From: Haplodiscus bocki
Taxonomy: Eukaryota
Direction of reading: 5' to 3'
Assembly: GCA_965655095.1 (NCBI GenBank)
Contig: OZ296655.1
Span: 55,800,001-55,864,000 of the forward strand
Length of the DNA stretch: 64,000 nt
How positions within the stretch are numbered: the stretch's first letter is position 1; each line of letters opens with the position of its first letter. Positions 1 through 64,000 of this stretch are shown piece by piece. The notes beneath the pieces are model-generated. The model made no database searches and had not been told where the DNA came from. It worked only from the letters and a program-made list of their open reading frames with translations. Made by a program: the position numbers and the translations under genes.

Positions 1-180
1 CAAAATCACATAACCTGCATAACAGAAAAACTCAACCACTTCTTTCAACTCTTTGAAACAACAGAAAACAAAGACAAAAACCTTATCACAACATAACTAA
101 TGAGCGAATTTGGTGAGGAACTTGATGCCCAGGACAAATGCTGACGACTAGCATTCAGACAGTCACCACCAGACGAAAAA

Positions 181-2660
181 TTAATCCAAAAGACCGACGC
201 AAGTTTTCAAAAGGCAGGAAATGCAGTATTGGCGGAAGATGATCCTAACCATGTACTTACGTCAATACGTAAAACCTTGCCCCAGTAGCATACAGTTCCA
301 AAGCATTCACACTCTCACAAAAAAGGATGTCTATCTATGTCATGGAATTTTTAGCATATTGTCCGGCATTCAATAAATTTTGAACACAGTTTTTGGGGAA
401 AACCAAAATCAATCAACATTTAGACAGAGTAATTTGTTAACACGATTTTCCCCAAGCAAAAGGATTCCAACACGAGTATGGAACGCATGCGACATTGGTT
501 TACAATTCCATTTTACAATAGCACACAATCCTGGCAAAAAGAACACTGCTGCTGATTTTTATCATGTTTGGAGACCGACCCAAACAAACAGGTTATCCTT
601 AAAATCAGCGAAGACGTTCCTACACACCAATTGAAGTAAACTTTGACTTAACAGGATTAGCATACAAATACCAAGTCTGCTTTCACCCTGATGACGCTGA
701 ATTGCCAACTGAAAAGTGATGGCAACTCAAACAACAAAAACCAAATACACTACAGATGGAACCCCCCGTCAAAACCATGTCACACTACTGCAGACATGAC
801 AAGTACATAATCACCCTGATGCACTACATGGAATCATTCATCGAAGTCCCACCAATACTAATCGAACAAAACGCGGATCCGGTACTACTAAACTTCAAGA
901 GACAATTGCTTGGTTTAGCTTTCGACGAACAAACATTAGCAATAAATTCTAGATACACTCACCATTGCCGAAACAAAAAACGCATCATATTCAGAGATGA
1001 TATCTTAAACAGACAGAACTACACTGATTTCGGTGAGATTAGCGACCTATAAGTTTTACTACCAGTGAAACTAAGAAATACACTGCTCAACTCATTTTAT
1101 GGTGAAACAGGAAAACCCCCAGGTATCTCTAAAATGATGCAAGAAATAAGACAAAATTATTACTTCTTTTAAATTGCGAACGAAGTCCACAAATGGGGAA
1201 AAGAGTGTCAATCCTGCATCTAAGAAAAAAAGATTGACAACTCAAAAGTTACACCAGAACTCATCAGTATACCTGGATGCGGTTTAGGTCAGGAGACGCC
1301 ATGCAAATAGATTTGCTACCAGAACTCCAGCAAAGTGGAGGCTACAAATTTATCATCAACGCAATCGATGTAATTTCACGACACGCCTTCGCCAGCCCGG
1401 TATCCAATCCTACAGCGATGCTTAACACTCCAGAAGTTATCATCGATACCAAGACTAGACATGCTTACCTTCCTACATTAATGACAACTCACAAAGGCTC
1501 AATTTTTGTTTCAAATGTGATACAAGAAAAAGCTGAAATTCTAAGTATAACACTTTGCCATGCGACATCGAAGCATGCACAAACTATCGGAGCCTTAGAA
1601 AGAACGCCTGCCGCAATAAAAACATCAGTGAAACTGTCCTCAGGAGAAATTCGCAACCAATGGCACAAGTATTCACCAATAGCCATTGGAACTACAACAC
1701 AAAGTATGACACGAGTATCGGATGCAAATCTAGCCAAGTCTTTAACGGAAAAACCCATAAAACATACTCAATCACAAACTCGGGTTGAAACTCAAAACTG
1801 GTTTAGCCCCGAATACAGATTTTCAAAACGAACTACTGAGAAGAACACAAATTTTGTACAAAACCAACAAAAAAGTAATTCAGTCATACATCAGATACAA
1901 ATTTTGTAATGATAAAAAAACAAGAGCCTCGCCCAAGCGAGAGAAAATTTATCTCTACATCTTACAACTTGAAGCGGATCCCCAAGGATCAAAAATACCT
2001 TTTCTTGTTTTTAGATGGATTGTTTCATAAGTAGTAGAAAAAGTTTTGCCCAACAAAAACTGCATAGTCCGTTAAATCAGTACCAACAAAACCCAAATTT
2101 TACATCGTATTAGACCTCGCAATTGCACTTCAGACACATCCTTAGATGACAGCTACACTAATGAAAAATTCCCACCTGATGATAAAATTGTGTTTCCTCA
2201 GGATATTTTATACAGTATAGCGTGGGAGGCGAAATTTAATCCCTAATTTCTCAAAAATCACAAATTGTACCACGAGCTGAAAACGCACCAAAACGCAAAC
2301 AGTCGAGACTCTGCTACACATCAGAACGTTACAGGGAATTTGCCCGAAAGCACAAAAATGCAATAGACGCTACTACTGATGAACGGCATTCCGATACACA
2401 CTCAATTCAACATTACTTCAATGCTCCACAAAATGACACACACGTTCGTTTTAACGTTCCCCCCAATTGAAAATGTTGATACGTCAAAATCATGGCAAGA
2501 TTCATAAACAAGGCATGATACCGGTTCAACTGCATCTACGGACTTGAAAAAGTCCGTCTTCTGAAAAGACGAACCTACTCAAGATACAATTTTTTACGCG
2601 GAGGAAATTACAACCTACGACTTCACCCTAACCCAAACTTCTGACTCAAATAGATATTAG
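181..2660 (+). pseudogene. pol: Gypsy pol remnant (RNase H, integrase Zn-binding region and core), frameshifted
   Basis: QIDLLPEL..GGYKFIINAIDVISRHAFA, HATSKHAQTIGALERT and YNTKYDTSIGCK fragments in several frames with many stops. RNase H precedes integrase, the Gypsy order. Confidence 0.88.
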
Positions 2661-4330
2661 ACAGGTGCCAAAAAATGAATTACTGGAATGTCGCAGAGAG
2701 CCACTAATATTTTACTTTTTCCTATTTTTCTCTCTTTTTTTTCTTTTTCATCATTTATCCTTTTAACCACAATCGGGTAATAACAAATAATCAGAAACAA
2801 AAAGAACTGAAAAAAACTACACTTATAAATACAACATCAGCATCGAAAGAATTTCAATCTTCTTAAATACCGGCACCACCAAGATTCCTTAAGTTCTCTA
2901 TCAAGGAAGCAACAGATTCTGGCAATCAAACCCTGACGACATCGGTTATCGGGGCTAACCAGGTAAAGGACTTTGAACGCACATAGTAGCTGAGGAAGAA
3001 GTATCTAAACTTCCCCCATCCACAACTGCATCTGCACGAATCCCTTTATAGCACTTTTACGACTCTTTCAAAGTTTAGTCTTTATCCAAAAAATCCACAT
3101 ACGACCACAGATTGTAACCTGGCTCAACAGCGATCCCACCAAAAATATCGCATTCTGAAATAACAGATGGTAGAGAACTCTGAACTCGCCTAATTGCTTC
3201 CGATAAATCCGGCCCTTCTCCAGACCCACTTGCAGACCCAAATCTGACTTCCAGTAACTCCTATACAAGGTGCAGTAAACATAAACAGCTCAGGCGGAAC
3301 TTTAGCAAAACCTTCAGCTTATGACATAACTGAGGACAACCAGCTAAAAATGAAATAATGTCTCCAACTTCAGGCCCGAAGTTATCCTCATGCATGTAAG
3401 TTTAACGTACATCGTCAATGAAAAGCATGAACTCATCAACATGACTGTTCGAAGTTCTTCAGCAACCCACTCACGGACACAAAAATTGTGAACCAAAACA
3501 CCCTAGCTCTTCAGGGAGGCAGAAAACAATAGAGTAATTGAAGCAGCCCATGCCGTTTGAAAGATGTAACTTCCACGTACTATGGGCCAAGCGCCCATTG
3601 CGCACAAACTTCATAAGTTTGCGAGCCGACTCCAAAAATGGACTCAATGCCTCTTCCACAACAGCAGATGTCACAGCATGGTCACTAGCCTTCTTCTTTT
3701 ACGTCTTCTTCGCCATTTCGACAGTAACCTTTGCAACACGCAGAGCACAAAAGCTGAAATTGGGTCTTCCTCATAAAATCACCCAAACCAAACAATGTTA
3801 TGCCGGTGGAATCTACTTCGTGGATGGCTTCCCAATCTCCTTCCGATGGTAGATAAGCTTTCGTAAAAATCCTTGAAAGTAAACCATAAAAGAAGGAAGC
3901 CAACTCTCTGTTGAGTGAAAAACCTTCATTCTGTCTGTTGCGTCAACGCAAATTGGAACACTGCTGGAAGTCCTGCATGATGGCAGGGAACAACTTGAAT
4001 ATCGAAGGAGAATAGATATCGGCAGTCATATTTGAATTAATCACTTGAGTTTGAAATGAAAATTAAGCCAAAAAAACAAACAGTTGACACAAATTTTCCA
4101 ACATTGTTTTTCAAGCAACACTAACATGTCCTTTCACAATACTGAACTCCCTCTAACTGTCCACTTGCCTCAATAAAAATACAAACGTCAGCCACTTGAT
4201 GATATAGTTCTTGAACCACCAGATACAGTCTCAAGAAATCAGATCCTCAAGAGCCTACAAAAAAATTGAACCCACATATTATTTTGTCATTTTCACTACT
4301 GTTGCCAACATCATGACCTACTTCGCGCAA

Positions 4331-6340
4331 TTATTGAATAGGCTGCATCCACTTGATGTTCAGAGTATCAAGAAAGCGGGGCAGAAGGGACTTTAGAAGC
4401 GAAAACATATCGATACGCCCCATCACACTGTAGCTAGGCTTCCGCAACATTTTCTCCAAAATCAAACTCTTGAAGTCAAAAGGGTAACGCACACATACAT
4501 TACTGCTACGGGACAAAGCCAGAGCTTTTATCACGTCGACACCAACTCCTCCACAATTAACAATCTCGAGACTTTTGACACAAGTCCAAGAATTTGGGAG
4601 ATCCCTAACAATTGGTTTTTTACAACCGGGGCATCGCGATCACAAAGTAACACGTCAAGGTCCAACAATCTTCCTCCTTCCCAAAACTGAACACTCACTC
4701 TAGGGCACTCGACGCTAAATACAACTGACACGAACATTGACTACACCAGAACAGATTTCACATGCCACATCAGTCGGATCAAACAAAAATGAAGATTTCC
4801 CTGACCTAACAAAGCCAACTTCGTACTTCTATGTAAACAATACGAAAACACATAATGACTACAAACCTAATTATCCCAACTCGATGGCATAACCACGTCA
4901 ATATAAAAAACTGTGACTAGTGCAATCCAACTAACACTGACATTCTTGGCTCCAGTTAAAATTTGAAGTCGGACCAGAGTTTCCAGTTAAACTGCCCAGG
5001 TAATTCCACAAACCATCTAAGATCCACCGTTGCCCTCCACTCTTAAGAAATGTTGTCAACAACTGCAGCTAGAATCACACACAATCCTCCCTACCAGCAA
5101 ACATAAACGGTTTCCCTTCTACAACATCATAGTAAGAAGGCCTCTTATGATCCGTTTCGGGCACTTCACAGATCTTGTACGCTTCCCGTTCAGCAGCTAG
5201 ACACTCCCCATACAACAGACGGGCATCCATCCTTCTCACAGCCTCAAGGAAGTAGCGATCGCAGTAAGGCTGCTCTAGTCGCAAATGCCCTGCACTCTGA
5301 TAATGTCGTTTCATTTCAATTATCCCACGTGAAAGCATCAAAAAGATGACTCTGCAGATCATGCAGTAAATTTTGGTGATTTTTTAACGGATCTTCAGGT
5401 TCAGAATGAAAAAGTCTAGCCCATGGCAATCACTGTAACACCTCCTCAAAAAAACATCCATCCACCTTCATCTCGGTTACCGGGAGGAATTGCGTTTGGG
5501 CGACCTTCAAATGACTTGAATGGATCTACCTTCTTGGATTTTTTTTTCGTCTTCAACTTCCGCGTTAACACAGCCAAGTGCAAATCTTCTTCTTTTGACG
5601 CCATAATGACAGTTCCCATTGATTGCGTTCCTTGCGTCAAAAAAGCAATCGTTCACTGCTCAGTTCCACCCGGCCAAGCAGTATCCACACTCGCAGCTGT
5701 CGCCGTCAAACCAAACACAGTAGGTAGCAAATACTTTGGTTCGGACGCAAAACTGTCAGATCGCGTGGAAATATTTACGTTTGGTCCAATCTCTCCACGT
5801 CAACCCAAGCTGCCAACTCCACGAGCACAAAACAATAGGTCTTCCAAAAGCCCATAAGACGCCAGTGTGACTTCCAACCCCACTTTTCTAGCATTTTGAG
5901 TCATCTGATCAGCACTCAAACTAGTAGTGGTATCGCCTCGATCCAACACGGTCGGTGGGTTTAGCTGGAAAAAATTCTCTAACAAAGTTTTCGCAGACTC
6001 ACTAGGGTAAAACTTTGACTTTTGTGAAAATCTGTTTTTGTGCAATTAACTCTTCTCGCGGCGTCAATTCAATATTCACGTTCCTCCAAGAAAACCTAGA
6101 TGGTCCGGCTTGCTCCGCTGTGGTACCCCTCCCAATCATCGCATCAATCTCAGACAAGGCAATGTCAGTACTTCCTACTTCCACCGACGCCACGGTCATA
6201 CAACTGCTCCCCAGATAATGTCTATTGAAGTTTGCAGGTCGACCGGTGGCTACAGGGTCTACTTCGGATTTTTCCACAGCAAACACAACGTTTGAAGCAC
6301 GTTTAACGGGAGTTCCCACAGGTGACACTTTCAACGACAT
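4331..6340 (-). pseudogene. Fragmented antisense ORF of unknown function inside retrotransposon A
   Basis: Chain of abutting or overlapping minus-strand ORFs (6002-6340, 5800-6045, 5446-5640, 5075-5362, 4531-4737, 4331-4534) with protein-like composition, starting at ATG 6340. No family recognised. Confidence 0.5.
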
Positions 6341-8571
6341 GACTCATGTCTTCCACCTTCTTCCAACATTTTCACGGTTGTCGAACTACTCAAAACACGA
6401 CTGACTCTTGACTCACCAACAACTCATTCCGCCGTGGCACCTCCAGTAGCAATCTGCACTTGTAATTCTCGTTCGCCCAAAAATTCAGCAACTGAAACTC
6501 TACCCAAGTCCAAGAGTTTACTCATTTCAACTCCACTGAATGACTATCACTTCTCAGCACATTATGAGCTCACTCTCACCCTATCATCAATTTCGGTGTC
6601 CCCTTCCCCACCCACGTCAACGGCACCACTCGTAACGTTTGGTCTTTCAATCTGTACTGTAGAAGGAACTCCTTGCAAAACGGTCATTGGTTTAATAGGG
6701 ACGTGTCACTTTCTAGGATTTCAACAAAATCGGGAACACATACCGGGGGAAAACATTAGCTCCTGCTGATTCTTTCCAGTTTGTTCTTCCTCATACAATT
6801 GGGTTCCTTTTTCTAATTTACGGAAACTTATGAACGTGCGCGGTAAATTACGAGAAAATTCGGGCATTTTCATGGTCGTCCAAGACAGGAAACACGCGTT
6901 TGATCATATGCATTTAAATCGCGTGCCTTGAAAAGTGAAGAAAAATTGTTGCGGCAAAATGAACAACAATTCACTGATCAAATAGTTCTTCACTTCCTAT
7001 CCCAATATGCGAACTAAAGAAAAAAAATCAAACTCACCCATTTTGAACAAAATGCTGATGTTCATAACTCCCACCGTACCACACATTCTTCGGGTAGAAC
7101 ACTGACTCCAACTCAGAGATTATGTACAATAGCAGATATATTATAGTCCAAAGGCCCACAATTTCATACAATAGAGAAATAAAAGTTATTCAAATGAAAA
7201 AGGTACAGTAAGTACAACCTAAAAATGTGTGGATGTTGTGGTTGTACAATATGGATTTACGTCCAGACTATTTCATATTAATGATCTTTGACCTACATAT
7301 AAAAGTACATACTTATTTGCATCGAGTAATGTCAACTCCTGCTTGAACTGACTGACAAATTCCCAACCAAACAATTTCACCTATGTCCATTTTACGTCAC
7401 ATTCAAATTTCATTGACCCATAAATTTCATTTTACTCATAATTCACGCTTTATCAAACTTAAATCCTAATCAAAAGTTATCTGAATCAACTGATTGGATA
7501 AACCTCTTTCACCTATCACTACCATTAGAATCCGACAAAACTGCTTCGTTTTACATAAATAACTCATCAACAAATCTCAATAACAAGCTGAACAGGTATT
7601 TAACATCACACGTCTACGCTCTCACTGCTTCTGGCATTCATCACTTCACCAATATTTACCTCTGTTTCGTTTTGTTCACCCTTCAAATAAAAAATGCTTC
7701 GCAATGATTGGAAAGACTTTTGGTGGGTCCTCCCAGTCCTTCTCCTTCTCCCGAACCAAATGCATTTCATTCAATTCAGATATCACTCCCACATGAATTT
7801 TGATACAATATCCAACTTTTTCAGGGAAGACGAAAACCTTTACAGGAACGGCTCTCCGGTATTTTGAAAAAAAAAAAACATGACAGAAAACCAATGGACG
7901 AAGATGGAACCATGCAGACAGAGCCCATATTTTTGTCAATCGAAGAAGGCACAGCGTCAGATTACTCTATGTCTCACCAATATTTGGCACAAGATGTTGA
8001 CACCTAATATGAGACGTTGAACTAATTTATGGTTTCCCCAAACGAACCGTCAGACACACACAACACAGGTCACAATTTTAAAAATATGACACAGATCAGA
8101 CCAAACCGTCTCTATCCTGAACATCAAATTCGACATCACAGCCAACCCAGATATTACACAACGTCTCTGAGGCAACAACAAGTTACTACACTCAATTTGT
8201 GCCCCACGCTATTGAAATACGCCAAATATCAGAAACGCTTGATTCAACCGAGTCGCAAACGCCGTCAAACCAAGGGCAAACTAAGGTATTCCCACAATAT
8301 GATTTGCCAGATACTCCCCCTTCGACCAACACTCATTCATTGCCAAACATCAATTCAGTATTACAAGTGCTTGCACTACACACCCACACAGGAATTAAAA
8401 ACAGATTAACAAGATGCAACGTATGTGGGTGGGAAGTAATTGAAGAAACGGTGGCAGTCAAGTTACGTGTCACTAATGAGCCTGAGGAAACAATCAAAGA
8501 CCACCACAATAAACTACATGCAGTCTCAGGAGGTCTGCAATGAGGAGCGTTCATTTTTGTCCCCCGGGGAG

Positions 8572-10443
8572 TGTCACAGGCTATGGCCTGTGACAGAGTA
8601 ATACAGCAAATGAACAACTGAGACACTTGCCAGGAACCACAAGGAAACTTTTTACCACTATTCCAAGACTAAAAAATAAAATATATAGTTCTATATTTAT
8701 TCATTCATTTATTTTGCACTTATGTAGACTCTTATGTACCCATAGCAAAGTATTTTTAAATTACGACGCTATGAAAATTACATTCTTTTTTCTGTCAGAT
8801 GTAAATCCATACTACAATCCATAATACGAAGTACACTTGAGCACAGAGAAAGGAGCAAATTCAGAGCAGCAATATGCAATATTTTATCGATTTGTTCTTT
8901 GTTTTGTGAAATTCTTATTGACTAACCTTACTCTGACCAACCGTTGACAAAGAACAAGCTCCTTTAATTTATCATGTCATAAACAGTGCTATAGAAGTGA
9001 TTTTGACGAAGCTGACGGCAGCCAAGCCTTCAATTCCACCACCTCACTGCCACTCCGAACTTGCGTCAAAATCACATCACCAACTGGGAGAGTGACATGA
9101 GGAAAAAACATTAACACGTCGCCAGTACAGAGCTACGCAAAAGTGATCATATACTTCTACCAATGATGATTTGACAAATTTAAAATAAAACAATTGTCAA
9201 ACCCATGTAAAAACATTCTCCTTTATTTATACCAGAAATATATTGAAAAGTTTTCGAAGACTAGTGTCAAATCTACGTCAAGTCGTGTATTTATGACACA
9301 GTAACAAATTCCTTTCATACAGTCCAAAGTAGTGCTACCTCATAAACGTGTCATACTTAATGAGTATTGATACTTTTTCCTATTCGTGATTTTTTCCGTG
9401 CTTGTGAAAGTACAGAAAGTTCAGTTATTCATTTATACCACCAGCATTAGAAGCAAAAGTAGTCGTAATTAGAATGTCTTGTAGAAGTTTTATTGGACTC
9501 TTTGAGGATTCATATTCAGAAATTCAATGTTATTTTTGGAACTACGTAAACATGATGTCATGTTAAGGCGGTAGTTTCTTCTTTGATCTAATAAATTTAG
9601 TTATAGAATCACATATAGCGTCTTCCTCTGAGAAAACCTAATAGGCACACGAGAAGAACAGATGACCCTTGCTTTTACCGCAGCACGAAGCCAACGAGCG
9701 AAGTTCAGAAAATGCAAAATCACCCAACTGATCTGTTGCAAAACTCAATTTGAACGTTTTACCAAGCAGTCAGCTTTATATACCCAAAACTCATATAAAT
9801 TTGATAATTTGTTACTTTCTTTTGTTCTGTTGCACTCTGTTGATTTATATTTTGAGTTCCATTCAATTTTTCACTCAAAATTATTTCTGCCCGAAAGAAG
9901 AAGCACCGAAACCAAAGACAACTTAGTCAGTTGAAGGAAACTTGAAACGATTTTGTCATCGGTAATAACACCAAAGTGAGTGCGCTTGCAAATGAGATCT
10001 TAGAACCTCAGATCAACGGTTTTTCCACTAATTTTGGGAGTATTACGGCCGGTGGAAACAGTCCATGTCAAGATCAAATCATTGAAAATTATAGTGACGA
10101 CAAAATCAGAAAAGCGGTTGATAATGCTGTCACGACTGTTGAAAATCGGGTGCATGACGCAATTTTGACAGCGATGGACAACGTACTATATCGCGAGTTG
10201 AAATGGCTGTGAAATCAATCACCGGTTCATCAGGACGGAGACCCTGTAGTATGGTTCAAAACCCTGATCAAAGAAATTTCACAGGGAAAACTGAAAACAC
10301 TTAGCTCTTGTCGGCCGCAAGCCGAATAGATTTAAACGTTGCACAAGACAGAAATGATGAGACTCGTAATGTTGCAAATTTCAAGGATGGCGACTTTCCG
10401 GCATTGAGACCTAATAACGACTGGAATGCGCACGCTCATCACA
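8572..10443 (+). repeat. Putative 3' LTR of element A
   Basis: Begins TGTCACAGG right after a short purine tract and opens with a perfect 10-bp hairpin (8572-8595). Inferred to end ...CATCACA at the CA-rich microsatellite. The partner LTR is not in the window. Confidence 0.45.
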
Positions 10444-10542
10444 CACACACAACACCTACACACAAACTCCCAGAAACACGCAAACACACACACACACATA
10501 AGCCTACACAAACACGCACACATAGTTACACACACATACACT
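10436..10542. repeat. Degenerate (CA)n microsatellite
   Basis: acacacacac aacacctaca cacaaa... cacacacata runs. Confidence 0.9.
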
Positions 10543-13500
10543 TCTACACCTTGTCAATGGCCGATTGCCCACTCCCCCTATCATTATCGAATATAAAAAA
10601 TTTCGTTTACAGCTCAGTTACTCGAAATATTGTAGGTTAATTCTGATCAAAAAGCGTTACGGTGTGACTCCACTCAGTCAAATACCAAAATTTGTCTGTA
10701 ATCAGGCACTGTTTTGATTTTTACAATGAACTATATGGAAACATTTCTATGTAATAAATTTTTTGTCGGATTCGAAGCACTGTGTTTTGGTGACTACGCA
10801 TCTTTTTCAGCTGAATTTGCATTGCAACGTTACAACAGGATTGTAATATCGTTTGCAGAACTCTCGTTTGCGGACTAAATTTCATAGAAGGCATATTTTT
10901 TAAAAAAAGATTGAAGATCAAAATTTTTGGAGCCACTTCGCTTCTAAGCTCCGTCTAAGCACGCAGGCGCCCAGTTTTTCCATTTGCATCAAATTAACCA
11001 GGTGTTTAAAGTATCTGATACCAAACTTTAGTTGTGCTGCACAAAAACACTGATTCAAATTTTTTAAGTCAATATCTTCTCTGAAATTGCACTTTTTTGT
11101 ATATTCAAACACGACAGCTAAGTGGTCAATTGACTTGATTTTTGAAGAAGCGTGATAACACTGTGCAATGTATCCCGAACAGATTTGATCGCTCTAGAAT
11201 TACATTTCGCTTGGTTTTTGTACCATGAAAAGCTCAAACATAATCTTTTGTCAGCGCTTTCAATTCAGTGAAAAGTACAGTAGTGATTTCAATAAAGTGA
11301 ACTCTTCAGCAAAATTCAGCGTCTTTGAAGCTCAAATTCTCAGAAAAAATAGGTTTAGAAAAAAATTGTTGGAGCAAAAGTTGTTTTAGATTTTTGATAA
11401 AAGTAGAATTATCTTCATTTGATCGAAATCGGACAAAAACTTAAAGTTTTTGAGTTCCCCAAATTTCGAGATCGGTCAGTTTTGGAACTTTCGAAGATTT
11501 TGAGATGATAAATGGACAAATAATTCCAAAAAAAACCCTAAAATCAACCTTTACAATCCCCCTAAAACCATAATCAGCAAAATTGACCCAAATTTTATTC
11601 TCTATGAAAAAGCTCGTTTTTCGTTGTGAACAGTTTGTGATGATTTCTTAACTTTACTTCGAACGTTCAAAATTTCAACCCTTGAAAGAGATAGAAACGC
11701 ACAGTAGTCCTTGTTTTACATTCTTTAATCCAGTAAAATTTTTGACTATTTTCTGAGATTTAAACTCCAACTTAAACTATAGAAAACCAACTTCAACGAA
11801 GTTTCAAGACTTCATTTTCCAGAAAACTTAACTTTTTTTGGGTTTTTGAGAGAGAATCGAAGCCGCAAAACTGTATGAGAACGTTTTTCTGTATATTCAG
11901 TAGTTTACGATATTTTCAACGAAAACCTCCTATTTGTCCAGTATGGCTAAACTCGAGGTAAATGATAATTATCACAATGAATAGCATAAAAACTTAATAA
12001 GTATAAAAACGATATTTTCTGTAATTCTTACCTTCAATATAATTAATTACATTATTCATTATAATTATTAACAAAATACATTACTAATAAGTAAATACAT
12101 TCAATTGATAAAATGTAAAACTATATTATCAATGATAATAAATACCAAAAAATATTCAATTAATTGTAGTAGAACAAATTTCATAAAAAAATTCCTGTAC
12201 ATCCGGTCAATTATTCAACAATGACTTATTTCAGAAACGTTTACCATCAAAATGTCTCAGGTGAAACTGATCAGAGGCTGGAATTGAAGAAATGTGTAAA
12301 ATTTGGATGTACAGCCCATGTAATATCAGTGCACACCGAAATCAAAGTCTCTGACTCCGTCTTTAATGTTAACAGACAGTTTAACACACTTTTCAATAGT
12401 TTAACAGTTCTTAAGCTCTCTGAAATATCAACTCACTTGACATCAAATCACAAGAATCAATTATGCCCTATTGAAGCAGTACGATGTATGGTTGTCATGC
12501 CCGCGTGAGGGGAAATAAGGAGTTATATGCATATCCCTAAAACTATGTCTATGTGCTATATGTATGAAGCTACAATAGTAAAAAGTCTTAATGCAAGTTC
12601 TGAAGCCAAACAATGCATAAAGGTATAAATGCAACAATATCATATTAATTCCCTTCTGCCCCGATATGAAAGCGACTATGTATTATATAAAACACTACGT
12701 AGTACAAAACTGTGATAAGGAAATTGGACTACAAGACCATCAAAAACAAATGGGACAACTGAATATCTAAAAATCTAGCCAACTTACAAGGAAATTTCAG
12801 GAATAAAAGTTTCTTAGATTTTTAGGTAGATTACAATGGTTTTTGTTTGGAAAAAATTGGATCAATATAATAGAAGATATGGACTCACTATTTTACTCCT
12901 GAAGCCGTCATTTCTCCAAAGCTTGACATATTCAATGCATTTCAACCCATTTAGGAAAAAATTCTGCTACGAGCCTTACATCCCTTAAATTCTGAAAGGC
13001 AGAAAGTGCATTTTAACCTAAAAAAATCTGTCATTCTTCTGAAAATCGACTGTTTAGACAAATAAATTTTCTTTTACATGTATTTAAATAGAGCATAGCA
13101 TTTTTTGCATGAAATTCGTCAATTTTCTCCGCAACTTTAGACAATTTCAATAGCTCAAATATACTACTATGCCCGCGAAGTGATAAGATATGGACCCACA
13201 ACAGCGGAAAGTGAAAATACAATTTCTTATATGAGCAAATATGAGACTTTTGGAACAAAATTGTAAGAAACAACAGTTTAGGAGGGGTTTACAAACCATT
13301 TTATATCAGGACTTTCAAGCTCTTCAGATCAATTTTGCTAGCACAAATCTTGAAAGGCAAACAATAGGAAGAAATTGTGTTAACTAAACCCTCGATAACT
13401 TGCTTACATTGACTATTAAACGACGAAAACTAAAGTGTCCCATTTTTTTCACAGCTGTATGCTCCATTTCTTCATCATAGTACTTAGGTAAAACCAAGTA

Positions 13501-14040
13501 TTGATGAGCATTTTATAAATTAGCAGTTACATAACACCAATACCAACAGTGCAGAAATTACCTGAGAACAAACCTGACTGGCGCTAGATTTTGACGGAAG
13601 CACAAAAGTGAAAACACAAATTAAGAGACTAAAAGACATCGGTAAGCTTCGGCCGGAAACTTTCAATAAATACATGTGCCCTCTGTAAAGCAGTAAATTG
13701 ACTAAGCAGACTGTTATTGAGCTGAATCTACGCTACATCGGAAAACATCTGTCCCGATGTTTTCACTCCGAAATCCATTCTCTAATAGGCGAACACGAAA
13801 AATCTGAATAATATAAAAGTAACAAGAGATGTAGGAGTAGATAAATCACTAGCAGATTGAATTTGGGAGAGAATGAAGATATACATCGTTTTCTTTCCGT
13901 CCAAGACGGAAAACGGTGAAAATTGACTCCGCAGCTGAAACCGACAGCAACCGATGGATAGAAAAGATATGAATATACTCACAACAAAACGCATCGGTTT
14001 TTGTCAAAAGGGCAGCTTTCAACAGACTTCAGACATTTTC

Positions 14041-14096
14041 CTATGTCTGAGAGTTAATACTATGTCTGAGAGTTAATACTGTCTGAGAGTTAAAAC
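14041..14096. repeat. Three copies of a ~19-bp tandem unit (CTATGTCTGAGAGTTAATA)
   Basis: Directly visible; the third copy has a 2-bp deletion. Confidence 0.9.
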
Positions 14097-14288
14097 TAAT
14101 TTTCCAATGTCTGTACGATGAATGACTTGATGTTTCAACTTTAGTACATTTTCCGAGGTCCCAGATGGATAGTAACGGCATACATAGAAGATCATAGCTG
14201 AACTAGCTGATACATCAGAAGACAGAGCTTCTCGGATGTTTTCTTTAACTTAGCTATGTGCCAGACTCAACGCACGGACATTTTGTGA

Positions 14289-15206
14289 TGTAAATCGGAA
14301 AATGCCCCAAACACCACCTGTGAGTATTTTGACCCAAATATTGGTCAAATATGTCATAGTTAGCGCTTATTTTCAATGAGTTACAATGTATAGACGCCAT
14401 ATTCAATTTATGCAAATTTTGTGCTATCATTTGCATGAACTTCATGCATTTGTCACTCCAGCGGTGGATTTGCGCATGACTCACTAAATAGTTTTTTAGC
14501 ACCAAAGCTAACGAGCCAATAAGAGCTCACCGATGGTAAGAATTGCGTCTTACCATCGGTAACGTAACCCTGTAAATCCGACCGCGGAGAGCAAATCGGC
14601 AGCGATTTAGCTATTGCAACCGAGAGAGGTTTAATTGCTTACGAGTGAAAACTAGTGATAGACTTGAGCAGATTTGCACATACCCAACCTCGACCAGAAT
14701 TTCCAAACTTTGTAAACGTCACCTAGCTAATACATCCTTTTGCATCCGTCTAAACCCTCTCACTTGTGCAAAATTGAATAAACTACCATTTTTACTATAA
14801 TACATCGGCCCAAATCCTAATTAACCTCTACGCTGATTGCATGAGCTTTTCCCAGACGTATAGGACACTGAGAAGCGGGAAAACCTACGATTCACACACG
14901 CGTCCAGAAATATCCACTCACAAAGAAGAAAGGACAGTAGAAGCAGAAATAGACGCGAATGAAGGAAACGAAGGTACAAGTACAGGATTCTCGCCTGACA
15001 AGATTGAGGAAAAAATCAAGGCGAACCTTGAGCCACTTCAAGCTCAGTTCTTTCCTTTAACAAAAATAATAGATTGACCCAAGGGAACTCGGCCAGGTGA
15101 TTCACGATGGCAAGTACTCGCGAACCTCGACCACAATCCGAATCACCATTTACCTCTAGATTCCCAGCTGTAGCACCGCTAGCAACCGCGGGATACTCGA
15201 CCAATA
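14289..15206 (+). mobile_element. LTR-retrotransposon fragment (LTR-like sequence with gag-leader-like ORF remnant)
   Basis: AATAAA at ~14777, then ORF 14841-15077 (RTLRSGKTY...DKIEEKIKANLEPLQAQ). An N-terminal 'LRSGK' plus a coiled coil is typical of Gypsy gag leaders. Boundaries are approximate and no TSD was found. Confidence 0.4.
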
Positions 15207-17117
15207 ATGGTATAGCAGAAAGTTATCTTTAACTTTTTTATACTAGGTACACAGACTATACGAGCCGGCAACCCCCACAGTTGGCGCTAACTGTATAACT
15301 GTAAGATTCAATATACTTTTAGGGAGAGGCCTTGATGTTATGAATAGTTTCCTTTTTTTCTAAATATATATAAACCGAAAGGAACTATACTGATCCCTCA
15401 ATTTTTGCCCCAATTTGGTCAAATTGGTGAAGAATCGAGGCGTAAATGCGGGGCATCACAAAATTTTTGTTTAGTTTTTTGGGAAAAAAAGAAAATGCGA
15501 AGACCAGCACAAAAGTATCTATGGTAGGTTGCTAAAAGTGGCGGATATTCGAGTGGCGTATGTTCGAGTGGAATGTTGTGGGTTTCACAAAATTTCTTGT
15601 TATTGATGTTTTTGGGAACAAAATGCCAAGGACAGCCTAAAAGCACGCGTTGATTAGAAAAACCGGGGGGAGGCAATCGAGTAAGAATCGCATTAGAATT
15701 GTTTTAGTACGCTAGAAGACCTGCGATTACTACGGCCATGAAGCTAGGAAGATACGAACGCAGTGCATGAAAACGCTGTCATGCAGTTTTCAGTTCCGTG
15801 TGACACGAAAAAAAACCTATCTAAATGTCGGCCTCTTCACACATAAGTAAAGCGCGGAATACTTAATTTAATCATTAAACCAAAGTTTCATCCATCAGTC
15901 GACCAAATCTAAAAAAGTTAAATCTGAATATACACATAGGCATCGAAAAGATAAGCACACTCAAAAAATGTAGCTGAGCTAATTTTAGGAAAAAACTCGG
16001 ATAAGTCCGATAAAGCAGAATATAGGATGCGAATGAAAATGACACATTTCAGAAAAAAATGCTAACAATTGAAAGCACGGGAAAGTGAAAGGACGCATAC
16101 TGAAACGAAAGAAAGTAAACGGAGACGTTCGTTCGCTTTCTAAGTAGTAATAAAATGAAATTATACCGCTGTCCAAGTTCACTTCTTTATTGCTCAGCCA
16201 GCCAGTCACAAAAAATCTGGCATGATGTGAAAAAAAGTAGAATTGTTGGCTTTGGGCTAGTAGCCTAATGCTCAAAAGTCAACTTCACACTATCTGATAA
16301 CCACACAAAACATTTTACTAGGTGCCCATGAAAAACAGAATTCTCGCTCGTTTTGTTACCGCTGGTGTCTCGCGCACTGATGGGCCCCGTATCCAGGTAC
16401 AAAAGCAGAGTAAAAAAAGAGAATTCTTACAAGTAACAACACTGAAAGTTACCCAACAAAGAAAACGCCCAGAATTTATTACCTTTTTTAAATGAACTTT
16501 TTGTTTATACCGTTGCCAGAAAGAGCCTGAAACTACTACCTGCAACGAAACCACTCATACATAAAAACTTACTGGCGCTCCATTTTCACGAGCCCATGCA
16601 TATAAAGATACGCTACAAAACAAAACAGCCAGTTCATCTTGTGTCAGACCGGCTACAGCTGAGTGATGATGAACCAGCAGTTCTGGAGAAACGGTCTCTT
16701 CGTGACGTCTGTTCGCTTGTTCATTTCTGAGGTCCCGCATTAGCTCACAGAGATGAGCCAGTTGTTGTGAAAGGGAGTCAGTATTTGCTCTAATTTGTCG
16801 AGCGACTTTCCCAGACGTAACGGATACGCACGGTGATGTCTCACTCGTGATCTGACATCCTTCTCGGAGTATTTTCCAACAAATTTTCAGTTTCGCTGCT
16901 ACTATCTATGTCGTCAGTCTCAATGGCTAGAGTCTTTTTCATAAATTGGGAAAACGGGCTGAGGTTATTTTTCTGATCGTTAATTTTAGTGAGATTGCTG
17001 TCAAATTTAACAGCAGAAATTTAAGTTATTCACAAAAGTAGGATTGAAGAAAATCAGAGTTTTATATTGAGGATGATGTGACATTATCTGAGGAGACGCT
17101 CTGCTTTTCACTATCAA

Positions 17118-17419
17118 TGTAACGGCTGTTGTGCCGATTGCTGCTTTCGCGTGCCCAATTACTCGCACTAATTGGTTGTGTCATTTGAGTTGGTCACGTG
17201 AGCCTGATTCTGGCCCGTGGTTGGCTGCTGGTCTTCACACCTATTTAAACTCAACAGGTGATGAAGACAATTGCACCTCATTCTCTGCACCAATAGTTGT
17301 TGGTCTTGTTGCTTAGGTTAGGGTGTATCACTGAATACGAATTTCACATTTCATTATGATGCTACCCGCTACTGTTATTCCAAACGCGGTGCTAATATCG
17401 CGAAATTTACACCGTGACA
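17118..17419 (+). repeat. Solo LTR (302 bp)
   Basis: Termini TGTAACGG...CCGTGACA (7/8 inverted match, TG...CA), internal TATA-like CTATTTAAA at ~17241, and flanks TCAA/TAAA (4-bp TSD with one mismatch). Confidence 0.7.
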
Positions 17420-19380
17420 TAAATATAACTATTTTGTACTCATTGCACCTTCAGTAAAATGTTGATGCTGGTTTCATTTGACGAGGTCAATATTTCGTGA
17501 TTTGCAAGGCTTTCATTCAATTCACTGAGCACTTCACGAACGTTGTCGTAGCACAGATTCCGTTATATAAGACATGAATTGTGTTCATGACAAATAGGAG
17601 GTTGTGACATAATGGTTTTCAAATAGGTGTGTGACTATTGAGCTGCATAAATTGGTTGTCTTAGGTTATAATGAACAATTTAAGACTTCTTAACATATAA
17701 CATAGGCTATTTGCATATTCGCGTTTATGTAGGGTTCATATTTCCATCATGCTGGCATGACATCTTGTGTCACATTTGTTGCGCTTTTCAGTATTTGATA
17801 ATTCGATTAATCATAATACGAAGCTGCTTTCATAGTTTTTTGATCTCGACAAAGTTGAATCGTTTTTTAAGCTGCTGCAATTTTGCTAATCAATTACTTT
17901 CGTCATTCTCTCACGGAAACTGAATGGAATACAGAAAGTCCCAGATAGCAGAGCTTTCATTAAAAGGTATGACAAGAGAAAGTAAAAGTGACATCTTTAG
18001 AATAAAATTGGGGCTGCAAAAAAGGGGGAATTTTAGAATTGAAGTTTCAGTCCCTTGAAACCAGTTTTGCCTACTATGAAAGGATTGACGGATTTAACTG
18101 ATTCGAAAGGATACCAAAATGAACCGAAATTCGTAACTTATTCGTTTCACCAGCCAACCTAAAAGCCAAATAGATTCGAAACCTATTCATCATTGATACT
18201 TCCTAACATTCGTTTATAACTTCGTATGAAAATTTAACGAAAATTTATTGAATACGCTTCCAGTACTCGAAAATATTGTCTGATTGAGTGTTAATCATTT
18301 AGCATCTATTCTTGTTCAATTTTTTTCGTCAAAGATACTAAAAAAAGTCTCTTGAAAAAACCAGAATTACTGATTAGGACCAATGATCAGAAAACATGCA
18401 ATCAAATTTATTTTATAAAACATGGAAAATTCAGACATTTCCCATAAAAGTAATTTGAATATTTTCGCTGCAGCAACAAGTTTGTTCAAAATGTCAAGGT
18501 AATATGGAAACCGTAAAATATCTCGCACGTCTATTGCCTCGCTCTCTACTAGTACTTCAGAGTTGCTCATATGTTATTTCCTCGACTCTTTGACTATTAA
18601 ACTTTTAATTGCTAACAAGTAACTCGGCGTGGGTACTCATAAACTTGATCCTCTGTATTTTTTCTATTCTAATGCGCGACAAAATTGTACTGTAGTTTTA
18701 AAAGAACGGAGCTTAAGAGCTTTCCCTGACGCTTCTCAGCCAATAGGATCTCGTTATTTGCTCTCAATTCGCAATCTGATTGGTTAATATTTGCCAATTT
18801 TGGTAATCTCTGTCGTTTTTTCGAAGTTTGACCAAGTTTGAAAAAACTTTTTCGAAAAATTATGTACAACAAAAATTCCCCAGATTTTCTTGAATCCTGT
18901 GATTTATTTTGATTGCCGAAATAGTTTGAATATACATAGAATTCGCAAATTTTCAAAAACAAATCGTAAAACCCATCTTAAAACATGTAACTTCAAATTT
19001 CGTTGTATAAAAACAGCCACTTTATGCGCAATTTGAAATATTTTTGAAAACGAAGGATATTTATGGTTTCAAGACATTTAGGTGAACATTTACGTACAAG
19101 TTGTATCGAAAAAATTTTCTTTGAGGCCTTTAAATATCAAAAATACACGAAATTTAATTAAATTTGTCCAAAAATGACCATTTTTAACTTTTGCTGCATT
19201 GGTCGTAAAATTTTGAAACAAAAACGATTCTAAACTAGATTAAAATCTAAGAAACTATTTTCTACCAAAAGTAGCAATTTTAAATAGTTTCAGAGATATT
19301 GATGTCTAAAGTTGGTCAATTTATGCATAGGAGCTCCATTCTTTTAAAACACTACTGTAAGTTTGTCACTTATAAAATTA

Positions 19381-19496
19381 GTTTGCCAAATTTCGAAAGC
19401 GAACAACAAAACCTCGCCTAATTTTATGAAATTCTTTTCGTTTGCCAAATTTCGAAAGCGAACAACAAAACCTCGCCTAATTTTATGAAATTCTTT
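19381..19496. repeat. Perfect tandem duplication, 59-bp period
   Basis: gtttgccaaatttcgaaagcgaacaacaaaacctcgcctaattttatgaaattcttt occurs twice in a row. Confidence 0.95.
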
Positions 19497-20318
19497 GAAG
19501 AAACTTGAAAAAAAAAATCACAGCAGCAGGCAAAATTTAGGCATGGAAAGTTTAATATGAATCATCCAAAATCATTCAAAAAGTGTTTGGTAAATATAAA
19601 ATCTTAAACTTTCCCGTTTCTCAACTATATACTTCAGAAGACTTTAACCACGCGCGTAGAAAAAAAGGGGGCCTGGTGTGATAGACAAATAACCTCCGCA
19701 GGATGAGTTACGTCCGATGCAGGCACATTCATTCGAACAGTGTACAAGCAATTTCATCTTTACTGTCAAACAAATTAGCGGAACAGTTGGATCAATCCAT
19801 GGAAACTTTGAAAACTAAATTTTCAGCAGCAATCTCGGATTTGGCTGACCGAGTTGCAGGCTCCCAAGAAACAATTTCAACACTCACTCGCAATAGAAAC
19901 ACCGAGTAATTCCGAGATAATGAAGCGACGCATATCAACGATGGGACGCCGTAATCTACTGTGACAATTTTTGTTCCTGAAGGTCCAGAACTGATACCTA
20001 CCATGAACATGATCAATACCTCAGTGACGATACAACTCTAGAAGACAGAAAGATTACCACGGTTGGCTTGTGTTTACTCAGCGTTGAAACTCAATTCGTA
20101 CAGTTTCCGACAGTACGTTTCTTTTTTCAGATCTCAAAACTGCTAGTATTAGTGAACAAGTGGCCAAAATCGAAAACTAGACGAAATTACTTGTAACCCA
20201 AGTGAGGCTGCAGTTTCAGTAGTAACTGTAATAATCGACCTCTTTACTCTTCAAGGGCCGACAATAGAAAAAGTAAATTCTACATCAGATAGAAAAAGCA
20301 GCTTGTTACAAAAAAAGA

Positions 20319-20497
20319 TTAAAACATGCATCTGCAATAAGTAGTAATGGCGTCTCTGTGAGCTTCCACGTTGTGCACTCTCAGAATGTCAACTCCGAGA
20401 CTCGCAGCCGCTAAATGAACGCCCAAAGTTCCACCCACTCTTTCTCTAACATTTTTTCTTCCTGTCAAATCTCCCACCATTCTTTTGTTGCTGGCGC
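20319..20497 (-). CDS. folP: DHPS exon 5 (GASNKRMVGDLTG...GVDILRVHNVEAHRDAITTYCRCMF*), not in the ORF track
   Basis: S-x-K and RVH motifs; TAG| acceptor; TAA stop at 20321-20319. Confidence 0.92.
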
Positions 20498-23400
20498 CTA
20501 CAATAATTGGATGTTAACAAGTGAATTTTAAGAAAAATAATATCTCTTTCGTTGTGCAAAAATTTCCATCAATGTTGTTCCAAATCAAGTTCGCCAACTT
20601 CCTTCTTTGTTACTTTCAGTCATTCAGGGGGCAAGACACGTGAGATCAGTATTTTTTTTCCAATTTTCACAATTTTTCGCAATCAATTTGAGAAAAAAAA
20701 ACTCGCAAAAGTGAAACCGTAATCCAAACCCAAAATATTAACCACATTTTGACATAACTTTTCAAAAACTACTTTGGGTCTCAATTTTCAAGCTTTAAAA
20801 AATCCTCTTGTACCAAAAATTGAATTTGATCAATAATGCTTCCTTAAATTGCCAACAAACACTACCTATGAGCACACAGAGGCCCATTTTCTTCAACAAA
20901 GGAATGGATTTGATTAACTGCAAATCATGTTCCAAAGTCTTCCCGAATCCTATCCCGGGGTCAATGCATAAATTAGCAGGACTTCCTCCCAACTCATAGT
21001 ACCTCCTGGTCAGTGATTAAATCGGTTTATAATTAAAAAAAAATTCGAAACATTTACAAATGATTTCGCTGACCCCATGAGCCAAAGAAAGCATGTTGGC
21101 GGTAAAATCATTTTGATGCAACGACAATAAACTGATACCAAAACTTCCTTTGCAACGAAAAAATATGTCCCTAATTGATAGATACGATCAAATAAAACAG
21201 TGCAAGAGTTATTTCAAGTTGTTGACTTTTCGACAATATTTATTCCTCTGTTCCAAAAATTTGAACAACTTTTGATAAAAATGACATCCAAAACCATTAT
21301 CATATTTGTTGTTTTACGTTCAAAAACTTAGTGAACAAATAACATAATTGCAGCAAAAATCCAATTAGTTTTTGCTTTCTCATCTACAATTCACCCGCCG
21401 CAGTTTGATAAGACTGTGTTCACAGTTGTTGCCAAAGGTGAGCCATTTTTAGAGTTCGAAAAATTTTATGCCTACCGATTTTTTTGGTTACCTTGTAGAT
21501 AGCCCAGTAACAACCATCATTTGAACAAGTCATTCGATTTACACTGCAATAACGCCAAAAAAAGCATGAATTGATAAAACACAGCTGGTTAAGATCTACG
21601 AGTGCACTCTTCAAGTCATTACAGCAATAATCCAAAAATGATTGTAAATAATGCATCCGCGATCAACGGCAGTGCATTACTGGCTCGATGCAAGTAAAGG
21701 CAGTTTTTAACTTATATATAATATTTTTCCAGTAAAACGCCGTTAAGGCCGCTATTCTTCCGGGGAATAACCACTTCTCTGGTTAATTTTGACCGCCGTT
21801 ATCGACCTTATACCACAGAAGTTTCGGCCGATATTTCGACCTTATACCACAGAAGTTTCGGCCGATATTTCGACCTGGGAAACAGTCAATATAAAAATAA
21901 GGGAGCTCTAGATGCCATCAAACAACGTGGCATCAACTTGGCGTGCACAGTGCGTGATCATACAAAACCAAGCATTATTTAGGATTTACAGGAAACATTT
22001 CAAATCTAGGTTTAACTTTCTTAGAGAAAAATCAATTCTAACTCCCCCGACAGTAGCAGCGAGAATTACAACGCACTATGTATGCGTGGACTCTTCTATG
22101 ATTGGTTGAAAATCACTCACGTGTACCATAAACTTTGACGTTGCTTATTTATTAACGTATGCAATTTCGCTAGGGGTTCGAATCAGTTAGAAGAGGGGAG
22201 CTAACAGAAAAGATCCGCACTTTAGTTTTCAAATCATGGCTGGGAACTGTGTTACTTAGTTATTTGCAACTGTCAATAAGTTAGCAAATGTTGAAAGATA
22301 TTTTTTATCGGCTTTTTTTCGTCTGAAATTCCTGGTAGGATTAACAGATTTTTCTGGTGCAGCACATGTTGCTTTTAATATTCTCTCGGTTAACACCAGA
22401 AGTCACAAAAACATTTCAGTTCGTGCTTTTGTGATTAGGAATACGAAGTTTAACGAAAAAAATTATGCCCGTATTTAAGTAAAAAAACTCGATACTTATA
22501 CTTAAATTCACTGCCAGTTGGTTTCAAATTCACCTTTTTCGAAACCTGCAAGAAAAGATGGCGCATAAACGGGGTGAATGTATTGGAATTTGATCAACTC
22601 AGTCTTTTTATAGTGTATGGAAATTGCCATTCTCCCCATTAGATTTAGAAAACCTTGAGATGCAAGCATCTGTGCAGTCAATTATTGAGCACATCACAGA
22701 TGAGAAAACCAACCACTTTTCAGATCTCAAAAACTGAAAAATCCAGAAAGAGTCAATAGTACAAAAAGAGGTAATTTTGAGTCGAAAACGAGAGTTAGAA
22801 ATGCGGTCAAAGCTCTTTTGAAATTCAATTGCGTCCCCATATTGATATACCACAGGGAAATGACTGTGGAAGTGAACGTTGACAATGCAATTTATAGAAA
22901 TCTTGAAGGACTTGACTATAATGGATCTCGCATTTACGACAACTACCAAGGTTCAACACACTCCTTTGTGGCATCTCGAACCTACAACAAAGATGGCAGT
23001 GCGATATACTCAAACCTAGCTGTGTTTATGCATCACGTGTCATGTGCTTTTGCAATAATCTTTCATGTTAACTTTTGTAGTAGGATGAGATAATTTCCAA
23101 GTTATTTGACAGCAATGATTTGTTCCAAAGTTTGTCTGAATTTTGGTAAGGTTTGATTTATTTTTCAAGTCATTCCAAAGAATCGAGTAAAATCTTCATA
23201 TAGTGGTGAGCGAAAAAAATGTCGCTTTTACAAAAAGGGTTATTGTGAATCTTTGAACCGACGAATGTTCTTGATATTCACACAATATATAGACATGGAA
23301 CTTCTCTTTCAAAACATGTAACATTTATTCTCTCGTGTGTAGCTGCTGAGAAGCAGAACACGTAAAGTTTGTTCACGATTTCGTGAAAACATGCAGAAGC

Positions 23401-25976
23401 AGCGAGTTATTCTTGAATTATGCTTCAATGAGTTAACTCATGATCGGAACACCTTACGAAACTTATCAAGTATGGCCCCAAGAACATTTCAGCGAAACAT
23501 GAAAAAGCTCGAAAACGGAGAAAGACTGGGACGGAAGGTTTGGAGAAAAAAAGAATTTTCAATGCGACATTTTTTTCGCTCACCACTATAGAACAACATG
23601 AGGAATCCTATATAAAATGGAGATAGTGAACCGTGTCTCGGCTTTTCAAAACTATCAGAATTATTCTGATGTGATTCCGAAAGACCGAAGCCAGCAAGTG
23701 GAAATAGGGAGCCAATAAACAGTGAGCAAACAAGATTCAGTGATAGAGTTTCCGTTATGGCGTCATGATGATCATGCCGAATGAAGAAAGCTGGCGCATG
23801 CTCATCAAGTCGTCCGCTATATTCACGCACCTGCTTTTTCATTCAGCGTGATATTAGTGACTTCGAAGCCAAAAAAACGGACGGTCTTTAAAATGTGTTG
23901 GACAGATTGAAAATTTAATACACCGATCTGGCAGAAGGTTTGCTAGTTACGAAAATGCGTGGAAAAGTTGCAAATCATAGTGAGTGCCCAAAAAACACCC
24001 GCAGAACAAGCTTTGAGCTAAAAAAAACTTTCGGAACGATTGAATCACTGTTCCTAGCTTTGTTCTCAAGGTAAGTGTAAACTTCGTTCACTACATCTTC
24101 ATACTTCGGATCGTTTTGCATAGTCAAGCTTGGGGCCAATCGATGCATGAGCACTAAAGGAATATTATAAGTGGCCGAAAACTCGATAGTAGCTCCATTT
24201 GAATCTTCGCCGGCTGATACGTCGTTTATGATGTTGGCACCGGAGAGAACAGCTTGTTTTGCCACTGATAATTTGGTTGTATCAATACTGATGGTAACTG
24301 TTTGGCCTTTCATCGGCGTTGTACGGTTGGGTTTACACAAACGCTTATTTGGTTTATTTAAGAAAAAGTTACTTTTCACTGAAAAACAGTTCCAATTTAA
24401 CTGACAGAAAAAAGTTAGGATTTTTTGTGTTTTTCAACTTCAATGATTTTTATTCAAAAATAGGTTGACTCCTAAAATAGTTCAAAATTATGAGACCCGA
24501 TTTTAAACATTGCACGAGACGAAAAAGTTATGGTCTCTTTATTTTATGCGACTATCATAATTCATCCATTCATGCTACTTTTTCAAATCTTGGAACATTA
24601 TTGAGTTTAGAAAATTTTTGCCCCATTCACAAAACCAAATCAATGCTAGAGGCTCTCCCTAACAGAGATTTATAAATTAATTGTGAATCCATGAAAATTT
24701 TCGAAGATCCTTCCATGTACAACACCACCTTTCGTATCTCTTCGAATTCCTTCAATCACAGGAATAACTCGGTCCAATTCCACAGTTTCTGATACAGGCA
24801 CACTTCCTATACATACCGATCAGTTTTTTAATCGCTCAAAATTCAAAGTATTAAAAGTTGAAATTCCTTGTAACGATCACGACTTGTTAATTACTGCGCA
24901 GAAGAAAGTACATTCCACTCATAGATTTAACAGACGCCGTATTTTTTGACAACTCCGTGATTTTTTAGGTTCACGATGGAAATTTCGAAGTAAGTCAGAA
25001 CTCCTTCGCAGTTTCAATCTTTTAATCCAGTAGATGAAACATATTCGGCAGTAAAAACAATTTGATTCATTTGGTCTAAAAATTACAAGGGTTGTCAGTG
25101 CAGCGATATTTGATCTAAATAAAGTAAAAAAAAACACAACGCAATTTTACCACACGACAGGCCGTACTTTCCTAAAAAGCAGCAAAATTCTATACGGTTA
25201 GTCAGCGCGTGGAAACAAGCCCGCCTATAGCGGTGACATTTCGTTTTTTTTTCAACCCGTGCGAACTGCCATTTTCCTACAACCTTTTAGCATGTCAAAT
25301 TTTGTTGGAAATCAGAATATCTTGAACGACAAAAGCGTGCCCGAAGTAATTCTAACGTGCGACAAAATTTTTTTCTATCTCCTCGACCTAAAACTGCACT
25401 GAGAAATCAAAACAGTTAAAAAAATTTCGAGACGCGCGGGCCCGGCTGACTTAGGCTGTTCCCGGCTTGTAGTCTTTTGAAAAGTAGAGCACCTGAGAGC
25501 TAGGTGAACTTTGAAATGCTCGTCAAAAATATTGATACTCGCATCAAAAAAAGCCGTCAATCAGAGGCATTGGCTCAACCTTGGCGAGGAAAGAAGTGCA
25601 ACTTTCATTCTCATATTTGACAAATCCAATACAATTCTTCCCGCAAAAAGCAGTCCTCTGTACTGGTTTTTTCAATCAAACTGAAAAAAAATCAGACATA
25701 AATCGAGCAATCCTTCAAGTAATTCAGAAAATACCCTTTTTCCATCTTCCGGAGATGTATGAGCGATTAAGCTGGTGTTCCTGGTCTAGAAGACTCTCCA
25801 CCAATATCTAAGATGTCAGCTCCAGCGGAAACGGCCTCCAATGCCTGTTTGAATGATCTCTCAGTATTGTGATTGGGGTCTCCGTCGTAGAAAGAGTCAG
25901 GGGTGCAGTTGACTACGGCCATCAAAAGAGGACACCCCCCTCGTTTCAATTTCGAACGCACGAACGAAGCAAACAT
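20319..25976 (-). CDS. folP: Dihydropteroate synthase, stand-alone, 5 exons: complement(join(20319..20497,20866..21005,24054..24297,24729..24806,25781..25976)), 837 nt, 278 aa
   Basis: The spliced product has the DHPS motifs in order with no stops: MAVVNCTPDSFYDG, GADILDIGGESSRPG, VSETVELDRVIPVIEGI, ISIDT, GANIINDVSAG, VLMH, YEDVVNEV, IDPGIGFGKT, VLIGASNKR, ILRVHNV. Exon phases are consistent (1,1,2,1). The start ATG is the first in-frame Met; an extra upstream exon cannot be excluded. Confidence 0.93.
20498..20865 (-). other. DHPS intron 4, 368 nt, GT-AG, weaker terminal arms
   Basis: GTAGTGTT-TGTTGGCAA ... TTGTTAACA-TCCAATTATTGTAG. 9 bp with two G-U pairs (20849-20857 and 20512-20520). Confidence 0.88.
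20866..21005 (-). CDS. folP: DHPS exon 4 (RYYELGGSPANLCIDPGIGFGKT...CVLI)
   Basis: DPGIGFGK motif; bounded by CAG| and TAG|GT. Confidence 0.93.
21802..21876. repeat. Tandem duplication, 34-bp period (2.2 copies), in DHPS intron 3
   Basis: tcgaccttataccacagaagtttcggccgatatt twice, then tcgacct. Confidence 0.95.
23199..23800 (+). mobile_element. Tc1/mariner-like DNA transposon remnant in DHPS intron 3
   Basis: TA|TAGTGGTG start resembles a TA|CAGTG TIR. ORF 23391-23591 resembles the N-terminal paired-like HTH (..RTFQRNMKKLENGERLGRK). No intact DDE domain. Confidence 0.4.
24054..24297 (-). CDS. folP: DHPS exon 3 (VTISIDTTK...INDVSAG...VLMH...YEDVVNEVYTYLENKAR)
   Basis: Pterin-binding Asp, Asn and Met motifs; bounded by CAG| and TAG|GA. 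Confidence 0.93.
24298..24728 (-). other. DHPS intron 2, 431 nt, GT-AG, terminal complementary arms
   Basis: GT-GGTGTTGTAC ... GTACAACGCC-GATGAAAGGCCAAACAG. 10 bp with one G-U pair (24717-24726 and 24315-24324). Confidence 0.88.
24729..24806 (-). CDS. folP: DHPS exon 2 (GSVPVSETVELDRVIPVIEGIRRDTK), not in the ORF track
   Basis: Matches the DHPS 'VSxEEELxRVIPV' helix; bounded by TAG| and AAG|GT. Confidence 0.92.
24807..25780 (-). other. DHPS intron 1, 974 nt, non-canonical GA-AG, terminal complementary arms
   Basis: GAACACCAGC-TTAATCGCTCA ... TGAGCGATTAA-AAAACTGATCGGTATGTATAG. The 11-bp arms are a perfect match (25760-25770 and 24828-24838). Confidence 0.82.
25781..25976 (-). CDS. folP: DHPS exon 1 (MFASFVRS...NCTPDSFYDG...DIGGESSRP)
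   Basis: Loop-1 and loop-2 DHPS motifs; ends CCAG|GAACAC. Confidence 0.92.
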
Positions 25977-26776
25977 TTCCGGATCAGAAATAGAACAGAG
26001 CACGCTTACATAAAATGATACACGAATTAGACTATAGTCGGGCTTTAGTAACTTTTAAATATACTGGAAAATCCGTGTCAGTGAAACAAAACCAAGAATC
26101 AGAAATGAAACAAGCCCGGAAGGCTTAAGTCGGCGTTGCCCGTAAGGCTTACCATACTTTAAGGTGGGGAGGCTTTCAGAGATGGAAAAATACCAAAATA
26201 GGTAATTGGTATATTTTTTGGAATGTAAAAATCATAGCTTTTACTGGGATTCTAAACCGCAACCCCGCTGATTTGAAACCCTTTCTTCCTATTCATTCGG
26301 ACACGAGGATACCATATGAGCAATAAAATAGGCCCCTAACGGGGCTCGAATATCGAAGCAAACGCAGTAATTTGACAAATTAGAAATTTTGAAAACTTCT
26401 GAATGATCAAACACTTAATTAATCTCACGGACTAAAACTACTTTGCATTTTGACCTAAAAGATGAAGTGTATCTTCGAAATTTTGAGAAGAACAATTTGA
26501 AAAATAAAACGCAATTTGTTGTTTCCGGTTGGATCTATATACATATACGCAATCGAGGCGAAGAGCTTCGAAACACTGCATTTCTAAAATGCTTCCGTTG
26601 GTTTATTGAGGCACTCATTCACAAACCTATTAGGCATGTATGACAGACAATTCCCACGACACCGTTTATTGCACGGAAATTGAATGAACAACATAACATC
26701 ATAGGAATCATCCACAGCGAGAAGTCTTCTCAAAGATTTAAAAAAATTGACCTAGCGAATGAATCTAATGAAAATA

Positions 26777-27366
26777 AAACATAGGCGCTAAGGTGCTTAG
26801 CGCAAGGCTCGCTGAGGTGACCAACCTCTTGACTACAATGCTGACCACATGCTTATGCAATGCCAGAGAGCATGTAGCGAAATCCGGATAGATTAGGTAG
26901 AAGAGAACCATGAGATAACAGCGGATGTTCAAGGTAACTATCCTAAACACGAAAATTTAGCCTAAAAAGAAAATGTTGCCATCTCAAAAATCAGCGAAAG
27001 CCAGCCGGTGTTTTGCAAATGCCGTGTCAGAGCAGCAAGGTCTCATAAGTTGACAATTACGTTGTCAAGTAAAGACACAAGAATCTGGAAAGAAAAAATC
27101 TTCCGAAGAAGCCGTGTTTTCTCGAAAACCTTTGTCAGTAAAATCGATTAATAGATTATTGACGCAAACCCAAAATCATATGAACACTGAGGAGATGCGG
27201 GGGGTTACGAGGAGACACACACACTTATGGTAATTTTCCAGGTGATGAGAGCCGCAATAAAAATATCGCAAGGGCAAAAACATATGAGAAAAATTGATCT
27301 ACGCGTAAAGAGTACTTTCGCCAGACAACGGAGCGTACCGCGGAAAGCTCGCCACTGGTTCTCCAG
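26777..27366 (+). repeat. Dispersed repeat, copy 1 (homologous to 62455-63042 on the opposite strand)
   Basis: Shared blocks GCGCAAGGCTCGC, GCTTATGCAATGCCA, GTTCAAGGTAACTATCCTAA, CAGCGAAAGCCAGCC, CATAAGTTGACAA, GAACACTGA.GAGATGC.GGGGGTTA and TTTTCCAGGTGATG. Confidence 0.85.
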
Positions 27367-27599
27367 GCAATCCAACGAGCGTAACGAAGCCCAGTTACTA
27401 TTTATTGTTTATACAAGAGGATAAAAAGTCTTCGGAAGAGTCGACAAGTCTTAACAAACCTATGTTTAGACAATTTTCATCAATAAAGCCATGAGAAAAA
27501 TACACTCAGAGTCGAAGCTTGCATCAAAACCCACTGTTATACACATTGGGTAGTCTGCTTCTCCATTCAAGTGCTAGGCATCACCTTGAGGCACGCTGA

Positions 27600-28436
27600 A
27601 CGCGCTAAACTTTGGATAATGAAGAAACTTATTCAAAAATTCAATTTTTTTCAGAAAACTTTCCGACAAAATCTTTTGGAAAAAACGGAAAAAAGTCGGC
27701 TAAACCCTAAAAGCAACTTACGCTTCATATTCAATGGCCTAACCAACATTGGGATGCCGTACAAGCGATATTAGTTCAAAGAAGTGAAACAAAGTAACAC
27801 TTGCCCTCTGAAAAAATCTGGGTTTTCAATTGTTTTCGCCAAAAACTCTCCGGCGGAAAAAATTCGACTGCCAAAAAACTCAACTCCGGTCAATTACGAC
27901 GTTCTCAATGCAGCTAAGCAATAGCCAATTGGATCCTGCCAATATGTTTGTAGAAAATGAGCGTCAAATTTAAGAAACGCAGTGGGCAATGGGGAATGTC
28001 GAATCTGTCTCGAAAAAAGTCGAAAATTTCAGCTTTTTTTGATGAAAACTGGCCGGAAAAATACTTTTGGCAAAACTATTACAGCAAGCAGCTCAAATGA
28101 ACGGTGCTCCATCGATTAGTGCAAAAATATTAGCATTTCCAAGCTTACTGTAAAGACAGGACACGAAAATATACCCTTTGCGCGCTAAAAAATCCGGAAA
28201 TTGAAATTTTCATCGCTAATAACTCCCTGAAAAAATTTCGGCGACCGAAACTTTGGATTATGATAGATCGTTAACCCGTCGTAGTGTTTATACAAAAATC
28301 GGATGAGTCCGACCAGTAGGTGGCGAGAAAATTAGATTTAAAAAGTTGAAACGCAGAGGGATGTCAAGGAAGGGAAAAAAACGAAATCATTTTGACGTGT
28401 CTTTGTGCGAATAGGCTTCGCTCCGCTCGCCTAAAA
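27600..28436. repeat. Non-autonomous element with diverged internal ~120-bp repeats and a terminal hairpin
   Basis: Recurrent AAAACT..CCGG..AAAAA..T units, ending in TAGGCTTCGCTCCGCTCGCCTA (28412-28433), which resembles Helitron/DINE-like ends. Confidence 0.4.
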
Positions 28437-28509
28437 ACATTCGCTATAAATGGCCCTTGAGAAGGCTCTCTAAACTAGATTCATGCACCTGCACTGAAAC
28501 GGTAAAATT

Positions 28510-29130
28510 TTGACCTCTCCAAATCCGAAAAGAACTATCAACCTCGGCATGAGGGAAAAACATACCGTGACCCATGCTTTACACTGTCAAAAAGAAGCCT
28601 ACAATCCCATCAAGCACAACGAAATTAGAGACGTTACGACCATTTTGATGGCTGAAGTCAGCTATGATGTCAATGTCGAACCACATCTTCAAGCGTTACA
28701 AGACCAAAGCTTTAATAGCCTTACAACCCGCGGCGATGACGCCAGATTAGACATTGAAGCAAATGGAGTAGAGGAATTAAGATTGACTGGAACTCATTTT
28801 GACGTGAAAGTTTTCAACCCACTTGCAAAGTCATGCCGAACAAACTCCAGAGATGTCTAAGAAAAGAATCGATTATTAAGAACAAACACGAGCAACGCAT
28901 CATTGAAATTGATATACATACCTTCTTTCACTCTGTCGCGTGGTCTTATTGTAGACGGGCGGAGAGCTTTTTGCCAACCAAAAAACAATATGACACACCT
29001 AGCACTACTGATGAGTTAAAATAATGATGGAAAGTCAAACGTCATAGCATACATTCGTAGTGAAATTAGTTTTGCACTTCTGAGAAGCAAAAATTTTGTA
29101 CATTAGAGGCTGCCGCTTTACAAGATCACC
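28510..29130 (+). mobile_element. 3' fragment of a CRE-like (restriction-like endonuclease) non-LTR retrotransposon
   Basis: HALHC...HNEIRD (Zn-knuckle region), VEPHLQ, ARLDI and FDVKVFNP (PD-D/ExK-type endonuclease), plus IRSEISFALLR near the end. Confidence 0.75.
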
Positions 29131-29559
29131 AACAGAAAGCGGAATTGAGTCAACACCGTCGACGAAAAAAACTAACAAGAAAATTGATGCTACAGATTTC
29201 AAAAAAATGAAGGAATTAGCTAAATTTGCTCTTTATTGGGTAATGATGTATCGAAGTGTTATGGTTCATTGTCTACATTCAAAGAAGGAGAAGTATTGAC
29301 ATTAGGTCTCACTGCACAGAGAATTCACTGATGCACTGTAACTAACTTCAAGAAGCACATTTAGATGAAGTACCGTTCCAACGGATTTTATTTAAGAGAG
29401 ATAACACTATTGTATAGGGATAGCTGACACTAAATATACAATAAAGTGTGAACGATTCATGAATCAAGCATAAACGACTTCATCAATGTATTACAAAGAA
29501 ATTGGGTTATTTGAAGCGGAAATCACGCCAAGTAATGGCTAGATGTACAGGGACAACAA

Positions 29560-31720
29560 TAGACTCACTTACAAGGAAACTTTTTAGTCTACTTTTGAAT
29601 ACCTGAAGACTTACACTTATATCTCGCAAACTCAAAGGCAGTGAGTTCCACTTCAAGAAAATGTGGTGAAAGAAAGATTTGGAGCAAGATGAAACAGATG
29701 GTACCTTCCCTCAAAGAATTATTTGATTGGAACGGTTATTCACCTGAAAATTTGCGATGGGTAACTTTATTGTCCACAAATGCTTCTTTTTCTATTGTTG
29801 ACATACAGGTAAAAACAGGTCAATGACTTCAGATCATTACGTTGCCGAATGCCGAGTACACTTTTGTGTATTCTCAAATCAAATGAACAAGTAAACCCTT
29901 GATGATGGAACGAAAATAAACAGACTTTAAAGCCCAATTCACCTGTTTCTCTAACGATAGTAATAACGTTAGGGTAATTTGCAGCAGCAATCAAGCAGAA
30001 TACTGGGAAGCACTCAAAAAGAGCCTGGAAAAGCATGAGGAGAACTGTTCTTAGAAACTTATGTTCTATACTTTCGATGGTTTTGATACCCACAGCCATT
30101 TTCTTCAATACCTTTTTGTTTTCAGTCTGGAAATCGAGGTGCTTATCAATTCTTACATGTATAAACTTACACTGATTCGATTTTTCAATTCTAGATGAGC
30201 CTACTACAATTGTGCCTGAGTTCTGCAGACGTTTATCTTACGAGAAAAAGTGATGAATTATGTTTCACTATCGTTCAAGATCAACCGCTTAAAAAAGAAG
30301 TAATTTTCTAATTTTACTACATTTTCCTGTCAGCGGTTAAGTGAAATCTCCGATTCACTATCGCTGCAATAGAGCAAGCAATCATCAGCAGACTGTATTA
30401 TATGAGCATTTTCTCTAATTTGATCCGAGAGGTCATTTACATATAAGTTGAACAGCAGGGATCCCAGCACAGTTCCTTCAGGAACACTTTCTTTCAGTTT
30501 AATCCAATCGGAGACTATTTTATTTACTGTAACTTTCTGTAATCTCTTCGTTAAGAAACTCTCAATGCATTCAATAGCCGAATGAGAAAAACTCAGTGAT
30601 TTCAATTTTTTCAGAAAGATTCCATGCGATAATGAGTCAAAAGCTTCAGATAAATCCAAAAATACTGCATGAACCACATTGCCATTTTCTATTGAATCAG
30701 ACCAATTATCAGCAGATGCGTTTTGACAGTACTTTTTAAAGGCGAGTTGGCGTTTAGCGAGCAAATTTTTGCAGTCATGACCGAACCAGGATTCTTTCAA
30801 AAGTTTCGGAATTTTCTTCGTTAGGAATACCTTTTCGAGGGGAGCATGCTTTTCCGCAGCACTAGACAACAAATTGACAAACATGTCAAACTTATCACTG
30901 GGAGTTGAACACTGATATACTTTAAACCATGGGAGACCTGACAATGTTTTGCAAAAAGCGATTTTGTCAAATTTTTTCAGGTCAAAACAGTGAATTATGA
31001 TGCGACTTAGTTTTCCAACAGTAATATCTGTAAAAAGAGCACAACCTAAGTGACCGGTTTTGAAAGGACTATCAAAAACAAAGCTTTTCTCGTCCGGTAT
31101 ACGTTCCGTTAGAATATAAACAAAGTGTGTTTTCGTAGTTTCACAAATGTGTGTTAGAAAAATTGGACCAGCTACTGAAAAACCGTAGGGCAAATTCGCA
31201 GTTTCTAGATTTTCCCGTTCCAGCGTTGTAAAGAAATCCAAATTGTAGTCACCCATCGTGGTGATCGGAAGCGGTTCGCAAGTAGCGTTATCAAAATTAC
31301 GCGACAATTGTTCGAGGGAGTCAATTTGGTTAGCTTTCAGAAGATTATAGGTTACATCCAGAAGCATTTTTGACTCACAAATATTAGAAAAGTTACAGCG
31401 GCATTCAACCCATGAAGATTCGAATTTAGATTTATCAAAAATATTCAAATCTTCACGTTCTTTCGGTGCTAGTCTTAAAGGCACAAAGAGCATTACACCG
31501 CAACCCTTCTTTATTTCATTGTTTTGATTTCTAACACATATAAATAGTTCATTGTGGAAAAAGCGACGTTCCATTAAGATAAATCATCATCAGGCGTGAG
31601 CCAGATTCCAGAGATACCAACTATAGCATTTTCGCCCACGTCGCTAACAAAAGATTTCAACGGCATCCGTTTGTTTGTTACACCTTGAAGTTCATGTGAA
31701 TGAAGGGCAGTGTCTATTTG
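29560..31720 (-). pseudogene. LINE ORF2 (APE endonuclease + reverse transcriptase), with internal deletion and stops
   Basis: GISGIWL, KKGCGVML and MGDYNLD (APE); VFLDLSEAFD, VPEGTVLGSLLFNLYVNDL and SADD (from YADD). The sequence jumps from the linker straight to RT domain 3. Confidence 0.9.
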
Positions 31721-31861
31721 TAATTCACAGACAACTGGGAAAAACTTTCAAGACTAATTTCAGGACAAGGATTTTGTACAATGCCACCGCACTTTTTCAC
31801 GAATAACGAAGCACAGAGGAAAAAACAAAGTGTTTAAAATCTTGTCAGATATTCCAAGGTT

Positions 31862-32574
31862 TCAAAACGAATACTTTTTCAAACTATTGCAGGCATTAGC
31901 GAGTAGCTCATTATCACACTTTTGTAGCTTATAAAGATTATCAAATACCAGCTTTTGGTTATCTAGCATGAATATAAAAATTTTCCCATTTGCAGTTACA
32001 ACACTGCGAACATCATCTTTACTTCTCAGGTCAAGGCTCATTTTTGCACGTAAAGGCGTCAAGTCATCATTTACATAGATACTGGTTTCTTTCAGATTCC
32101 TCCTGTGCTTCATAAATTGGTGCTTAGTATCCCACCTGACAAACTTAGCAATTAGAGGTTTTTGGCCCTTACCTCCGCCAGGTAGGCGGTGACAGGCACT
32201 AACATCACGAGCAAAGATTGTGACGCCAGCTTTTTCAGCCACACTAACCACCTTGGCGAAGACGTCTTCATCCGGCTCCTCCTCTACACCAAAGATGCGC
32301 ACGTTCTCCCTTCGCCCGCACTGCTCAATGCTGTCGGCCTCTATGATTAGGGACCGGTCATCCACAGTAGAAGCTCTCATCTGCAGCTCCTCAACAGCGC
32401 AAATGCCGCAAAGGAAAAGTTTTTGGGAATGAGCGTAGACACCCAAACGTTTGTCCAGATGATGCAGCCATTCCTGTCCATTCCAGGTCCAGTGCACTCC
32501 ACGAGATGGTTGCTGCCGTCGTCCTTCTTTGCTGGGTTTGGCGCAGATGCTGAGTTGTTGCGCGTCGGCGCCAT
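31862..32574 (-). pseudogene. LINE ORF1p (coiled coil + RRM-like + C-terminal domain), frameshifted near the N-terminus
   Basis: EQCGRRENVRIFGVEE, ACHRL, PLIAKFV and IYVNDDLT motifs typical of the L1-type ORF1 of CR1/L2/Jockey-group LINEs. Confidence 0.85.
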
Positions 32575-33799
32575 CAGTTATTCTATAGTAAATCTTTTTA
32601 ATAAGTTTATCACGACAATCTCAATTTATGAAATTTTTGAAATTGAAATATTCCACGAAATGCATGAATAAATCTTGCCCCTTCCTGATTTTAAGGCATG
32701 CCTGGAACTTCAAAACTTCCTTGCAGATTAAATTGAATTCACCTAGTCTGGAGCGTCATGAGAAATAATAAAAGAATAAATGAAGAAATTTTAGGAAAAA
32801 ATTGGGACAAAATCGGATTGCAACATCAAGCTAATAAAACAAAAAGAAAGGCTATTAGGCAAGAGAGGAATGAAGAGAGCCCGCTGAAAGCGCCGGTGCA
32901 ACAACATCTCTGGCCGCTCTTGCATGGAAGTTTTACATGTTTTTGTAAGTTGCCTGATATGACTTTTTACAAGTTTTAACATGAAGCATGGAAAATTTTA
33001 TATTGCATGAAATTGTGACTGCTGGCGGGACTTGTTACTAAACTTTTCCATACAATATACAAAATCTGAATGCAGCAGACATATTTCAATTTATACAAAA
33101 TTTTCCATTCAGTATTAAAGATTTTCCACGCACATTTCCAAATAATACGCGCCGTTCAAAATTTGTCATCGCGGTAATTTACTCATTTCGCTGTTTTTTT
33201 ATTAAGACCCCTGAAAGATTTCATGAGCAACAGAGGTTTATCATTAAGTAAAAATAGGACGTTTCAGCAATCTGTGAGCAATTTTCGATCGAAAAACAAA
33301 AATTTCAGAAAAAAACTGAATCAAAATGTTGGAGGCTTAAAACTGGTTTTATCTAATTGAGTCCGGACACCATAATTAAACTTTCATCCAGGTCAAGTCG
33401 ATAGTTTGTTCTCACTGACTTTCTTTCTGGAGAGGTGACAAATACTTTGCTGAGGTGAAGTAGAGTATTTAAAAAATGGGAAAGTATTTTTCGATACGTT
33501 TTGTGAGCTTTTTGCATTGCAATTTCGTGAAATTTTTGCAAGTTTTAAAAAATTTTGCATGATTTTTCCATGGAAGATCCCTAAATTGTCGATGTTTTAC
33601 AAGAAATATCCCTGCATGCATTATTACAACAAGCAAAATTTTCATGCGAGTCCGACTTGGGATACCATTCTATTATGCAAAAAATTTTTTACACCAGCTG
33701 TCCATCAGTTTGTTAGAAAAAGCTAAATTAAGATATGTACCTGTCACAGGGTCTCACACTCGAAAAGGAGATATGTCAGTCATATTTTTTCAAAAGACT

Positions 33800-34000
33800 C
33801 TTTTTGCTGTCCAATGTTCAGAAAGTTTGCACAGTAAACGTAAAAATGAACATGTCCATGCCAAAAAAGACCGTTTTTGATCTTTTAGACTAGATATTTA
33901 AATTCTTTGATGACGCCAAAAAATTTAAGTTTTGAAGATGAATAAAACCAGGCATGAGCCGGTTTTAGTACACTTCTTCCATTCAATCAGAATGTGTAAG
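33800..34000 (+). repeat. Dispersed repeat, diverged direct copy at 36480-36672
   Basis: Shared CCAATGTT...GCACA.TAAACGTAA.AATGAACA.GT.C.TGCCAAAAA..GACCG.TTTTGA...AAGTTTTG.AGA...CCGGTTT.A.TACAC. Confidence 0.75.
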
Positions 34001-36209
34001 AATAGGTTACTGCAGTTACGTACGGAAATTTACAATTTTGATATGATGCCAGATAACTGAATGGCGGCTAATCGAAAGTGCTGTTGACATTTGCGGCGGA
34101 TAATTAAGAATGCTGATTCCAAAGCTTTACATTATTTATGTTTAGGGCGGATAATCGAGTGGCGTTTAATCGAAAGTAGTGAATTTTACAAATTTATAAT
34201 CTAACAACTCTGACGTTTATGGCGGATAATCAAATGGCAGTTAATCGAGACTGAAGTTGTAACTGAATTTTGAATAGTGATGGAATATTTAGAAGGTTAT
34301 CAATGTATACTGGAAAAGCAACTCTGAATATTCCCCCAACATGAATTGCGCATAAATTGCGTTGTACAAAGAAGTGACAAAAACTCATCAATTTATGAAC
34401 TTTACGTCTTGCTGGCTTTGAACGTCCCCCGTTGCCTCTATGCGTTTCAAAAGGTTTCAAGAGAAAGAAGCTTGTACGAAACATTGATATCAAGGATGCT
34501 ATGCGTTAAGCTCTGAGAAATTAGCGATTTAAAAAAGAAGTTTTTCACGTAAATTGACGCAACTTTTGAAAAAGGTGAAAATATCAAGCAGAAAATATCC
34601 AGCAAATTGTTCCTCAAAGAAGTTAGGTTCCAGACAAACCACGGTTGAGAACGGTTACAAGAATAGTGTCATAAAAACAATTTTCTATTTTTGGGACACA
34701 AGGTGAAAGGAACAAGACGGGAACGGCCAAATGCTCATATATGCGATCTTTCGAATTGTTTCGTTTTTTTTTTATGAGAATTCACTACACCAGAAGTAGC
34801 CCCTCGATTGTCTTCCAGCACTGCCGAAGTAAAATTGTGGCGGCTATCCCAGCGCGTCGAATGACGGAGGGCGGTCGTTAACCATGACTTAACTCAAGTA
34901 ATTTTATTTTCAATAGCAGAACGCCAAAAACCACATATTTTCGAACGAGTGTAATAGATTGTACCAGGAACATACACTTGTCATATAAGGTAAGTTGGCA
35001 AAAATACGGAATATTCAACAGGCAGAGGATTGAGGCATAATTGTATCAACATTCAGGCATTTTTTTGTCTCGCAGTGCCAAAAATTTTCGTAGATCTCAT
35101 TTTGAAAAAAAAAAACATTTTTGTCCGCTATTTTTTCACACACAGTGAAAAAGCTCACAGGAGACGCTTCGGTTTTCGTTTTTTCACGCAATCAAAACAT
35201 ACGAATCAAGGATGTTAGGCATTAAGCGCTGCGTAATGAGCATAGTAAGTCAGCCAAATACAAGTAAATTCAATGATAATTTTGAAAAAGCAGAAAATAT
35301 GGTAATAAAAATGACATATTTCAAAAGAAATTTAAGACCTAAAACAAGTCACCTGGGAATTCAGAGGCGTTCAACGACTCGGCAACATTAACCGGAATGG
35401 AAGGAATTTATACCGCGTCGATATTTATCAGGACTAAAACTAATCAGACAGATTAACATCTACTCGCTTTAAATTTAATTTATGTCCTTGGCGAGAAAAA
35501 AGTGAAACGACTAGGCTTTGACCTTTCGCTTGAAATATGAAAATTTTGAAAAGCTTCTTCTGATATTGAACGGCTACCTACTTTTTTCGACCTCTCACTT
35601 GCGCCACAGATAGACAGTGGGAAATTCTCCCTAAAATGATCGAAAAAGTTTATTCCAGTGCCCGAACAGTCTCATAGGCGATACGTTTCAGACTAGTTGA
35701 AAAACTTAGGTAATTGATAACTTTTTAATTTATGTCGATCAGGAGATATCACGGAAGTTTAAATAAAGGTGAATGCCATGATTTCAAAAAAAATATTAAA
35801 CATCTTTTGGTATACAGGGGGTATTATAAAATAATTCAGAATGTTCTTTTTCAAAACCATTTAATTTTCTTCATTTTTCAATTAGAGAGGCATTTTGTAC
35901 GGTCCACGCTGTCTGGAAGGATCAGTGGTACCAAACAAATGCAACAAAGCATTTATGTCAAAATTGACCAGGTCGCCAGTTTGCAAAAAAATCTACTGTA
36001 ATAGTCGGCCCTGCTAAAAATTAGGTGGCTCCTAGAATTCAGAAAACAAGAAGGCCGGCTAGCACCGGCATATTTTTCGCCCAACTACAAATATTTTGAT
36101 GAACTTTTGCAAACGGGTAAAAACAAAACTACTGTTTTGAATTTAGTTTTCAAAGAGTTTTTACAAACATCAATTCCACCACTGATTTCTGTACTTCATG
36201 CAAAAGGGT

Positions 36210-36366
36210 ATCACGATTTTCCGTAGAAAAATTTTTGTCTCACAGTGCCGAAAAATTTCGTGGAGGAATCCTTTAGTGTTTCATTAATTTCGGGTATCAA
36301 AAAATATTAGGGATAAGAGGGGGGGGGGGGGTCACGATTTTCCGTCGAAATTGTTTTGTCTCGCAG
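36210..36366. repeat. Minisatellite-like repeat (~122-bp period, 1.3 copies); related motif at ~35060
   Basis: TCACGATTTTCCGT.GAAA.T.TTTTGTCTC.CAG repeated; TTTTTTGTCTCGCAGTGCCAAAAATTTTCGT at 35060. Confidence 0.7.
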
Positions 36367-36479
36367 AAAAATTGATAGAAGTTCCAATTTTTTTTTGCAT
36401 TTAGCATGTAAGTTTTTTGTCACACTGTCTCATTCAAAACATTGTCACGTCAATCATGGTTTTTCAGGTTACGCTATTT

Positions 36480-36672
36480 TGCCGCCCAATGTTTGAGAGA
36501 TTCGCACACTAAACGTAACAATGAACAAGTACCTGCCAAAAAGAGACCGCTTTTGACCGTTTACTCTAAATAGCTAGTCTCTCTGACTGCGTCAAAAATG
36601 GAAGTTTTGGAGAAGATAAAAACTGGTTATAAACCGGTTTCAATACACATTCTTTTTCAGTGACAATCTGTA
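36480..36672 (+). repeat. Dispersed repeat, copy of 33800-34000
   Basis: Same shared blocks as the partner copy at 33800-34000. Confidence 0.75.
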
Positions 36673-37650
36673 AAAAGATGGAAATTATCGAGTCATGAGA
36701 CTGCAATTCTGAGCTCGCAAGAGGTTACAAGTGATACAGAGATGTAGTTACATGCCAGGAAAGCAGAAGTGTCTCTGACCCACCTGGTGGTCTGGAAAAA
36801 AAACAGTGTCGTCTAGACAAAACATCTCTCGCCTTCAATATCATTGAGAACATTCCAAATATAGGGTGCTAATCATATCACCAGAGCTCATTTTTGATTC
36901 AATTGCTTAGCGATAAACTGAGAGGCCACCATTAAATTACCCTCACAAGCGACCTCGATCAAAAATTGCAAGAAATTATTTTTAATTCCATGTTTTCAAA
37001 TAAAATTATTATAGTAATTTAGCACGAGAAATGTAGCTCTCTCTAATCAGTTATTGAATTCGAAAAGTTAGAATCAGTCTTTTGAATGCAAGCTTCAAAA
37101 TTAAGCAGAATATATCATTTGAACAAAAAAATTCAGCGCAAAAATTTGGAAAAAGCTTTGTAAGAAAACAAGGAGAATGGCCTAAAATCAGCAGAGTTCA
37201 AAGGGGTTCCTCTTTCTGTGTCAGGAAGAAATCTCTGACCGAAAAAGTTGCAGTAAATCGGTCGAAAAATTCTGAATCTGAACAGTCAACTCTTTAGTCG
37301 AATAAGGTCCATTCCCAGTGAATTTTGAAAATGAGATTAGCTACGCCTTGATGCCAACAATGTTTCAACAAAAATGTTTGGTCAGCAAACAAAAGAGTAT
37401 AAAAGTTTCCCGAACAGACATCTCTATTCAAGAATTTGAAATTGTTAAACCAGGCTTGTTTGGTTCAACCTTCTTTTGTTTATCATGTGTAACTATCATT
37501 GAGTTTTTAGGGGTGAGATAAATTTGCACTCGATATTTCTGAGTTTACGTAGGCAAACAATGAAGTCTCTGTTACACTCATATAGTCCACTGTTACTTGT
37601 GAAGGGAAGGAAACTTTGAAAACGTTTGCCACGGAACATTTCATCGACGA

Positions 37651-39282
37651 CTAACTCTCCAAGTCGATCTGGAATTCTACCACTAGTAAATTTTTGTAAT
37701 CGAACAGAAACAAACTTTTTTCACTGTTCCATTTAATATTATCAACCGCAATGAGACCATGGTGCGTGTAGTTGATGTTAAGGCGTAAGTTCTTGCCCGG
37801 GCAAAATACAGTGACATTTTTAAATGAATCAATAACAGCATAATGATTGATGGAACATCTAAAAAGCACTGGTTTTTCATCCAATAACAATGTATCACTC
37901 GGCGTAGACTTGGGGTAGAACTCAATTAGTTTACGATCAACGTTCCAACTTGCACAAGAAAATGATTCATCGTCCCAAAAAATTAGGTCCAAAGGGACGG
38001 TGCTTTTGTCTTGAAGGAACTCATATTCGATAATCTGCGTCTCCAGATTATAAATAAAAACATTGTTGCTTTTGTTGCACATTGCCAACCAGTTACTCCA
38101 AATAAAAACCGATTCCACCTCACAATCGCGGAGGTCAAATGTTTCTAAACTCCACCTTAGCGGGTGGGCTGGATCACCAATTTTCACATCGAGAACACAA
38201 AAATTGACCACTCCATCAGACTTAACAACTCCAAAAACATCATTACTTGAATCAAAATTTCTCGAAATTTCACTTGTCGCCGTCACCTTCATGTCATTAC
38301 CATTCAATATCTGATGACTTCTTTCAGTAACTTTTGTCCACATTTTGACAACTTTCGGAGTCATCTTGATTAATTCAGGTACTTCGATTGAACTTACAGC
38401 GTTTTCAATTGCAGCTTCAAACAGCACGTCTAAATCTTTGGTCCATTTTAAACACACGTGTTGTTCCAGTTGCTTTCGCTGATCTGTGATAGAATTCCTC
38501 AGAAGTTTTTCAATTTCTAGATACTTGGAAGTTAAATTTCCTTCACAAAGAGTCAAAACATCTTTCAAATTAAAGAAACTACATTCTGCACGTGCAGTTA
38601 CTTCTTTCAACACTTCTCTATCTTTTTCCGAGACCGCGCCACTTTCGCTTTCTGTTGACAAAAACTTTTCCTGGTTCAAGCCATACCATTTTTTGGGCTT
38701 TGAAGCGATCACTCGGTCAAGCGTATCTCGGATTACTTTTACGAATTCGGTTTGATCTGACGGCACAGTTTGACAGATTGCATCGAAAGATCATTCCACA
38801 ATGTCTTCGAGATGCTTGATAGGTTTAGAAAGCTCCTCAAAATCAGAGATAAAAGCAAAGACTGTTTTCCGAACCTCACATGCTTTTGCAGAAACAGATT
38901 TGAAGTCATGTTTTGTATGACACTCTGTACACTGAGAACAAAACAGCACTTTCCAGTCTTCACAAAAATATTGGAGAAGATTTACATGCTTGTCACATAC
39001 TGCAGGCGAAAAACCCCTATGATCTATGACATCATGCTTTTGTCTTAGATGAAGAGCGACGATACAAATGCTGCAGAAGAATTTTTCTGCACTGGAAAGT
39101 TCACCACAACTGTTATAGCAAGTTCTGCAACGAAATGCTATGTTTAGATCCAAACATTGCGAACAGCTGTGACACAAACATTCCTTTCCATCTTCAATTT
39201 CAGGATCCATCTTCAAAACTGGATCCATTAGTTTGTTTTGTTTAGCTGCGACAGGGCATTCAATTTTTTCTATTACCGACAT
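37651..39282 (-). pseudogene. Intronless double B-box / coiled-coil / beta-propeller-like (RING-less TRIM-like) gene, 543 codons with one in-frame TGA at 38791-38793
   Basis: CHSC..FRCRTC..FFCSICIVALH..H (B-box-1-like) and VCDKH..YFCED..LFCSQCTECH (B-box 2), then a helical region and a beta-rich C-terminus. ORFs 38791-39282 and 37651-38766 are in the same frame. Confidence 0.75.
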
Positions 39283-40563
39283 TGCTCCACTGAAATAAAA
39301 CCAATCGCTCGCGTGAAAAAAAATATTTCATCAATCAACGGCCACTTTCAGAGAATCAAAAGAAACTGAAATCTAAAACAAAGGTTGCGTAATAACATCA
39401 GGAGCTCGACGCTCAAGTCACAGATGATTTTTTTCAGACAGAGAAGAGCGATGGAAAATCAATTGAAACGAAAAACTCACCCCAAAAATCCAAGATAGCC
39501 AAAAATCAGATCTGATGCATCCTCTCGAAACTGAATTTAAATAGAACTTAAGAAAATCAGTGCAACAGATGCATTTTAGGTGCTTTATATGCAGAACCAC
39601 TCTCGCTCTATACTCAAACTCGTACAAGCTGGACCATAAAAAATCTGTGGCCCACATGTTCTAACTGCTTTCAAACTGTTATTATGTAAAAGTGGTCCGT
39701 TTTTTACGGATCTCCTTATTCTCAATTCCATATGCCCATCATCATGCCCTTTAGGTAGCGTCTCTTTACATCCTAATTTTCATGAAATTCGCACAATAAA
39801 GAAAGCAATAATTGATAAATACCTTCCGAATGCTCAAAAATTTCGTCTCCGAGCGTTTAATCGCAACGATAGACATTCTGATGACGTCGGGAACTCTTAA
39901 CACCGGACAGTAAAAAATAAAGAGCCGGCACTGTGCAATTCTAATACACGAACTGAAACTTTATGAAGCACATTTCAATGAAGGGCAAATCCACTAATCT
40001 GTCCATACGACCTCGTTTCAATTTTATTCTTATATCGGAGAACTAAATTTTCTTCAGAGTAAAACTATCATCAAACAATACATCGAGAAAAATTCAATGC
40101 AATCATTTTGTCATTTATAACAGTACAACATTTTTCTCATAAAAATGAACACTCGCCGTAAGATGAAACTCTTCTTTGCTTCCTCCCGAGCTGCAAAAAT
40201 TTTGATAATCCATCCATCAAAGCTTTCCACTTACACATGACCAAAACTTTCCACATTTTTCACACAATCAGCTTATTTTGTAGTCGATTTCGCACTTTTC
40301 GATCGTCAGTATGGTAAAAAAATCATAGTTTGAAATGTGATCAAAATGGCCTTTTCTCAGTGAAAATAGCAATGCAGTTGAAGTTCATCCATTTGTCTTC
40401 AGACTTTTACTCATTATTCATCTTGCTGCCACATACTTTTGCGAAAATTTTTTTTGCAACCCGTAGGATAGCAAAGAAGCCACTAAAGCACTAATTACAG
40501 CAATCAAATTCGTCGAATTATTAAACAATCTAGCAACTTACACTAAATTTGGTTCATGTTTCA

Positions 40564-42511
40564 TCAATTTATTTTTCTAAAACTGCTGTGTAGATTTGAG
40601 AATTCATATTCACAAATATGTGTAAGCCAACTACACTCATGAATTCTATCGAATCCTCGACAGGCAGAGAAACCTGTTGTTAGGCGAAGCCCAATACAAG
40701 TAGAGCTTTCGAAATTTATCTCAAATTTGACAACAATTTGAAGTTTGCAGTCGAACAGAAACATGTTTTGGTCATCAGTAAATTTCATATTATCAACTGC
40801 TGACAACCCAAGCTGTGTATCTTTCATCACCACCTTTAAATCAATTCTCCAGTTGAAACAGTGATATTCAAACATGAATCGACCACAGTGTGGACTTATA
40901 ATGCGCCTCAGAAAAACTGGTCTTTCATTCAGATGTAATCAATCCTTTTCTGACCGATTCTTGTAAACGTCAATTATGGATGCATCGGTGTTCCAACTGA
41001 TACAGGAATACTTTTTATCTTCACTTTCCAAAAGTCCCAAGGCAAAGGTGCTGCTAGGTTGAACGAATTCAAACTTGAACGCTTGCGTTTTCAAGCAATA
41101 AACGAAAACTATTTTCGTATTGGTGCAAATTGTAAGACAGCGGTGAAAAACAAAAACAGATTCAACCTTGCAATTACCAAAAAATGTCACCAACGCCAAC
41201 TTCTGTGAATATGATAAATTCGGATCAAGGTACATCGCCAATACAAAATTGAGTCGTTTGAAAGCAAAAACATCATTGGCTGCTTTGAAGTCTCGAATTT
41301 TGGGCAGTTTTCAGGACCATTTTTAAGTTCCCAAATTATCTGCCGGAATAGTTTCGCTGTATTTTTGGGAGCAGTTTTATTTCAGTGAAACTAAGCCTGG
41401 CAACTGAAGGTACTTCAATATTATGAATCAAACTTTTGATGGTTTGAACAAGAAAATTCAAACTTTTTGTCCATTTCAAACAAGCCTGATGCTTCAATGT
41501 TTCGGTTTGGAATTCAATAGCCTGAAAGGAACTGTTCTGTATTTCCAAAAACTTTGAGAAACGTTTCCCTTCCCACATATTTGAGCAAAGTTTGCAAAGC
41601 AATGCAGTTAGTTGTCCTCTGCTTGTTTAACATTTTCAAAATTTCGCTTCCTCTTTTTCAGAACTCAAATTCCTTTCGAACACGCGATGCCACTTGTGTG
41701 GTTTCGACGTCAAAACACTACTGTAAGTATCTTGCAGTGTCTTCAACGTGCGTTCCTGACTAAACATTGCAGACATTTCATTCCAAAAATCGAACAACCT
41801 CCAGACATCTTGAGTCTTTCATCGGTTTTGAGAACTCTTCATGTTGCGTGAGAAAAGTGAACATGAGTTTGCGAACTTCGGAAGATTTTGTGGAGCTCAA
41901 CTTGAAAAAATGATCGCTCTGCTTTGGAGTCCCCATGGTCACGACAAACTGCAGGCTCATGACCAGGGACCACAGATTTATGCCGCCACATACGGCCATT
42001 TGTTGCCATTGTTGAATAATTATGCTTTTTGCTACTCTAAACTATTTTAACGCATTTCTGCCTCAATTTCACCATTTCCACTGATAGATTTTCTAGTTGT
42101 GGGCATTTTAAATATTCAAAGCAAAACTAAAATGGGTGATGTTCATATTGTTGGTCCGAAAAAACCTGAAATTTGCAGTTTGATTGCACGAAAGGATACA
42201 AATTTTGTTCCACCACAAACAAAAATCGGATATTTTGTGAGCTTATTGAGTGATCGGGTTCAAATTTCTCGTTTTTTGTCACTTTTCTCACGATTATGCC
42301 GACTGCTCTATTCGGTAATTTATGCCGTAGGAGATGAATTTTTTCGAAGAGGGAGTGCGACGATGCAAATACTGCAAGAAGTAGACTTATTAGAATTAGC
42401 ACCATCGTTCCAAAATAACTCGCGGGTGCATGAATTGCAACGATACATATTGAGAAACGCACATCTTTTAAAGCAACTTGAGTATAAGAGATTGGAGTCT
42501 TCTTCATCCAT
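40564..42511 (-). pseudogene. Decayed tandem paralog of the B-box gene
   Basis: Collinear matches to the first copy: YRCNSC..CSICIVAL, GHEPAVCRDH, EVRKLMFTF, HQACLKWTKSL..IEVP, CKVESVFVF and GLSAVDNMKF..FLFDCK..VVKFEINFES. Multiple frameshifts and a ~330-bp insertion (about 41986-42317). Confidence 0.85.
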
Positions 42512-42586
42512 TGCAGAAAGTGGGCTTTCGTTTCAAAGTTGTTTGGAAGGAATTGGGCAAACGGATATTTTTTCAGAGTGCATTAT

Positions 42587-43167
42587 TATCAAGAACTTGC
42601 TTTGCGGGTTCTTGTTACATTTGATGAGAACAGATTTTATCAATTTTCAGCGGAAAGCACTGCTTTAGAGAGTATCTTAGGAGGCCATTTACGATGGCCT
42701 TGTTTCTGGAACTCCAATTTCTCCTCTTCAAGAGATGTTTCAAAATGACGATGAAAGTAGGATTTTCAATTCAACTATTCTCGAATCTTTTCTTTTCTTT
42801 TGCGTCGTTCTAATTTTCTGTTCTTTTCTTTAATAATCGAGTCAAATATTTACGTACAAAATACATATGAAATATCAAATATGAAAGTTGAAATGTTCAG
42901 GTAAACTCAAGTTCTTCCGTAGACTTTTCCACTGGGAGAGGGGGTGCTGTATTTGTCTGTAATTACATCTGTGTACCAGCACTCTTGTTTCGAAGATGTT
43001 GTTCTCTTCAACTTCCTTTCCAGGACTTTGATATAATCATGAGCCATCCATCAATCAATCGTGATTTGACCTTTTTAGGTAGAGTTCGTTCACTTTACAT
43101 ATATAAACTAAATCTTTATATATTTTAAATAATACCCAGTATGACGTATTTTTTCAGGTACGTCACA
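42587..43167 (-). repeat. 3' LTR of element B (TG...TA)
   Basis: Direct repeat of 55640-56220. Confidence 0.95.
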
Positions 43168-43759
43168 CTACCTGACTTGAAGAAATTTTACAAAGTTGAA
43201 AAATTTTGAGGTAACATCAGCAAAAATTCATCAAAGCGTATGAAGAAAAGAAAGAAGCACCAAGAGTGAGGAACAGAGCAGAAGATAGTATCAGAAATGA
43301 AAATTTGTAGCGCCAGTATTTATGAGAAGATAAAAATGACCATGAAGGCGTACTCAAGTTTGAAATGAAAGACGTCACAAAGAAATTGCAACGCACAAGA
43401 TAAATCAGAGAAAGATATATGCGATATATAATTGTATATATTGTTTATTTTGTGGGATCCACCCCGAATTTATTTGGAAAATTTACAGTAAATGCAAAAC
43501 ATGCAACAATTAAATGTCATTAAGTTTGAAATAGCGTATAAACTGTTAAAAGATATATTTAGGATAACTAGGGGTTTAGTACTTAACATAACCACAGGAA
43601 CCCAAAGTTCACATTCATCTTCATTAACAACCTCGACTTGCGATCATGTTAAAGGCGGAGCAGTCGAAGTTGGGGCTAGATCGTCCCTATTCACGTCTGG
43701 GGCAGATTTTCGCATTTTCACCGAGGAGAGTGAGTTACGAAAATTTCCCAATTGTTCCT

Positions 43760-45830
43760 TCATACACGGGCAAGTTCAGCTGCTCGAATTAATGTAAAAT
43801 TTCGTTCCTTTTTTGCTACATAGGTGGCTGCTGCATCGCTGTGATTACTAGCCACCGTAACCAAAGGTTTCATTGGCAGATTACCCGTAGGTGTGCGCAT
43901 AAATTTCGGTACGAGATCCCGAATATATTTGACTTTATAATACAAGTACATTACCAAAACATGGAGCAGTAAGTTGGCCACAAAAGCAACTGCTGTGAGA
44001 GTTATGGATATGCAAAGCGGTACATATGTGTTGAAATTATCTACCAAAGTATTTTAGCTCCGTCATACGTGTTGCAATCGGGGTAGCTAATTTAACTAAG
44101 TGACATCCACTATATGCTGTGACTTACCTAACTCCGCTCTTATTTCTGATGAAAATGCTGTCGTCGCTTCTGCTCTTGTCCGGTAGTATGGGAGTTCTTC
44201 CAGTGGCGGAACTTTATTCAAAAGTGCCTGCAATGGATGAGGAAGTTGAACTGTCAACCTTTTCGCTAGTATTTTGTCACAACTTTCAAGATCAGGGCGA
44301 ATCTTGATATGCTTGCTGGCCATCTGAATTCACATGCCAATGTGATAATAAGATTGTACAGCCCGGAATATCTGTACGTCGTACCGAGTTACCTGTACAT
44401 TGATTAAACTCACGTAGCGTTAGACACTGCCGTTAATAGTCGAATTCCATATCGAAGATTTGTGGCTTTCTCAGGTGTTGGGAGAGTGATTTTCTCAGGT
44501 TCACACACTTGCAATGCAGCGATTGCATTGTGGAAAAAGAGCGTAGCTAAACACGAACTCTAGCCCAAGTGTGTCTCCATCGTTTTGTGACAAATTTTAT
44601 AACGGGCAGAACCCAAACAATCGGCGAACTGCTCGAATGGCAATACAGTTGATTCCATCATGTTCTCGCTAACAGCCAAATAAGGTCCTTCGATCTTCCA
44701 TTGCAATGCGACACCAGGTTCCTTTTCAGGCATCGGGATTAGATGCGCCCAAAAAACATAGAAAGCTGTCTCACTGGAGACCAAAGGATTCGCTAATGTC
44801 AAAAGCAGACATTGCGGAACTGTAGAGATCTCTCTCACTAGCTTCGCATCGTAGTAAGACACGATGTCTTGCATAAGAATCGCTAGTCTGAGTCGATCAA
44901 GATTTTTCATCTGGGCTTCATGAACTGATTCTAACATAGCATTTAATGAAGCACGTGGTACCAATGAAATCGGAAAATTTTTATCAAGCAAACTAGGTAC
45001 TGCATTCGCCAAATAGAGTCGGTACGTTTAGAGTGCCGCTCGATAACTCTTGATATCTGCGTACAGTGGTAGAAGTAGTGCTGCAACTGTATCATAATTG
45101 AAATTTAGCTGTTGCTGGGTATACAAAAATTGAGTGCAGTCTCGTAAAACATGAAAGTTCTTATAAAACACCTCAAATTGTTTCTCGACAACTTCCCAAA
45201 TACGGTTCTGATTGCCTCCCATCTCTTGTTGAATCTTATGGATAGATTTGAGTTCATTGTACACCAAGAAGAACTTTTCATCATTCTCTTGTGCTACTTC
45301 CATAACAAAATCCGTGAGCATAGAAGCGTGTTGTTGCAGTCGATCAATATTCTCAGCGTTCTGTCTGCCAGTGTCCTGACAAGAACCAAAGATTCCTGTT
45401 ATTCCACTGCATTGATTCCCCATCATGATTCCAGATCCAAATACTCCAATGCCAGCTAGAGCCATTGCTGCTACTGGTAAGCCACGCTTCTGACGTCGAA
45501 CATGGGTCTCATCCATCGCCAGAAGTGTTGTCTCATTGCCCATGTCGCGCACATCTTGCTTCGCAGCTTGCATTTCGGTCAAAAATTTGGTATACAGCCA
45601 GTTAACATTGAATGGTTTACTTGATGCATTGAAATGTTGAGATTCATCCATTGGACAGAAAACAGTAGGCGTAGCCCACATTGTTTCCAACTCTTTCAGC
45701 CGTGCCTCAATTTGCGCTTTAGCTTTAAATGTACGCTTCGGAAAAGGAACCAAGAATTCCACATTCACGAAGTTCTCAGCGAGAAGTATTTTTGACACTT
45801 CATGAAATAGTCTGTATACTGGTCCGAATT
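43760..45830 (-). pseudogene. env: env-like fusion glycoprotein (class I / F-type), interrupted by stops and frameshifts
   Basis: Furin site RRQKR, then hydrophobic fusion peptide GLPVAAMALAGIGVFGSG, heptad region (NAENIDRLQQH..ELKSIHKIQQ), Cys-rich ectodomain (CLGSARYKIC) and a C-terminal TM helix (LCISITLTAVAFVANLLLHVLVMYLYY). Confidence 0.85.
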
Positions 45831-48800
45831 CGCTTGCTGTTGGGTCGGACTTGCAAATTGAAAAACGAATTACAGAAAAACTAGTGCGTACATATCGTTG
45901 AGCTCTCTAGCCTTCTTCACTCTAGCGTGGAAAACTGGATAGTGATAGTTTTGTTCTAACTTATTTTCCTCAATTTATACGAACATTAATCTATAATTAG
46001 CTATTGACGCATTACGCCCAATATACTTAGGTCAAGTAGGCCAGGGAGTGAGCCAACTAGTTCCGGACCCACAGTTGGTCATTCCGTGTGGTTTATTAGT
46101 CAAAAGTAAATTCTGAGCTTGCTAAATGCACTTCACATATGTGTTAAAATACTATGTTTTCATGCCTGACTCAATAGAAGTCGTTAACCTGTCATTAAAT
46201 TTGTTTGAAAGACCAAAAATGGTATGACTCCAAACACCAATTTAAAAGTTACTAGGTATCTTTTAGATTCTTCTTGTCAATCATGCTGTCTTGCCCTCAC
46301 GCAGAGAGTGGTAGCATTACAATTTACTGCTGTAGAAATGGAACAATAGCGAGTAGTGGTAGCAATACAGCCTTCAGTAGAAGATTATATCCTCTGTGTA
46401 GAATATTAGTCAGAAGTGTTACTCCTCGAGTCTGAAGAAACTGATACAGTATAAACTCGTCCTATAATGTCTAGTTATATTATTAAACTTAGTTCATTTA
46501 TTATTTGTAATTATAGAGCTTGGAGATGTTATCGACGTAGTCGCAGATCCAGTAATTAGTTTATACTGTAAATAGTACATACACATAACTAGTGTAAATG
46601 TTAGATATGCTGTACTCAGATGTAGATAGTGTAAACATGTTAGTGAAGATAGTGCGTTGAGCTAGATTGTTAATGGTTACATGTAGTACATACTTGTAGA
46701 TAAAACCTTTTCGTTAGCATATCTTTTTTAGTTGCAGCTTTATGGTAGTATCTCATCGTAAATATTTCATAAAAATTTCTCTTGGGCTGGTACTAGTAAT
46801 TAAAATAGCAAACTGGGTAGTGGTCTCTGCGATTTATGCTGGGTTTTGCGATAGATCTGTTCGGACTAATAGATTACTAATTTGGTTTGAGAGGTAAAAT
46901 ACAACTAAAATTACTTTCAGAAAGCTAATGCATTCTTCTGAAAGAGCCTGTTCTGTCGCTCTGTTGCGTTCAAAGAGCTTTAACGAAGACTTCAAATGGC
47001 CCGCTATCTTGAATCGAGACAAACGGAAGCAGATGTGGGACCGTTCCCGAAGTCTGGCGTTGTCTGAGTCTGGAGCGTTGATGTACCAAGGCAAGAAAGT
47101 ACCAAGTTTTGCAGAGTGTTTGGATGCCTTGGGTGACCTTCATCCACCTGAGTTGACAACAGGGCACTCATGTAATCTACGGTCCCATGCCACAATTCCG
47201 GAGTAGAAAGGGTGGAAGTTACAAGCTTTCCTCGTAGGCAACCAAGCTGCTGCTGCTCGGTTGCTGCTCGGTTGGTCATTACATTAATCTGTGTAGACTT
47301 ATAACATCAGTGGTTTGGATCAAGTGTGAAATCAGATCTTGATATATTTTAGAGTTCAACGGGAGTGTATTGTGTGCTTCTTCGTTATCAGACAAGGACA
47401 AACCATCTGTGCCAAGCCTCCTGAAACTTTTCAGCTGAAAAAATGGTGTACTGAGCTTGGGTACACGTTTCACAAGGACACCCTGAATGCACTACGAGGA
47501 CCAAGCTCCACCTTAGAGGAGCCGGAGCCAATTTCGCATCGGTCAAACCTCGCAGAAGGGGATGATGATTGTGCGATCAGCGCACTCCAATATGCGCTGA
47601 CAGGGAAACGTTCGAGTAAGTAAAATTCATACAAAATTCAAAAAATACGGACAGATACATGCAAAAACTGCGCTATTTTAGATCGATAACGAAAGAAAGG
47701 GACGGAGGCGTGCACGAAGATTCCACGACACCTCGTCAAATCGATGCGATCCCCGGAGGTCTTCGAGCTGGCCAAGAAGCATTTCAGGTACTACGTGGCC
47801 ATTTTCGACATTGACGAGAGTCGAACGGGAGGAAGTATTCAGGAGTTTTGGTTAAGTAAATCATCACACAAACCCAAAAAAATGACAAAGTACATGTTGG
47901 AAAATAAAGTGTTTCAGTACCTATGAATCGCATATATGCTTGGCGTGAACTTCCTTGTGTTCTGACAGTACCCAAACGGAAAATGATGGTCTTTCTGGGA
48001 CACAAACTGGGATCACAGAGGGGACATGCAGTCATCTTTAATGCAGTCTATTGCTGGACAGGAACTCGCAACCAACTGGTGGCACAGTACCATACAAGGC
48101 CACTCGCTCTTGAAGACAGGTGAGATAGAACAATGCAGCAAAAGAAGAATGAAAACATTTCCAAACTAAGAAAATCATGGATATTTCAGTGATGACGAGT
48201 CCGAAAAAGAAGAGATGAACGAGTGACCACCTTTAATAGAAACCTCAGCAGCTGCATGATGAAGCTGGGCCATCAACTCCCTAACAAAAAGTCGGGCGAC
48301 ACGAGGTAACGTCGCCGGGCAGGTATGTAAAAAGTTATGATGTAAAATGCGAAATGTAGGAAAAAGATAAATGGATCTTGAAGGTAAGGTAGAATATAAA
48401 TCAACAAGGCAAGGACCAGATAAAGTCTACCGGGGCACACCCTCGAGTGTATGAGGGTATCCAAAAAACAAAAGAGGCGGAATTGCCACATTCAGGAAGT
48501 AAAATAAGCACGAGACGGCAAAATCATGCAGAAAATTGAGGTATAATTACTCGCAAAAGGAAGTAAAATGGTAAAAGGACACCCAGTATGAATACAGGAT
48601 GGGTGCAAATGGACTCCAACCGAAACGAATAGGGTCAAGGATATAAGAAAAAGCCTGCCCAAGCATTAAAACATGGTCAAAAGGACAAAAACAGACAAAA
48701 CTTGACCATTTCAGAGGGTTTTTGGGCATAGCGCAACCATTGCCAAGCAAAATTAAACGATCAATTTGGGCAACCGTAAGGGTATTATTGTGACCTAGGG

Positions 48801-50329
48801 CACCTCACTAGTGCACGATGAAAGTTTGGGGTCGATTGGATAACTAGAAGTATGAAAACGTGGAAAAATCCTAGGATGTCAGGTATAAAAGAAATAACGG
48901 TCAAATTTCGGTTAAAACTCAAGTATACCGCTTGAGAAGAAGTCACCAACCACCTGAAAATGGCGTGGAAGAATCACGCAAAGGTAGATTCGTGAGCATG
49001 GAGGGAGAAAGAATCCCAGGGATTAGAAAAACATGTATAATAGCACTAAGAATATATACTGTAGGGATAGAGATCGGAAAAAAGAGGGAGGACATGAGTT
49101 ATCAGCTCCACAAAAATTACAACTACAGGGAGAATTAAAACCTCAAACAAGCATCATGTCCGAACCGCGAGAAGCCAGGGATACGATAAATATACTGTAA
49201 GCTACTGATAAACAAAAAAATGAACACCCTGCGAAAACGCAACGTGAGCAAGATGATCAAGAACGCAAGTAAGAAATTCATCGTCAAAGTCAAAATGATT
49301 AGAATCTAAAGCAAGAGTAGAAAATGAAAAGTCACGTGTTATGTAGGAAAATGCAGAGAAGGCCCGCATGAGCGTCTGTAAGCGTTCCCGCTGAAATGTT
49401 GAAGAACGAGTGACTAGATAAAATAAAACTAGATAACCGCCATGATCGAGGATTGGTATGACTGTATCAATCGGAAGGAACGTGTAGTATTGCAAAGCAG
49501 AATTCCAAGGTTCATTGAGTCATGAAAACGAAGGATTATGTGAATAGTGTTGAAAATGATCACCGTCAATACAATGAATGATCGGTCAGCGAGAACATGA
49601 AATGGTTTTGTCCATCAACGTAATGTTAAAAGTCAAAGACGAAGACAAAACATTAATACTATCAGCATCACCTGTTGTGTGCTGCAAGGAAGAGTGTGTG
49701 GACTTCCCTTTAGTGTATTTCTGAATGCTTGCACGGACTTGACAAAGTATAGTCGCCCGCGAAGGAGTTTTTAATACACGGTTACGTAAAATGGACCTGT
49801 GAATCAAATCACGTTTTGCAAAACGTGATTTGATTCACTAGTAGCCGTCGACAAATCCAAGGAAAGAGGCAATGAAGAAGCAGCAAGTGTGGCACCAGCA
49901 GCCAATGCGGTTGGAAGCTCGTAAACAGGAATCGTTGAAAAAGAAAAAATTTTCTTTCGTGGATTAAATGTAACTGTACGCCTAGCAGTGGAGGATGAAG
50001 GCGTCTCTGGAGCTGGTATACGGCTAGTCGTAGACCGAAGACGCAACGTCATAGGAGCAGGGGGCGAAACCTCCTCAGCGGGGATAGAGGACTGCTCATC
50101 ACCCGACAAGTAGAAGTATTCGAGTCACTACTGCTAAATTCCGGCGGATCAAAATGTGGATCAGCTGGAGTCGGAGGTAAAGTCACCGGCCCAGGTGGAG
50201 GAGCTGCTCGAAACGAGAGGGAAACGGTCACGGGAGGTGGTGATGTACTACGCGGAGGTAGAGATTCGGAATCCTCAATAAACAAAGCAGGAAATTGTGC
50301 GTCAAAACATCCGGTTCCTGGATTGTAGA

Positions 50330-53300
50330 TCGAGAAGAAGGATCCGGTTGGCAATTTACCGGATCAACAGTGTCTAAGTCATCAGGAGGACTATGAGGTG
50401 AGACAGAGCGCAATCGAATACGAGGTACGCACTGCGTATAATCAGTACCCACTTTTCGTACAAATAAGTTTGAGTGAGTAAGAACCTTTTAAACACGGTA
50501 CAAAGGAATCCAAGTTTGCCAGGATTTCGGAGTACCCGCTTTTTGTGTTCAAAACTTTGGATTCAAAATCAAACAAAACTGGTGCAATTGAAGTGGTTTA
50601 GCAGACGCTTTGCGATCATAATAGGAGAGATAACGGTGGTAGGATTCAATAAGTTTCCGTTGAGTCAACTCAAATTTTCGTAACATCGCGTCCTGAAGTT
50701 CCCGCACGTCAGAACTAGCTTCGAGTGCTTCTCAAGCTTGTGAAAAACGTGAATCCAAACGTTTAAAAGGCTCACGCCCATGAAAAAAAGTAGACAGACT
50801 ACAGCCTATCGCAGAGTGATAGATAGTATTATCAATAAACGTAGCTAATGGGACATATTTATACCAATCACTTAAATGCTCGTCAGTATTACATTGCGAA
50901 AATCGATTAAGCATAGCGTGTGAACGCCCAACTACACCTATCGTCTGAGGATGCTTAAGGGACGCATGTTCTAAATTAATTTCAGGTAAGGTGGGCAATT
51001 CTTCAATCAATTCAGTCGTAAAGTTCGTACCCAAGTCAGTTACAATAGTACGAGGAATATACCTCTGTTGAAAGAATTGAACAAGTTCACAAGCAACCGT
51101 ATCAGCACTGGCGTTAGTGAGAGGGACAGCAAACAAGTACTTGGTAAAGACATCAACACCTGTGAGGACAAACTTATACACTGAACTCTGTCATGGTCCA
51201 ACCAAATCTGCTTGGAACATATCACCCGGAAAAGACAGTAGAGTAGTCAATGACTCTAGTAGTGGGCGATAATGCTTGTTCTGGACACGTTTAAGCTAAA
51301 GACAAGTCAGACGGTTCTTGATTAAATGTGCATGATGTTCCATAAAATTGGGATAATAAAACCGCTCTCGAAATTGATGAATCGTTTAAACCATGCCTAA
51401 ATGGCATGCAGTGGCGGAATTATGAAGACGGTAAATAGTCTCTTTCCACAAATGTTTAGGAACACAAAACTGTTCAGCTTGGACGGCGAATACAGCGTCA
51501 AAAAACTGGCGGTAAAGAAATCCATCCTTAACTACTAATCGATCAAAATGTTTGGAGTACTTGCGTAATTGAGTATTCGTATACTATAACGAAGGAGCCA
51601 AGTTGGCCTCTTTCCAACGCAAAACCTCCTGGATATCAGGATCTTTTGCTTGTTCCTGAGCCAGATTCAATTTTGAAAACTCACCCGACGATAAAAAGAA
51701 TTCCATAGGATCAGGTTCGTGGACAACAATAAGACAGGAGCGCTTCGGAATCAGAAAGACTAAGCCAGCTACTAACGAATCATCAGCCCGTGGTTGATGC
51801 TGCCGTTTTTGGACATAAACTTAATAAACTCCCAAAAAGTTTAACTGGTCTTCTAATTGAGGGTCTAAACACTCTTCCGGGAAAAGTTCATCAAACGACT
51901 CAAAATGAGCCAAGGAAGCATCTGGTTGTTTTGCTACAGTGTCGATCTCTATTTCGCGCACAGGCTTTTTATCAGTCAATTTGAACTCAATATGTGCGGA
52001 ACTATCAGTTTCCATACGTGACAAAAAATCGGCTGCATAATTTGCACGACCAGGAATGTGAGCAATCGTTAGATTGAAAGATAGAACCCTATCTGAACAA
52101 TTGAAGAACAACGAAGGCGGTATCGGTTTTGATTGAAAAAATCGCAAGACTTTTTTTGTCAGGTAAAATGATGACCGGTTTACTAATTTCCCAAAGATAT
52201 TGTGCAGAAGTGTCTGAATCAAAAAAAGAACAAGGAATTCCTAATAATAGATTGAAAATTTGAGTTGAGCGGTATCAAACAAGTGAGACCCAAAAGAGAC
52301 CGGGGCATAACTTTCCTTGCCAGAGGGTAAAACTTTCGTTTCATCCTCAACCATTAAAACGAATCCGGCTCCATGATAACTTGCATCACACAGGAGTACA
52401 TATTTTAAACTTGGTTTAGCCAACCGAAGTGTCGTTTTGGTCGCATCAAGTATGTCTCGTTTAAGAAGTTCAAGTGCGCAGCATGTGTTTCATCAACTTC
52501 AAGAGACGCGTCTTTCTTCAATAACTTATAGGGAATACTATATTTGGAATAAGGTAGCGTGATAAGTCCAAAATAATGGAGAAATGCTAGTTGAACATGT
52601 AATCCATCTCGCTAATAAATCGCAGTCAGCGGACCTTGTGTAAAATCTGATTCCTGATGTTCCGGTGTCAAGTTGGCTTTAAATTTCGTATTATAACCGA
52701 TGTCAAAGCGATGTTCAGCGAACACGTCATGATATTTGACTAGGAGTTGTTCCACCTGTGAACGTTGTTCCTCTGTTAAGACGGATTTCTCCAATGGAAA
52801 TTGATCCGAAAACGCCTATCGATCTGTCCCGTTAGTCTGTGGATCCCACTTTTCCATTTGCTTAAGGTTCAAAATCTGATCGAAAAATTCGCGGTGAATC
52901 GGTGTAAGTTGATTAGGATCACTACATGTCTCAGGAGTCGGAAAGCAAAATGTTTGATATTCCGGCTCCAGTGTCAGAGATTGTAAAGGACCAACAAAAT
53001 TTTCGTCACGAAGAAGTTGGTTAATCGTCGAATCAAAGTGACGAGGACCAAAACTATATGCAACATTAAGTGAATTTGGATCAATCGGAGTCAATTTAAC
53101 TATCTGATCAACTGTCAAAATAGCAAATTTCGATAATTCCGCGTTGCGAGTATTCGTCACTGGATGATCGGTTATTTCAAAAGAATCAGATATAGCAAAT
53201 TGTCTTTTTCTACAGTGCTCAATGAAGACATAATAGATATATCAAATTCGCGTTCTAGATTATCATAGCACTAAATTCAGTCAGTACGTCACTCGTTCTA

Positions 53301-53812
53301 AAAGTACATTGAACTGTCTTCTGTTCATACGACGGTATTATATTTTTCTTGCATTTACTACAGAAACCTTGGCTGCTTCAATTGTCCTGCGAGGACCATC
53401 TTATGGTTTGATTTCATTAATGTGGACCACTAAACCTGGAAAGCAAAGAAGATTTTTTGCAGGTCTAATAGTAACGTCACGTTTAACAAAAAACCGGTCG
53501 ACCAAGTGTAATAGGTGTTGTCGTTTCTAGGATAAGGAAAGGTTCCCTGAAAACGAGCTGTGCGAATTTAAATGTGACAAATACTTCGCCAATAACTTTC
53601 ACTCTACTGCCAATTGCCTTTCGTGCTTCGTATTTTTCTACTAAATGTCGTGTACGCGGTGCATTTACTAATTCTTGATAAAATGTTTTCATTATTAGAT
53701 TTTCACACGCGCCTGCATCTACTAGTGCACGTCGGCTAATAGTTGCATCAAACGACATTTCAATATAAGATAATACTGATGTTCGCACTTCAGTAATATT
53801 ATGTAAAAGCAA
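50330..53812 (-). pseudogene. pol: pol remnant: protease, RT N-terminus (catalytic core deleted), RNase H, integrase
   Basis: ALVDAGA (protease), LLVKYHDVF (RT start), CDASYHGAGFVL and IAHIPGRANYAADFLSR (RNase H), LHNSATACHLG, VDVFTKYLFAVP, IVTDLGTNF and KHPQTIG (integrase). Confidence 0.92.
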
Positions 53813-53973
53813 TGTTTTCTGAGTTATAGCATGAGGTACATGTTGTGTTTGTGATTTATTAAAAGACTTAAGACTAAAAAGATTGGTTACATGTACATAA
53901 GAAAAGGGTGGTTCTACAGGTTTTTTGGATTACGAATAAATGGAAAACGCACACCTGATTGCGCATTTCGCTT

Positions 53974-55165
53974 TTAGACTGCGCATTGACTTGCTTTGTG
54001 ATTCGGGTAACCACAATTATGGCAAACAATCGATGAAGACCTTGTAATAGGCATATGTTGTGTTACTGTTGCTGGTTCTGATGCTGTTGTCTGTTTGTGC
54101 TTTGCAGCTGGTTGTATACTGGTGTGTACCAACCATTTGCATTAGGAGAACCTCTAAACATCTGGTTACCACCAAAATTTTGTCCCAAATACGGAGTATT
54201 CCCAGACCACTGACGTTGTTGTCGTGGTCTATGATTATTGGTTGAAAATCTCCAAGGTCGATGTCGGAGATTTTTAGGATCCTCTTGATTCTGCCCTAGA
54301 CGAACCTGTTGGTCATAGGGAAATGAGGTTTGCCGTGTGTTTTGTTTTGTGTTTGATTCATCACTTTGGTGCTTGAAATTTTCTTGTTGTTTGGTTACAT
54401 TGTTACTCATGTCGATCATTTTGTTTTGGAGATTTTCTTGAATTTGGCTAATTTTGGTAAGAACATTGATGAGAGTAACTGGTAGTAACTGGTACTTGTT
54501 TTTCGACCTTATTTAATTAATCCATCTTCTGGATAATCTTCTTTTCTACACATGTCTCCAACTGTAGCTTGTATACAAGCAAATGCATATAGATCATGGA
54601 TTGTATCTGTTGCCGGTCGTTCCATCAATTTCGGCCGTAGCCATCCTAGCATTGCTTTTACGAAAACACGTCTAATTTGGTTATTTTTAAAGGTTTCCGC
54701 TTCTGCTAATGTTGCATTCGTTGCTGTGTGTTGCAAATCTAGCAGCTTCTACTGCAGCATCAGGTGCATGTGGGTTTATTGGAGTGACCGCTGGCACTAC
54801 TGGCGTTGGATATGCCTTTTCTTGCAAGTGCTTCTAATTGCACGAGAAAATTTTCTGGTGTATCTGTTTTTGTATCGAATTGTTGGTTTTCTAATTTAGG
54901 TACATGAATTTTTTGTAATTCGTTGTCAACGAACCTAGTTCTTAATGCGTCAAGACTTCAATCTGAGTCGTTCTGAATACTATTACTGGTAATTGTTGAA
55001 AAAAACTCAGTGCATTGTTTTTCAAAAATACGTGCAAAAAATTCGCTTGTTGTGGTCCTGCAATTCCTGCTACACCAATTATTCCTCTCAATTACTCTTC
55101 GAATTGATTGAAGCCTTCTTTCGTTTTTCGGAAAATGCTGTGACTTACGTTCGCATGTGCCATAG
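53974..55165 (-). pseudogene. gag: gag remnant with CCHC zinc knuckle
   Basis: CHNCGYPNHKASQC (CX2CX4HX4C) at 53983-54024, IRRVFVKAMLGWLRPKLME capsid-like segment, and a Q/N-rich nucleocapsid region. Confidence 0.8.
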
Positions 55166-55624
55166 TTTCACACTTTTCGCTGCGTCAATTTCGTCAACGA
55201 TTCACACTGTTCACCATAAGTCCTTTCAGTACTTCAAGCAGATTACCCCGTTTAGATTATTAGGCGACTTTAGCACAAATGATCAAGCATTTTGGCGCCA
55301 AAAATAAGATTTAAGTGATTGAAAAAGCAAAACATATTATTGTAACTAACAGTTTATCTGCACATCAATGTGTGTTTGTGTTCATATTACCATTGTTACT
55401 CCCAGTAGATGATACCGAATGCTGTAGTTTTGCTGCAAATGCTGCTACAGGGAGTCATTTCTGTTTCCATTCTGCATTCGTGTAGTCATTAATGAAGTCC
55501 CATTAGTTGATGTGTGTCTCGTTGTTATTGATGTTGTTGTATGCCCCAATGTATTCTTAGGTTGTCCTCATCCAAAGGAGTGAAAGAAGTGAATGTCGTG
55601 GTTGTTAAAAATGGTTCGGTTTGT

Positions 55625-55639
55625 GCTCGACTGTCACCA
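55625..55639 (-). promoter_or_regulatory. Putative tRNA primer-binding site (TGGTGACAGTCG...)
   Basis: TGG (complement of tRNA CCA) abuts the 5' LTR end. The priming tRNA was not identified. Confidence 0.65.
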
Positions 55640-56220
55640 TATCAAGAGCTTGCTTTGTGCGTTCTTGTTACATTCGATGAGATCAGATTTTGTCAATTTT
55701 GAGCGGAAAGCACTGCTTTAGAGAGTATCTTAGGAGGCCATTTACGATGGCCTTGTTTCTGGAACTCCAATTTCTCCTCTTCAAGAGATGTTTCAAAATG
55801 ACGATGAAAGTAGGATTTTCAATTCAACTATTCTCGAATCTTTTCTTTTCTTTTGCGTCGTTCTAATTTTCTGTTCTTTTCTTTAATAATCGAGTCAAAT
55901 ATTTACGTACAAAATACATATGAAATATCAAATATGAAAGTTGAAATGTTCAGGTAAACTCAAGTTCTTCCGTAGACTTTTCCACTGGGAGAGGGGGTGC
56001 TGTATTTGTCTGTAATTACATCTGTGTACCAGCACTCTTGTTTCGAAGATGTTGTTCTCTTCAACTTCCTTTCCAGGACTTTGATATAATCATGAGCCAT
56101 CCATCAATCAATCGTGATTTGACCTTTTTAGGTAGAGTTCGTTCACTTTACATATATAAACTAAATCTTTATATATTTTAAATAATACCCAGTATGACGT
56201 ATTTTTTCAGGTACGTCACA
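55640..56220 (-). repeat. 5' LTR of element B (TG...TA)
   Basis: Direct repeat of 42587-43167; starts TGTGACGTAC with a TGACGTA/TACGTCA hairpin. Confidence 0.95.
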
Positions 56221-58128
56221 ATTATGAATTACTCGAATTCCACCGAATATTTTCCCCAAAAAAATAGCTTCAAATACTCTGAAAGATTGATATTTTGTAC
56301 ATTCTTGCTTAGAAGCATTCTCTTGATAATGGAACTTTCAAGGAGTGCAAAGTGTCGTTAATACTTTTTGGAACCAGTCTTTAAAGGCACATGTGGACAA
56401 TTTTAGCAGGGAGATTACGTATTATAAGATCTAGAAGGAATACCCAAGATGTGTATTCAATTACCAATACTGATTTTTCATTAGTAAATCTCGACGTTCT
56501 AAGTCCATATTTGAGCCACGACACCAGAACTTTGCAAAAAGCAGAAATGGGAACACAAAATAAAGCCGAAAACAACTCAAGTCAACACTTTCTTTAGTTT
56601 CAGGACAAAAAACTTTTCCTATTGAGAAAGGCTGCTCAGGGAATGATGGAACTTACTATTTCAAAACAATCCAGGAAGGCTCACTCGTCTCAATTGTGTT
56701 TTCGGAAAATTTTGAGGTTTACGGGTTTCTATGCCTGGTATCACTACATTTTCTGTTTTTAGTCTCGCTGAAGCACATTTTGATGGATGACTATGGGGGA
56801 GGGGGGGGGTAGCGCGAAACACTTCGGATCGTCGAAAAGTCAGACAATTTTTCAAACAAGGGAAGCAAGTTTGTATATTTGTCGAGAAACATGGTTCAAA
56901 AATAAACAGTTTGCGTGGCTCGAATATCGAAGCAAAAGCAATTATAAGTTGGAGGAATCAGAAACTATGTGGAAAAATTTGAATTATTCAACTTGGATTT
57001 AAATTTCAAGCAAAATCATTCCGAAAATTGACCTGAAGTCTTTTGAAATTTCGAAATCAATATTCGGAGGGGGAATCAATATTCGGAGGGAGGGGGGTAT
57101 TGACTACCCAGGCTTGATATCACATTACTTTGAAAAGCTGAGAAATTGTACTGAAACATTTTGGTGGGAAAAAAATTATATTTTTTCTCGGACTTAGAGC
57201 CAAAAATTTTCGGACTTGGGCCAAAAAATTTTCAGCAATGTCGAAACAGCATTCTCCGTGTGCAGAGGAACATTTTAGGGTTTCTGAAAAATTTGTTACA
57301 CACGCAGATATCTTCACTCCGAATTGGCAAATCACGAGAAAGAAAAAGTCTCTGCAAACTGAGGGAATGATCTTCCTTTCGTGATGCTACGGCGAAAAAT
57401 GAAAAAGCGAAAAACTATATCTCCTAACATTCGACGCTATGCATGTGTTCTAGTTAATGAACTATAATTACAAACCAACTCAATTTTTACAAATAATGCC
57501 AGGAGTATCTGAAATATGTATTTTTTTTTAATGTTGAGCTTTCTTCTACATCTCCAAAAAATGCTCAAGGAAGAAACTTCAGTGAATGATCAAATGCACC
57601 CCATAAACGCCAATGTCTGTCACTGCTGAGCTTTATTTACGTTTTTGGTTGCTTCAGCTTGAATGAAAAATTTTTTCTCAGCCTACAAAGCTCAAATTAT
57701 ACAGGCAACGACATATGTCGATGCATTTTTGACGTCAGCACGTTTTTTCAGTCAGAATTGAACTGCAGTATTTCCTTAGTTAATAAGTAATTATGTTGCT
57801 TGTTTAGATATATGTTTTAAGCATGAAGATGATATGATAACACTGCTATTAAGATAAGTTGCGAAAGTTTGATTCAATTTATTCTGATCGCCAACTCTGC
57901 TTTACCCAGATTTATCGTCAAATCCCTCCTAACTGCGAGGGCAAAATGGTCCAAACAAGCCAGAAACGGCCCACGTGGGCGCCGTTTGCACGAGTCAAAA
58001 AATGTATCGGGATCCCTTTTTGGGTGTCATAAAATTTGATCTATGCGCTTATCATGAAAATTTTCATCGGAGGGGGCGGTGGTGGCGGCTAAAAACTAAA
58101 ATTGAACGTTTTTTTTTTCAAAAAAATG

Positions 58129-58530
58129 GGACTTACCTAATCTCGAGGAGCCCCCATCTATGGCTCAAAAACTTTTTATGTTACCCTTCAGACCAAGGGG
58201 CATGGTTAGCTGAAAAATCAGGGGGTGGCGGAATCATAGAAATACAGAAAAATCCAAAAATGAACATTTTCCCGAAATAAAAAACTGGACTTACCTGATC
58301 TCGAAACCCTTTCTATGGCTCAAAGACATTTCGTCCAGCCCTCTAGACTAACGGACTGGGTAGAAAAATTTTTGGGTTGTTAGAACCATGTTTAAAAAAA
58401 CATCCCGAAAAACATACGTATTCATGAAAAGCTTTTTGGCATCACCAAGTCTCGATCCCGTATCCATAGCTTGAGGAGATTTTACTACCCTCTAGACCAC
58501 CGTGCCAATCACTTGGGGTTGGGTGCGTAG
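58129..58530. repeat. Three diverged ~155-bp tandem units
   Basis: GGACTTACCT.ATCTCGA...CTATGGCTCAAA...CCCT..AGAC at 58129, 58288 and ~58438. Confidence 0.7.
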
Positions 58531-58765
58531 GAATTCTGTAAACTTCGTCGATTGCAGAGGTCTTCTAAAAATAACATCGACGAATGTTTGCCACAATCGC
58601 CAAGAAAAATTTTCATCAGCGCTGCTTGGATAATCGGTTGATCCCGAGGTTCCTACCTTTTCGAATTCCTGCAAACGAGGTTTTCAGCGATAGATCATTG
58701 AACACGTTCGTTTTAATTGAGGCTCCTGCGCACTGAATTGAACCAAATCAAAGTAACTCTGAAAA

Positions 58766-60940
58766 ATGTCAACAGGATATATCCTTACCAAGAAACGTGT
58801 CGAGAGATAGCCTGTCGGATGTCCTTCTGCGAAGCTTGTTGCTCCAAGCAAATCGTGACGTGAGACAATATCGGATAGAACAGACGAGAAGAAAATACCA
58901 TCTCTCGCCGAAAATCAGCAGAAACCACTTGAACCATGAGAAAGCGGTAATTTATGCGGAAGGTGTTCCTCTCCCCAAAGTTGTCGGAGAAACTATCACT
59001 TGGGCCGAAACATCCCGTCCTCACGAAGTTCGATTATCACAGTTCTACAGCCGATGTTGAAAATTAGGTGAACTCCTTGAATCAGACCGTCACTTTTACC
59101 TCTATTGAGGACTCTAAAAGGTTTGTACCCCGGAGGCTACTCAAGAGGGTAGTTGTAGTTTTTATAGGGTACAGATTGACATCAACGTTGCTGCTCTTCA
59201 ATATTCTCGGAAATGCGAGAAACAGAACCCCCAATCGAGCAATGATGGTTTGTGCCAAGTACCTCATGGACAACAACCTCCTAGAGTACCCTTCGAAAAG
59301 GGAACTATGTTCCTGCGAAGGGTCCCATGAAAAAAAATTGGGCGATATCTTGGTGGCTGGCCCTAACTTCCTAAGAAACAAAATGGCAACACGCAACAAT
59401 GCCAAAGATGCGTTGCTGGGTCAAAACAAAAGAGGAAACACGAAGCTCCTGCAACTCAGAAACAAAAATCAAGTTTCTGAACAGCTATTCAATCAGTCAG
59501 AACGCTCAATTTGAGGTCAGTCTGACGTCCTTATCGCTCAACGAAAGTGCAAAGGAAAGATATTCCCAATAGACCAATCGTTTCCATGCCTGGATCTGCT
59601 TATGATAGCCTTGGAAGCGCTGGCCAAAATAGCAGGAAACTTCCGGGAGCCAGAATAGACTGTGACACTAACAAAGTGGCCGAGATTCTACGATCTATAA
59701 AAAGAATGAAGAAATTTTTGCTTCAATGCATGCCATATCCTTGTTCACCATGGTGCCGTTACGAGAAACCATCAAAAGAACTGTTGCTTTTTTAAGCTGA
59801 AAGAGACTTACTGGAGACGATGAACACAAGCACAGTGATGGAACTATTACTTCTGACCTGTAAAAATATACAAATTTCCATTACGCAAGAATATTTCATA
59901 GTATGGCGGGGTATCCTTGGGTCAAATATTTTTTTGAGTCCATGTGACACTTGCGTGGACGAGAAAACAAGGAGGTTCCCTTTATCAGAGATAAGTTAAA
60001 CGCATTCTACTCACAGTCAAACCGGAAGCAATGGATGATCTTCTTCATTATGCAAACTCGTTCCAGAGCAATTTGAAGTTTATATTTGAATTTGAGTCAA
60101 ATTGCTTTCTGTCTTTTCTCGACATGTGCATTACCTCGAATGAACAGGCTGTTTGGACATCCTGTGTACAAGAAGAAAACAGACACGAACGATACGCTGA
60201 ATTTCTACTCATTGTACTTGAGTCAAATTATTTTTATTTCTTTCATTCATGTTCATTACCAAGAACGGAATGGACGTCTCGTGAATCAAGAAGAAAACAA
60301 GTATGAATGTTACGCTGAATAGCTACTAATTTGCTCTTAACATCTCTAGAAATTTCTTGTGTGGTGAGCCGTTCACAGCCTTTGCCACATCTGCTTCAAC
60401 AGGAGCATATTTTATAACGACCGTCAGAGAGCCAAGATTCTTTTTGAGTGCAACTATTATTCCCTGTTGCTTAAAACCCATTGATACGTGGCAGCAACAA
60501 TCGTATCGTTGAGCCTCCAGTAGAAAGAAAAATAATGACAGAAGGGGATCTATTCTGTTTTTCGTACGATGACGCGGAAGAATGTCTGATTCGTTCAAGC
60601 AAAACCTTAAGTCAATGAGTAGTGGCTCAAGGCCTAATGTAGTTCTCACTATTCAGAAGCTAAGCATTCTTTTTCAGTCTGAAAGCTCTGTTCCAAAGAA
60701 TCTCAATCTCATATGGTATATAAAATCAATTGTCCAGGGTGTTCTGCTGAAAATAATCGCCAAAAACAGAGGCATCTGCAAATGCGTGCAGAGAACACCT
60801 TAGCGTGTCTGCTACAGTTAAAAACAATTCACTGCATGCAATGAAAATCTTTACATAAGAGAGAGAGTGTCAAACAATTCAAGCGATAGCCCCTGGAGGC
60901 TATTCACATCTCAAGACGAAGGCCAGCTTTAAACGTTAGG
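58766..60940 (+). mobile_element. Penelope-like retroelement remnant (RT + GIY-YIG endonuclease)
   Basis: KDIPNRPIVSMPGSAY, SLFTMVP, LSFLDMCI and VYKKKTDT (PLE RT motifs), plus YKINCPGC (GIY-YIG region) at ~60720. Heavily frameshifted. Confidence 0.85.
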
Positions 60941-61756
60941 GAGGAGGAACCGAAAAATGTAATAACATTTTTGACGTTAACATATTTTTCATTACACAAA
61001 AGGGAAGCTGTGCTTCGCAATCGTTGCGCTGACTGAAAACTAGTGAGCAAATCGAACAAGTATAACTGATTTTTGGAGCCTAAGTCACTTAATTCTTATA
61101 AAATTATGCACAAGTGTTACAAGTACGAACTGCTACAGCAGTTAATTCACTTCATATTTAGAACAGCGCGCACACTGGAAATATTGCAATAGAACAAACT
61201 TTTGCAACTTCACAACAGCGCATGAACAAATTTTAACCAGAAAGCGAAAGCGCATGAACAAAATCAAGGCAACGTTAGAATGTACGCACGATTGCGAGCG
61301 GATCAAAAAAAAAGAATCAGAAAACTGTGGTATAACTTTTGCTAGCGCAATTGTAATCAGAATAAAAGTTTTATCAGTTAATAAATAACTAGGTTGCTTT
61401 TATGGATATGTTTTTAACGCATGGAGATGATAGCGTTGCCATTGAAAAATATTGCAAAATTTTATTTCAATCAATTTATGAAATAAATAAATCCCTAAGA
61501 AGCAACACGCTGAAAAATCAGAAAATGACAAAAAGCACTCTAAATGTCTCTTGAAATCGTGTTTCATCCATTTCACTAGTTCCCACGTTAAAGGATCCTA
61601 CGGACTAAAGAAACGCCAAAAATGAGATTTTCACAATTCAAAAAACGAAAACTCAACTATCCGCTCAAACAATTCCCCTGAAAAACACGTTGGAATACCA
61701 CAATGCATGGTAAAGCTGTTGTAAGGATTGTGGCTCATCCATTGAAGTTCTCAAGT

Positions 61757-62060
61757 GATCAGGTAGCCTATGGAGAAAATGATGTCAATGAATTTTTCAA
61801 TTTGATTGAAGATAAAAAAATTAACATTAGATTTTGTGATACTTGCAATAAACTTTTCACGAGAACTGGATAAAAGAAACACCTTAAATAAAATTACCAC
61901 TCACTAAAAACTGGTGAAATATCAGAAAATGAATTATGTCAGAAAAGATATATTGAAAAGAACAATCATGTTCGTAAAGTTAAATGCTGCTATTGTAGTG
62001 TATTCATTAAAATAACAGAATGGGAAAAACATTACAACTAGATTTCACGTAGAAAAGAAT
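61757..62060 (+). pseudogene. Decayed tandem C2H2-type zinc-finger ORF (AT-rich, probably from a mobile element or virus)
   Basis: FCDTCNKLFTRTG*KKHLK*NYH and KCCYCSVFIKITEWEKH in one frame with stops. Confidence 0.5.
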
Positions 62061-62454
62061 CAAATTCATTTCAAATGAAAATTCTTTGAACAAATAATGG
62101 ATACAAAAACAAGCACTAGCGATGCCTGCAACAAATACGTACAAATTCCCATAAGATATTGGCTGAAAATTGTCTGAAAAAAAGTTTTCAAATTAACTTC
62201 AGCATTATCCGAAGTTTAACGCATTCAGCGTGCCTCACAAAGAAGCATATCATTAGAATTGGGGAAGCCACGTGAACCACAGAAGAATTTGATTCAAGTT
62301 TAGACTCCGAGCGAACTTTTCTCATGGATTTTTCGCCGAAATTGCAAAAAATCAGGTTCCCTCGACACTTTTCGGCTGTTCCAAAGACTTTTTGTCGTTG
62401 TAAAAACTAAAAAAAAAGAAACGAAACCGGGCTTTGTGACGCCTACTGAATTTC

Positions 62455-63042
62455 ATGGAGAAGCAGTCGTGAGCTTTTCAGGGTACGCTCGGTCGTAGAT
62501 AGGTGGTCTGGCCAAGGTACTCTTCAGCAAATTTTTTCAATTATTGTTGCCCTCTGCAATAAATTGACTTCGACTCCCATCACCTGGAAAACTGCCTCGA
62601 GTCTGTGACTCCCAATAACCCCCAGCATCTCATCAGTGTTCACGCGATCTTGGGTTTGCGCGAAAAATCTTTTATTCGAGTTTTCTGGCAAACATTATCG
62701 AGAAACACAGCTTTTCCGGATGATTTTTTGTTGCCAGATTCGTATTTCTTTACTTAACACTCTATTTGTCAACTTATGGGACCATGCTCTCTGAGACGGC
62801 ATTTTCCAAGCACTGGCTGGCTTTCGCTGACTTTTGAGATTACCAAATTTTTCTAAGCTAAATTTTGTTTGAAGTTAGGATAGTTACCTTGAACCTCTGC
62901 TGTTTTTTGTTGGTTGTTCTCTGCCTAATCTTTCCGGAATTTGCTACATGCTGTGGCATTGCATAAGCATCTGGTCAGCGATGTAATTATGAGGTTGAAT
63001 ACTTTCGCGAGCCTTGCGCTGAGCAACTTAGTGCCTATGTTT
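62455..63042 (-). repeat. Dispersed repeat, copy 2 (inverted relative to 26777-27366)
   Basis: Same shared blocks as copy 1, on the opposite strand. Confidence 0.85.
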
Positions 63043-63552
63043 ACCTTTACAATATTCAAGGAAGGCACGGAAAGATAACGATGAAAAAAAATAAAGGAAT
63101 TACTATCATATAAAAAACATTATAGTATTTAAAAAACTACACACCTACATAGTGATAAATTTTGTAGAAACTGTCTATCTACTTATTCATCTGATAATTA
63201 ACTTAAAAACCATCAAAAATTTTGTTCAGAGCATGAGTCACGTATTAGGAAATTTCCACAAGAAACTTCTCTCACATTTATTATATAATATTATGAAGCA
63301 CCACCATACATTTTTTCGGAGTTGTAGATTTTCAAGCAATCAATAAAGAAGATGACATAATTAAAAAAATTAACAAAAAACATTCATGAACAAGTACCTG
63401 TTGGTGTGAGTCTTTATAAGATAAGTAAACCAGGCAATCCAACTTACTTTGAGAGCTTTGGTAAAAACTGTGAGAGATTCTGTAGAAAGATTAATATATT
63501 TACAAGAGTTTAGGCACAAATTTTCTGAAAGTTTTATTGGAATTCTTTGTGG

Positions 63553-63651
63553 TATAAGGGCTATCCATACTTTATCTTTTCTATATCTTTCAATTGCTGA
63601 ATCTGAAAAACCCATTTCCTTTGCTATTTGTTTCTGGGTTGATTTTGGATT
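63553..63651 (-). pseudogene. Helix-turn-helix protein fragment
   Basis: NPKSTQKQIAKEMGFSDSAIERYRKD fits an HTH pattern (TQxxIAxxxGxSxxxIxRY); frameshifted downstream. Confidence 0.5.
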
Positions 63652-64000
63652 AAATTTTACCCGTAAATTTCAACATTGAAGTTTGAAAATAAAGGAGTAG
63701 TATTGAATTTGAGTCTAAATTTTCTGGATTACAAGCTGAATCTATGGTAAATTTAGAAGAGACCTGTTATATGAGAAAATGCATTCTTTCCAATAAATTA
63801 AAAACATGGCGTCACTTTCGGAAAAATATAAACATTATGCTACAGAAGGAAATTTTGAGTAAAATTTAAAATAAATCCAAAAGTCATTCATGTAATATCG
63901 TCAAACTTGGTTTATAAAAAACGCATTGAAGAAAACAGAAGAAGTTTAATTTGCAGTCTCTGCAACAAAGTTGTAATTAATGAGCCTATGATACAGTGTC

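Follow-up and report, generated by a model that had tools for sequence, protein, structure and literature searches.

A candidate domesticated bacterial folP gene, with four predicted introns, in an animal chromosome

Dihydropteroate synthase (DHPS) is a textbook drug target that is missing from animals, hence the selectivity of sulfonamides. How should an apparently complete DHPS gene (folP) be read when it turns up in an animal genome: as contamination, as a eukaryotic inheritance, as a dead transfer, or as a bacterial gene that its host has kept? We analysed a 64-kb stretch of DNA (the window) that carries such a gene. The reading we favour, with a probability of about 0.6, is a domesticated bacterial folP, horizontally acquired and still kept as a protein-coding gene, with expression, splicing and activity as predictions.

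The gene lies on the minus strand at 25976-20319, where five exons are predicted to join into 846 nt encoding 281 amino acids and a TAA stop. Exon 1 (25781..25976) starts with the ATG at 25976 and encodes residues 1-65 and base 1 of codon 66; it carries N23, F29 and the GGESSRPG loop. Intron 1 (24807..25780, 974 nt) is followed by exon 2 (24729..24806, 78 nt; SVPVSETVELDRVIPVIEGIRRDTK) and intron 2 (24307..24728, 422 nt). Exon 3 (24054..24306, 253 nt) supplies D100, N119, M145 and a clade-specific GEDSNG insert. Beyond intron 3 (21006..24053, 3048 nt), exon 4 (20866..21005, 140 nt) contains the DPGIGFGK motif (D191, G195, F196, K198), and beyond intron 4 (20498..20865, 368 nt) exon 5 (20319..20497, 179 nt) contains S225, K227, R262 and H264 and ends with the stop TAA at 20321-20319. 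All of these features share the minus strand. An earlier note on this DNA had placed the start and stop exactly; its reading frame of 278 aa was three residues short of the 281 aa found here.

That note described an intact, intron-split DHPS of bacterial size, and the description stands. The full-length Pterin_bind TIM-barrel domain is present: in a hidden Markov model (HMM) built from relatives the exons in order match positions 9-69, 68-92, 91-176, 177-224 and 218-276, jointly spanning 9-276. Exons 1, 3 and 4 each match Pfam PF00809 singly. The NCBIfam DHPS model (TIGR01496) is the top family for four exons, at 57.8, 68.4, 33.8 and 45.6 bits; these exon-by-exon scores give a rough sum of 205.6, to be read knowing that the equivalog cut-off of 162.6 bits applies to the whole protein. 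In the alignment every pterin-site residue that had been listed earlier (E. coli N22, D96, N115, M139, D185, K221, R255 and H257) is identical here, and so are F28, R63, P64, F190 and S219 of E. coli FolP. The pABA pocket and mobile loops are likewise kept (F29, S63-R64-P65, G195-F196, S225 and K227 in the numbering of this protein). At the position of E. coli R220 this protein has N, whereas the nearest bacterial clade has M. A sulfonamide-resistant enzyme of the Sul1-4 kind was considered and rejected: models for Sul2, Sul3 and Sul4 gave 16-32 bits per exon, always less than the DHPS model and far short of their cut-offs of 475-600. Judged by its residues, the predicted 281-aa enzyme would be equipped to couple pABA (or pABA-glutamate) with 6-hydroxymethyl-dihydropterin diphosphate.

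A protein of bacterial type could signal bacterial contamination or misassembly, and the same ENA sample series does include bacterial genomes of a related clade. The DHPS locus, however, is host DNA, physically inside a host chromosome. It is unique in the 1.5-Gb assembly, at 55.82 Mb of the chromosome-scale contig C8, and four introns, 0.4-3 kb long and containing host repeats, interrupt the gene. Four DNA-like runs from one study were used for haplotypes and depth: depth is ~25-45 in the unique parts of the locus, equal to that of the flanks, and all of the read variants listed (35/35) correspond to a second, heterozygous haplotype (L008) whose flanks, a B-box gene among them, are conserved. 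The folP coding sequence has 44.9% GC and 43.6% GC3, matching both host coding sequences measured (n=2; 44.8/45.0 for a MetH-like CDS), whereas the relatives have 28-40% GC, and the top bacterial match is just 47% identical. Contamination, already doubted in the earlier note on account of the introns and nested transposable elements, is effectively refuted. The supposition of an animal host also agrees with the mitochondrial evidence. In the host mitochondrial contig TGA reads Trp, AGR falls at conserved serines, and ~20 kinds of tRNA are present; the host is therefore a bilaterian invertebrate and not a coral.

Where the gene came from was judged by its relatives. The nearest proteins are stand-alone FolP with 41-47% identity, in bacterial gene neighbourhoods (folP-cdaA-ybbR, rpoBC, flagellin). 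A careful maximum likelihood (ML) tree of 72 rows, with fungi as the eukaryotes sampled, groups the protein with 12 stand-alone bacterial FolP (UFBoot 100 / aLRT 97) and sets the fungal FolB-HPPK-DHPS apart as a separate clade (100/100). This tree supersedes an earlier quick one of 93 rows that was suboptimal, a constrained search being 23.6 lnL better. The motifs SFYDG, GESSRPG and AS(N/M)K and a one-residue GE(D/E)SN insert are common to this protein and that bacterial clade only.

The competing account is a DHPS of eukaryotic descent, either a vertically inherited remnant of the ancestral opisthokont FolB-HPPK-DHPS fusion that has lost its other domains or a transfer from another eukaryote. 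The AU test gives it some room: with fungi as the sole eukaryotes, a clade of this protein with the fungal fused enzymes is not rejected (delta lnL 26.9, p 0.19). It nonetheless runs against the nesting of the protein within the bacterial clade, apart from fungi, and against the characters shared with that clade, the fungal inserts, SFSDG and STRP being absent. Top PDB matches are stand-alone bacterial DHPS, the bifunctional eukaryotic enzyme scoring far lower, and neither the window nor the genome yielded an HPPK or FolB remnant. Moreover, folP is absent from all Metazoa sampled in a published survey (PMC4224340). We regard eukaryotic descent as very improbable, and the bacterial origin proposed earlier is upheld by the 100/97 grouping and the common signatures, although the AU test does not formally reject the fungal grouping (p 0.19).

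No report of an animal-encoded folP was found by full-text literature searching. Searches for animal orthologs likewise returned none, whether with exon 3 against 1.84 billion representatives, with the exon 3 ORF against 5.8 billion proteins, or with a profile of the exon pieces and relatives and in JGI metagenome contigs; the sole match across these searches was the second haplotype (P0165/L008). A close donor did not emerge either: a GTDB peptide-pattern scan gave just 35-46% matches from scattered phyla, a protein atlas gave matches from mixed phyla, and 301 Bacteroidota genomes scanned with P0288 gave at most 49% identity.

All four introns sit at AG|G sites in a gene of bacterial origin, in keeping with the proposal that they were gained after transfer. 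Introns 2 and 4 are GT..AG, with the repeats GAAAGG and TAGG, respectively, on both sides. Introns 1 and 3 need GA..AG (AG|GAACA...AG|G): CCAG|GAACAC...TATAG|GAAG for intron 1, which has the direct repeat AGGAA at both ends, and GCTAG|GAACAG...GACCAG|GAGG for intron 3, whose ends are 14-nt imperfect inverted sequences, CAGTGATT(C/A)AATCG. These junctions give RPG|SVP and KAR|RYYELGG, gapless against relatives. Canonical splicing of intron 1 was rejected for want of an in-frame GT or GC donor; a GT..AG alternative for intron 3 was rejected because it would delete five residues that relatives conserve. GA donors are very rare among animals. That of intron 1 is in both haplotypes and in read contigs; a native FPGS intron, the sole one checked, is canonical (GTAAG..CAG). 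We presume that the gene is transcribed and that both GA..AG introns are removed exactly.

The decayed transposons reported around the exons hold for part of the gene. Intron 3 contains nested repeats, both old ones and a young MITE (23199..23590, unstranded) with 35-nt terminal inverted repeats, which has many copies genome-wide at 98-100% identity and is missing from the second haplotype; introns 1-2 are essentially single copy. At blastn sensitivity the intron ends and introns 1-2 have no further genomic copies, only the internal nested repeats being multi-copy. An origin as transposon-born introns (introners) is not supported at this sensitivity, no multi-copy family with matching ends having been seen in the genome.

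Whether the gene is still maintained can be judged from the two haplotypes. They differ by fewer amino-acid than silent changes (6 non-synonymous, 10 synonymous), with dN/dS 0.17 and binomial p 0.0008, which indicates constraint on the coding frame from a small sample of 16 changes. Divergence is 2.0% in exons versus 4.1% in non-coding DNA, dS (0.054) is near the intron divergence (3-4%), and one indel in the coding sequence compares with ~30 in introns and nearby flanks. The purifying selection that had been argued from the intact reading frame thus gains direct, if small-sample, support from the two haplotypes.

The same locus might instead be a dead or dying relic, a transferred folP that worked or was constrained until recently and whose expression now fails because the GA-bounded insertions stay unspliced, or which is drifting towards loss as a polymorphic pseudogene. 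Several features lean that way. Two introns lack a canonical donor that would restore a gap-free protein, and pathway partners were not found in the genome. Neither AATAAA nor ATTAAA occurs as a poly(A) signal in the 620 nt downstream of the stop. In L008 there is an apparent 1-nt deletion at codon 32 in exon 1 (window position 25883), leading if real to a stop at codon 56; exact cluster look-ups for this deletion gave singletons only. Yet all four introns are in both haplotypes, which have diverged by 3-4% since while the coding sequence kept its low dN/dS, its near-intron dS and its single indel, and the window allele runs for 846 nt with neither stop nor frameshift and with the catalytic residues all kept. 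We consider a relic possible but doubtful, and continue with the maintained, domesticated gene.

What such an enzyme would work on is less plain. An HPPK HMM built for this analysis gave no match in the 64-kb window (best E 0.5), and neither PF01288 nor TIGR01498 found one in the genome; the earlier note had likewise seen no upstream HPPK exon. FolB and a chorismate-binding pABA synthase were not found in the genome, and the one gene of the folC family there is an animal FPGS of the ordinary kind. De novo folate synthesis by the host, partial or complete, which the note had raised, is therefore not supported. With these partners undetected, the pterin substrate would need a microbial or food source; the DHPS appears to be an orphan with no obvious substrate source in the host. 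A wider proposal would have the host run the DHPS step of an otherwise bacterial folate pathway, as a mosaic, or supply a symbiont that lacks folP; the enzyme would be targeted by sulfonamides, and the introns would all postdate transfer, the two GA..AG ones being removed by the major spliceosome. Taken whole, we think this unlikely, and the help to a symbiont, which the note had also raised, is conjecture.

The history that we propose for the domesticated gene runs as follows. Horizontal transfer would have brought a stand-alone bacterial folP into the germ line of a bilaterian invertebrate, where the gene would have resided in the chromosome long enough to reach the GC content of the two measured host coding sequences. 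It would then have gained four introns at AG|G sites and is probably still maintained as a protein-coding gene, presumably transcribed, exactly spliced at both GA..AG introns and translated into an active enzyme. If active, it would make this animal an exception to the rule of DHPS absence, a natural system for how a lone pathway step persists (by a pathway shared with microbes or by another substrate source), and a clean case of intron gain, two GA-AG introns included, in a gene that was intronless on arrival. Should the mosaic-pathway proposal be true, the animal enzyme would be a direct sulfonamide target. If not expressed, the locus would be a transfer relic of unusually good preservation.

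Among known systems the nearest is bacterial FolP (EC 2.5.1.15; TIGR01496 / PF00809) of the AT-rich clade P0004, P0287, P0290, P0002, P0005, P0288 and P0009. The likeness lies in equal length, lack of fused domains, catalytic residues, clade motifs with the one-residue insert, and the 100/97 grouping. The differences are the 41-47% identity, the residue at E. coli R220 (N here, M in relatives), the loss here of the neighbours cdaA and ybbR, and, here, the location in an animal chromosome, the four introns and a GC content like that of the host. The eukaryotic HPPK-DHPS and FolB-HPPK-DHPS enzymes (fungal FOL1, plant mitochondrial HPPK-DHPS) resemble the present gene in catalytic domain and in being nuclear with introns, but this one has no HPPK or FolB domain and no fungal insertions, and falls outside the fungal clade in the ML tree, although the AU test does not reject a joint clade (p 0.19).

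For the introns the comparison is with introners, which are transposon-born, and with larvacean tunicates, for which permissive G*-AG splicing has been described. Common to these and the present introns are AG|G sites, direct repeats of 4-6 nt, short inverted ends and, here, two GA donors. In contrast to introners, no further copies of the intron ends were found in the genome at the sensitivity used; unlike larvaceans, the host reads mitochondrial AGR as Ser, not Gly, and is therefore not a tunicate.

For a lone folate gene in an animal, the parallel is the lancelet Branchiostoma, which has a prokaryote-derived folB-folK gene (Maguire et al. 2014, PMC4224340). The lancelet gene covers the two steps preceding DHPS, without folP, whereas the present host has folP without detectable folB or folK. 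In both, a single piece of the pterin branch, bacterial in source, sits among normal animal genes.

The earlier note described a dihydropteroate synthase (DHPS) gene at 20319-25976, an observation that is confirmed. Its 846-nt reading frame consists of five joined open segments on the minus strand (exon 1, 25976-25781; exon 2, 24806-24729; exon 3, 24306-24054; exon 4, 21005-20866; exon 5, 20497-20319) and encodes 281 amino acids followed by TAA; the start and stop had been placed exactly, but the length of 278 residues was slightly short. Exons 1, 3 and 4 each match Pfam Pterin_bind (PF00809) separately. The best family for exons 1, 3, 4 and 5 is the NCBIfam DHPS equivalog TIGR01496, of which they cover model positions 2-49, 77-155, 162-202 and 204-255; scored separately rather than as a joined protein, the exons add up to roughly 205.6 bits (cut-off 162.6). 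A relatives-based HMM recovers the five exons in order, with no other match within the window. In an alignment with E. coli FolP (L019:4064-4912, minus strand), our reference for catalytic residues, N22, D96, N115, M139, D185, K221, R255 and H257 are identical in the animal protein, as had been claimed, and so are F28, R63, P64, G189, F190 and S219; R220 is replaced by N.

Intron 2 (422 nt) and intron 4 (368 nt) have GT..AG boundaries. For intron 1 (974 nt) and intron 3 (3048 nt) a donor scan found no frame-keeping GT or GC donor that would give a gap-free protein. The sole frame-keeping cut of intron 1 is AG/GAACAC...TATAG/G, and the sole cut of intron 3 that restores the protein without loss is AG/GAACAG...ACCAG/G; these GA..AG cuts give RPG/SVPVSE and NKAR/RYYELGG, gap-free against the nearest bacterial proteins. 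A canonical GT..AG alternative for intron 3 was rejected, as it would remove five residues conserved with relatives. Both haplotypes have the two GA donors, and short-read contigs span them with no difference. GA..AG excision of introns 1 and 3 is a prediction. Each of the four introns interrupts an AG/G site, with a direct repeat of 4-6 nt on either side (AGGAA, GAAAGG, AGGA, TAGG). Inverted matches of 10-14 nt occur at or near the ends of introns 1, 2 and 3, the clearest being CAGTGATT(C/A)AATCG in intron 3; intron 4 has a weak internal inverted match only. A transposon origin of the introns is a lead, not a result, since the search, at its sensitivity, found no further genomic copies of the intron ends.

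Intron 3 also contains old repeats and, at 23199-23590, a 392-nt MITE with 35-nt terminal inverted repeats. This element has many copies genome-wide at 98-100% identity (40 of 2884 candidates were scored) but no counterpart in the second haplotype; it therefore inserted very recently and is polymorphic. Longer versions at other loci keep these ends and enclose about 900 nt. About 630 kb from the gene, C8:56454119-56455586 of the host assembly has three segments in common with inner intron 3 (68-77% identity) and is probably a further old copy of the intron's decayed repeat.

The window (C8:55,800,001-55,864,000) lies within a 1.5-Gb assembly and holds its sole DHPS locus, the remaining Pterin_bind match being an ordinary methionine synthase. 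Read depth is about 25-45 in unique parts and equal across exons, introns and flanks. Contig L008, from the same sample, is collinear with the window over more than 17 kb at 2-4% difference; all 35 listed read variants carry its letters at roughly 40% of the depth, which identifies it as the sequenced animal's other haplotype. The DHPS coding sequence has 44.9% GC and 43.6% GC3, matching the coding sequence of a host methionine synthase (44.8 and 45.0), while the bacterial relatives have 28-40% and 15-39%. The locus is host DNA: chromosomal location, depth, second haplotype and GC all agree with the earlier judgement, and we give almost no credence to a bacterial contaminant, for all the gene's bacterial type. 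About 12 kb upstream of the gene, a minus-strand B-box zinc-finger gene (37651-39282; ORFs of 163 and 371 aa) is conserved at the corresponding place in the second haplotype (L008:1-1456). A 3.4-kb segment absent from L008 (29329-32731) holds a reverse-transcriptase ORF (30330-31574) and a 211-aa ORF (31862-32497), and looks like a polymorphic retroelement insertion.

That the host is an animal had been judged from transposon and gene content; the mitochondrial code and tRNA set agree. The mitochondrial contig C6626 (19.7 kb) has in-frame TGA within COX1, AGR codons at conserved serines (e.g. IFSLHL) and tight tRNA clusters for about 20 amino acids (ARAGORN, mitochondrial mode), a pattern that is that of a bilaterian invertebrate and not of a cnidarian or tunicate. 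The contig has 29% GC, with TGA read as Trp, and a roughly 2.3-kb unit in about 2.7 repeats (75-2373, 2373-4687, 4665-6289), either a true duplication or an assembly artefact.

Between haplotypes the exons diverge by 2.0%, against 4.1% in non-coding sequence (introns 3.0-3.9%). The coding changes are 6 non-synonymous and 10 synonymous (dN 0.009, dS 0.054), and the resulting dN/dS of 0.17 (binomial p 0.0008) supports, on a small sample of changes, the purifying selection proposed for the reading frame. As all four introns are present in both haplotypes, constraint acted with the GA-bounded introns in place, which is the main argument for their splicing. Counting against constraint, L008 has a putative one-base deletion in codon 32 (window 25883) and, if this is real, its allele would end at codon 56; the missing base reflects either an error of assembly or a null allele that segregates. 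A recently disabled or polymorphic relic, which such an allele would fit and the dN/dS would not, is an unlikely though serious reading.

Among 1.84 billion representatives, the best non-self matches to exon 3 are proteins of 280-300 aa at about 50% identity; the best full-length matches are 41-47% identical. Where the surroundings of these relatives were inspected, they are clearly bacterial, with folP following rpoB-rpoC, next to flagellin and ligA, or part of a folP-cdaA-ybbR row. One near relative is on a closed bacterial genome, a circular contig of 1,685,129 bp (ENA ERZ26859052), whose sample accession is near that of the host sample (ERZ26859043) in the series; the donor's relatives may be associates of marine animals. 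A careful maximum-likelihood tree (72 rows, LG+C20+F+G4, eukaryotes represented by fungi only) places the animal protein in one clade with 12 bacterial FolP (UFBoot 100, SH-aLRT 97), sister to Bacteroidota FolP (99/95); the fungal FolB-HPPK-DHPS proteins form their own clade elsewhere (100/100). SFYDG, GESSRPG, a one-residue insert GE(D/E)SN and AS(N/M)K are common to the animal protein and the bacterial clade, fungal insertions are missing from it, and PDB matches have stand-alone bacterial DHPS on top and a bifunctional eukaryotic enzyme far lower. The tree's placement supports the proposed bacterial origin; in an AU test, a tree uniting the animal protein with the fungal clade, the only eukaryotes included, was not rejected (delta lnL 26.9, p 0.19). 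Even with that result, vertical eukaryotic descent seems very improbable. We put at about 0.6 the probability that the predicted gene is a horizontally acquired bacterial folP, integrated, host-like in GC, intron-bearing and still under constraint.

The upstream HPPK exon that the earlier note had not seen is indeed absent from the window. Exon-by-exon searches of the genome, which small exons could escape, found no HPPK (two models), no FolB and no chorismate-binding domain of pABA synthase, so the results do not support the earlier suggestion where it would have the host alone make folate de novo. The folC family has a single locus (C1:61,567,862-61,569,707), which resembles an animal FPGS and consists of two exons separated by a canonical GTAAG..CAG intron. 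From this gene content, the predicted enzyme would depend on pterin diphosphate from elsewhere. A B12-dependent methionine synthase (C9:13356080-13359868; L059:6081-9869, minus strand) is complete (1262 aa, all five domains) and intronless, an unusual structure for so large an animal gene; together with the one-intron FPGS gene it hints at intron-poor conserved genes in this lineage.

Full-text literature searches did not turn up any description of a folP encoded by an animal; folP does appear as a label in a pathway figure of one sea-anemone transcriptome paper, whose text leaves the species unstated. In a survey of eukaryotic folB, folK and folP, the Metazoa sampled were without folP, and Branchiostoma had a prokaryote-derived folB-folK without folP (PMC4224340). 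Branchiostoma thus shows the converse of this host: folB-folK there, folP here.

What the first reader, a model, noticed from the sequence alone, without database searches (positions are those of the whole stretch)
20498..25780. All four DHPS introns have complementary ends: candidate structure-guided splicing system
Seen in sequence: each intron carries a pair of arms near its two ends. Intron 1: TTAATCGCTCA/TGAGCGATTAA (11/11). Intron 2: GGTGTTGTAC/GTACAACGCC (10 bp, 1 G-U). Intron 3: CAGTGATTCAATCG/CGATTTAATCACTG (13/14, across 3 kb). Intron 4: TGTTGGCAA/TTGTTAACA (9 bp, 2 G-U). The 5' arms start at +3 to +11 and the 3' arms end 5-21 nt before the acceptor. The arm sequences differ between introns (1 and 3 share only a short AATCG core), so this is not one repeat. 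The usual signals are weak: donors read GAACAC, GTGGTG, GAACAG and GTAGTG against consensus GTAAGT, and no acceptor has a polypyrimidine tract. Every upstream exon ends in AG. Established: end-pairing is described for euglenid non-conventional introns, and TIR-bearing non-canonical introns for the larvacean Fritillaria. Inference: an RNA stem brings the splice sites together and replaces U1/U2AF sequence recognition. Three of the four non-Watson-Crick positions being G-U suggests selection at the RNA level.
Basis: partly seen in the sequence, partly recalled or inferred. Interest (0 to 1): 0.93.

Follow-up and report, generated by a model that had tools for sequence, protein, structure and literature searches.

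The report
Four gained introns with pairing ends
A folate-synthesis gene of bacterial origin sitting in a eukaryotic (apparently animal) genome has acquired four introns, each with ends that pair with each other, most likely leftover transposon end-repeats rather than a proven new way of splicing.

Summary
A minus-strand dihydropteroate synthase gene is split by four introns, and the 281-aa spliced product lines up with uninterrupted bacterial homologues (~50-55% identity). All quoted arms, offsets, donors (GA, GT, GA, GT), AG exon ends and the lack of pyrimidine tracts are correct.

- **More than chance:** cognate end duplexes average -16.8 kcal/mol against -8.9 for non-cognate pairs. The arms pair with each other in the full-intron minimum-energy fold in 4 of 4 introns. 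In three the fold holds 14-15 end-to-end pairs, which about 7% of random pieces reach.
- **Real introns:** dN/dS against a 3%-divergent second copy is 0.16.
- **The splicing claim is untested:** no RNA run was found. Introns 1 and 2 fold as well antisense, the G-U argument is not significant, and 3% divergence gives no power for covariation.
- **Shared ends:** introns 1 and 3 match at 13 of 20 positions in register at their 5' ends.

Best reading: transposon-derived (introner-like) introns gained after gene transfer, spliced as G[T/A]...AG with copepod-type AG|GAA donors. The end stems are inherited inverted repeats that may help splicing. This is a new member of a known kind. First readers of this scan noted similar introns elsewhere in this genome.

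The parts
25781..25976 (-). DHPS exon 1 (ATG to ...CCAG)
   Evidence: Pterin_bind profile positions 1-49, E 1.9e-12. Spliced CDS of 846 nt with an intact frame.
24807..25780 (-). Intron 1, 974 nt, GA...AG register. An AGGAA direct repeat lies at both junctions.
   Evidence: All arm pairs form in the minimum-energy fold, pair probability 0.94. Single-copy depth.
25760..25770 (-). Intron 1, 5' arm TTAATCGCTCA (+11 to +21)
24828..24838 (-). Intron 1, 3' arm TGAGCGATTAA, ending 21 nt before the acceptor. It is followed by ACTGATC, a branch-site-like motif whose A lies at -14.
   Evidence: The branch-site reading is my inference from the sequence.
24729..24806 (-). DHPS exon 2
   Evidence: Collinear with bacterial DHPS.
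24307..24728 (-). Intron 2, 422 nt, GT...AG. A GAAAGG direct repeat lies at both junctions.
   Evidence: Arm pair probability 0.99.
24717..24726 (-). Intron 2, 5' arm GGTGTTGTAC (+3 to +12)
24315..24324 (-). Intron 2, 3' arm GTACAACGCC, ending 8 nt before the acceptor
24054..24306 (-). DHPS exon 3
   Evidence: Pterin_bind profile positions 71-156, E 9.8e-18.
21006..24053 (-). Intron 3, 3048 nt, GA...AG. An AGGA direct repeat lies at both junctions. It carries nested high-copy repeats.
   Evidence: 13 of 14 arm pairs form in the minimum-energy fold of the whole 3 kb.
24037..24050 (-). Intron 3, 5' arm CAGTGATTCAATCG (+4 to +17)
21011..21024 (-). Intron 3, 3' arm CGATTTAATCACTG, ending 5 nt before the acceptor
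20866..21005 (-). DHPS exon 4
   Evidence: Pterin_bind profile positions 159-203.
20498..20865 (-). Intron 4, 368 nt, GT...AG. A TAGG direct repeat lies at both junctions.
   Evidence: 15 end-to-end pairs in sense and 0 in antisense.
20849..20857 (-). Intron 4, 5' arm TGTTGGCAA (+9 to +17), part of a longer imperfect inverted repeat
20512..20520 (-). Intron 4, 3' arm TTGTTAACA. The second copy of the locus reads TTGCTAACA, which turns one G-U into G-C.
20319..20497 (-). DHPS exon 5 with the stop codon
   Evidence: Pterin_bind profile positions 199-244..
23199..23590 (.). High-copy MITE nested in intron 3. The element itself spans 23201-23588, with an exact 25-nt TIR TAGTGGTGAGCG... that extends imperfectly to about 33 nt, and is flanked by a TA target-site duplication. 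It is absent from the second copy of the locus.
   Evidence: Depth about 1500-7000 against about 30.

Best explanation
These are four spliceosomal introns gained after a bacterial folP-type gene entered this eukaryotic genome.

- **Origin (inferred).** Each intron most likely began as the insertion of a non-autonomous DNA transposon (MITE or introner-like). The paired arms are what remains of its terminal inverted repeats. The AG|G-containing direct repeats at the junctions are compatible with target-site duplications.
- **Splicing (inferred).** The introns are removed as G[T/A]...AG by a spliceosome that tolerates AG|GAA donors, as described for the copepod Eurytemora affinis.
- **Role of the stem (inferred).** The stem comes with the origin. 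By looping out 0.4-3 kb, it places the 5' splice site within a few tens of nucleotides of the branch and 3' splice site. It therefore plausibly helps introns that lack a pyrimidine tract. Neither a requirement for it nor a replacement of U1/U2AF is shown.
- **Shown here.** The gene structure, the bacterial affinity, the arms and their statistics, purifying selection on the coding sequence, and the shared termini of introns 1 and 3.
For: - **The gene is bacterial in type and intact.** Five exon ORFs hit Pterin_bind in order. The spliced 281-aa product is collinear with full-length bacterial proteins. The nearest relatives among 1.84 billion representatives are at most 55% identical. The three whose contigs were fetched lie in ordinary bacterial gene neighbourhoods without interruptions. 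All four introns are therefore gains.
- **The interruptions must be removed.** dN/dS against the second copy L001 is 0.16, from 11 synonymous and 6 non-synonymous changes.
- **The introns are genomic.** All eight junctions are bridged by DNA contigs from two samples at single-copy depth. The same structure stands in an independent assembly.
- **The end pairing is non-random and cognate-specific**.
- **The palindromy is at the DNA level.** Introns 1 and 2 fold equally well antisense.
- **Introns 1 and 3 share termini.** All four of their ends fit one ungapped template, G-R-W-CA...T.AATCG. The 5' ends match 13/20 in register (p 0.0024) and the 3' ends 13/17 (p 0.014). Their ends also cross-pair at -17.5 kcal/mol.
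- **TIR elements are active here.** A TA-flanked MITE inside intron 3 is present in the window and absent in L001.
- **The GA donors match a published pattern.** They fit the E. affinis pattern of obligate exon AG and A at +3, with gaacac and gaacaa examples in that paper's File S1.
- **The architecture is described.** Inverted repeats of 8-20 nt plus direct repeats of 3-5 nt over the boundaries are reported for Amoebophrya introners.
Against: - No intron has another copy in the 64-kb window. Introns 1, 2 and 4 and the ends of intron 3 show single-copy depth at 85% likeness or more. No transposon family is therefore demonstrated.
- The direct repeats are not flush with the inverted repeats; spacers are 1-7 nt on the 5' side and 3-19 nt on the 3' side.
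- Beyond the AGG that splice-site consensus already explains, the direct repeats are not clearly longer than chance. This is my own estimate, p about 0.08.
- The intron 4 pairing is specific to the sense strand: 15 pairs against 0.
- No RNA data confirm the junctions.
- The second copy L001 carries a 1-nt deletion in exon 1.
Confidence: 0.58

Rival explanations
1. Structure-guided splicing. The stems are maintained by selection at the RNA level and are needed for splice-site pairing. They substitute for U1 and/or U2AF recognition at weak sites, in the way shown for the (AC)m-(GT)n introns of teleosts.
For: - Pairing occurs in 4 of 4 introns with high predicted probability.
- There is no pyrimidine tract and two donors are GA.
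- The intron 4 stem exists only in the sense strand.
- The one arm difference between the two copies turns a G-U into a G-C.
- A precedent exists for bridging structure replacing U2AF2 (PMC4691745).
Against: - Introns 1 and 2 fold as well antisense.
- There is no compensatory change and no power to see one at 3% divergence.
- The 5' arms of introns 2 and 3 start at +3 and +4 and would cover the 5' splice site.
- Arm distances to the splice sites vary from 5 to 21 nt.
- G[T/A]...AG ends and AG|G contexts are ordinary spliceosomal signals.
- Terminal inverted repeats are expected anyway if the introns came from transposons.
Confidence: 0.2
2. The interruptions are not introns. They are transposon insertions in a dead or dying transferred gene, or segments removed at the DNA level, so the pairing ends are plain transposon ends with no link to splicing.
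For: - Removing a transposon plus one target duplication restores any reading frame, so collinearity alone does not prove splicing.
- No RNA run was found.
- L001 has a frameshift in exon 1.
Against: - dN/dS is 0.16 and the 281-codon frame is fully open in the window.
- All four interruptions start with G and end with AG, in AG|G contexts.
- Among the joints that one search listed, none skips a whole intron; 228 further joints were not shown.
Confidence: 0.07
3. Euglenid-type nonconventional introns, excised by a non-spliceosomal route that reads the stem (code N3-CDG ... CH'G-N5-6|R).
For: Intron 3 fits the published Euglena code exactly: GAA-CAG ... CTG-ACCAG|G (PMC11282704). The introns lack a pyrimidine tract and have direct repeats at the junctions.
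Against: Introns 1, 2 and 4 do not fit the code in any register that their direct repeats allow. All four have G...AG ends. The gypsy, B-box and envelope-like genes around the locus point to an animal-like genome.
Confidence: 0.03
4. Chance complementarity in AT-rich, repeat-rich DNA.
For: Individual p values are modest, 0.007-0.067. About 7% of random pieces reach 14 end pairs.
Against: All four introns reach that level, so the joint probability is of the order 1e-5 to 1e-3. The cognate assignment is the best of 24 permutations.
Confidence: 0.03

Closest known systems
Amoebophrya introner elements (Farhat et al. 2021, PMC7789003)
   Same: Inverted repeats of 8-20 nt join the two ends of one intron. 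Direct repeats of 3-5 nt overlap the exon/intron boundaries. A predicted hairpin brings the exons together. Boundaries are partly non-canonical. [quoted passage not shown]
   Different: That organism is a parasitic dinoflagellate in which U1 snRNA was not detected, and most of its non-canonical introns follow AG-A(N) patterns. Here the ends are G[T/A]...AG and the surrounding genome looks animal.
GA/GG-donor introns of the copepod Eurytemora affinis (Robertson 2017, PMC5714493)
   Same: The exon ends in an obligate AG, the donor is GA with A at +3 (AG|GAA, including gaacac and gaacaa), and the introns are lineage-specific recent gains.
   Different: That paper reports no end complementarity and looks at no 3' ends. 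It is not known whether this window comes from a copepod.
MITE-derived non-canonical introns of Fritillaria borealis (Henriet et al. 2019, as summarised in PMC11282704; Soo et al. 2026, PMC13326754)
   Same: Recently gained introns with terminal inverted repeats and target-site duplications, removed by a U2-type spliceosome with relaxed specificity.
   Different: Fritillaria introns are mainly AG/AC and AG/AT with YAY triplets. Only intron 1 here can be read as AG...AT, with TAT at its 3' end.
Euglenid nonconventional introns (PMC12501133, PMC11282704)
   Same: A terminal stem close to both junctions, no pyrimidine tract and junction direct repeats. Intron 3 fits the CAG(+4-6)/CTG(-8 to -6) code.
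   Different: Three of the four introns do not fit the code. All four have G...AG ends.
Introners of Micromonas and others (Gozashti et al. 2022 and 2025, PMC9860276, PMC12130899)
   Same: Transposon insertion creates an intron. TIRs and TSDs are seen in many families, and splice sites come from the element or the duplication. Introners are reported in aquatic animals, including copepods, a tunicate and a sea urchin.
   Different: Introners are defined by many near-identical copies. These four introns are single-copy at the sensitivity available.
(AC)m-(GT)n bridging-structure introns of teleosts (Lin et al. 2016, PMC4691745)
   Same: Pairing between the two ends of an intron enforces splice-site pairing and removes the need for U2AF2.
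   Different: There the arms are simple dinucleotide repeats and their function was shown experimentally. Here the arms are unique sequences and their function is untested.

Membership tests
Introner / introner-like element | Many introns with near-identical sequence (a repeat family) | tested here: not met
   There is no second copy of any intron in the window. Depth is single-copy for introns 1, 2 and 4 and the ends of intron 3 at 85% likeness or more. Only the termini of introns 1 and 3 resemble each other. Whole-genome DNA could not be searched.
Introner / introner-like element | Terminal inverted repeats | tested here: met
   Arms of 9-14 nt in all four introns, above chance.
Introner / introner-like element | Target-site duplications flanking the element | tested here: inconclusive
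   Direct repeats AGGAA, GAAAGG, AGGA and TAGG lie at the junctions. They are not flush with the inverted repeats and are little longer than the AGG expected from splice consensus (my estimate, p about 0.08).
Introner / introner-like element | Lineage-specific, recently gained intron positions | tested here: met
   The gene is of bacterial type, and the three close bacterial homologues whose contigs were fetched are uninterrupted.
Amoebophrya-type introner element | Inverted repeat of 8-20 nt between the intron ends, plus a direct repeat of 3-5 nt over the boundaries | tested here: met
   Inverted repeats of 9-14 nt and direct repeats of 4-6 nt. Definition from PMC7789003.
Euglenid nonconventional intron | Signature N3-CDG ... 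CH'G-N5-6 followed by a purine in the exon | tested here: not met
   Intron 3 fits. Introns 1, 2 and 4 do not fit in any register their direct repeats allow (code).
Euglenid nonconventional intron | Excision as a full-length circle, independent of the spliceosome | not testable with these tools
   No RNA run holds the locus.
Fritillaria borealis non-canonical intron | AG/AC or AG/AT termini with YAY as the last three bases, and often YAY upstream of the 5' splice site | tested here: not met
   All four introns can be shifted to start with AG. Their ends would then read AT, AA, CC and GT. Only intron 1 ends in a YAY triplet (TAT) (rule).
Eurytemora-type GA-donor intron | Exon ends in AG, intron starts GA or GG with A at +3, acceptor AG | tested here: met
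   Introns 1 and 3 read AG|GAACA ... AG.
Structure-dependent (bridging) spliceosomal intron | Splicing depends on pairing between the intron ends | not testable with these tools
   Only predicted structure is available. There are no RNA or mutational data.

The most novel reading that the evidence does not exclude
In this apparently animal genome, newly gained introns with weak signals (GA donors, no pyrimidine tract) may depend on pairing between their transposon-derived ends for splice-site juxtaposition. That would be a metazoan, unique-sequence counterpart of euglenid nonconventional introns and of the teleost AC/GT bridging introns. It would also tie Eurytemora-type GA donors to transposon-made introns.
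Probability: 0.2. Interest if true: 0.8.

Novelty: new member of a known kind. Interest (0 to 1): 0.48.

Why it matters
A gene of bacterial origin is a clean natural experiment, because every intron in it must be a gain. Here all four gains carry pairing ends and junction repeats, and two use GA donors. This supports transposon insertion as the route of intron gain in an animal-like genome.

It also points to a testable link between the unexplained GA-donor introns of some aquatic animals and transposon-derived introns. If the stems proved necessary for splicing, it would extend structure-assisted splicing to unique-sequence stems in animals.

As it stands, the finding rests on one gene with no RNA evidence, and the architecture is already described in other lineages.

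Tried and rejected
- **RNA evidence.** Two run searches returned only four runs, each holding 67-92% of the locus's sampled words and covering introns and exons evenly when laid, so they are DNA. Junctions could not be confirmed, and no intron-less DNA form appeared among the joints shown.
- **Other copies of the introns.** BLAST against the window found none. A search for the intron 3 end-repeat found only its own two arms.
- **Covariation.** The only related eukaryotic locus (L001) is about 3% diverged and probably an allele of the same species, since its variants occur in run X3. The arms show 1 change in 88 nt against about 3 expected, which is not significant. A search of 1.84 billion representatives found no closer eukaryotic relative.
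- **More introns from this genome.** Pfam scans of 29 further ORFs found only retroelement domains, one B-box and three sub-threshold matches. No second multi-exon host gene was found.
- **Transposase remnants.** The scan of nine ORFs inside introns 1-3 found no transposase domain.
- **RNA genes.** Rfam and tRNA scans of the window were empty.
- **Readings rejected.** The euglenid code fits only intron 3. The Fritillaria YAY rule fits only intron 1. A Tc1-type TA duplication around intron 3 is absent: its flanks are AA and AC.
- **Organism.** It was not identified.
Full report
**The gene.** Five minus-strand ORF pieces between 20319 and 25976 hit the Pfam pterin-binding (dihydropteroate synthase) profile in order. 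Its 281-aa product is collinear with full-length bacterial proteins.

The nearest relatives in two very large protein collections are at most 55% identical. The three looked up lie uninterrupted in ordinary bacterial neighbourhoods, next to genes such as rpoC, smpB, flagellin and methanopterin-pathway genes.

The locus is flanked by retroelements. All eight exon-intron junctions are bridged by DNA contigs of two samples at the local single-copy depth. An independent assembly, L001, has the same structure.

The gene is therefore of bacterial descent, integrated in a eukaryotic genome, and all four introns are later gains. Against L001 the coding sequence shows 11 synonymous and 6 non-synonymous changes, dN/dS 0.16. 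The reading frame has been under purifying selection, which requires the interruptions to be removed.

**The observation.** In + strand coordinates and the G...AG register, the introns are:
- Intron 1: 24807-25780.
- Intron 2: 24307-24728.
- Intron 3: 21006-24053.
- Intron 4: 20498-20865.

The arms, their offsets, the donors (GAACAC, GTGGTG, GAACAG, GTAGTG), the AG exon ends and the lack of pyrimidine tracts are all as described. Each junction sits in a direct repeat: AGGAA, GAAAGG, AGGA and TAGG. The register is therefore ambiguous by 4-6 nt. No RNA run was available to settle it.

**Is it more than chance?**
- The duplex energy of the first 30 nt against the last 40 nt is -15.1 to -19.7 kcal/mol. 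Random pseudo-introns of the same lengths from this window give -9.4 +/- 3.6, so p is 0.007 to 0.067 per intron.
- Swapping ends between the four introns gives -8.9 on average. The cognate assignment is the best of 24 permutations.
- In folds of the complete introns, including the 3-kb one, the arms pair with each other in every case, with pair probabilities of 0.79-0.99 where computed.
- Introns 1, 2 and 4 have 14-15 end-to-end pairs. Of 900 random 400-nt pieces, 57% have none and 7% reach 14.

**What the arms are.** Several results point to inherited DNA-level inverted repeats rather than stems shaped on the RNA.
- Introns 1 and 2 fold at least as well on the antisense strand, with 17 end pairs each.
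- The four ends of introns 1 and 3 align without gaps to one template. Their 5' ends agree at 13 of 20 positions counted from the splice site (p about 0.002). Their 3' ends agree at 13 of 17 (p about 0.014).
- The 5' end of intron 3 pairs with the 3' end of intron 1 as well as with its own partner, at -17.5 kcal/mol.
- The intron 4 arm is part of a longer imperfect inverted repeat with an indel and transitions, which looks like a decayed repeat.
- Elements with end-repeats are active here. A high-copy MITE with TA duplication inside intron 3 is present in the window and precisely absent in L001.

Against a simple transposon story:
- None of the introns has another copy in the window or raised depth.
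- The direct repeats are not flush with the inverted repeats.
- Beyond the AGG that splice consensus explains, the direct repeats are not clearly longer than expected (my estimate).

**The splicing interpretation.**
The only G-U in a statistically solid arm is in intron 2, and the solid intron 3 mismatch is C-U. The intron 4 pairs were found by a search that allowed G-U.
- The second copy differs by about 3% in introns and 2.4% in exons, so identical arms in introns 1-3 mean little.
- The single arm difference turns a G-U into G-C in intron 4. That is compatible with pairing, but it is one event.
- All four introns keep G at the start, AG at the end and AG|G exon contexts.
- Both GA donors read AG|GAA, exactly the pattern of the recently gained GA-donor introns of Eurytemora affinis. 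That paper's own list contains gaacac and gaacaa donors.

I therefore read these as spliceosomal introns of a lineage with relaxed donor recognition. A helper role of the stem is plausible. It would bring the splice sites together across 0.4-3 kb where no pyrimidine tract is present, and there is an experimental precedent in teleost AC/GT introns. This role is not shown here.

**Comparison with what is known.**
- The architecture matches the description of Amoebophrya introner elements nearly word for word: an inverted repeat of 8-20 nt joining the ends, a short direct repeat over the boundaries, and a predicted hairpin that joins the exons.
- Similar transposon-derived introns are known from Fritillaria, Micromonas and other introner-bearing species, including aquatic animals.
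- Intron 3 fits the genetically defined Euglena code N3-CDG...CH'G-N5-6|R, but the other three do not.
- The Fritillaria YAY rule fits only intron 1.
- The defining feature of introners, many near-identical copies, was tested at the sensitivity available and not met.

I file this as a new member of a known kind: transposon-type gained introns with pairing ends. It is not a new splicing system.

**Limits.** The finding rests on one gene and four introns, with no RNA, no genome-wide test, no covariation power and an unidentified organism. First readers of this scan have noted similar candidates elsewhere in this genome: a family with AGTGATG...CATCACT ends, another GA-AG intron with terminal pairings, and a transposon-made intron in a sialyltransferase gene. 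These are unchecked leads, not support.

Noticed in passing
window 23199-23590 (inside intron 3); L001 about 8781-8783: A 388-nt MITE (23201-23588) with an exact 25-nt TIR (TAGTGGTGAGCG...) that extends imperfectly to about 33 nt, flanked by a TA duplication. It is present in the window and precisely absent in the second copy, whose empty site reads GTTGTTC-TA-TGAAG. Depth is about 50-200 times the single-copy level. This looks like a recently active Tc1/mariner-type element.
   Followed up: yes
window 21658-21851 and 23598-23985 (inside intron 3): Two further very high-copy segments, with word depth up to about 60,000 and 40,000 against about 30. The first contains a 34-nt tandem duplication. 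L001 has one unit fewer there and 300 extra bases at 21649.
   Followed up: partly
window 25883 (exon 1); L001 about 6500: The second copy of the locus has a 1-nt deletion in exon 1 (GACGGAGAC becomes GAC-GAGAC) that breaks the frame. It may be a null allele or an assembly error. Variants typical of L001 also occur in run X3, so L001 is probably a haplotype of the same species.
   Followed up: partly
window 24037-24050 and 21011-21024: Intron 3 fits the Euglena nonconventional-intron code exactly: CAG at +4 to +6, CTG at -8 to -6, a 5-nt spacer and a purine starting the exon. Its ends also resemble Tc1-type CAGTG termini.
   Followed up: partly
window 24820-24827 and 21006-21013: The 3' ends of introns 1 and 3 share the motif ACTGAYC, which matches the branch-site consensus. 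In intron 1 its A lies 14 nt before the acceptor. In intron 3 it lies only 5 nt before it.
   Followed up: no
window 37654-39327 (-): A B-box zinc-finger ORF (178 aa) and a 379-aa ORF lie in the same frame, separated by a single stop codon at 38791-38793. This may be a pseudogene, a readthrough, or a short intron containing the stop.
   Followed up: no
window 44563-45906 (-): Two ORFs in the same frame (292 and 155 aa) are split by one stop codon at 45028-45030. They have no Pfam hit, and their sequence looks like a viral or retroelement envelope protein.
   Followed up: no
window about 24470 (intron 2), run X4: A 1893-nt contig of the second sample matches only up to about 24470 and then continues with other sequence. 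This may be a polymorphic insertion or a divergent haplotype in intron 2.
   Followed up: no
window 1238-1906, 30333-32620, 50735-51190: Retroelement remains around the gene: an integrase core at 50735-51190, a weak integrase match at 1238-1906, and a reverse transcriptase at 30333-31583.
   Followed up: partly

What the first reader, a model, noticed from the sequence alone, without database searches (positions are those of the whole stretch)
21006..25780. Two of four introns need non-canonical GA donors (AG|GAACA...AG|GA)
Seen in sequence: at introns 1 and 3 the only junctions giving a gap-free DHPS are CCAG|GAACAC...TATAG|GA (GGESSRPG-SVPVSE) and CTAG|GAACAG...ACCAG|GAGG (ENKAR-RYYELGG...DPG). 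Nearby GT/GC alternatives either delete the conserved SSRPG loop or remove 5-6 residues and need a poor GAG acceptor. Reading through intron 1 hits TAA after 3 codons. Both donors share GAACA. Established: GA-AG introns are very rare in most eukaryotes but enriched in a few lineages such as Oikopleura and dinoflagellates. Inference: this genome tolerates GA donors routinely, the two GA introns have the strongest stems, and standard gene finders would mis-annotate many genes here. Junction repeats (AGGA) let the exact cut site slide by a few nt.
Basis: partly seen in the sequence, partly recalled or inferred. Interest (0 to 1): 0.85.

Follow-up and report, generated by a model that had tools for sequence, protein, structure and literature searches.

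The report
GA-start introns in acquired DHPS gene
A folate-pathway gene that an acoel-type worm took from bacteria has since gained four introns, and two of them can only be removed in frame if splicing starts at GA instead of the near-universal GT, the rare intron type so far reported as common only in one copepod and one tunicate; no RNA data exist yet to prove it.

Summary
On the minus strand, five exons (25976-20319) join into an intact 281-residue dihydropteroate synthase. Introns 1 (25780-24807) and 3 (24053-21006) start with GA in the context YAG|GAACA and end with AG.

- **Not a sequencing error:** contigs from four DNA runs (two samples) and a second diverged copy of the locus all carry GA.
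- **Intron 1:** every GT-AG alternative loses at least 30 bits against a DHPS profile and deletes the SSRPG loop.
- **Intron 3:** the case is good but weaker.
- **Selection:** the two copies differ by 10 synonymous and 6 non-synonymous changes (dN/dS 0.17, p=0.0008), so the spliced frame has been translated. The second copy, however, has a frameshift in exon 1.
- **Match to known cases:** the donors have the published features of Eurytemora affinis GA donors (exon AG, A at +3).
- **Host:** a spliced-leader relic suggests an acoel, where I found no report of GA-AG introns.

No RNA run exists, so splicing is inferred. Routine genome-wide GA use was not testable here; four other unchecked notes from this scan report GA-AG introns elsewhere in this genome. 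Verdict: probably real GA-AG introns, a new member of a known kind.

The parts
25781..25976 (-). DHPS exon 1 (ATG at 25976). It ends ...CCAG in phase 1 and has an 18-residue basic N-terminal extension before the bacterial-type start MAVVNCTPDSF.
   Evidence: (Pterin_bind profile 1-47, E 5.6e-12)
24807..25780 (-). Intron 1, 974 nt, GA...AG (CCAG|GAACAC ... GTATAG|GAAG), bounded by the 5-nt junction repeat AGGAA. It is single copy in the DNA runs.
24729..24806 (-). DHPS exon 2 (78 nt), encoding (G)SVPVSETVELDRVIPVIEGIRRDTK.
24307..24728 (-). Intron 2, 422 nt, canonical GT...AG (AAAG|GTGGTG ... GAAAG|G). An alternative in-frame acceptor lies 9 nt downstream (exon would start at 24297).
24054..24306 (-). 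DHPS exon 3 (253 nt). It ends ...GCTAG in phase 2.
   Evidence: (profile 73-153, E 1.8e-17)
21006..24053 (-). Intron 3, 3048 nt, GA...AG (CTAG|GAACAG ... GACCAG|GAGG), with junction repeat AGGA. Its ends are single copy and its interior carries high-copy repeats.
20866..21005 (-). DHPS exon 4 (140 nt). It starts with the codons for RYYELGG, which are homologous to the bacterial sequence.
20498..20865 (-). Intron 4, 368 nt, canonical GT...AG (ATAG|GTAGTG ... TTGTAG|G).
20319..20497 (-). DHPS exon 5, with TAA stop at 20321-20319.
25760..25770 (-). 5' arm (intron positions +11 to +21, TTAATCGCTCA) of an 11-bp perfect helix between the two ends of intron 1.
   Evidence: P about 0.001 against random 40-mer pairs of the window
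24828..24838 (-). 3' arm (TGAGCGATTAA, 22-32 nt before the acceptor) of the intron 1 end helix.
24043..24050 (-). 5' arm (intron positions +4 to +11, CAGTGATT) of an 8-bp perfect helix between the two ends of intron 3.
   Evidence: P 0.013-0.046 depending on the span
21011..21018 (-). 3' arm (AATCACTG, 6-13 nt before the acceptor) of the intron 3 end helix.

Best explanation
Introns 1 and 3 of this gene are genuine spliceosomal (U2-type) introns with GA-AG ends. They are of the same kind as the GA-donor introns documented in the copepod Eurytemora affinis and the tunicate Oikopleura dioica. The gene is a stand-alone bacterial-type dihydropteroate synthase that entered an animal genome by horizontal transfer. 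The host is most likely an acoel flatworm related to Symsagittifera. All four introns must therefore have been gained after the transfer, and two of the four were born with GA donors. Inferred mechanism: the 5' splice site is defined by the invariant exon-terminal AG, G at +1 and A at +3 (YAG|GAA), which offset the lost pairing at +2. The acceptor is an ordinary YAG|G. Short helices between the two intron ends may help bring the sites together. What is shown: the letters, the only gap-free junctions, conservation of both GA donors in a second diverged copy, and purifying selection on the spliced frame. What is inferred: the actual splicing, the recognition mechanism, and that GA use is a property of the whole genome.
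For: (1) The five-exon model gives an intact 281-aa DHPS, and Pfam Pterin_bind is tiled consecutively by the exon pieces. (2) I enumerated every in-frame, stop-free donor/acceptor pair within +/-60 nt and scored each against an HMM of 52 homologues. The GA-AG model scores 337.3 bits. At junction 1 the best GT-AG alternatives score 307 and 303 bits and delete the SSRPG loop. An AT-AC pair scores 321 bits but lacks any U12 donor motif. At junction 3 the best canonical pairs are 7-12 bits worse. (3) In a MAFFT alignment with the 17 closest homologues the model is gap-free at junction 1 in 17 of 17 and at junction 3 in 15 of 17. RYYELGG, encoded directly after the CAG acceptor, aligns with RYLSLGG of P0018. 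With that acceptor fixed, GA is the only in-phase donor within 15 nt that starts with G. (4) The GA letters appear in contigs of 4 DNA runs from 2 samples. They also appear in a second copy, L003, which has 2.0% exon and 3.5% intron divergence. (5) Between the two copies there are 10 synonymous and 6 non-synonymous changes: dN/dS 0.17, binomial p=0.0008. Exons 4-5, downstream of both GA introns, have 4 synonymous and 0 non-synonymous changes. Exons are less diverged than introns (Fisher p=0.02). (6) The donors CAG|GAACAC and TAG|GAACAG match the 31 RNA-verified E. affinis GA donors: 31/31 have exon AG, 30/31 have A at +3, 26/31 have a pyrimidine at -3, and 6 start GAAC. The same AG|GAA context is reported for O. 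dioica. (7) The nearest homologues are 41-45% identical over the full length (best P0168, 45%). The two I checked lie on bacterial contigs: P0002 beside rpoC, and P0004 beside smpB, flagellin and ligA. So the introns post-date transfer.
Against: There is no transcript evidence of any kind: no RNA run holds the stretch, and no transcript-derived orthologue is in the protein collections. The second copy, L003, carries a 1-nt deletion in exon 1 (codon 32) that destroys the frame, so the gene is dispensable or decaying in part of the population, unless that is a contig error. Intron 3 has a canonical in-frame alternative only 7.3 bits worse. Four of the five exon differences seen in sample S2 are non-synonymous, though at positions that vary among homologues. 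The donors match the U1 consensus poorly beyond +3, and no variant U1 gene could be examined: there are no Rfam hits in the window.
Confidence: 0.68

Rival explanations
1. The locus is a decaying relic of a transferred bacterial gene. The four 'introns' are plain insertions that are never spliced. Removing each insertion plus one copy of its short flanking repeat restores the frame simply because insertions do not delete flanking sequence.
For: All four interruptions are flanked by short direct repeats (AGGAA, GAAAGG, AGGA, TAGG) that could be target-site duplications. There is no RNA evidence. The second copy has a frameshift in exon 1. The region is rich in transposons.
Against: dN/dS is 0.17 (p=0.0008) in exactly the spliced frame, including exons downstream of both GA introns. 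The 281-codon frame is intact despite roughly 55% divergence from the nearest bacterial proteins. All four interruptions have a register with G at +1 and AG at the 3' end, set in AG|G exon contexts. Introns 1, 2 and 4 and the ends of intron 3 are single copy, and the introns are unrelated to each other, so they are not members of one transposon family. A basic N-terminal extension was added to the bacterial core.
Confidence: 0.12
2. Only intron 1 is GA-AG. Intron 3 is removed through a canonical pair instead. The candidates are donor ATC|GTTCCG 16 nt downstream with acceptor TATGAG|T 13 nt downstream (one extra residue, ...ARNSDSILGG...), or the GT at +6 with the GAG acceptor 20 nt downstream.
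For: Both pairs are in frame and stop-free, and they cost only 7.3 and 12.2 bits because this segment of DHPS is variable. A GT (ACA|GTGATT) lies 5 nt inside the intron.
Against: These pairs discard RYYE, which is homologous to the bacterial sequence and encoded immediately after a good CAG acceptor. The acceptors they need are GAG inside purine-rich coding sequence, downstream of that CAG. The donor GTTCCG lacks the consensus at +3 and +5. The GA-AG product has the same length as 15 of 17 closest homologues. The donor context TAG|GAACAG is near-identical to that of intron 1 and to verified copepod GA donors.
Confidence: 0.12
3. The introns are removed by a route that depends on pairing of the intron ends rather than on 5' splice-site sequence, as with euglenid non-conventional introns or the non-canonical introns of Fritillaria. 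On this view GA is incidental.
For: The ends of the four introns are more complementary than random window segments. Intron 1 has an 11-bp perfect helix (P about 0.001), intron 3 has 8 bp at +4/-6 (P about 0.03), and introns 2 and 4 have 11 and 10 bp when G-U pairs are counted. My Fisher combination of the four Watson-Crick P values at a 40-nt span gives about 4e-4 (hand calculation).
Against: All four introns keep G at +1 and AG at the 3' end in AG|G contexts, as U2-type introns do. Duplex energies are only modestly below controls, with P of 0.02-0.16 per intron. The helices are not terminal in intron 1. No covariation can be tested, because the arms are identical in the second copy. The same GA context works in E. 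affinis, where no conserved nearby sequence element was noticed.
Confidence: 0.06
4. The A at +2 is a T>A sequencing or assembly error, and both introns are ordinary GT-AG.
For: None found.
Against: Contigs from four runs and two samples, plus an independently assembled second copy, all read GA at both donors.
Confidence: 0.01

Closest known systems
GA (and GG) donor introns of the copepod Eurytemora affinis (Robertson 2017, PMC5714493; Frey & Pucker 2020, PMC7072748)
   Same: The ends are GA...AG. AG is obligate at the end of the upstream exon, A sits at +3, and -3 is mostly a pyrimidine. The introns are constitutive and required for the full-length protein, and they are lineage-specific recent gains. 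Six of the 31 copepod donors even start GAAC, like both donors here.
   Different: The copepod cases are verified by RNA-seq and make up about 10-12% of introns in the genes sampled. Here there is no RNA and only two introns in one gene. The host here is apparently an acoel, not an arthropod. Both introns here also carry end-to-end helices and junction repeats of 4-5 nt, which were not described for the copepod.
GA-AG introns of the tunicate Oikopleura dioica (as analysed in PMC7072748)
   Same: GA-AG is more frequent than GC-AG in that genome, in the same flanking context (AG upstream, A downstream). Oikopleura is also a lineage with spliced-leader trans-splicing (established knowledge).
   Different: Oikopleura introns are mostly tiny in a compact genome (established knowledge), whereas these are 0.97 and 3.0 kb. 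Frequency in the present genome is unknown.
Alternative GA 5' splice sites of vertebrate FGFR1-3 (Brackenridge et al. 2003, cited in PMC5714493 and PMC7072748)
   Same: A GA dinucleotide is used efficiently as a U2-type 5' splice site.
   Different: The FGFR sites are alternative and depend on a canonical GT six nucleotides upstream. No GT lies upstream of either donor here, and the sites would be constitutive.
Introner-type, transposon-generated introns (Gozashti et al. 2022, PMC9860276)
   Same: The introns are recent gains, are flanked by short direct repeats that overlap the splice sites, and have inverted repeats near their ends.
   Different: The four introns share no sequence with each other, and their ends are single copy in the DNA runs, so no multi-copy family is evident. 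The inverted repeats are not strictly terminal.
U12-type (minor spliceosome) introns
   Same: They also have non-GT-AG terminal dinucleotides.
   Different: There is no /ATATCC or /GTATCC donor motif, and the termini are GA-AG rather than AT-AC.

Membership tests
U2-type GA-AG introns of the Eurytemora/Oikopleura kind | Intron begins G-A and ends A-G | tested here: met
   This is the only register within the junction repeats that has G at +1 and AG at the 3' end and gives the gap-free protein.
U2-type GA-AG introns of the Eurytemora/Oikopleura kind | Obligate AG as the last two exon nucleotides | tested here: met
   The donors are CCAG|GA and CTAG|GA. The feature is defined in PMC5714493.
U2-type GA-AG introns of the Eurytemora/Oikopleura kind | A at intron position +3 | tested here: met
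   Both donors read GAA, as do 30 of the 31 copepod GA donors.
U2-type GA-AG introns of the Eurytemora/Oikopleura kind | Actually removed from the mRNA at these positions | not testable with these tools
   No RNA run holds the stretch, and no transcript-derived orthologue is in the protein collections.
U2-type GA-AG introns of the Eurytemora/Oikopleura kind | Constitutive: needed for the full-length conserved protein | tested here: met
   Read-through gives a stop after 3 codons (intron 1) or 22 codons (intron 3, ORF P0001). The spliced frame is under purifying selection.
U2-type GA-AG introns of the Eurytemora/Oikopleura kind | GA donors frequent genome-wide (several per cent of introns) | not tested
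   The window has no other recognisable intron-bearing host gene. Only four unchecked notes point to it.
U12-type introns | Donor /RTATCCTT and a TCCTTAAC-like branch site | tested here: not met
   The donors are GAACAC and GAACAG. The in-frame AT-AC pairs start ATCGCT and ATCGTT and score 7-16 bits worse.
Introners (multi-copy transposon-derived introns) | Many near-identical copies in the genome, including in other genes | tested here: not met
   Depth is about single copy over introns 1, 2 and 4 and both ends of intron 3. There is no similarity among the four introns or to the rest of the window.
Introners (multi-copy transposon-derived introns) | Target-site duplication that supplies a splice site, plus terminal inverted repeats | tested here: inconclusive
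   The junction repeats run 4-6 nt, where AG|G alone predicts 3. By my hand estimate the excess is only marginal (about p 0.05). The inverted repeats of 8-11 bp are near-terminal, not terminal.
Dihydropteroate synthase (Pfam PF00809 Pterin_bind) | Full-length match to the family profile with the conserved motifs (N-x-TPDSF, GGESxRPG, SIDT, INDV, DPGxGFGK, RVH) | tested here: met
   All five exon pieces hit PF00809 in order. The model scores 337 bits against an HMM of 52 homologues. The motifs are visible.

The most novel reading that the evidence does not exclude
Acoel flatworms may be a third animal lineage in which the spliceosome routinely accepts GA donors. Like the other two (a calanoid copepod and Oikopleura), acoels use spliced-leader trans-splicing. 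In this reading GA donors are a by-product of how new introns are born. DNA inserts into an AG|GA(A) site with a 4-6 nt duplication, so the +2/+3 letters of the new intron are copies of the first letters of the downstream exon. Inverted repeats near the ends of the insert then help pair the splice sites. A gene of bacterial origin, in which every intron must be new, would be the cleanest natural experiment for this: two of its four new introns are GA.
Probability: 0.3. Interest if true: 0.75.

Novelty: new member of a known kind. Interest (0 to 1): 0.5.

Why it matters
If GA donors are used here, standard gene finders and RNA-seq aligners that insist on GT/GC will break or miss genes in this genome, as happened in Eurytemora. 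Because this gene came from bacteria, all of its introns are datable as post-transfer gains. Two of four being GA would tie GA donors directly to recent intron birth. A third, phylogenetically distant GA-tolerant lineage would let one ask what the lineages share (spliced-leader trans-splicing, rapid intron turnover, U1 or U6 variants), and so what sets the near-universal +2 U rule.

Tried and rejected
- **RNA evidence:** the one run search found only four DNA runs from one study. Laying their contigs showed no intron-less (processed) DNA copy that would have revealed the junctions.
- **Orthologues in relatives:**
  - The exon-3 search of 1.84 billion representatives found only the window's own ORF, then bacterial proteins at 54% identity or less.
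  - The P0001 search found one second copy in the same assembly.
  - A profile search seeded with the exon pieces found nothing above 45% identity to the model.
  - The exon-1 ORF search gave two short ORFs on long contigs that looked like split eukaryotic genes. Both proved to be frameshifted bacterial DHPS genes in bacterial neighbourhoods.
- **Other test genes in the window:** 40 long ORFs scanned against Pfam gave only reverse transcriptase, integrase and a B-box, and Rfam gave nothing. GA frequency therefore could not be measured.
- **Host identity:** the calanoid copepod spliced leader is absent. The full 31-nt Symsagittifera leader was not found at 3 mismatches or fewer, but its 3' 20-mer matched once. 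An Atlas search of the TRIM-like ORF gave no useful taxon.
- **Rejected readings:** U12-type introns (no motif), introner family (single copy, unrelated sequences), T>A error (DNA contigs).
- **Left out:** walking along the 409-kb source contig to sample more genes. Few look-ups remained, and the exact called proteins were unknown.
Full report
**What is there.** The region holds one gene on the minus strand. Five exons (25976-25781, 24806-24729, 24306-24054, 21005-20866, 20497-20319) join into 846 nt, encoding a 281-residue protein with a TAA stop and no internal stop or frameshift. Each exon piece on its own hits Pfam PF00809 (Pterin_bind, dihydropteroate synthase). The matched profile ranges are consecutive: 1-47, 51-71, 73-153, 160-200, 204-244. 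The introns are:

| Intron | Coordinates | Length | Ends |
|---|---|---|---|
| 1 | 25780-24807 | 974 nt | CCAG\|GAACAC ... TATAG\|GAAG |
| 2 | 24728-24307 | 422 nt | AAAG\|GTGGTG ... GAAAG\|G |
| 3 | 24053-21006 | 3048 nt | CTAG\|GAACAG ... ACCAG\|GAGG |
| 4 | 20865-20498 | 368 nt | ATAG\|GTAGTG ... TGTAG\|G |

The intron 1 junction repeat is in fact 5 nt (AGGAA), not 4.

**Are the GA letters real?** No RNA run holds the stretch. Four DNA runs from one study (two samples) do. Their contigs cover both donors with no alternative letter at 25779/25780 or 24052/24053, although many other polymorphisms are listed nearby. A database search with the exon-3 ORF found a second copy of the whole locus in the same public assembly: L003, a different contig with 34x against 52x coverage, collinear with window 38952-16664. 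It has both GA donors and all four acceptors unchanged. A T>A error is excluded.

**Are GA-AG junctions really required?** I built an HMM from 52 full-length homologues. I then scored every in-frame, stop-free product obtainable by moving the donor and acceptor by up to 60 nt at each junction. The model scores 337.3 bits.
- **Junction 1.** The only equal-scoring products are the same protein cut in other registers of the AGGAA repeat, and only GA...AG has G at +1 and AG at the end. The best GT-AG pairs score 307 and 303 bits and delete the SSRPG loop. An AT-AC pair scores 321 bits but starts ATCGCT, with no U12 motif.
- **Junction 3.** The margin is smaller. The pair ATC|GTTCCG ...

An alignment with the 17 closest homologues shows the GA-AG product is gap-free at junction 1 in all 17 and at junction 3 in 15. 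RYYELGG, encoded directly after the CAG acceptor at 21006, aligns with RYLSLGG, TFMKLGG and EFVNMGG of the homologues. That fixes the acceptor. With it fixed, GA is the only in-phase donor starting with G within 15 nt. So intron 1 needs GA beyond reasonable doubt at the sequence level, and intron 3 very probably does.

**Is the spliced frame used?** The two copies differ at 17 of 845 exon positions (2.0%) and 154 of 4340 aligned intron positions (3.5%; Fisher p=0.02). Indels are abundant in introns. In the spliced frame the changes are 10 synonymous and 6 non-synonymous, giving dN/dS 0.17 and binomial p=0.0008. Exons 4-5, which are translated only if both GA introns are removed in frame, have 4 synonymous and 0 non-synonymous changes. 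The six replacements fall at positions that vary among bacterial homologues. This is the signature of a translated gene.

Two points weigh against it. The second copy has a 1-nt deletion in exon 1 (codon 32) that breaks the frame, so it is a null allele, a decaying duplicate or a contig error. And the five exon differences seen in sample S2, which are a subset of the L003 differences, are 4 non-synonymous to 1 synonymous.

**Origin of the gene and the host.** The nearest proteins are 41-45% identical over the full length. The two I checked lie on bacterial contigs: P0002 beside rpoC, and P0004 beside smpB, flagellin and ligA. No eukaryotic orthologue was found. The gene sits among LINEs, LTR elements and a TRIM-like ORF, on a large chromosome-scale piece.

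At 32594-32620 (minus), at the 5' end of a LINE, lies a 27-mer that matches the Symsagittifera roscoffensis spliced leader at 25 of 27 positions. The chance expectation for the 20-mer core is 0.02. The window's G+C content and kilobase-scale introns also resemble the figures published for that acoel, 36.7% G+C and 2.5 kb average intron length. An earlier follow-up in this scan independently called the genome an acoel. So the host is most likely an acoel related to, but not identical with, S. roscoffensis. Because the gene is bacterial in origin, all four introns were gained after transfer.

**Comparison with what is known.** GA donors are exceedingly rare in most eukaryotes. They make up 10-12% of introns in sampled genes of Eurytemora affinis and outnumber GC-AG in E. 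affinis and Oikopleura dioica. Their defining features are an obligate exon-terminal AG and A at +3. In the 31 RNA-verified copepod GA donors, 31 have exon AG, 30 have GAA, 26 have a pyrimidine at -3, and 6 begin GAAC. The two donors here, CAG|GAACAC and TAG|GAACAG, meet every sequence feature.

Robertson also found the copepod GA introns to be recent, lineage-specific gains, which parallels the post-transfer introns here. Full-text searches found no paper that links GA-AG introns with acoels. The S. roscoffensis genome paper does not mention non-canonical splice sites in any passage holding the words splice, intron or canonical. This is therefore a new member of a known kind. It is not a new kind, and it is not proven without RNA.

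**Side claims.**
- **Introner origin.** The four introns are unrelated in sequence, and their ends are single copy. No introner family is evident.
- **End helices.** Intron ends are more complementary than random window segments. Intron 1 has an 11-bp perfect helix (P about 0.001) and intron 3 an 8-bp helix 3 nt from the donor and 5 nt from the acceptor (P about 0.03). Introns 2 and 4 have 11 and 10 bp when G-U pairs are counted. By duplex energy, however, the GT intron 2 is strongest. 'GA introns have the strongest stems' is therefore only half true.
- **Junction repeats.** The repeats (AGGAA, GAAAGG, AGGA, TAGG) exceed the AG|G expected from splice consensus only marginally (my hand estimate is about p 0.05). 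In the two GA introns the repeat extends downstream, so the +2 A copies the second letter of the next exon. That would fit intron birth by insertion with a short duplication, but this is inference.

**Limits.** Routine GA use across the genome could not be tested, because 40 further ORFs of the window gave only transposon domains and a B-box. Four other first-reader notes in this scan report GA-AG introns elsewhere in this genome, one bounded by CAGGAA; none has been followed up. They are leads, not support.

Noticed in passing
window 32594-32620 (-), upstream of ORFs 31865-32620 and 30333-31583 (RVT_1): A LINE-like element begins with a 27-mer that matches the Symsagittifera roscoffensis spliced leader at 25 of 27 positions (ATTGTCGTGATAAACTTATTAAAAAGA). 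It suggests the host is an acoel, and it fits other notes that LINEs in this genome carry spliced-leader relics at their 5' ends.
   Followed up: partly
L003:8412-13922 (second copy of the DHPS locus, same public assembly, contig at 34x against 52x): This diverged copy or haplotype (exons 2.0%, introns 3.5%, upstream flank about 11% different) keeps all splice sites. It has a 1-nt deletion in exon 1 (GACGGAGAC to GACGAGAC, codon 32) that frameshifts the gene, and its stop codon is TAG instead of TAA.
   Followed up: partly
window 23201-23590 (inside intron 3): A 390-bp Stowaway-like MITE with about 25-bp terminal inverted repeats (TAGTGGTGAGCGAAAAAAATGTCGC...) and a TA duplication. It is present here but precisely absent from the second copy, and this part of the intron has depths in the thousands in all DNA runs, so the family is abundant and recently active.
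   Followed up: partly
window 24298-24306 (start of exon 3): Intron 2 has a second in-frame acceptor 9 nt downstream (CCAAACAG|TT). It would drop Gly-Gln-Thr and fits the DHPS profile 5 bits better than the upstream acceptor, so it may be an alternative 3' splice site.
   Followed up: partly
window 25923-25976 (-): The protein has an 18-residue N-terminal extension (MFASFVRSKLKRGGCPLL) ahead of the bacterial-type start. It is basic and has no acidic residues, like a mitochondrial presequence, and it is conserved in the second copy apart from one A-to-T residue change.
   Followed up: no
window 37654-39327 (-); L003:1-1456: A TRIM-like ORF (B-box, then a region with beta-propeller-like features) is interrupted by one in-frame TGA at 38791-38793 in the window. 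It is called as one open 594-residue product in the second copy. Another ORF pair, 44563-45906 (-), is split by a single in-frame TAA at 45028-45030.
   Followed up: partly
window 21843-21876 (inside intron 3): A 34-nt unit (AGGTCGAAATATCGGCCGAAACTTCTGTGGTATA) is tandemly duplicated here and single in the second copy. The neighbouring stretch 21637-21827 has depths in the thousands. The second copy also has a 300-nt insertion next to window 21649.
   Followed up: no
window 20498-25780, ends of all four introns: All four introns have 8-11 bp helices between their first and last 40 nt. My Fisher combination of the four Watson-Crick P values is about 4e-4 against random window segments. All four also sit in AG|G sites with 4-6 nt direct repeats across the junctions.
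   Followed up: partly
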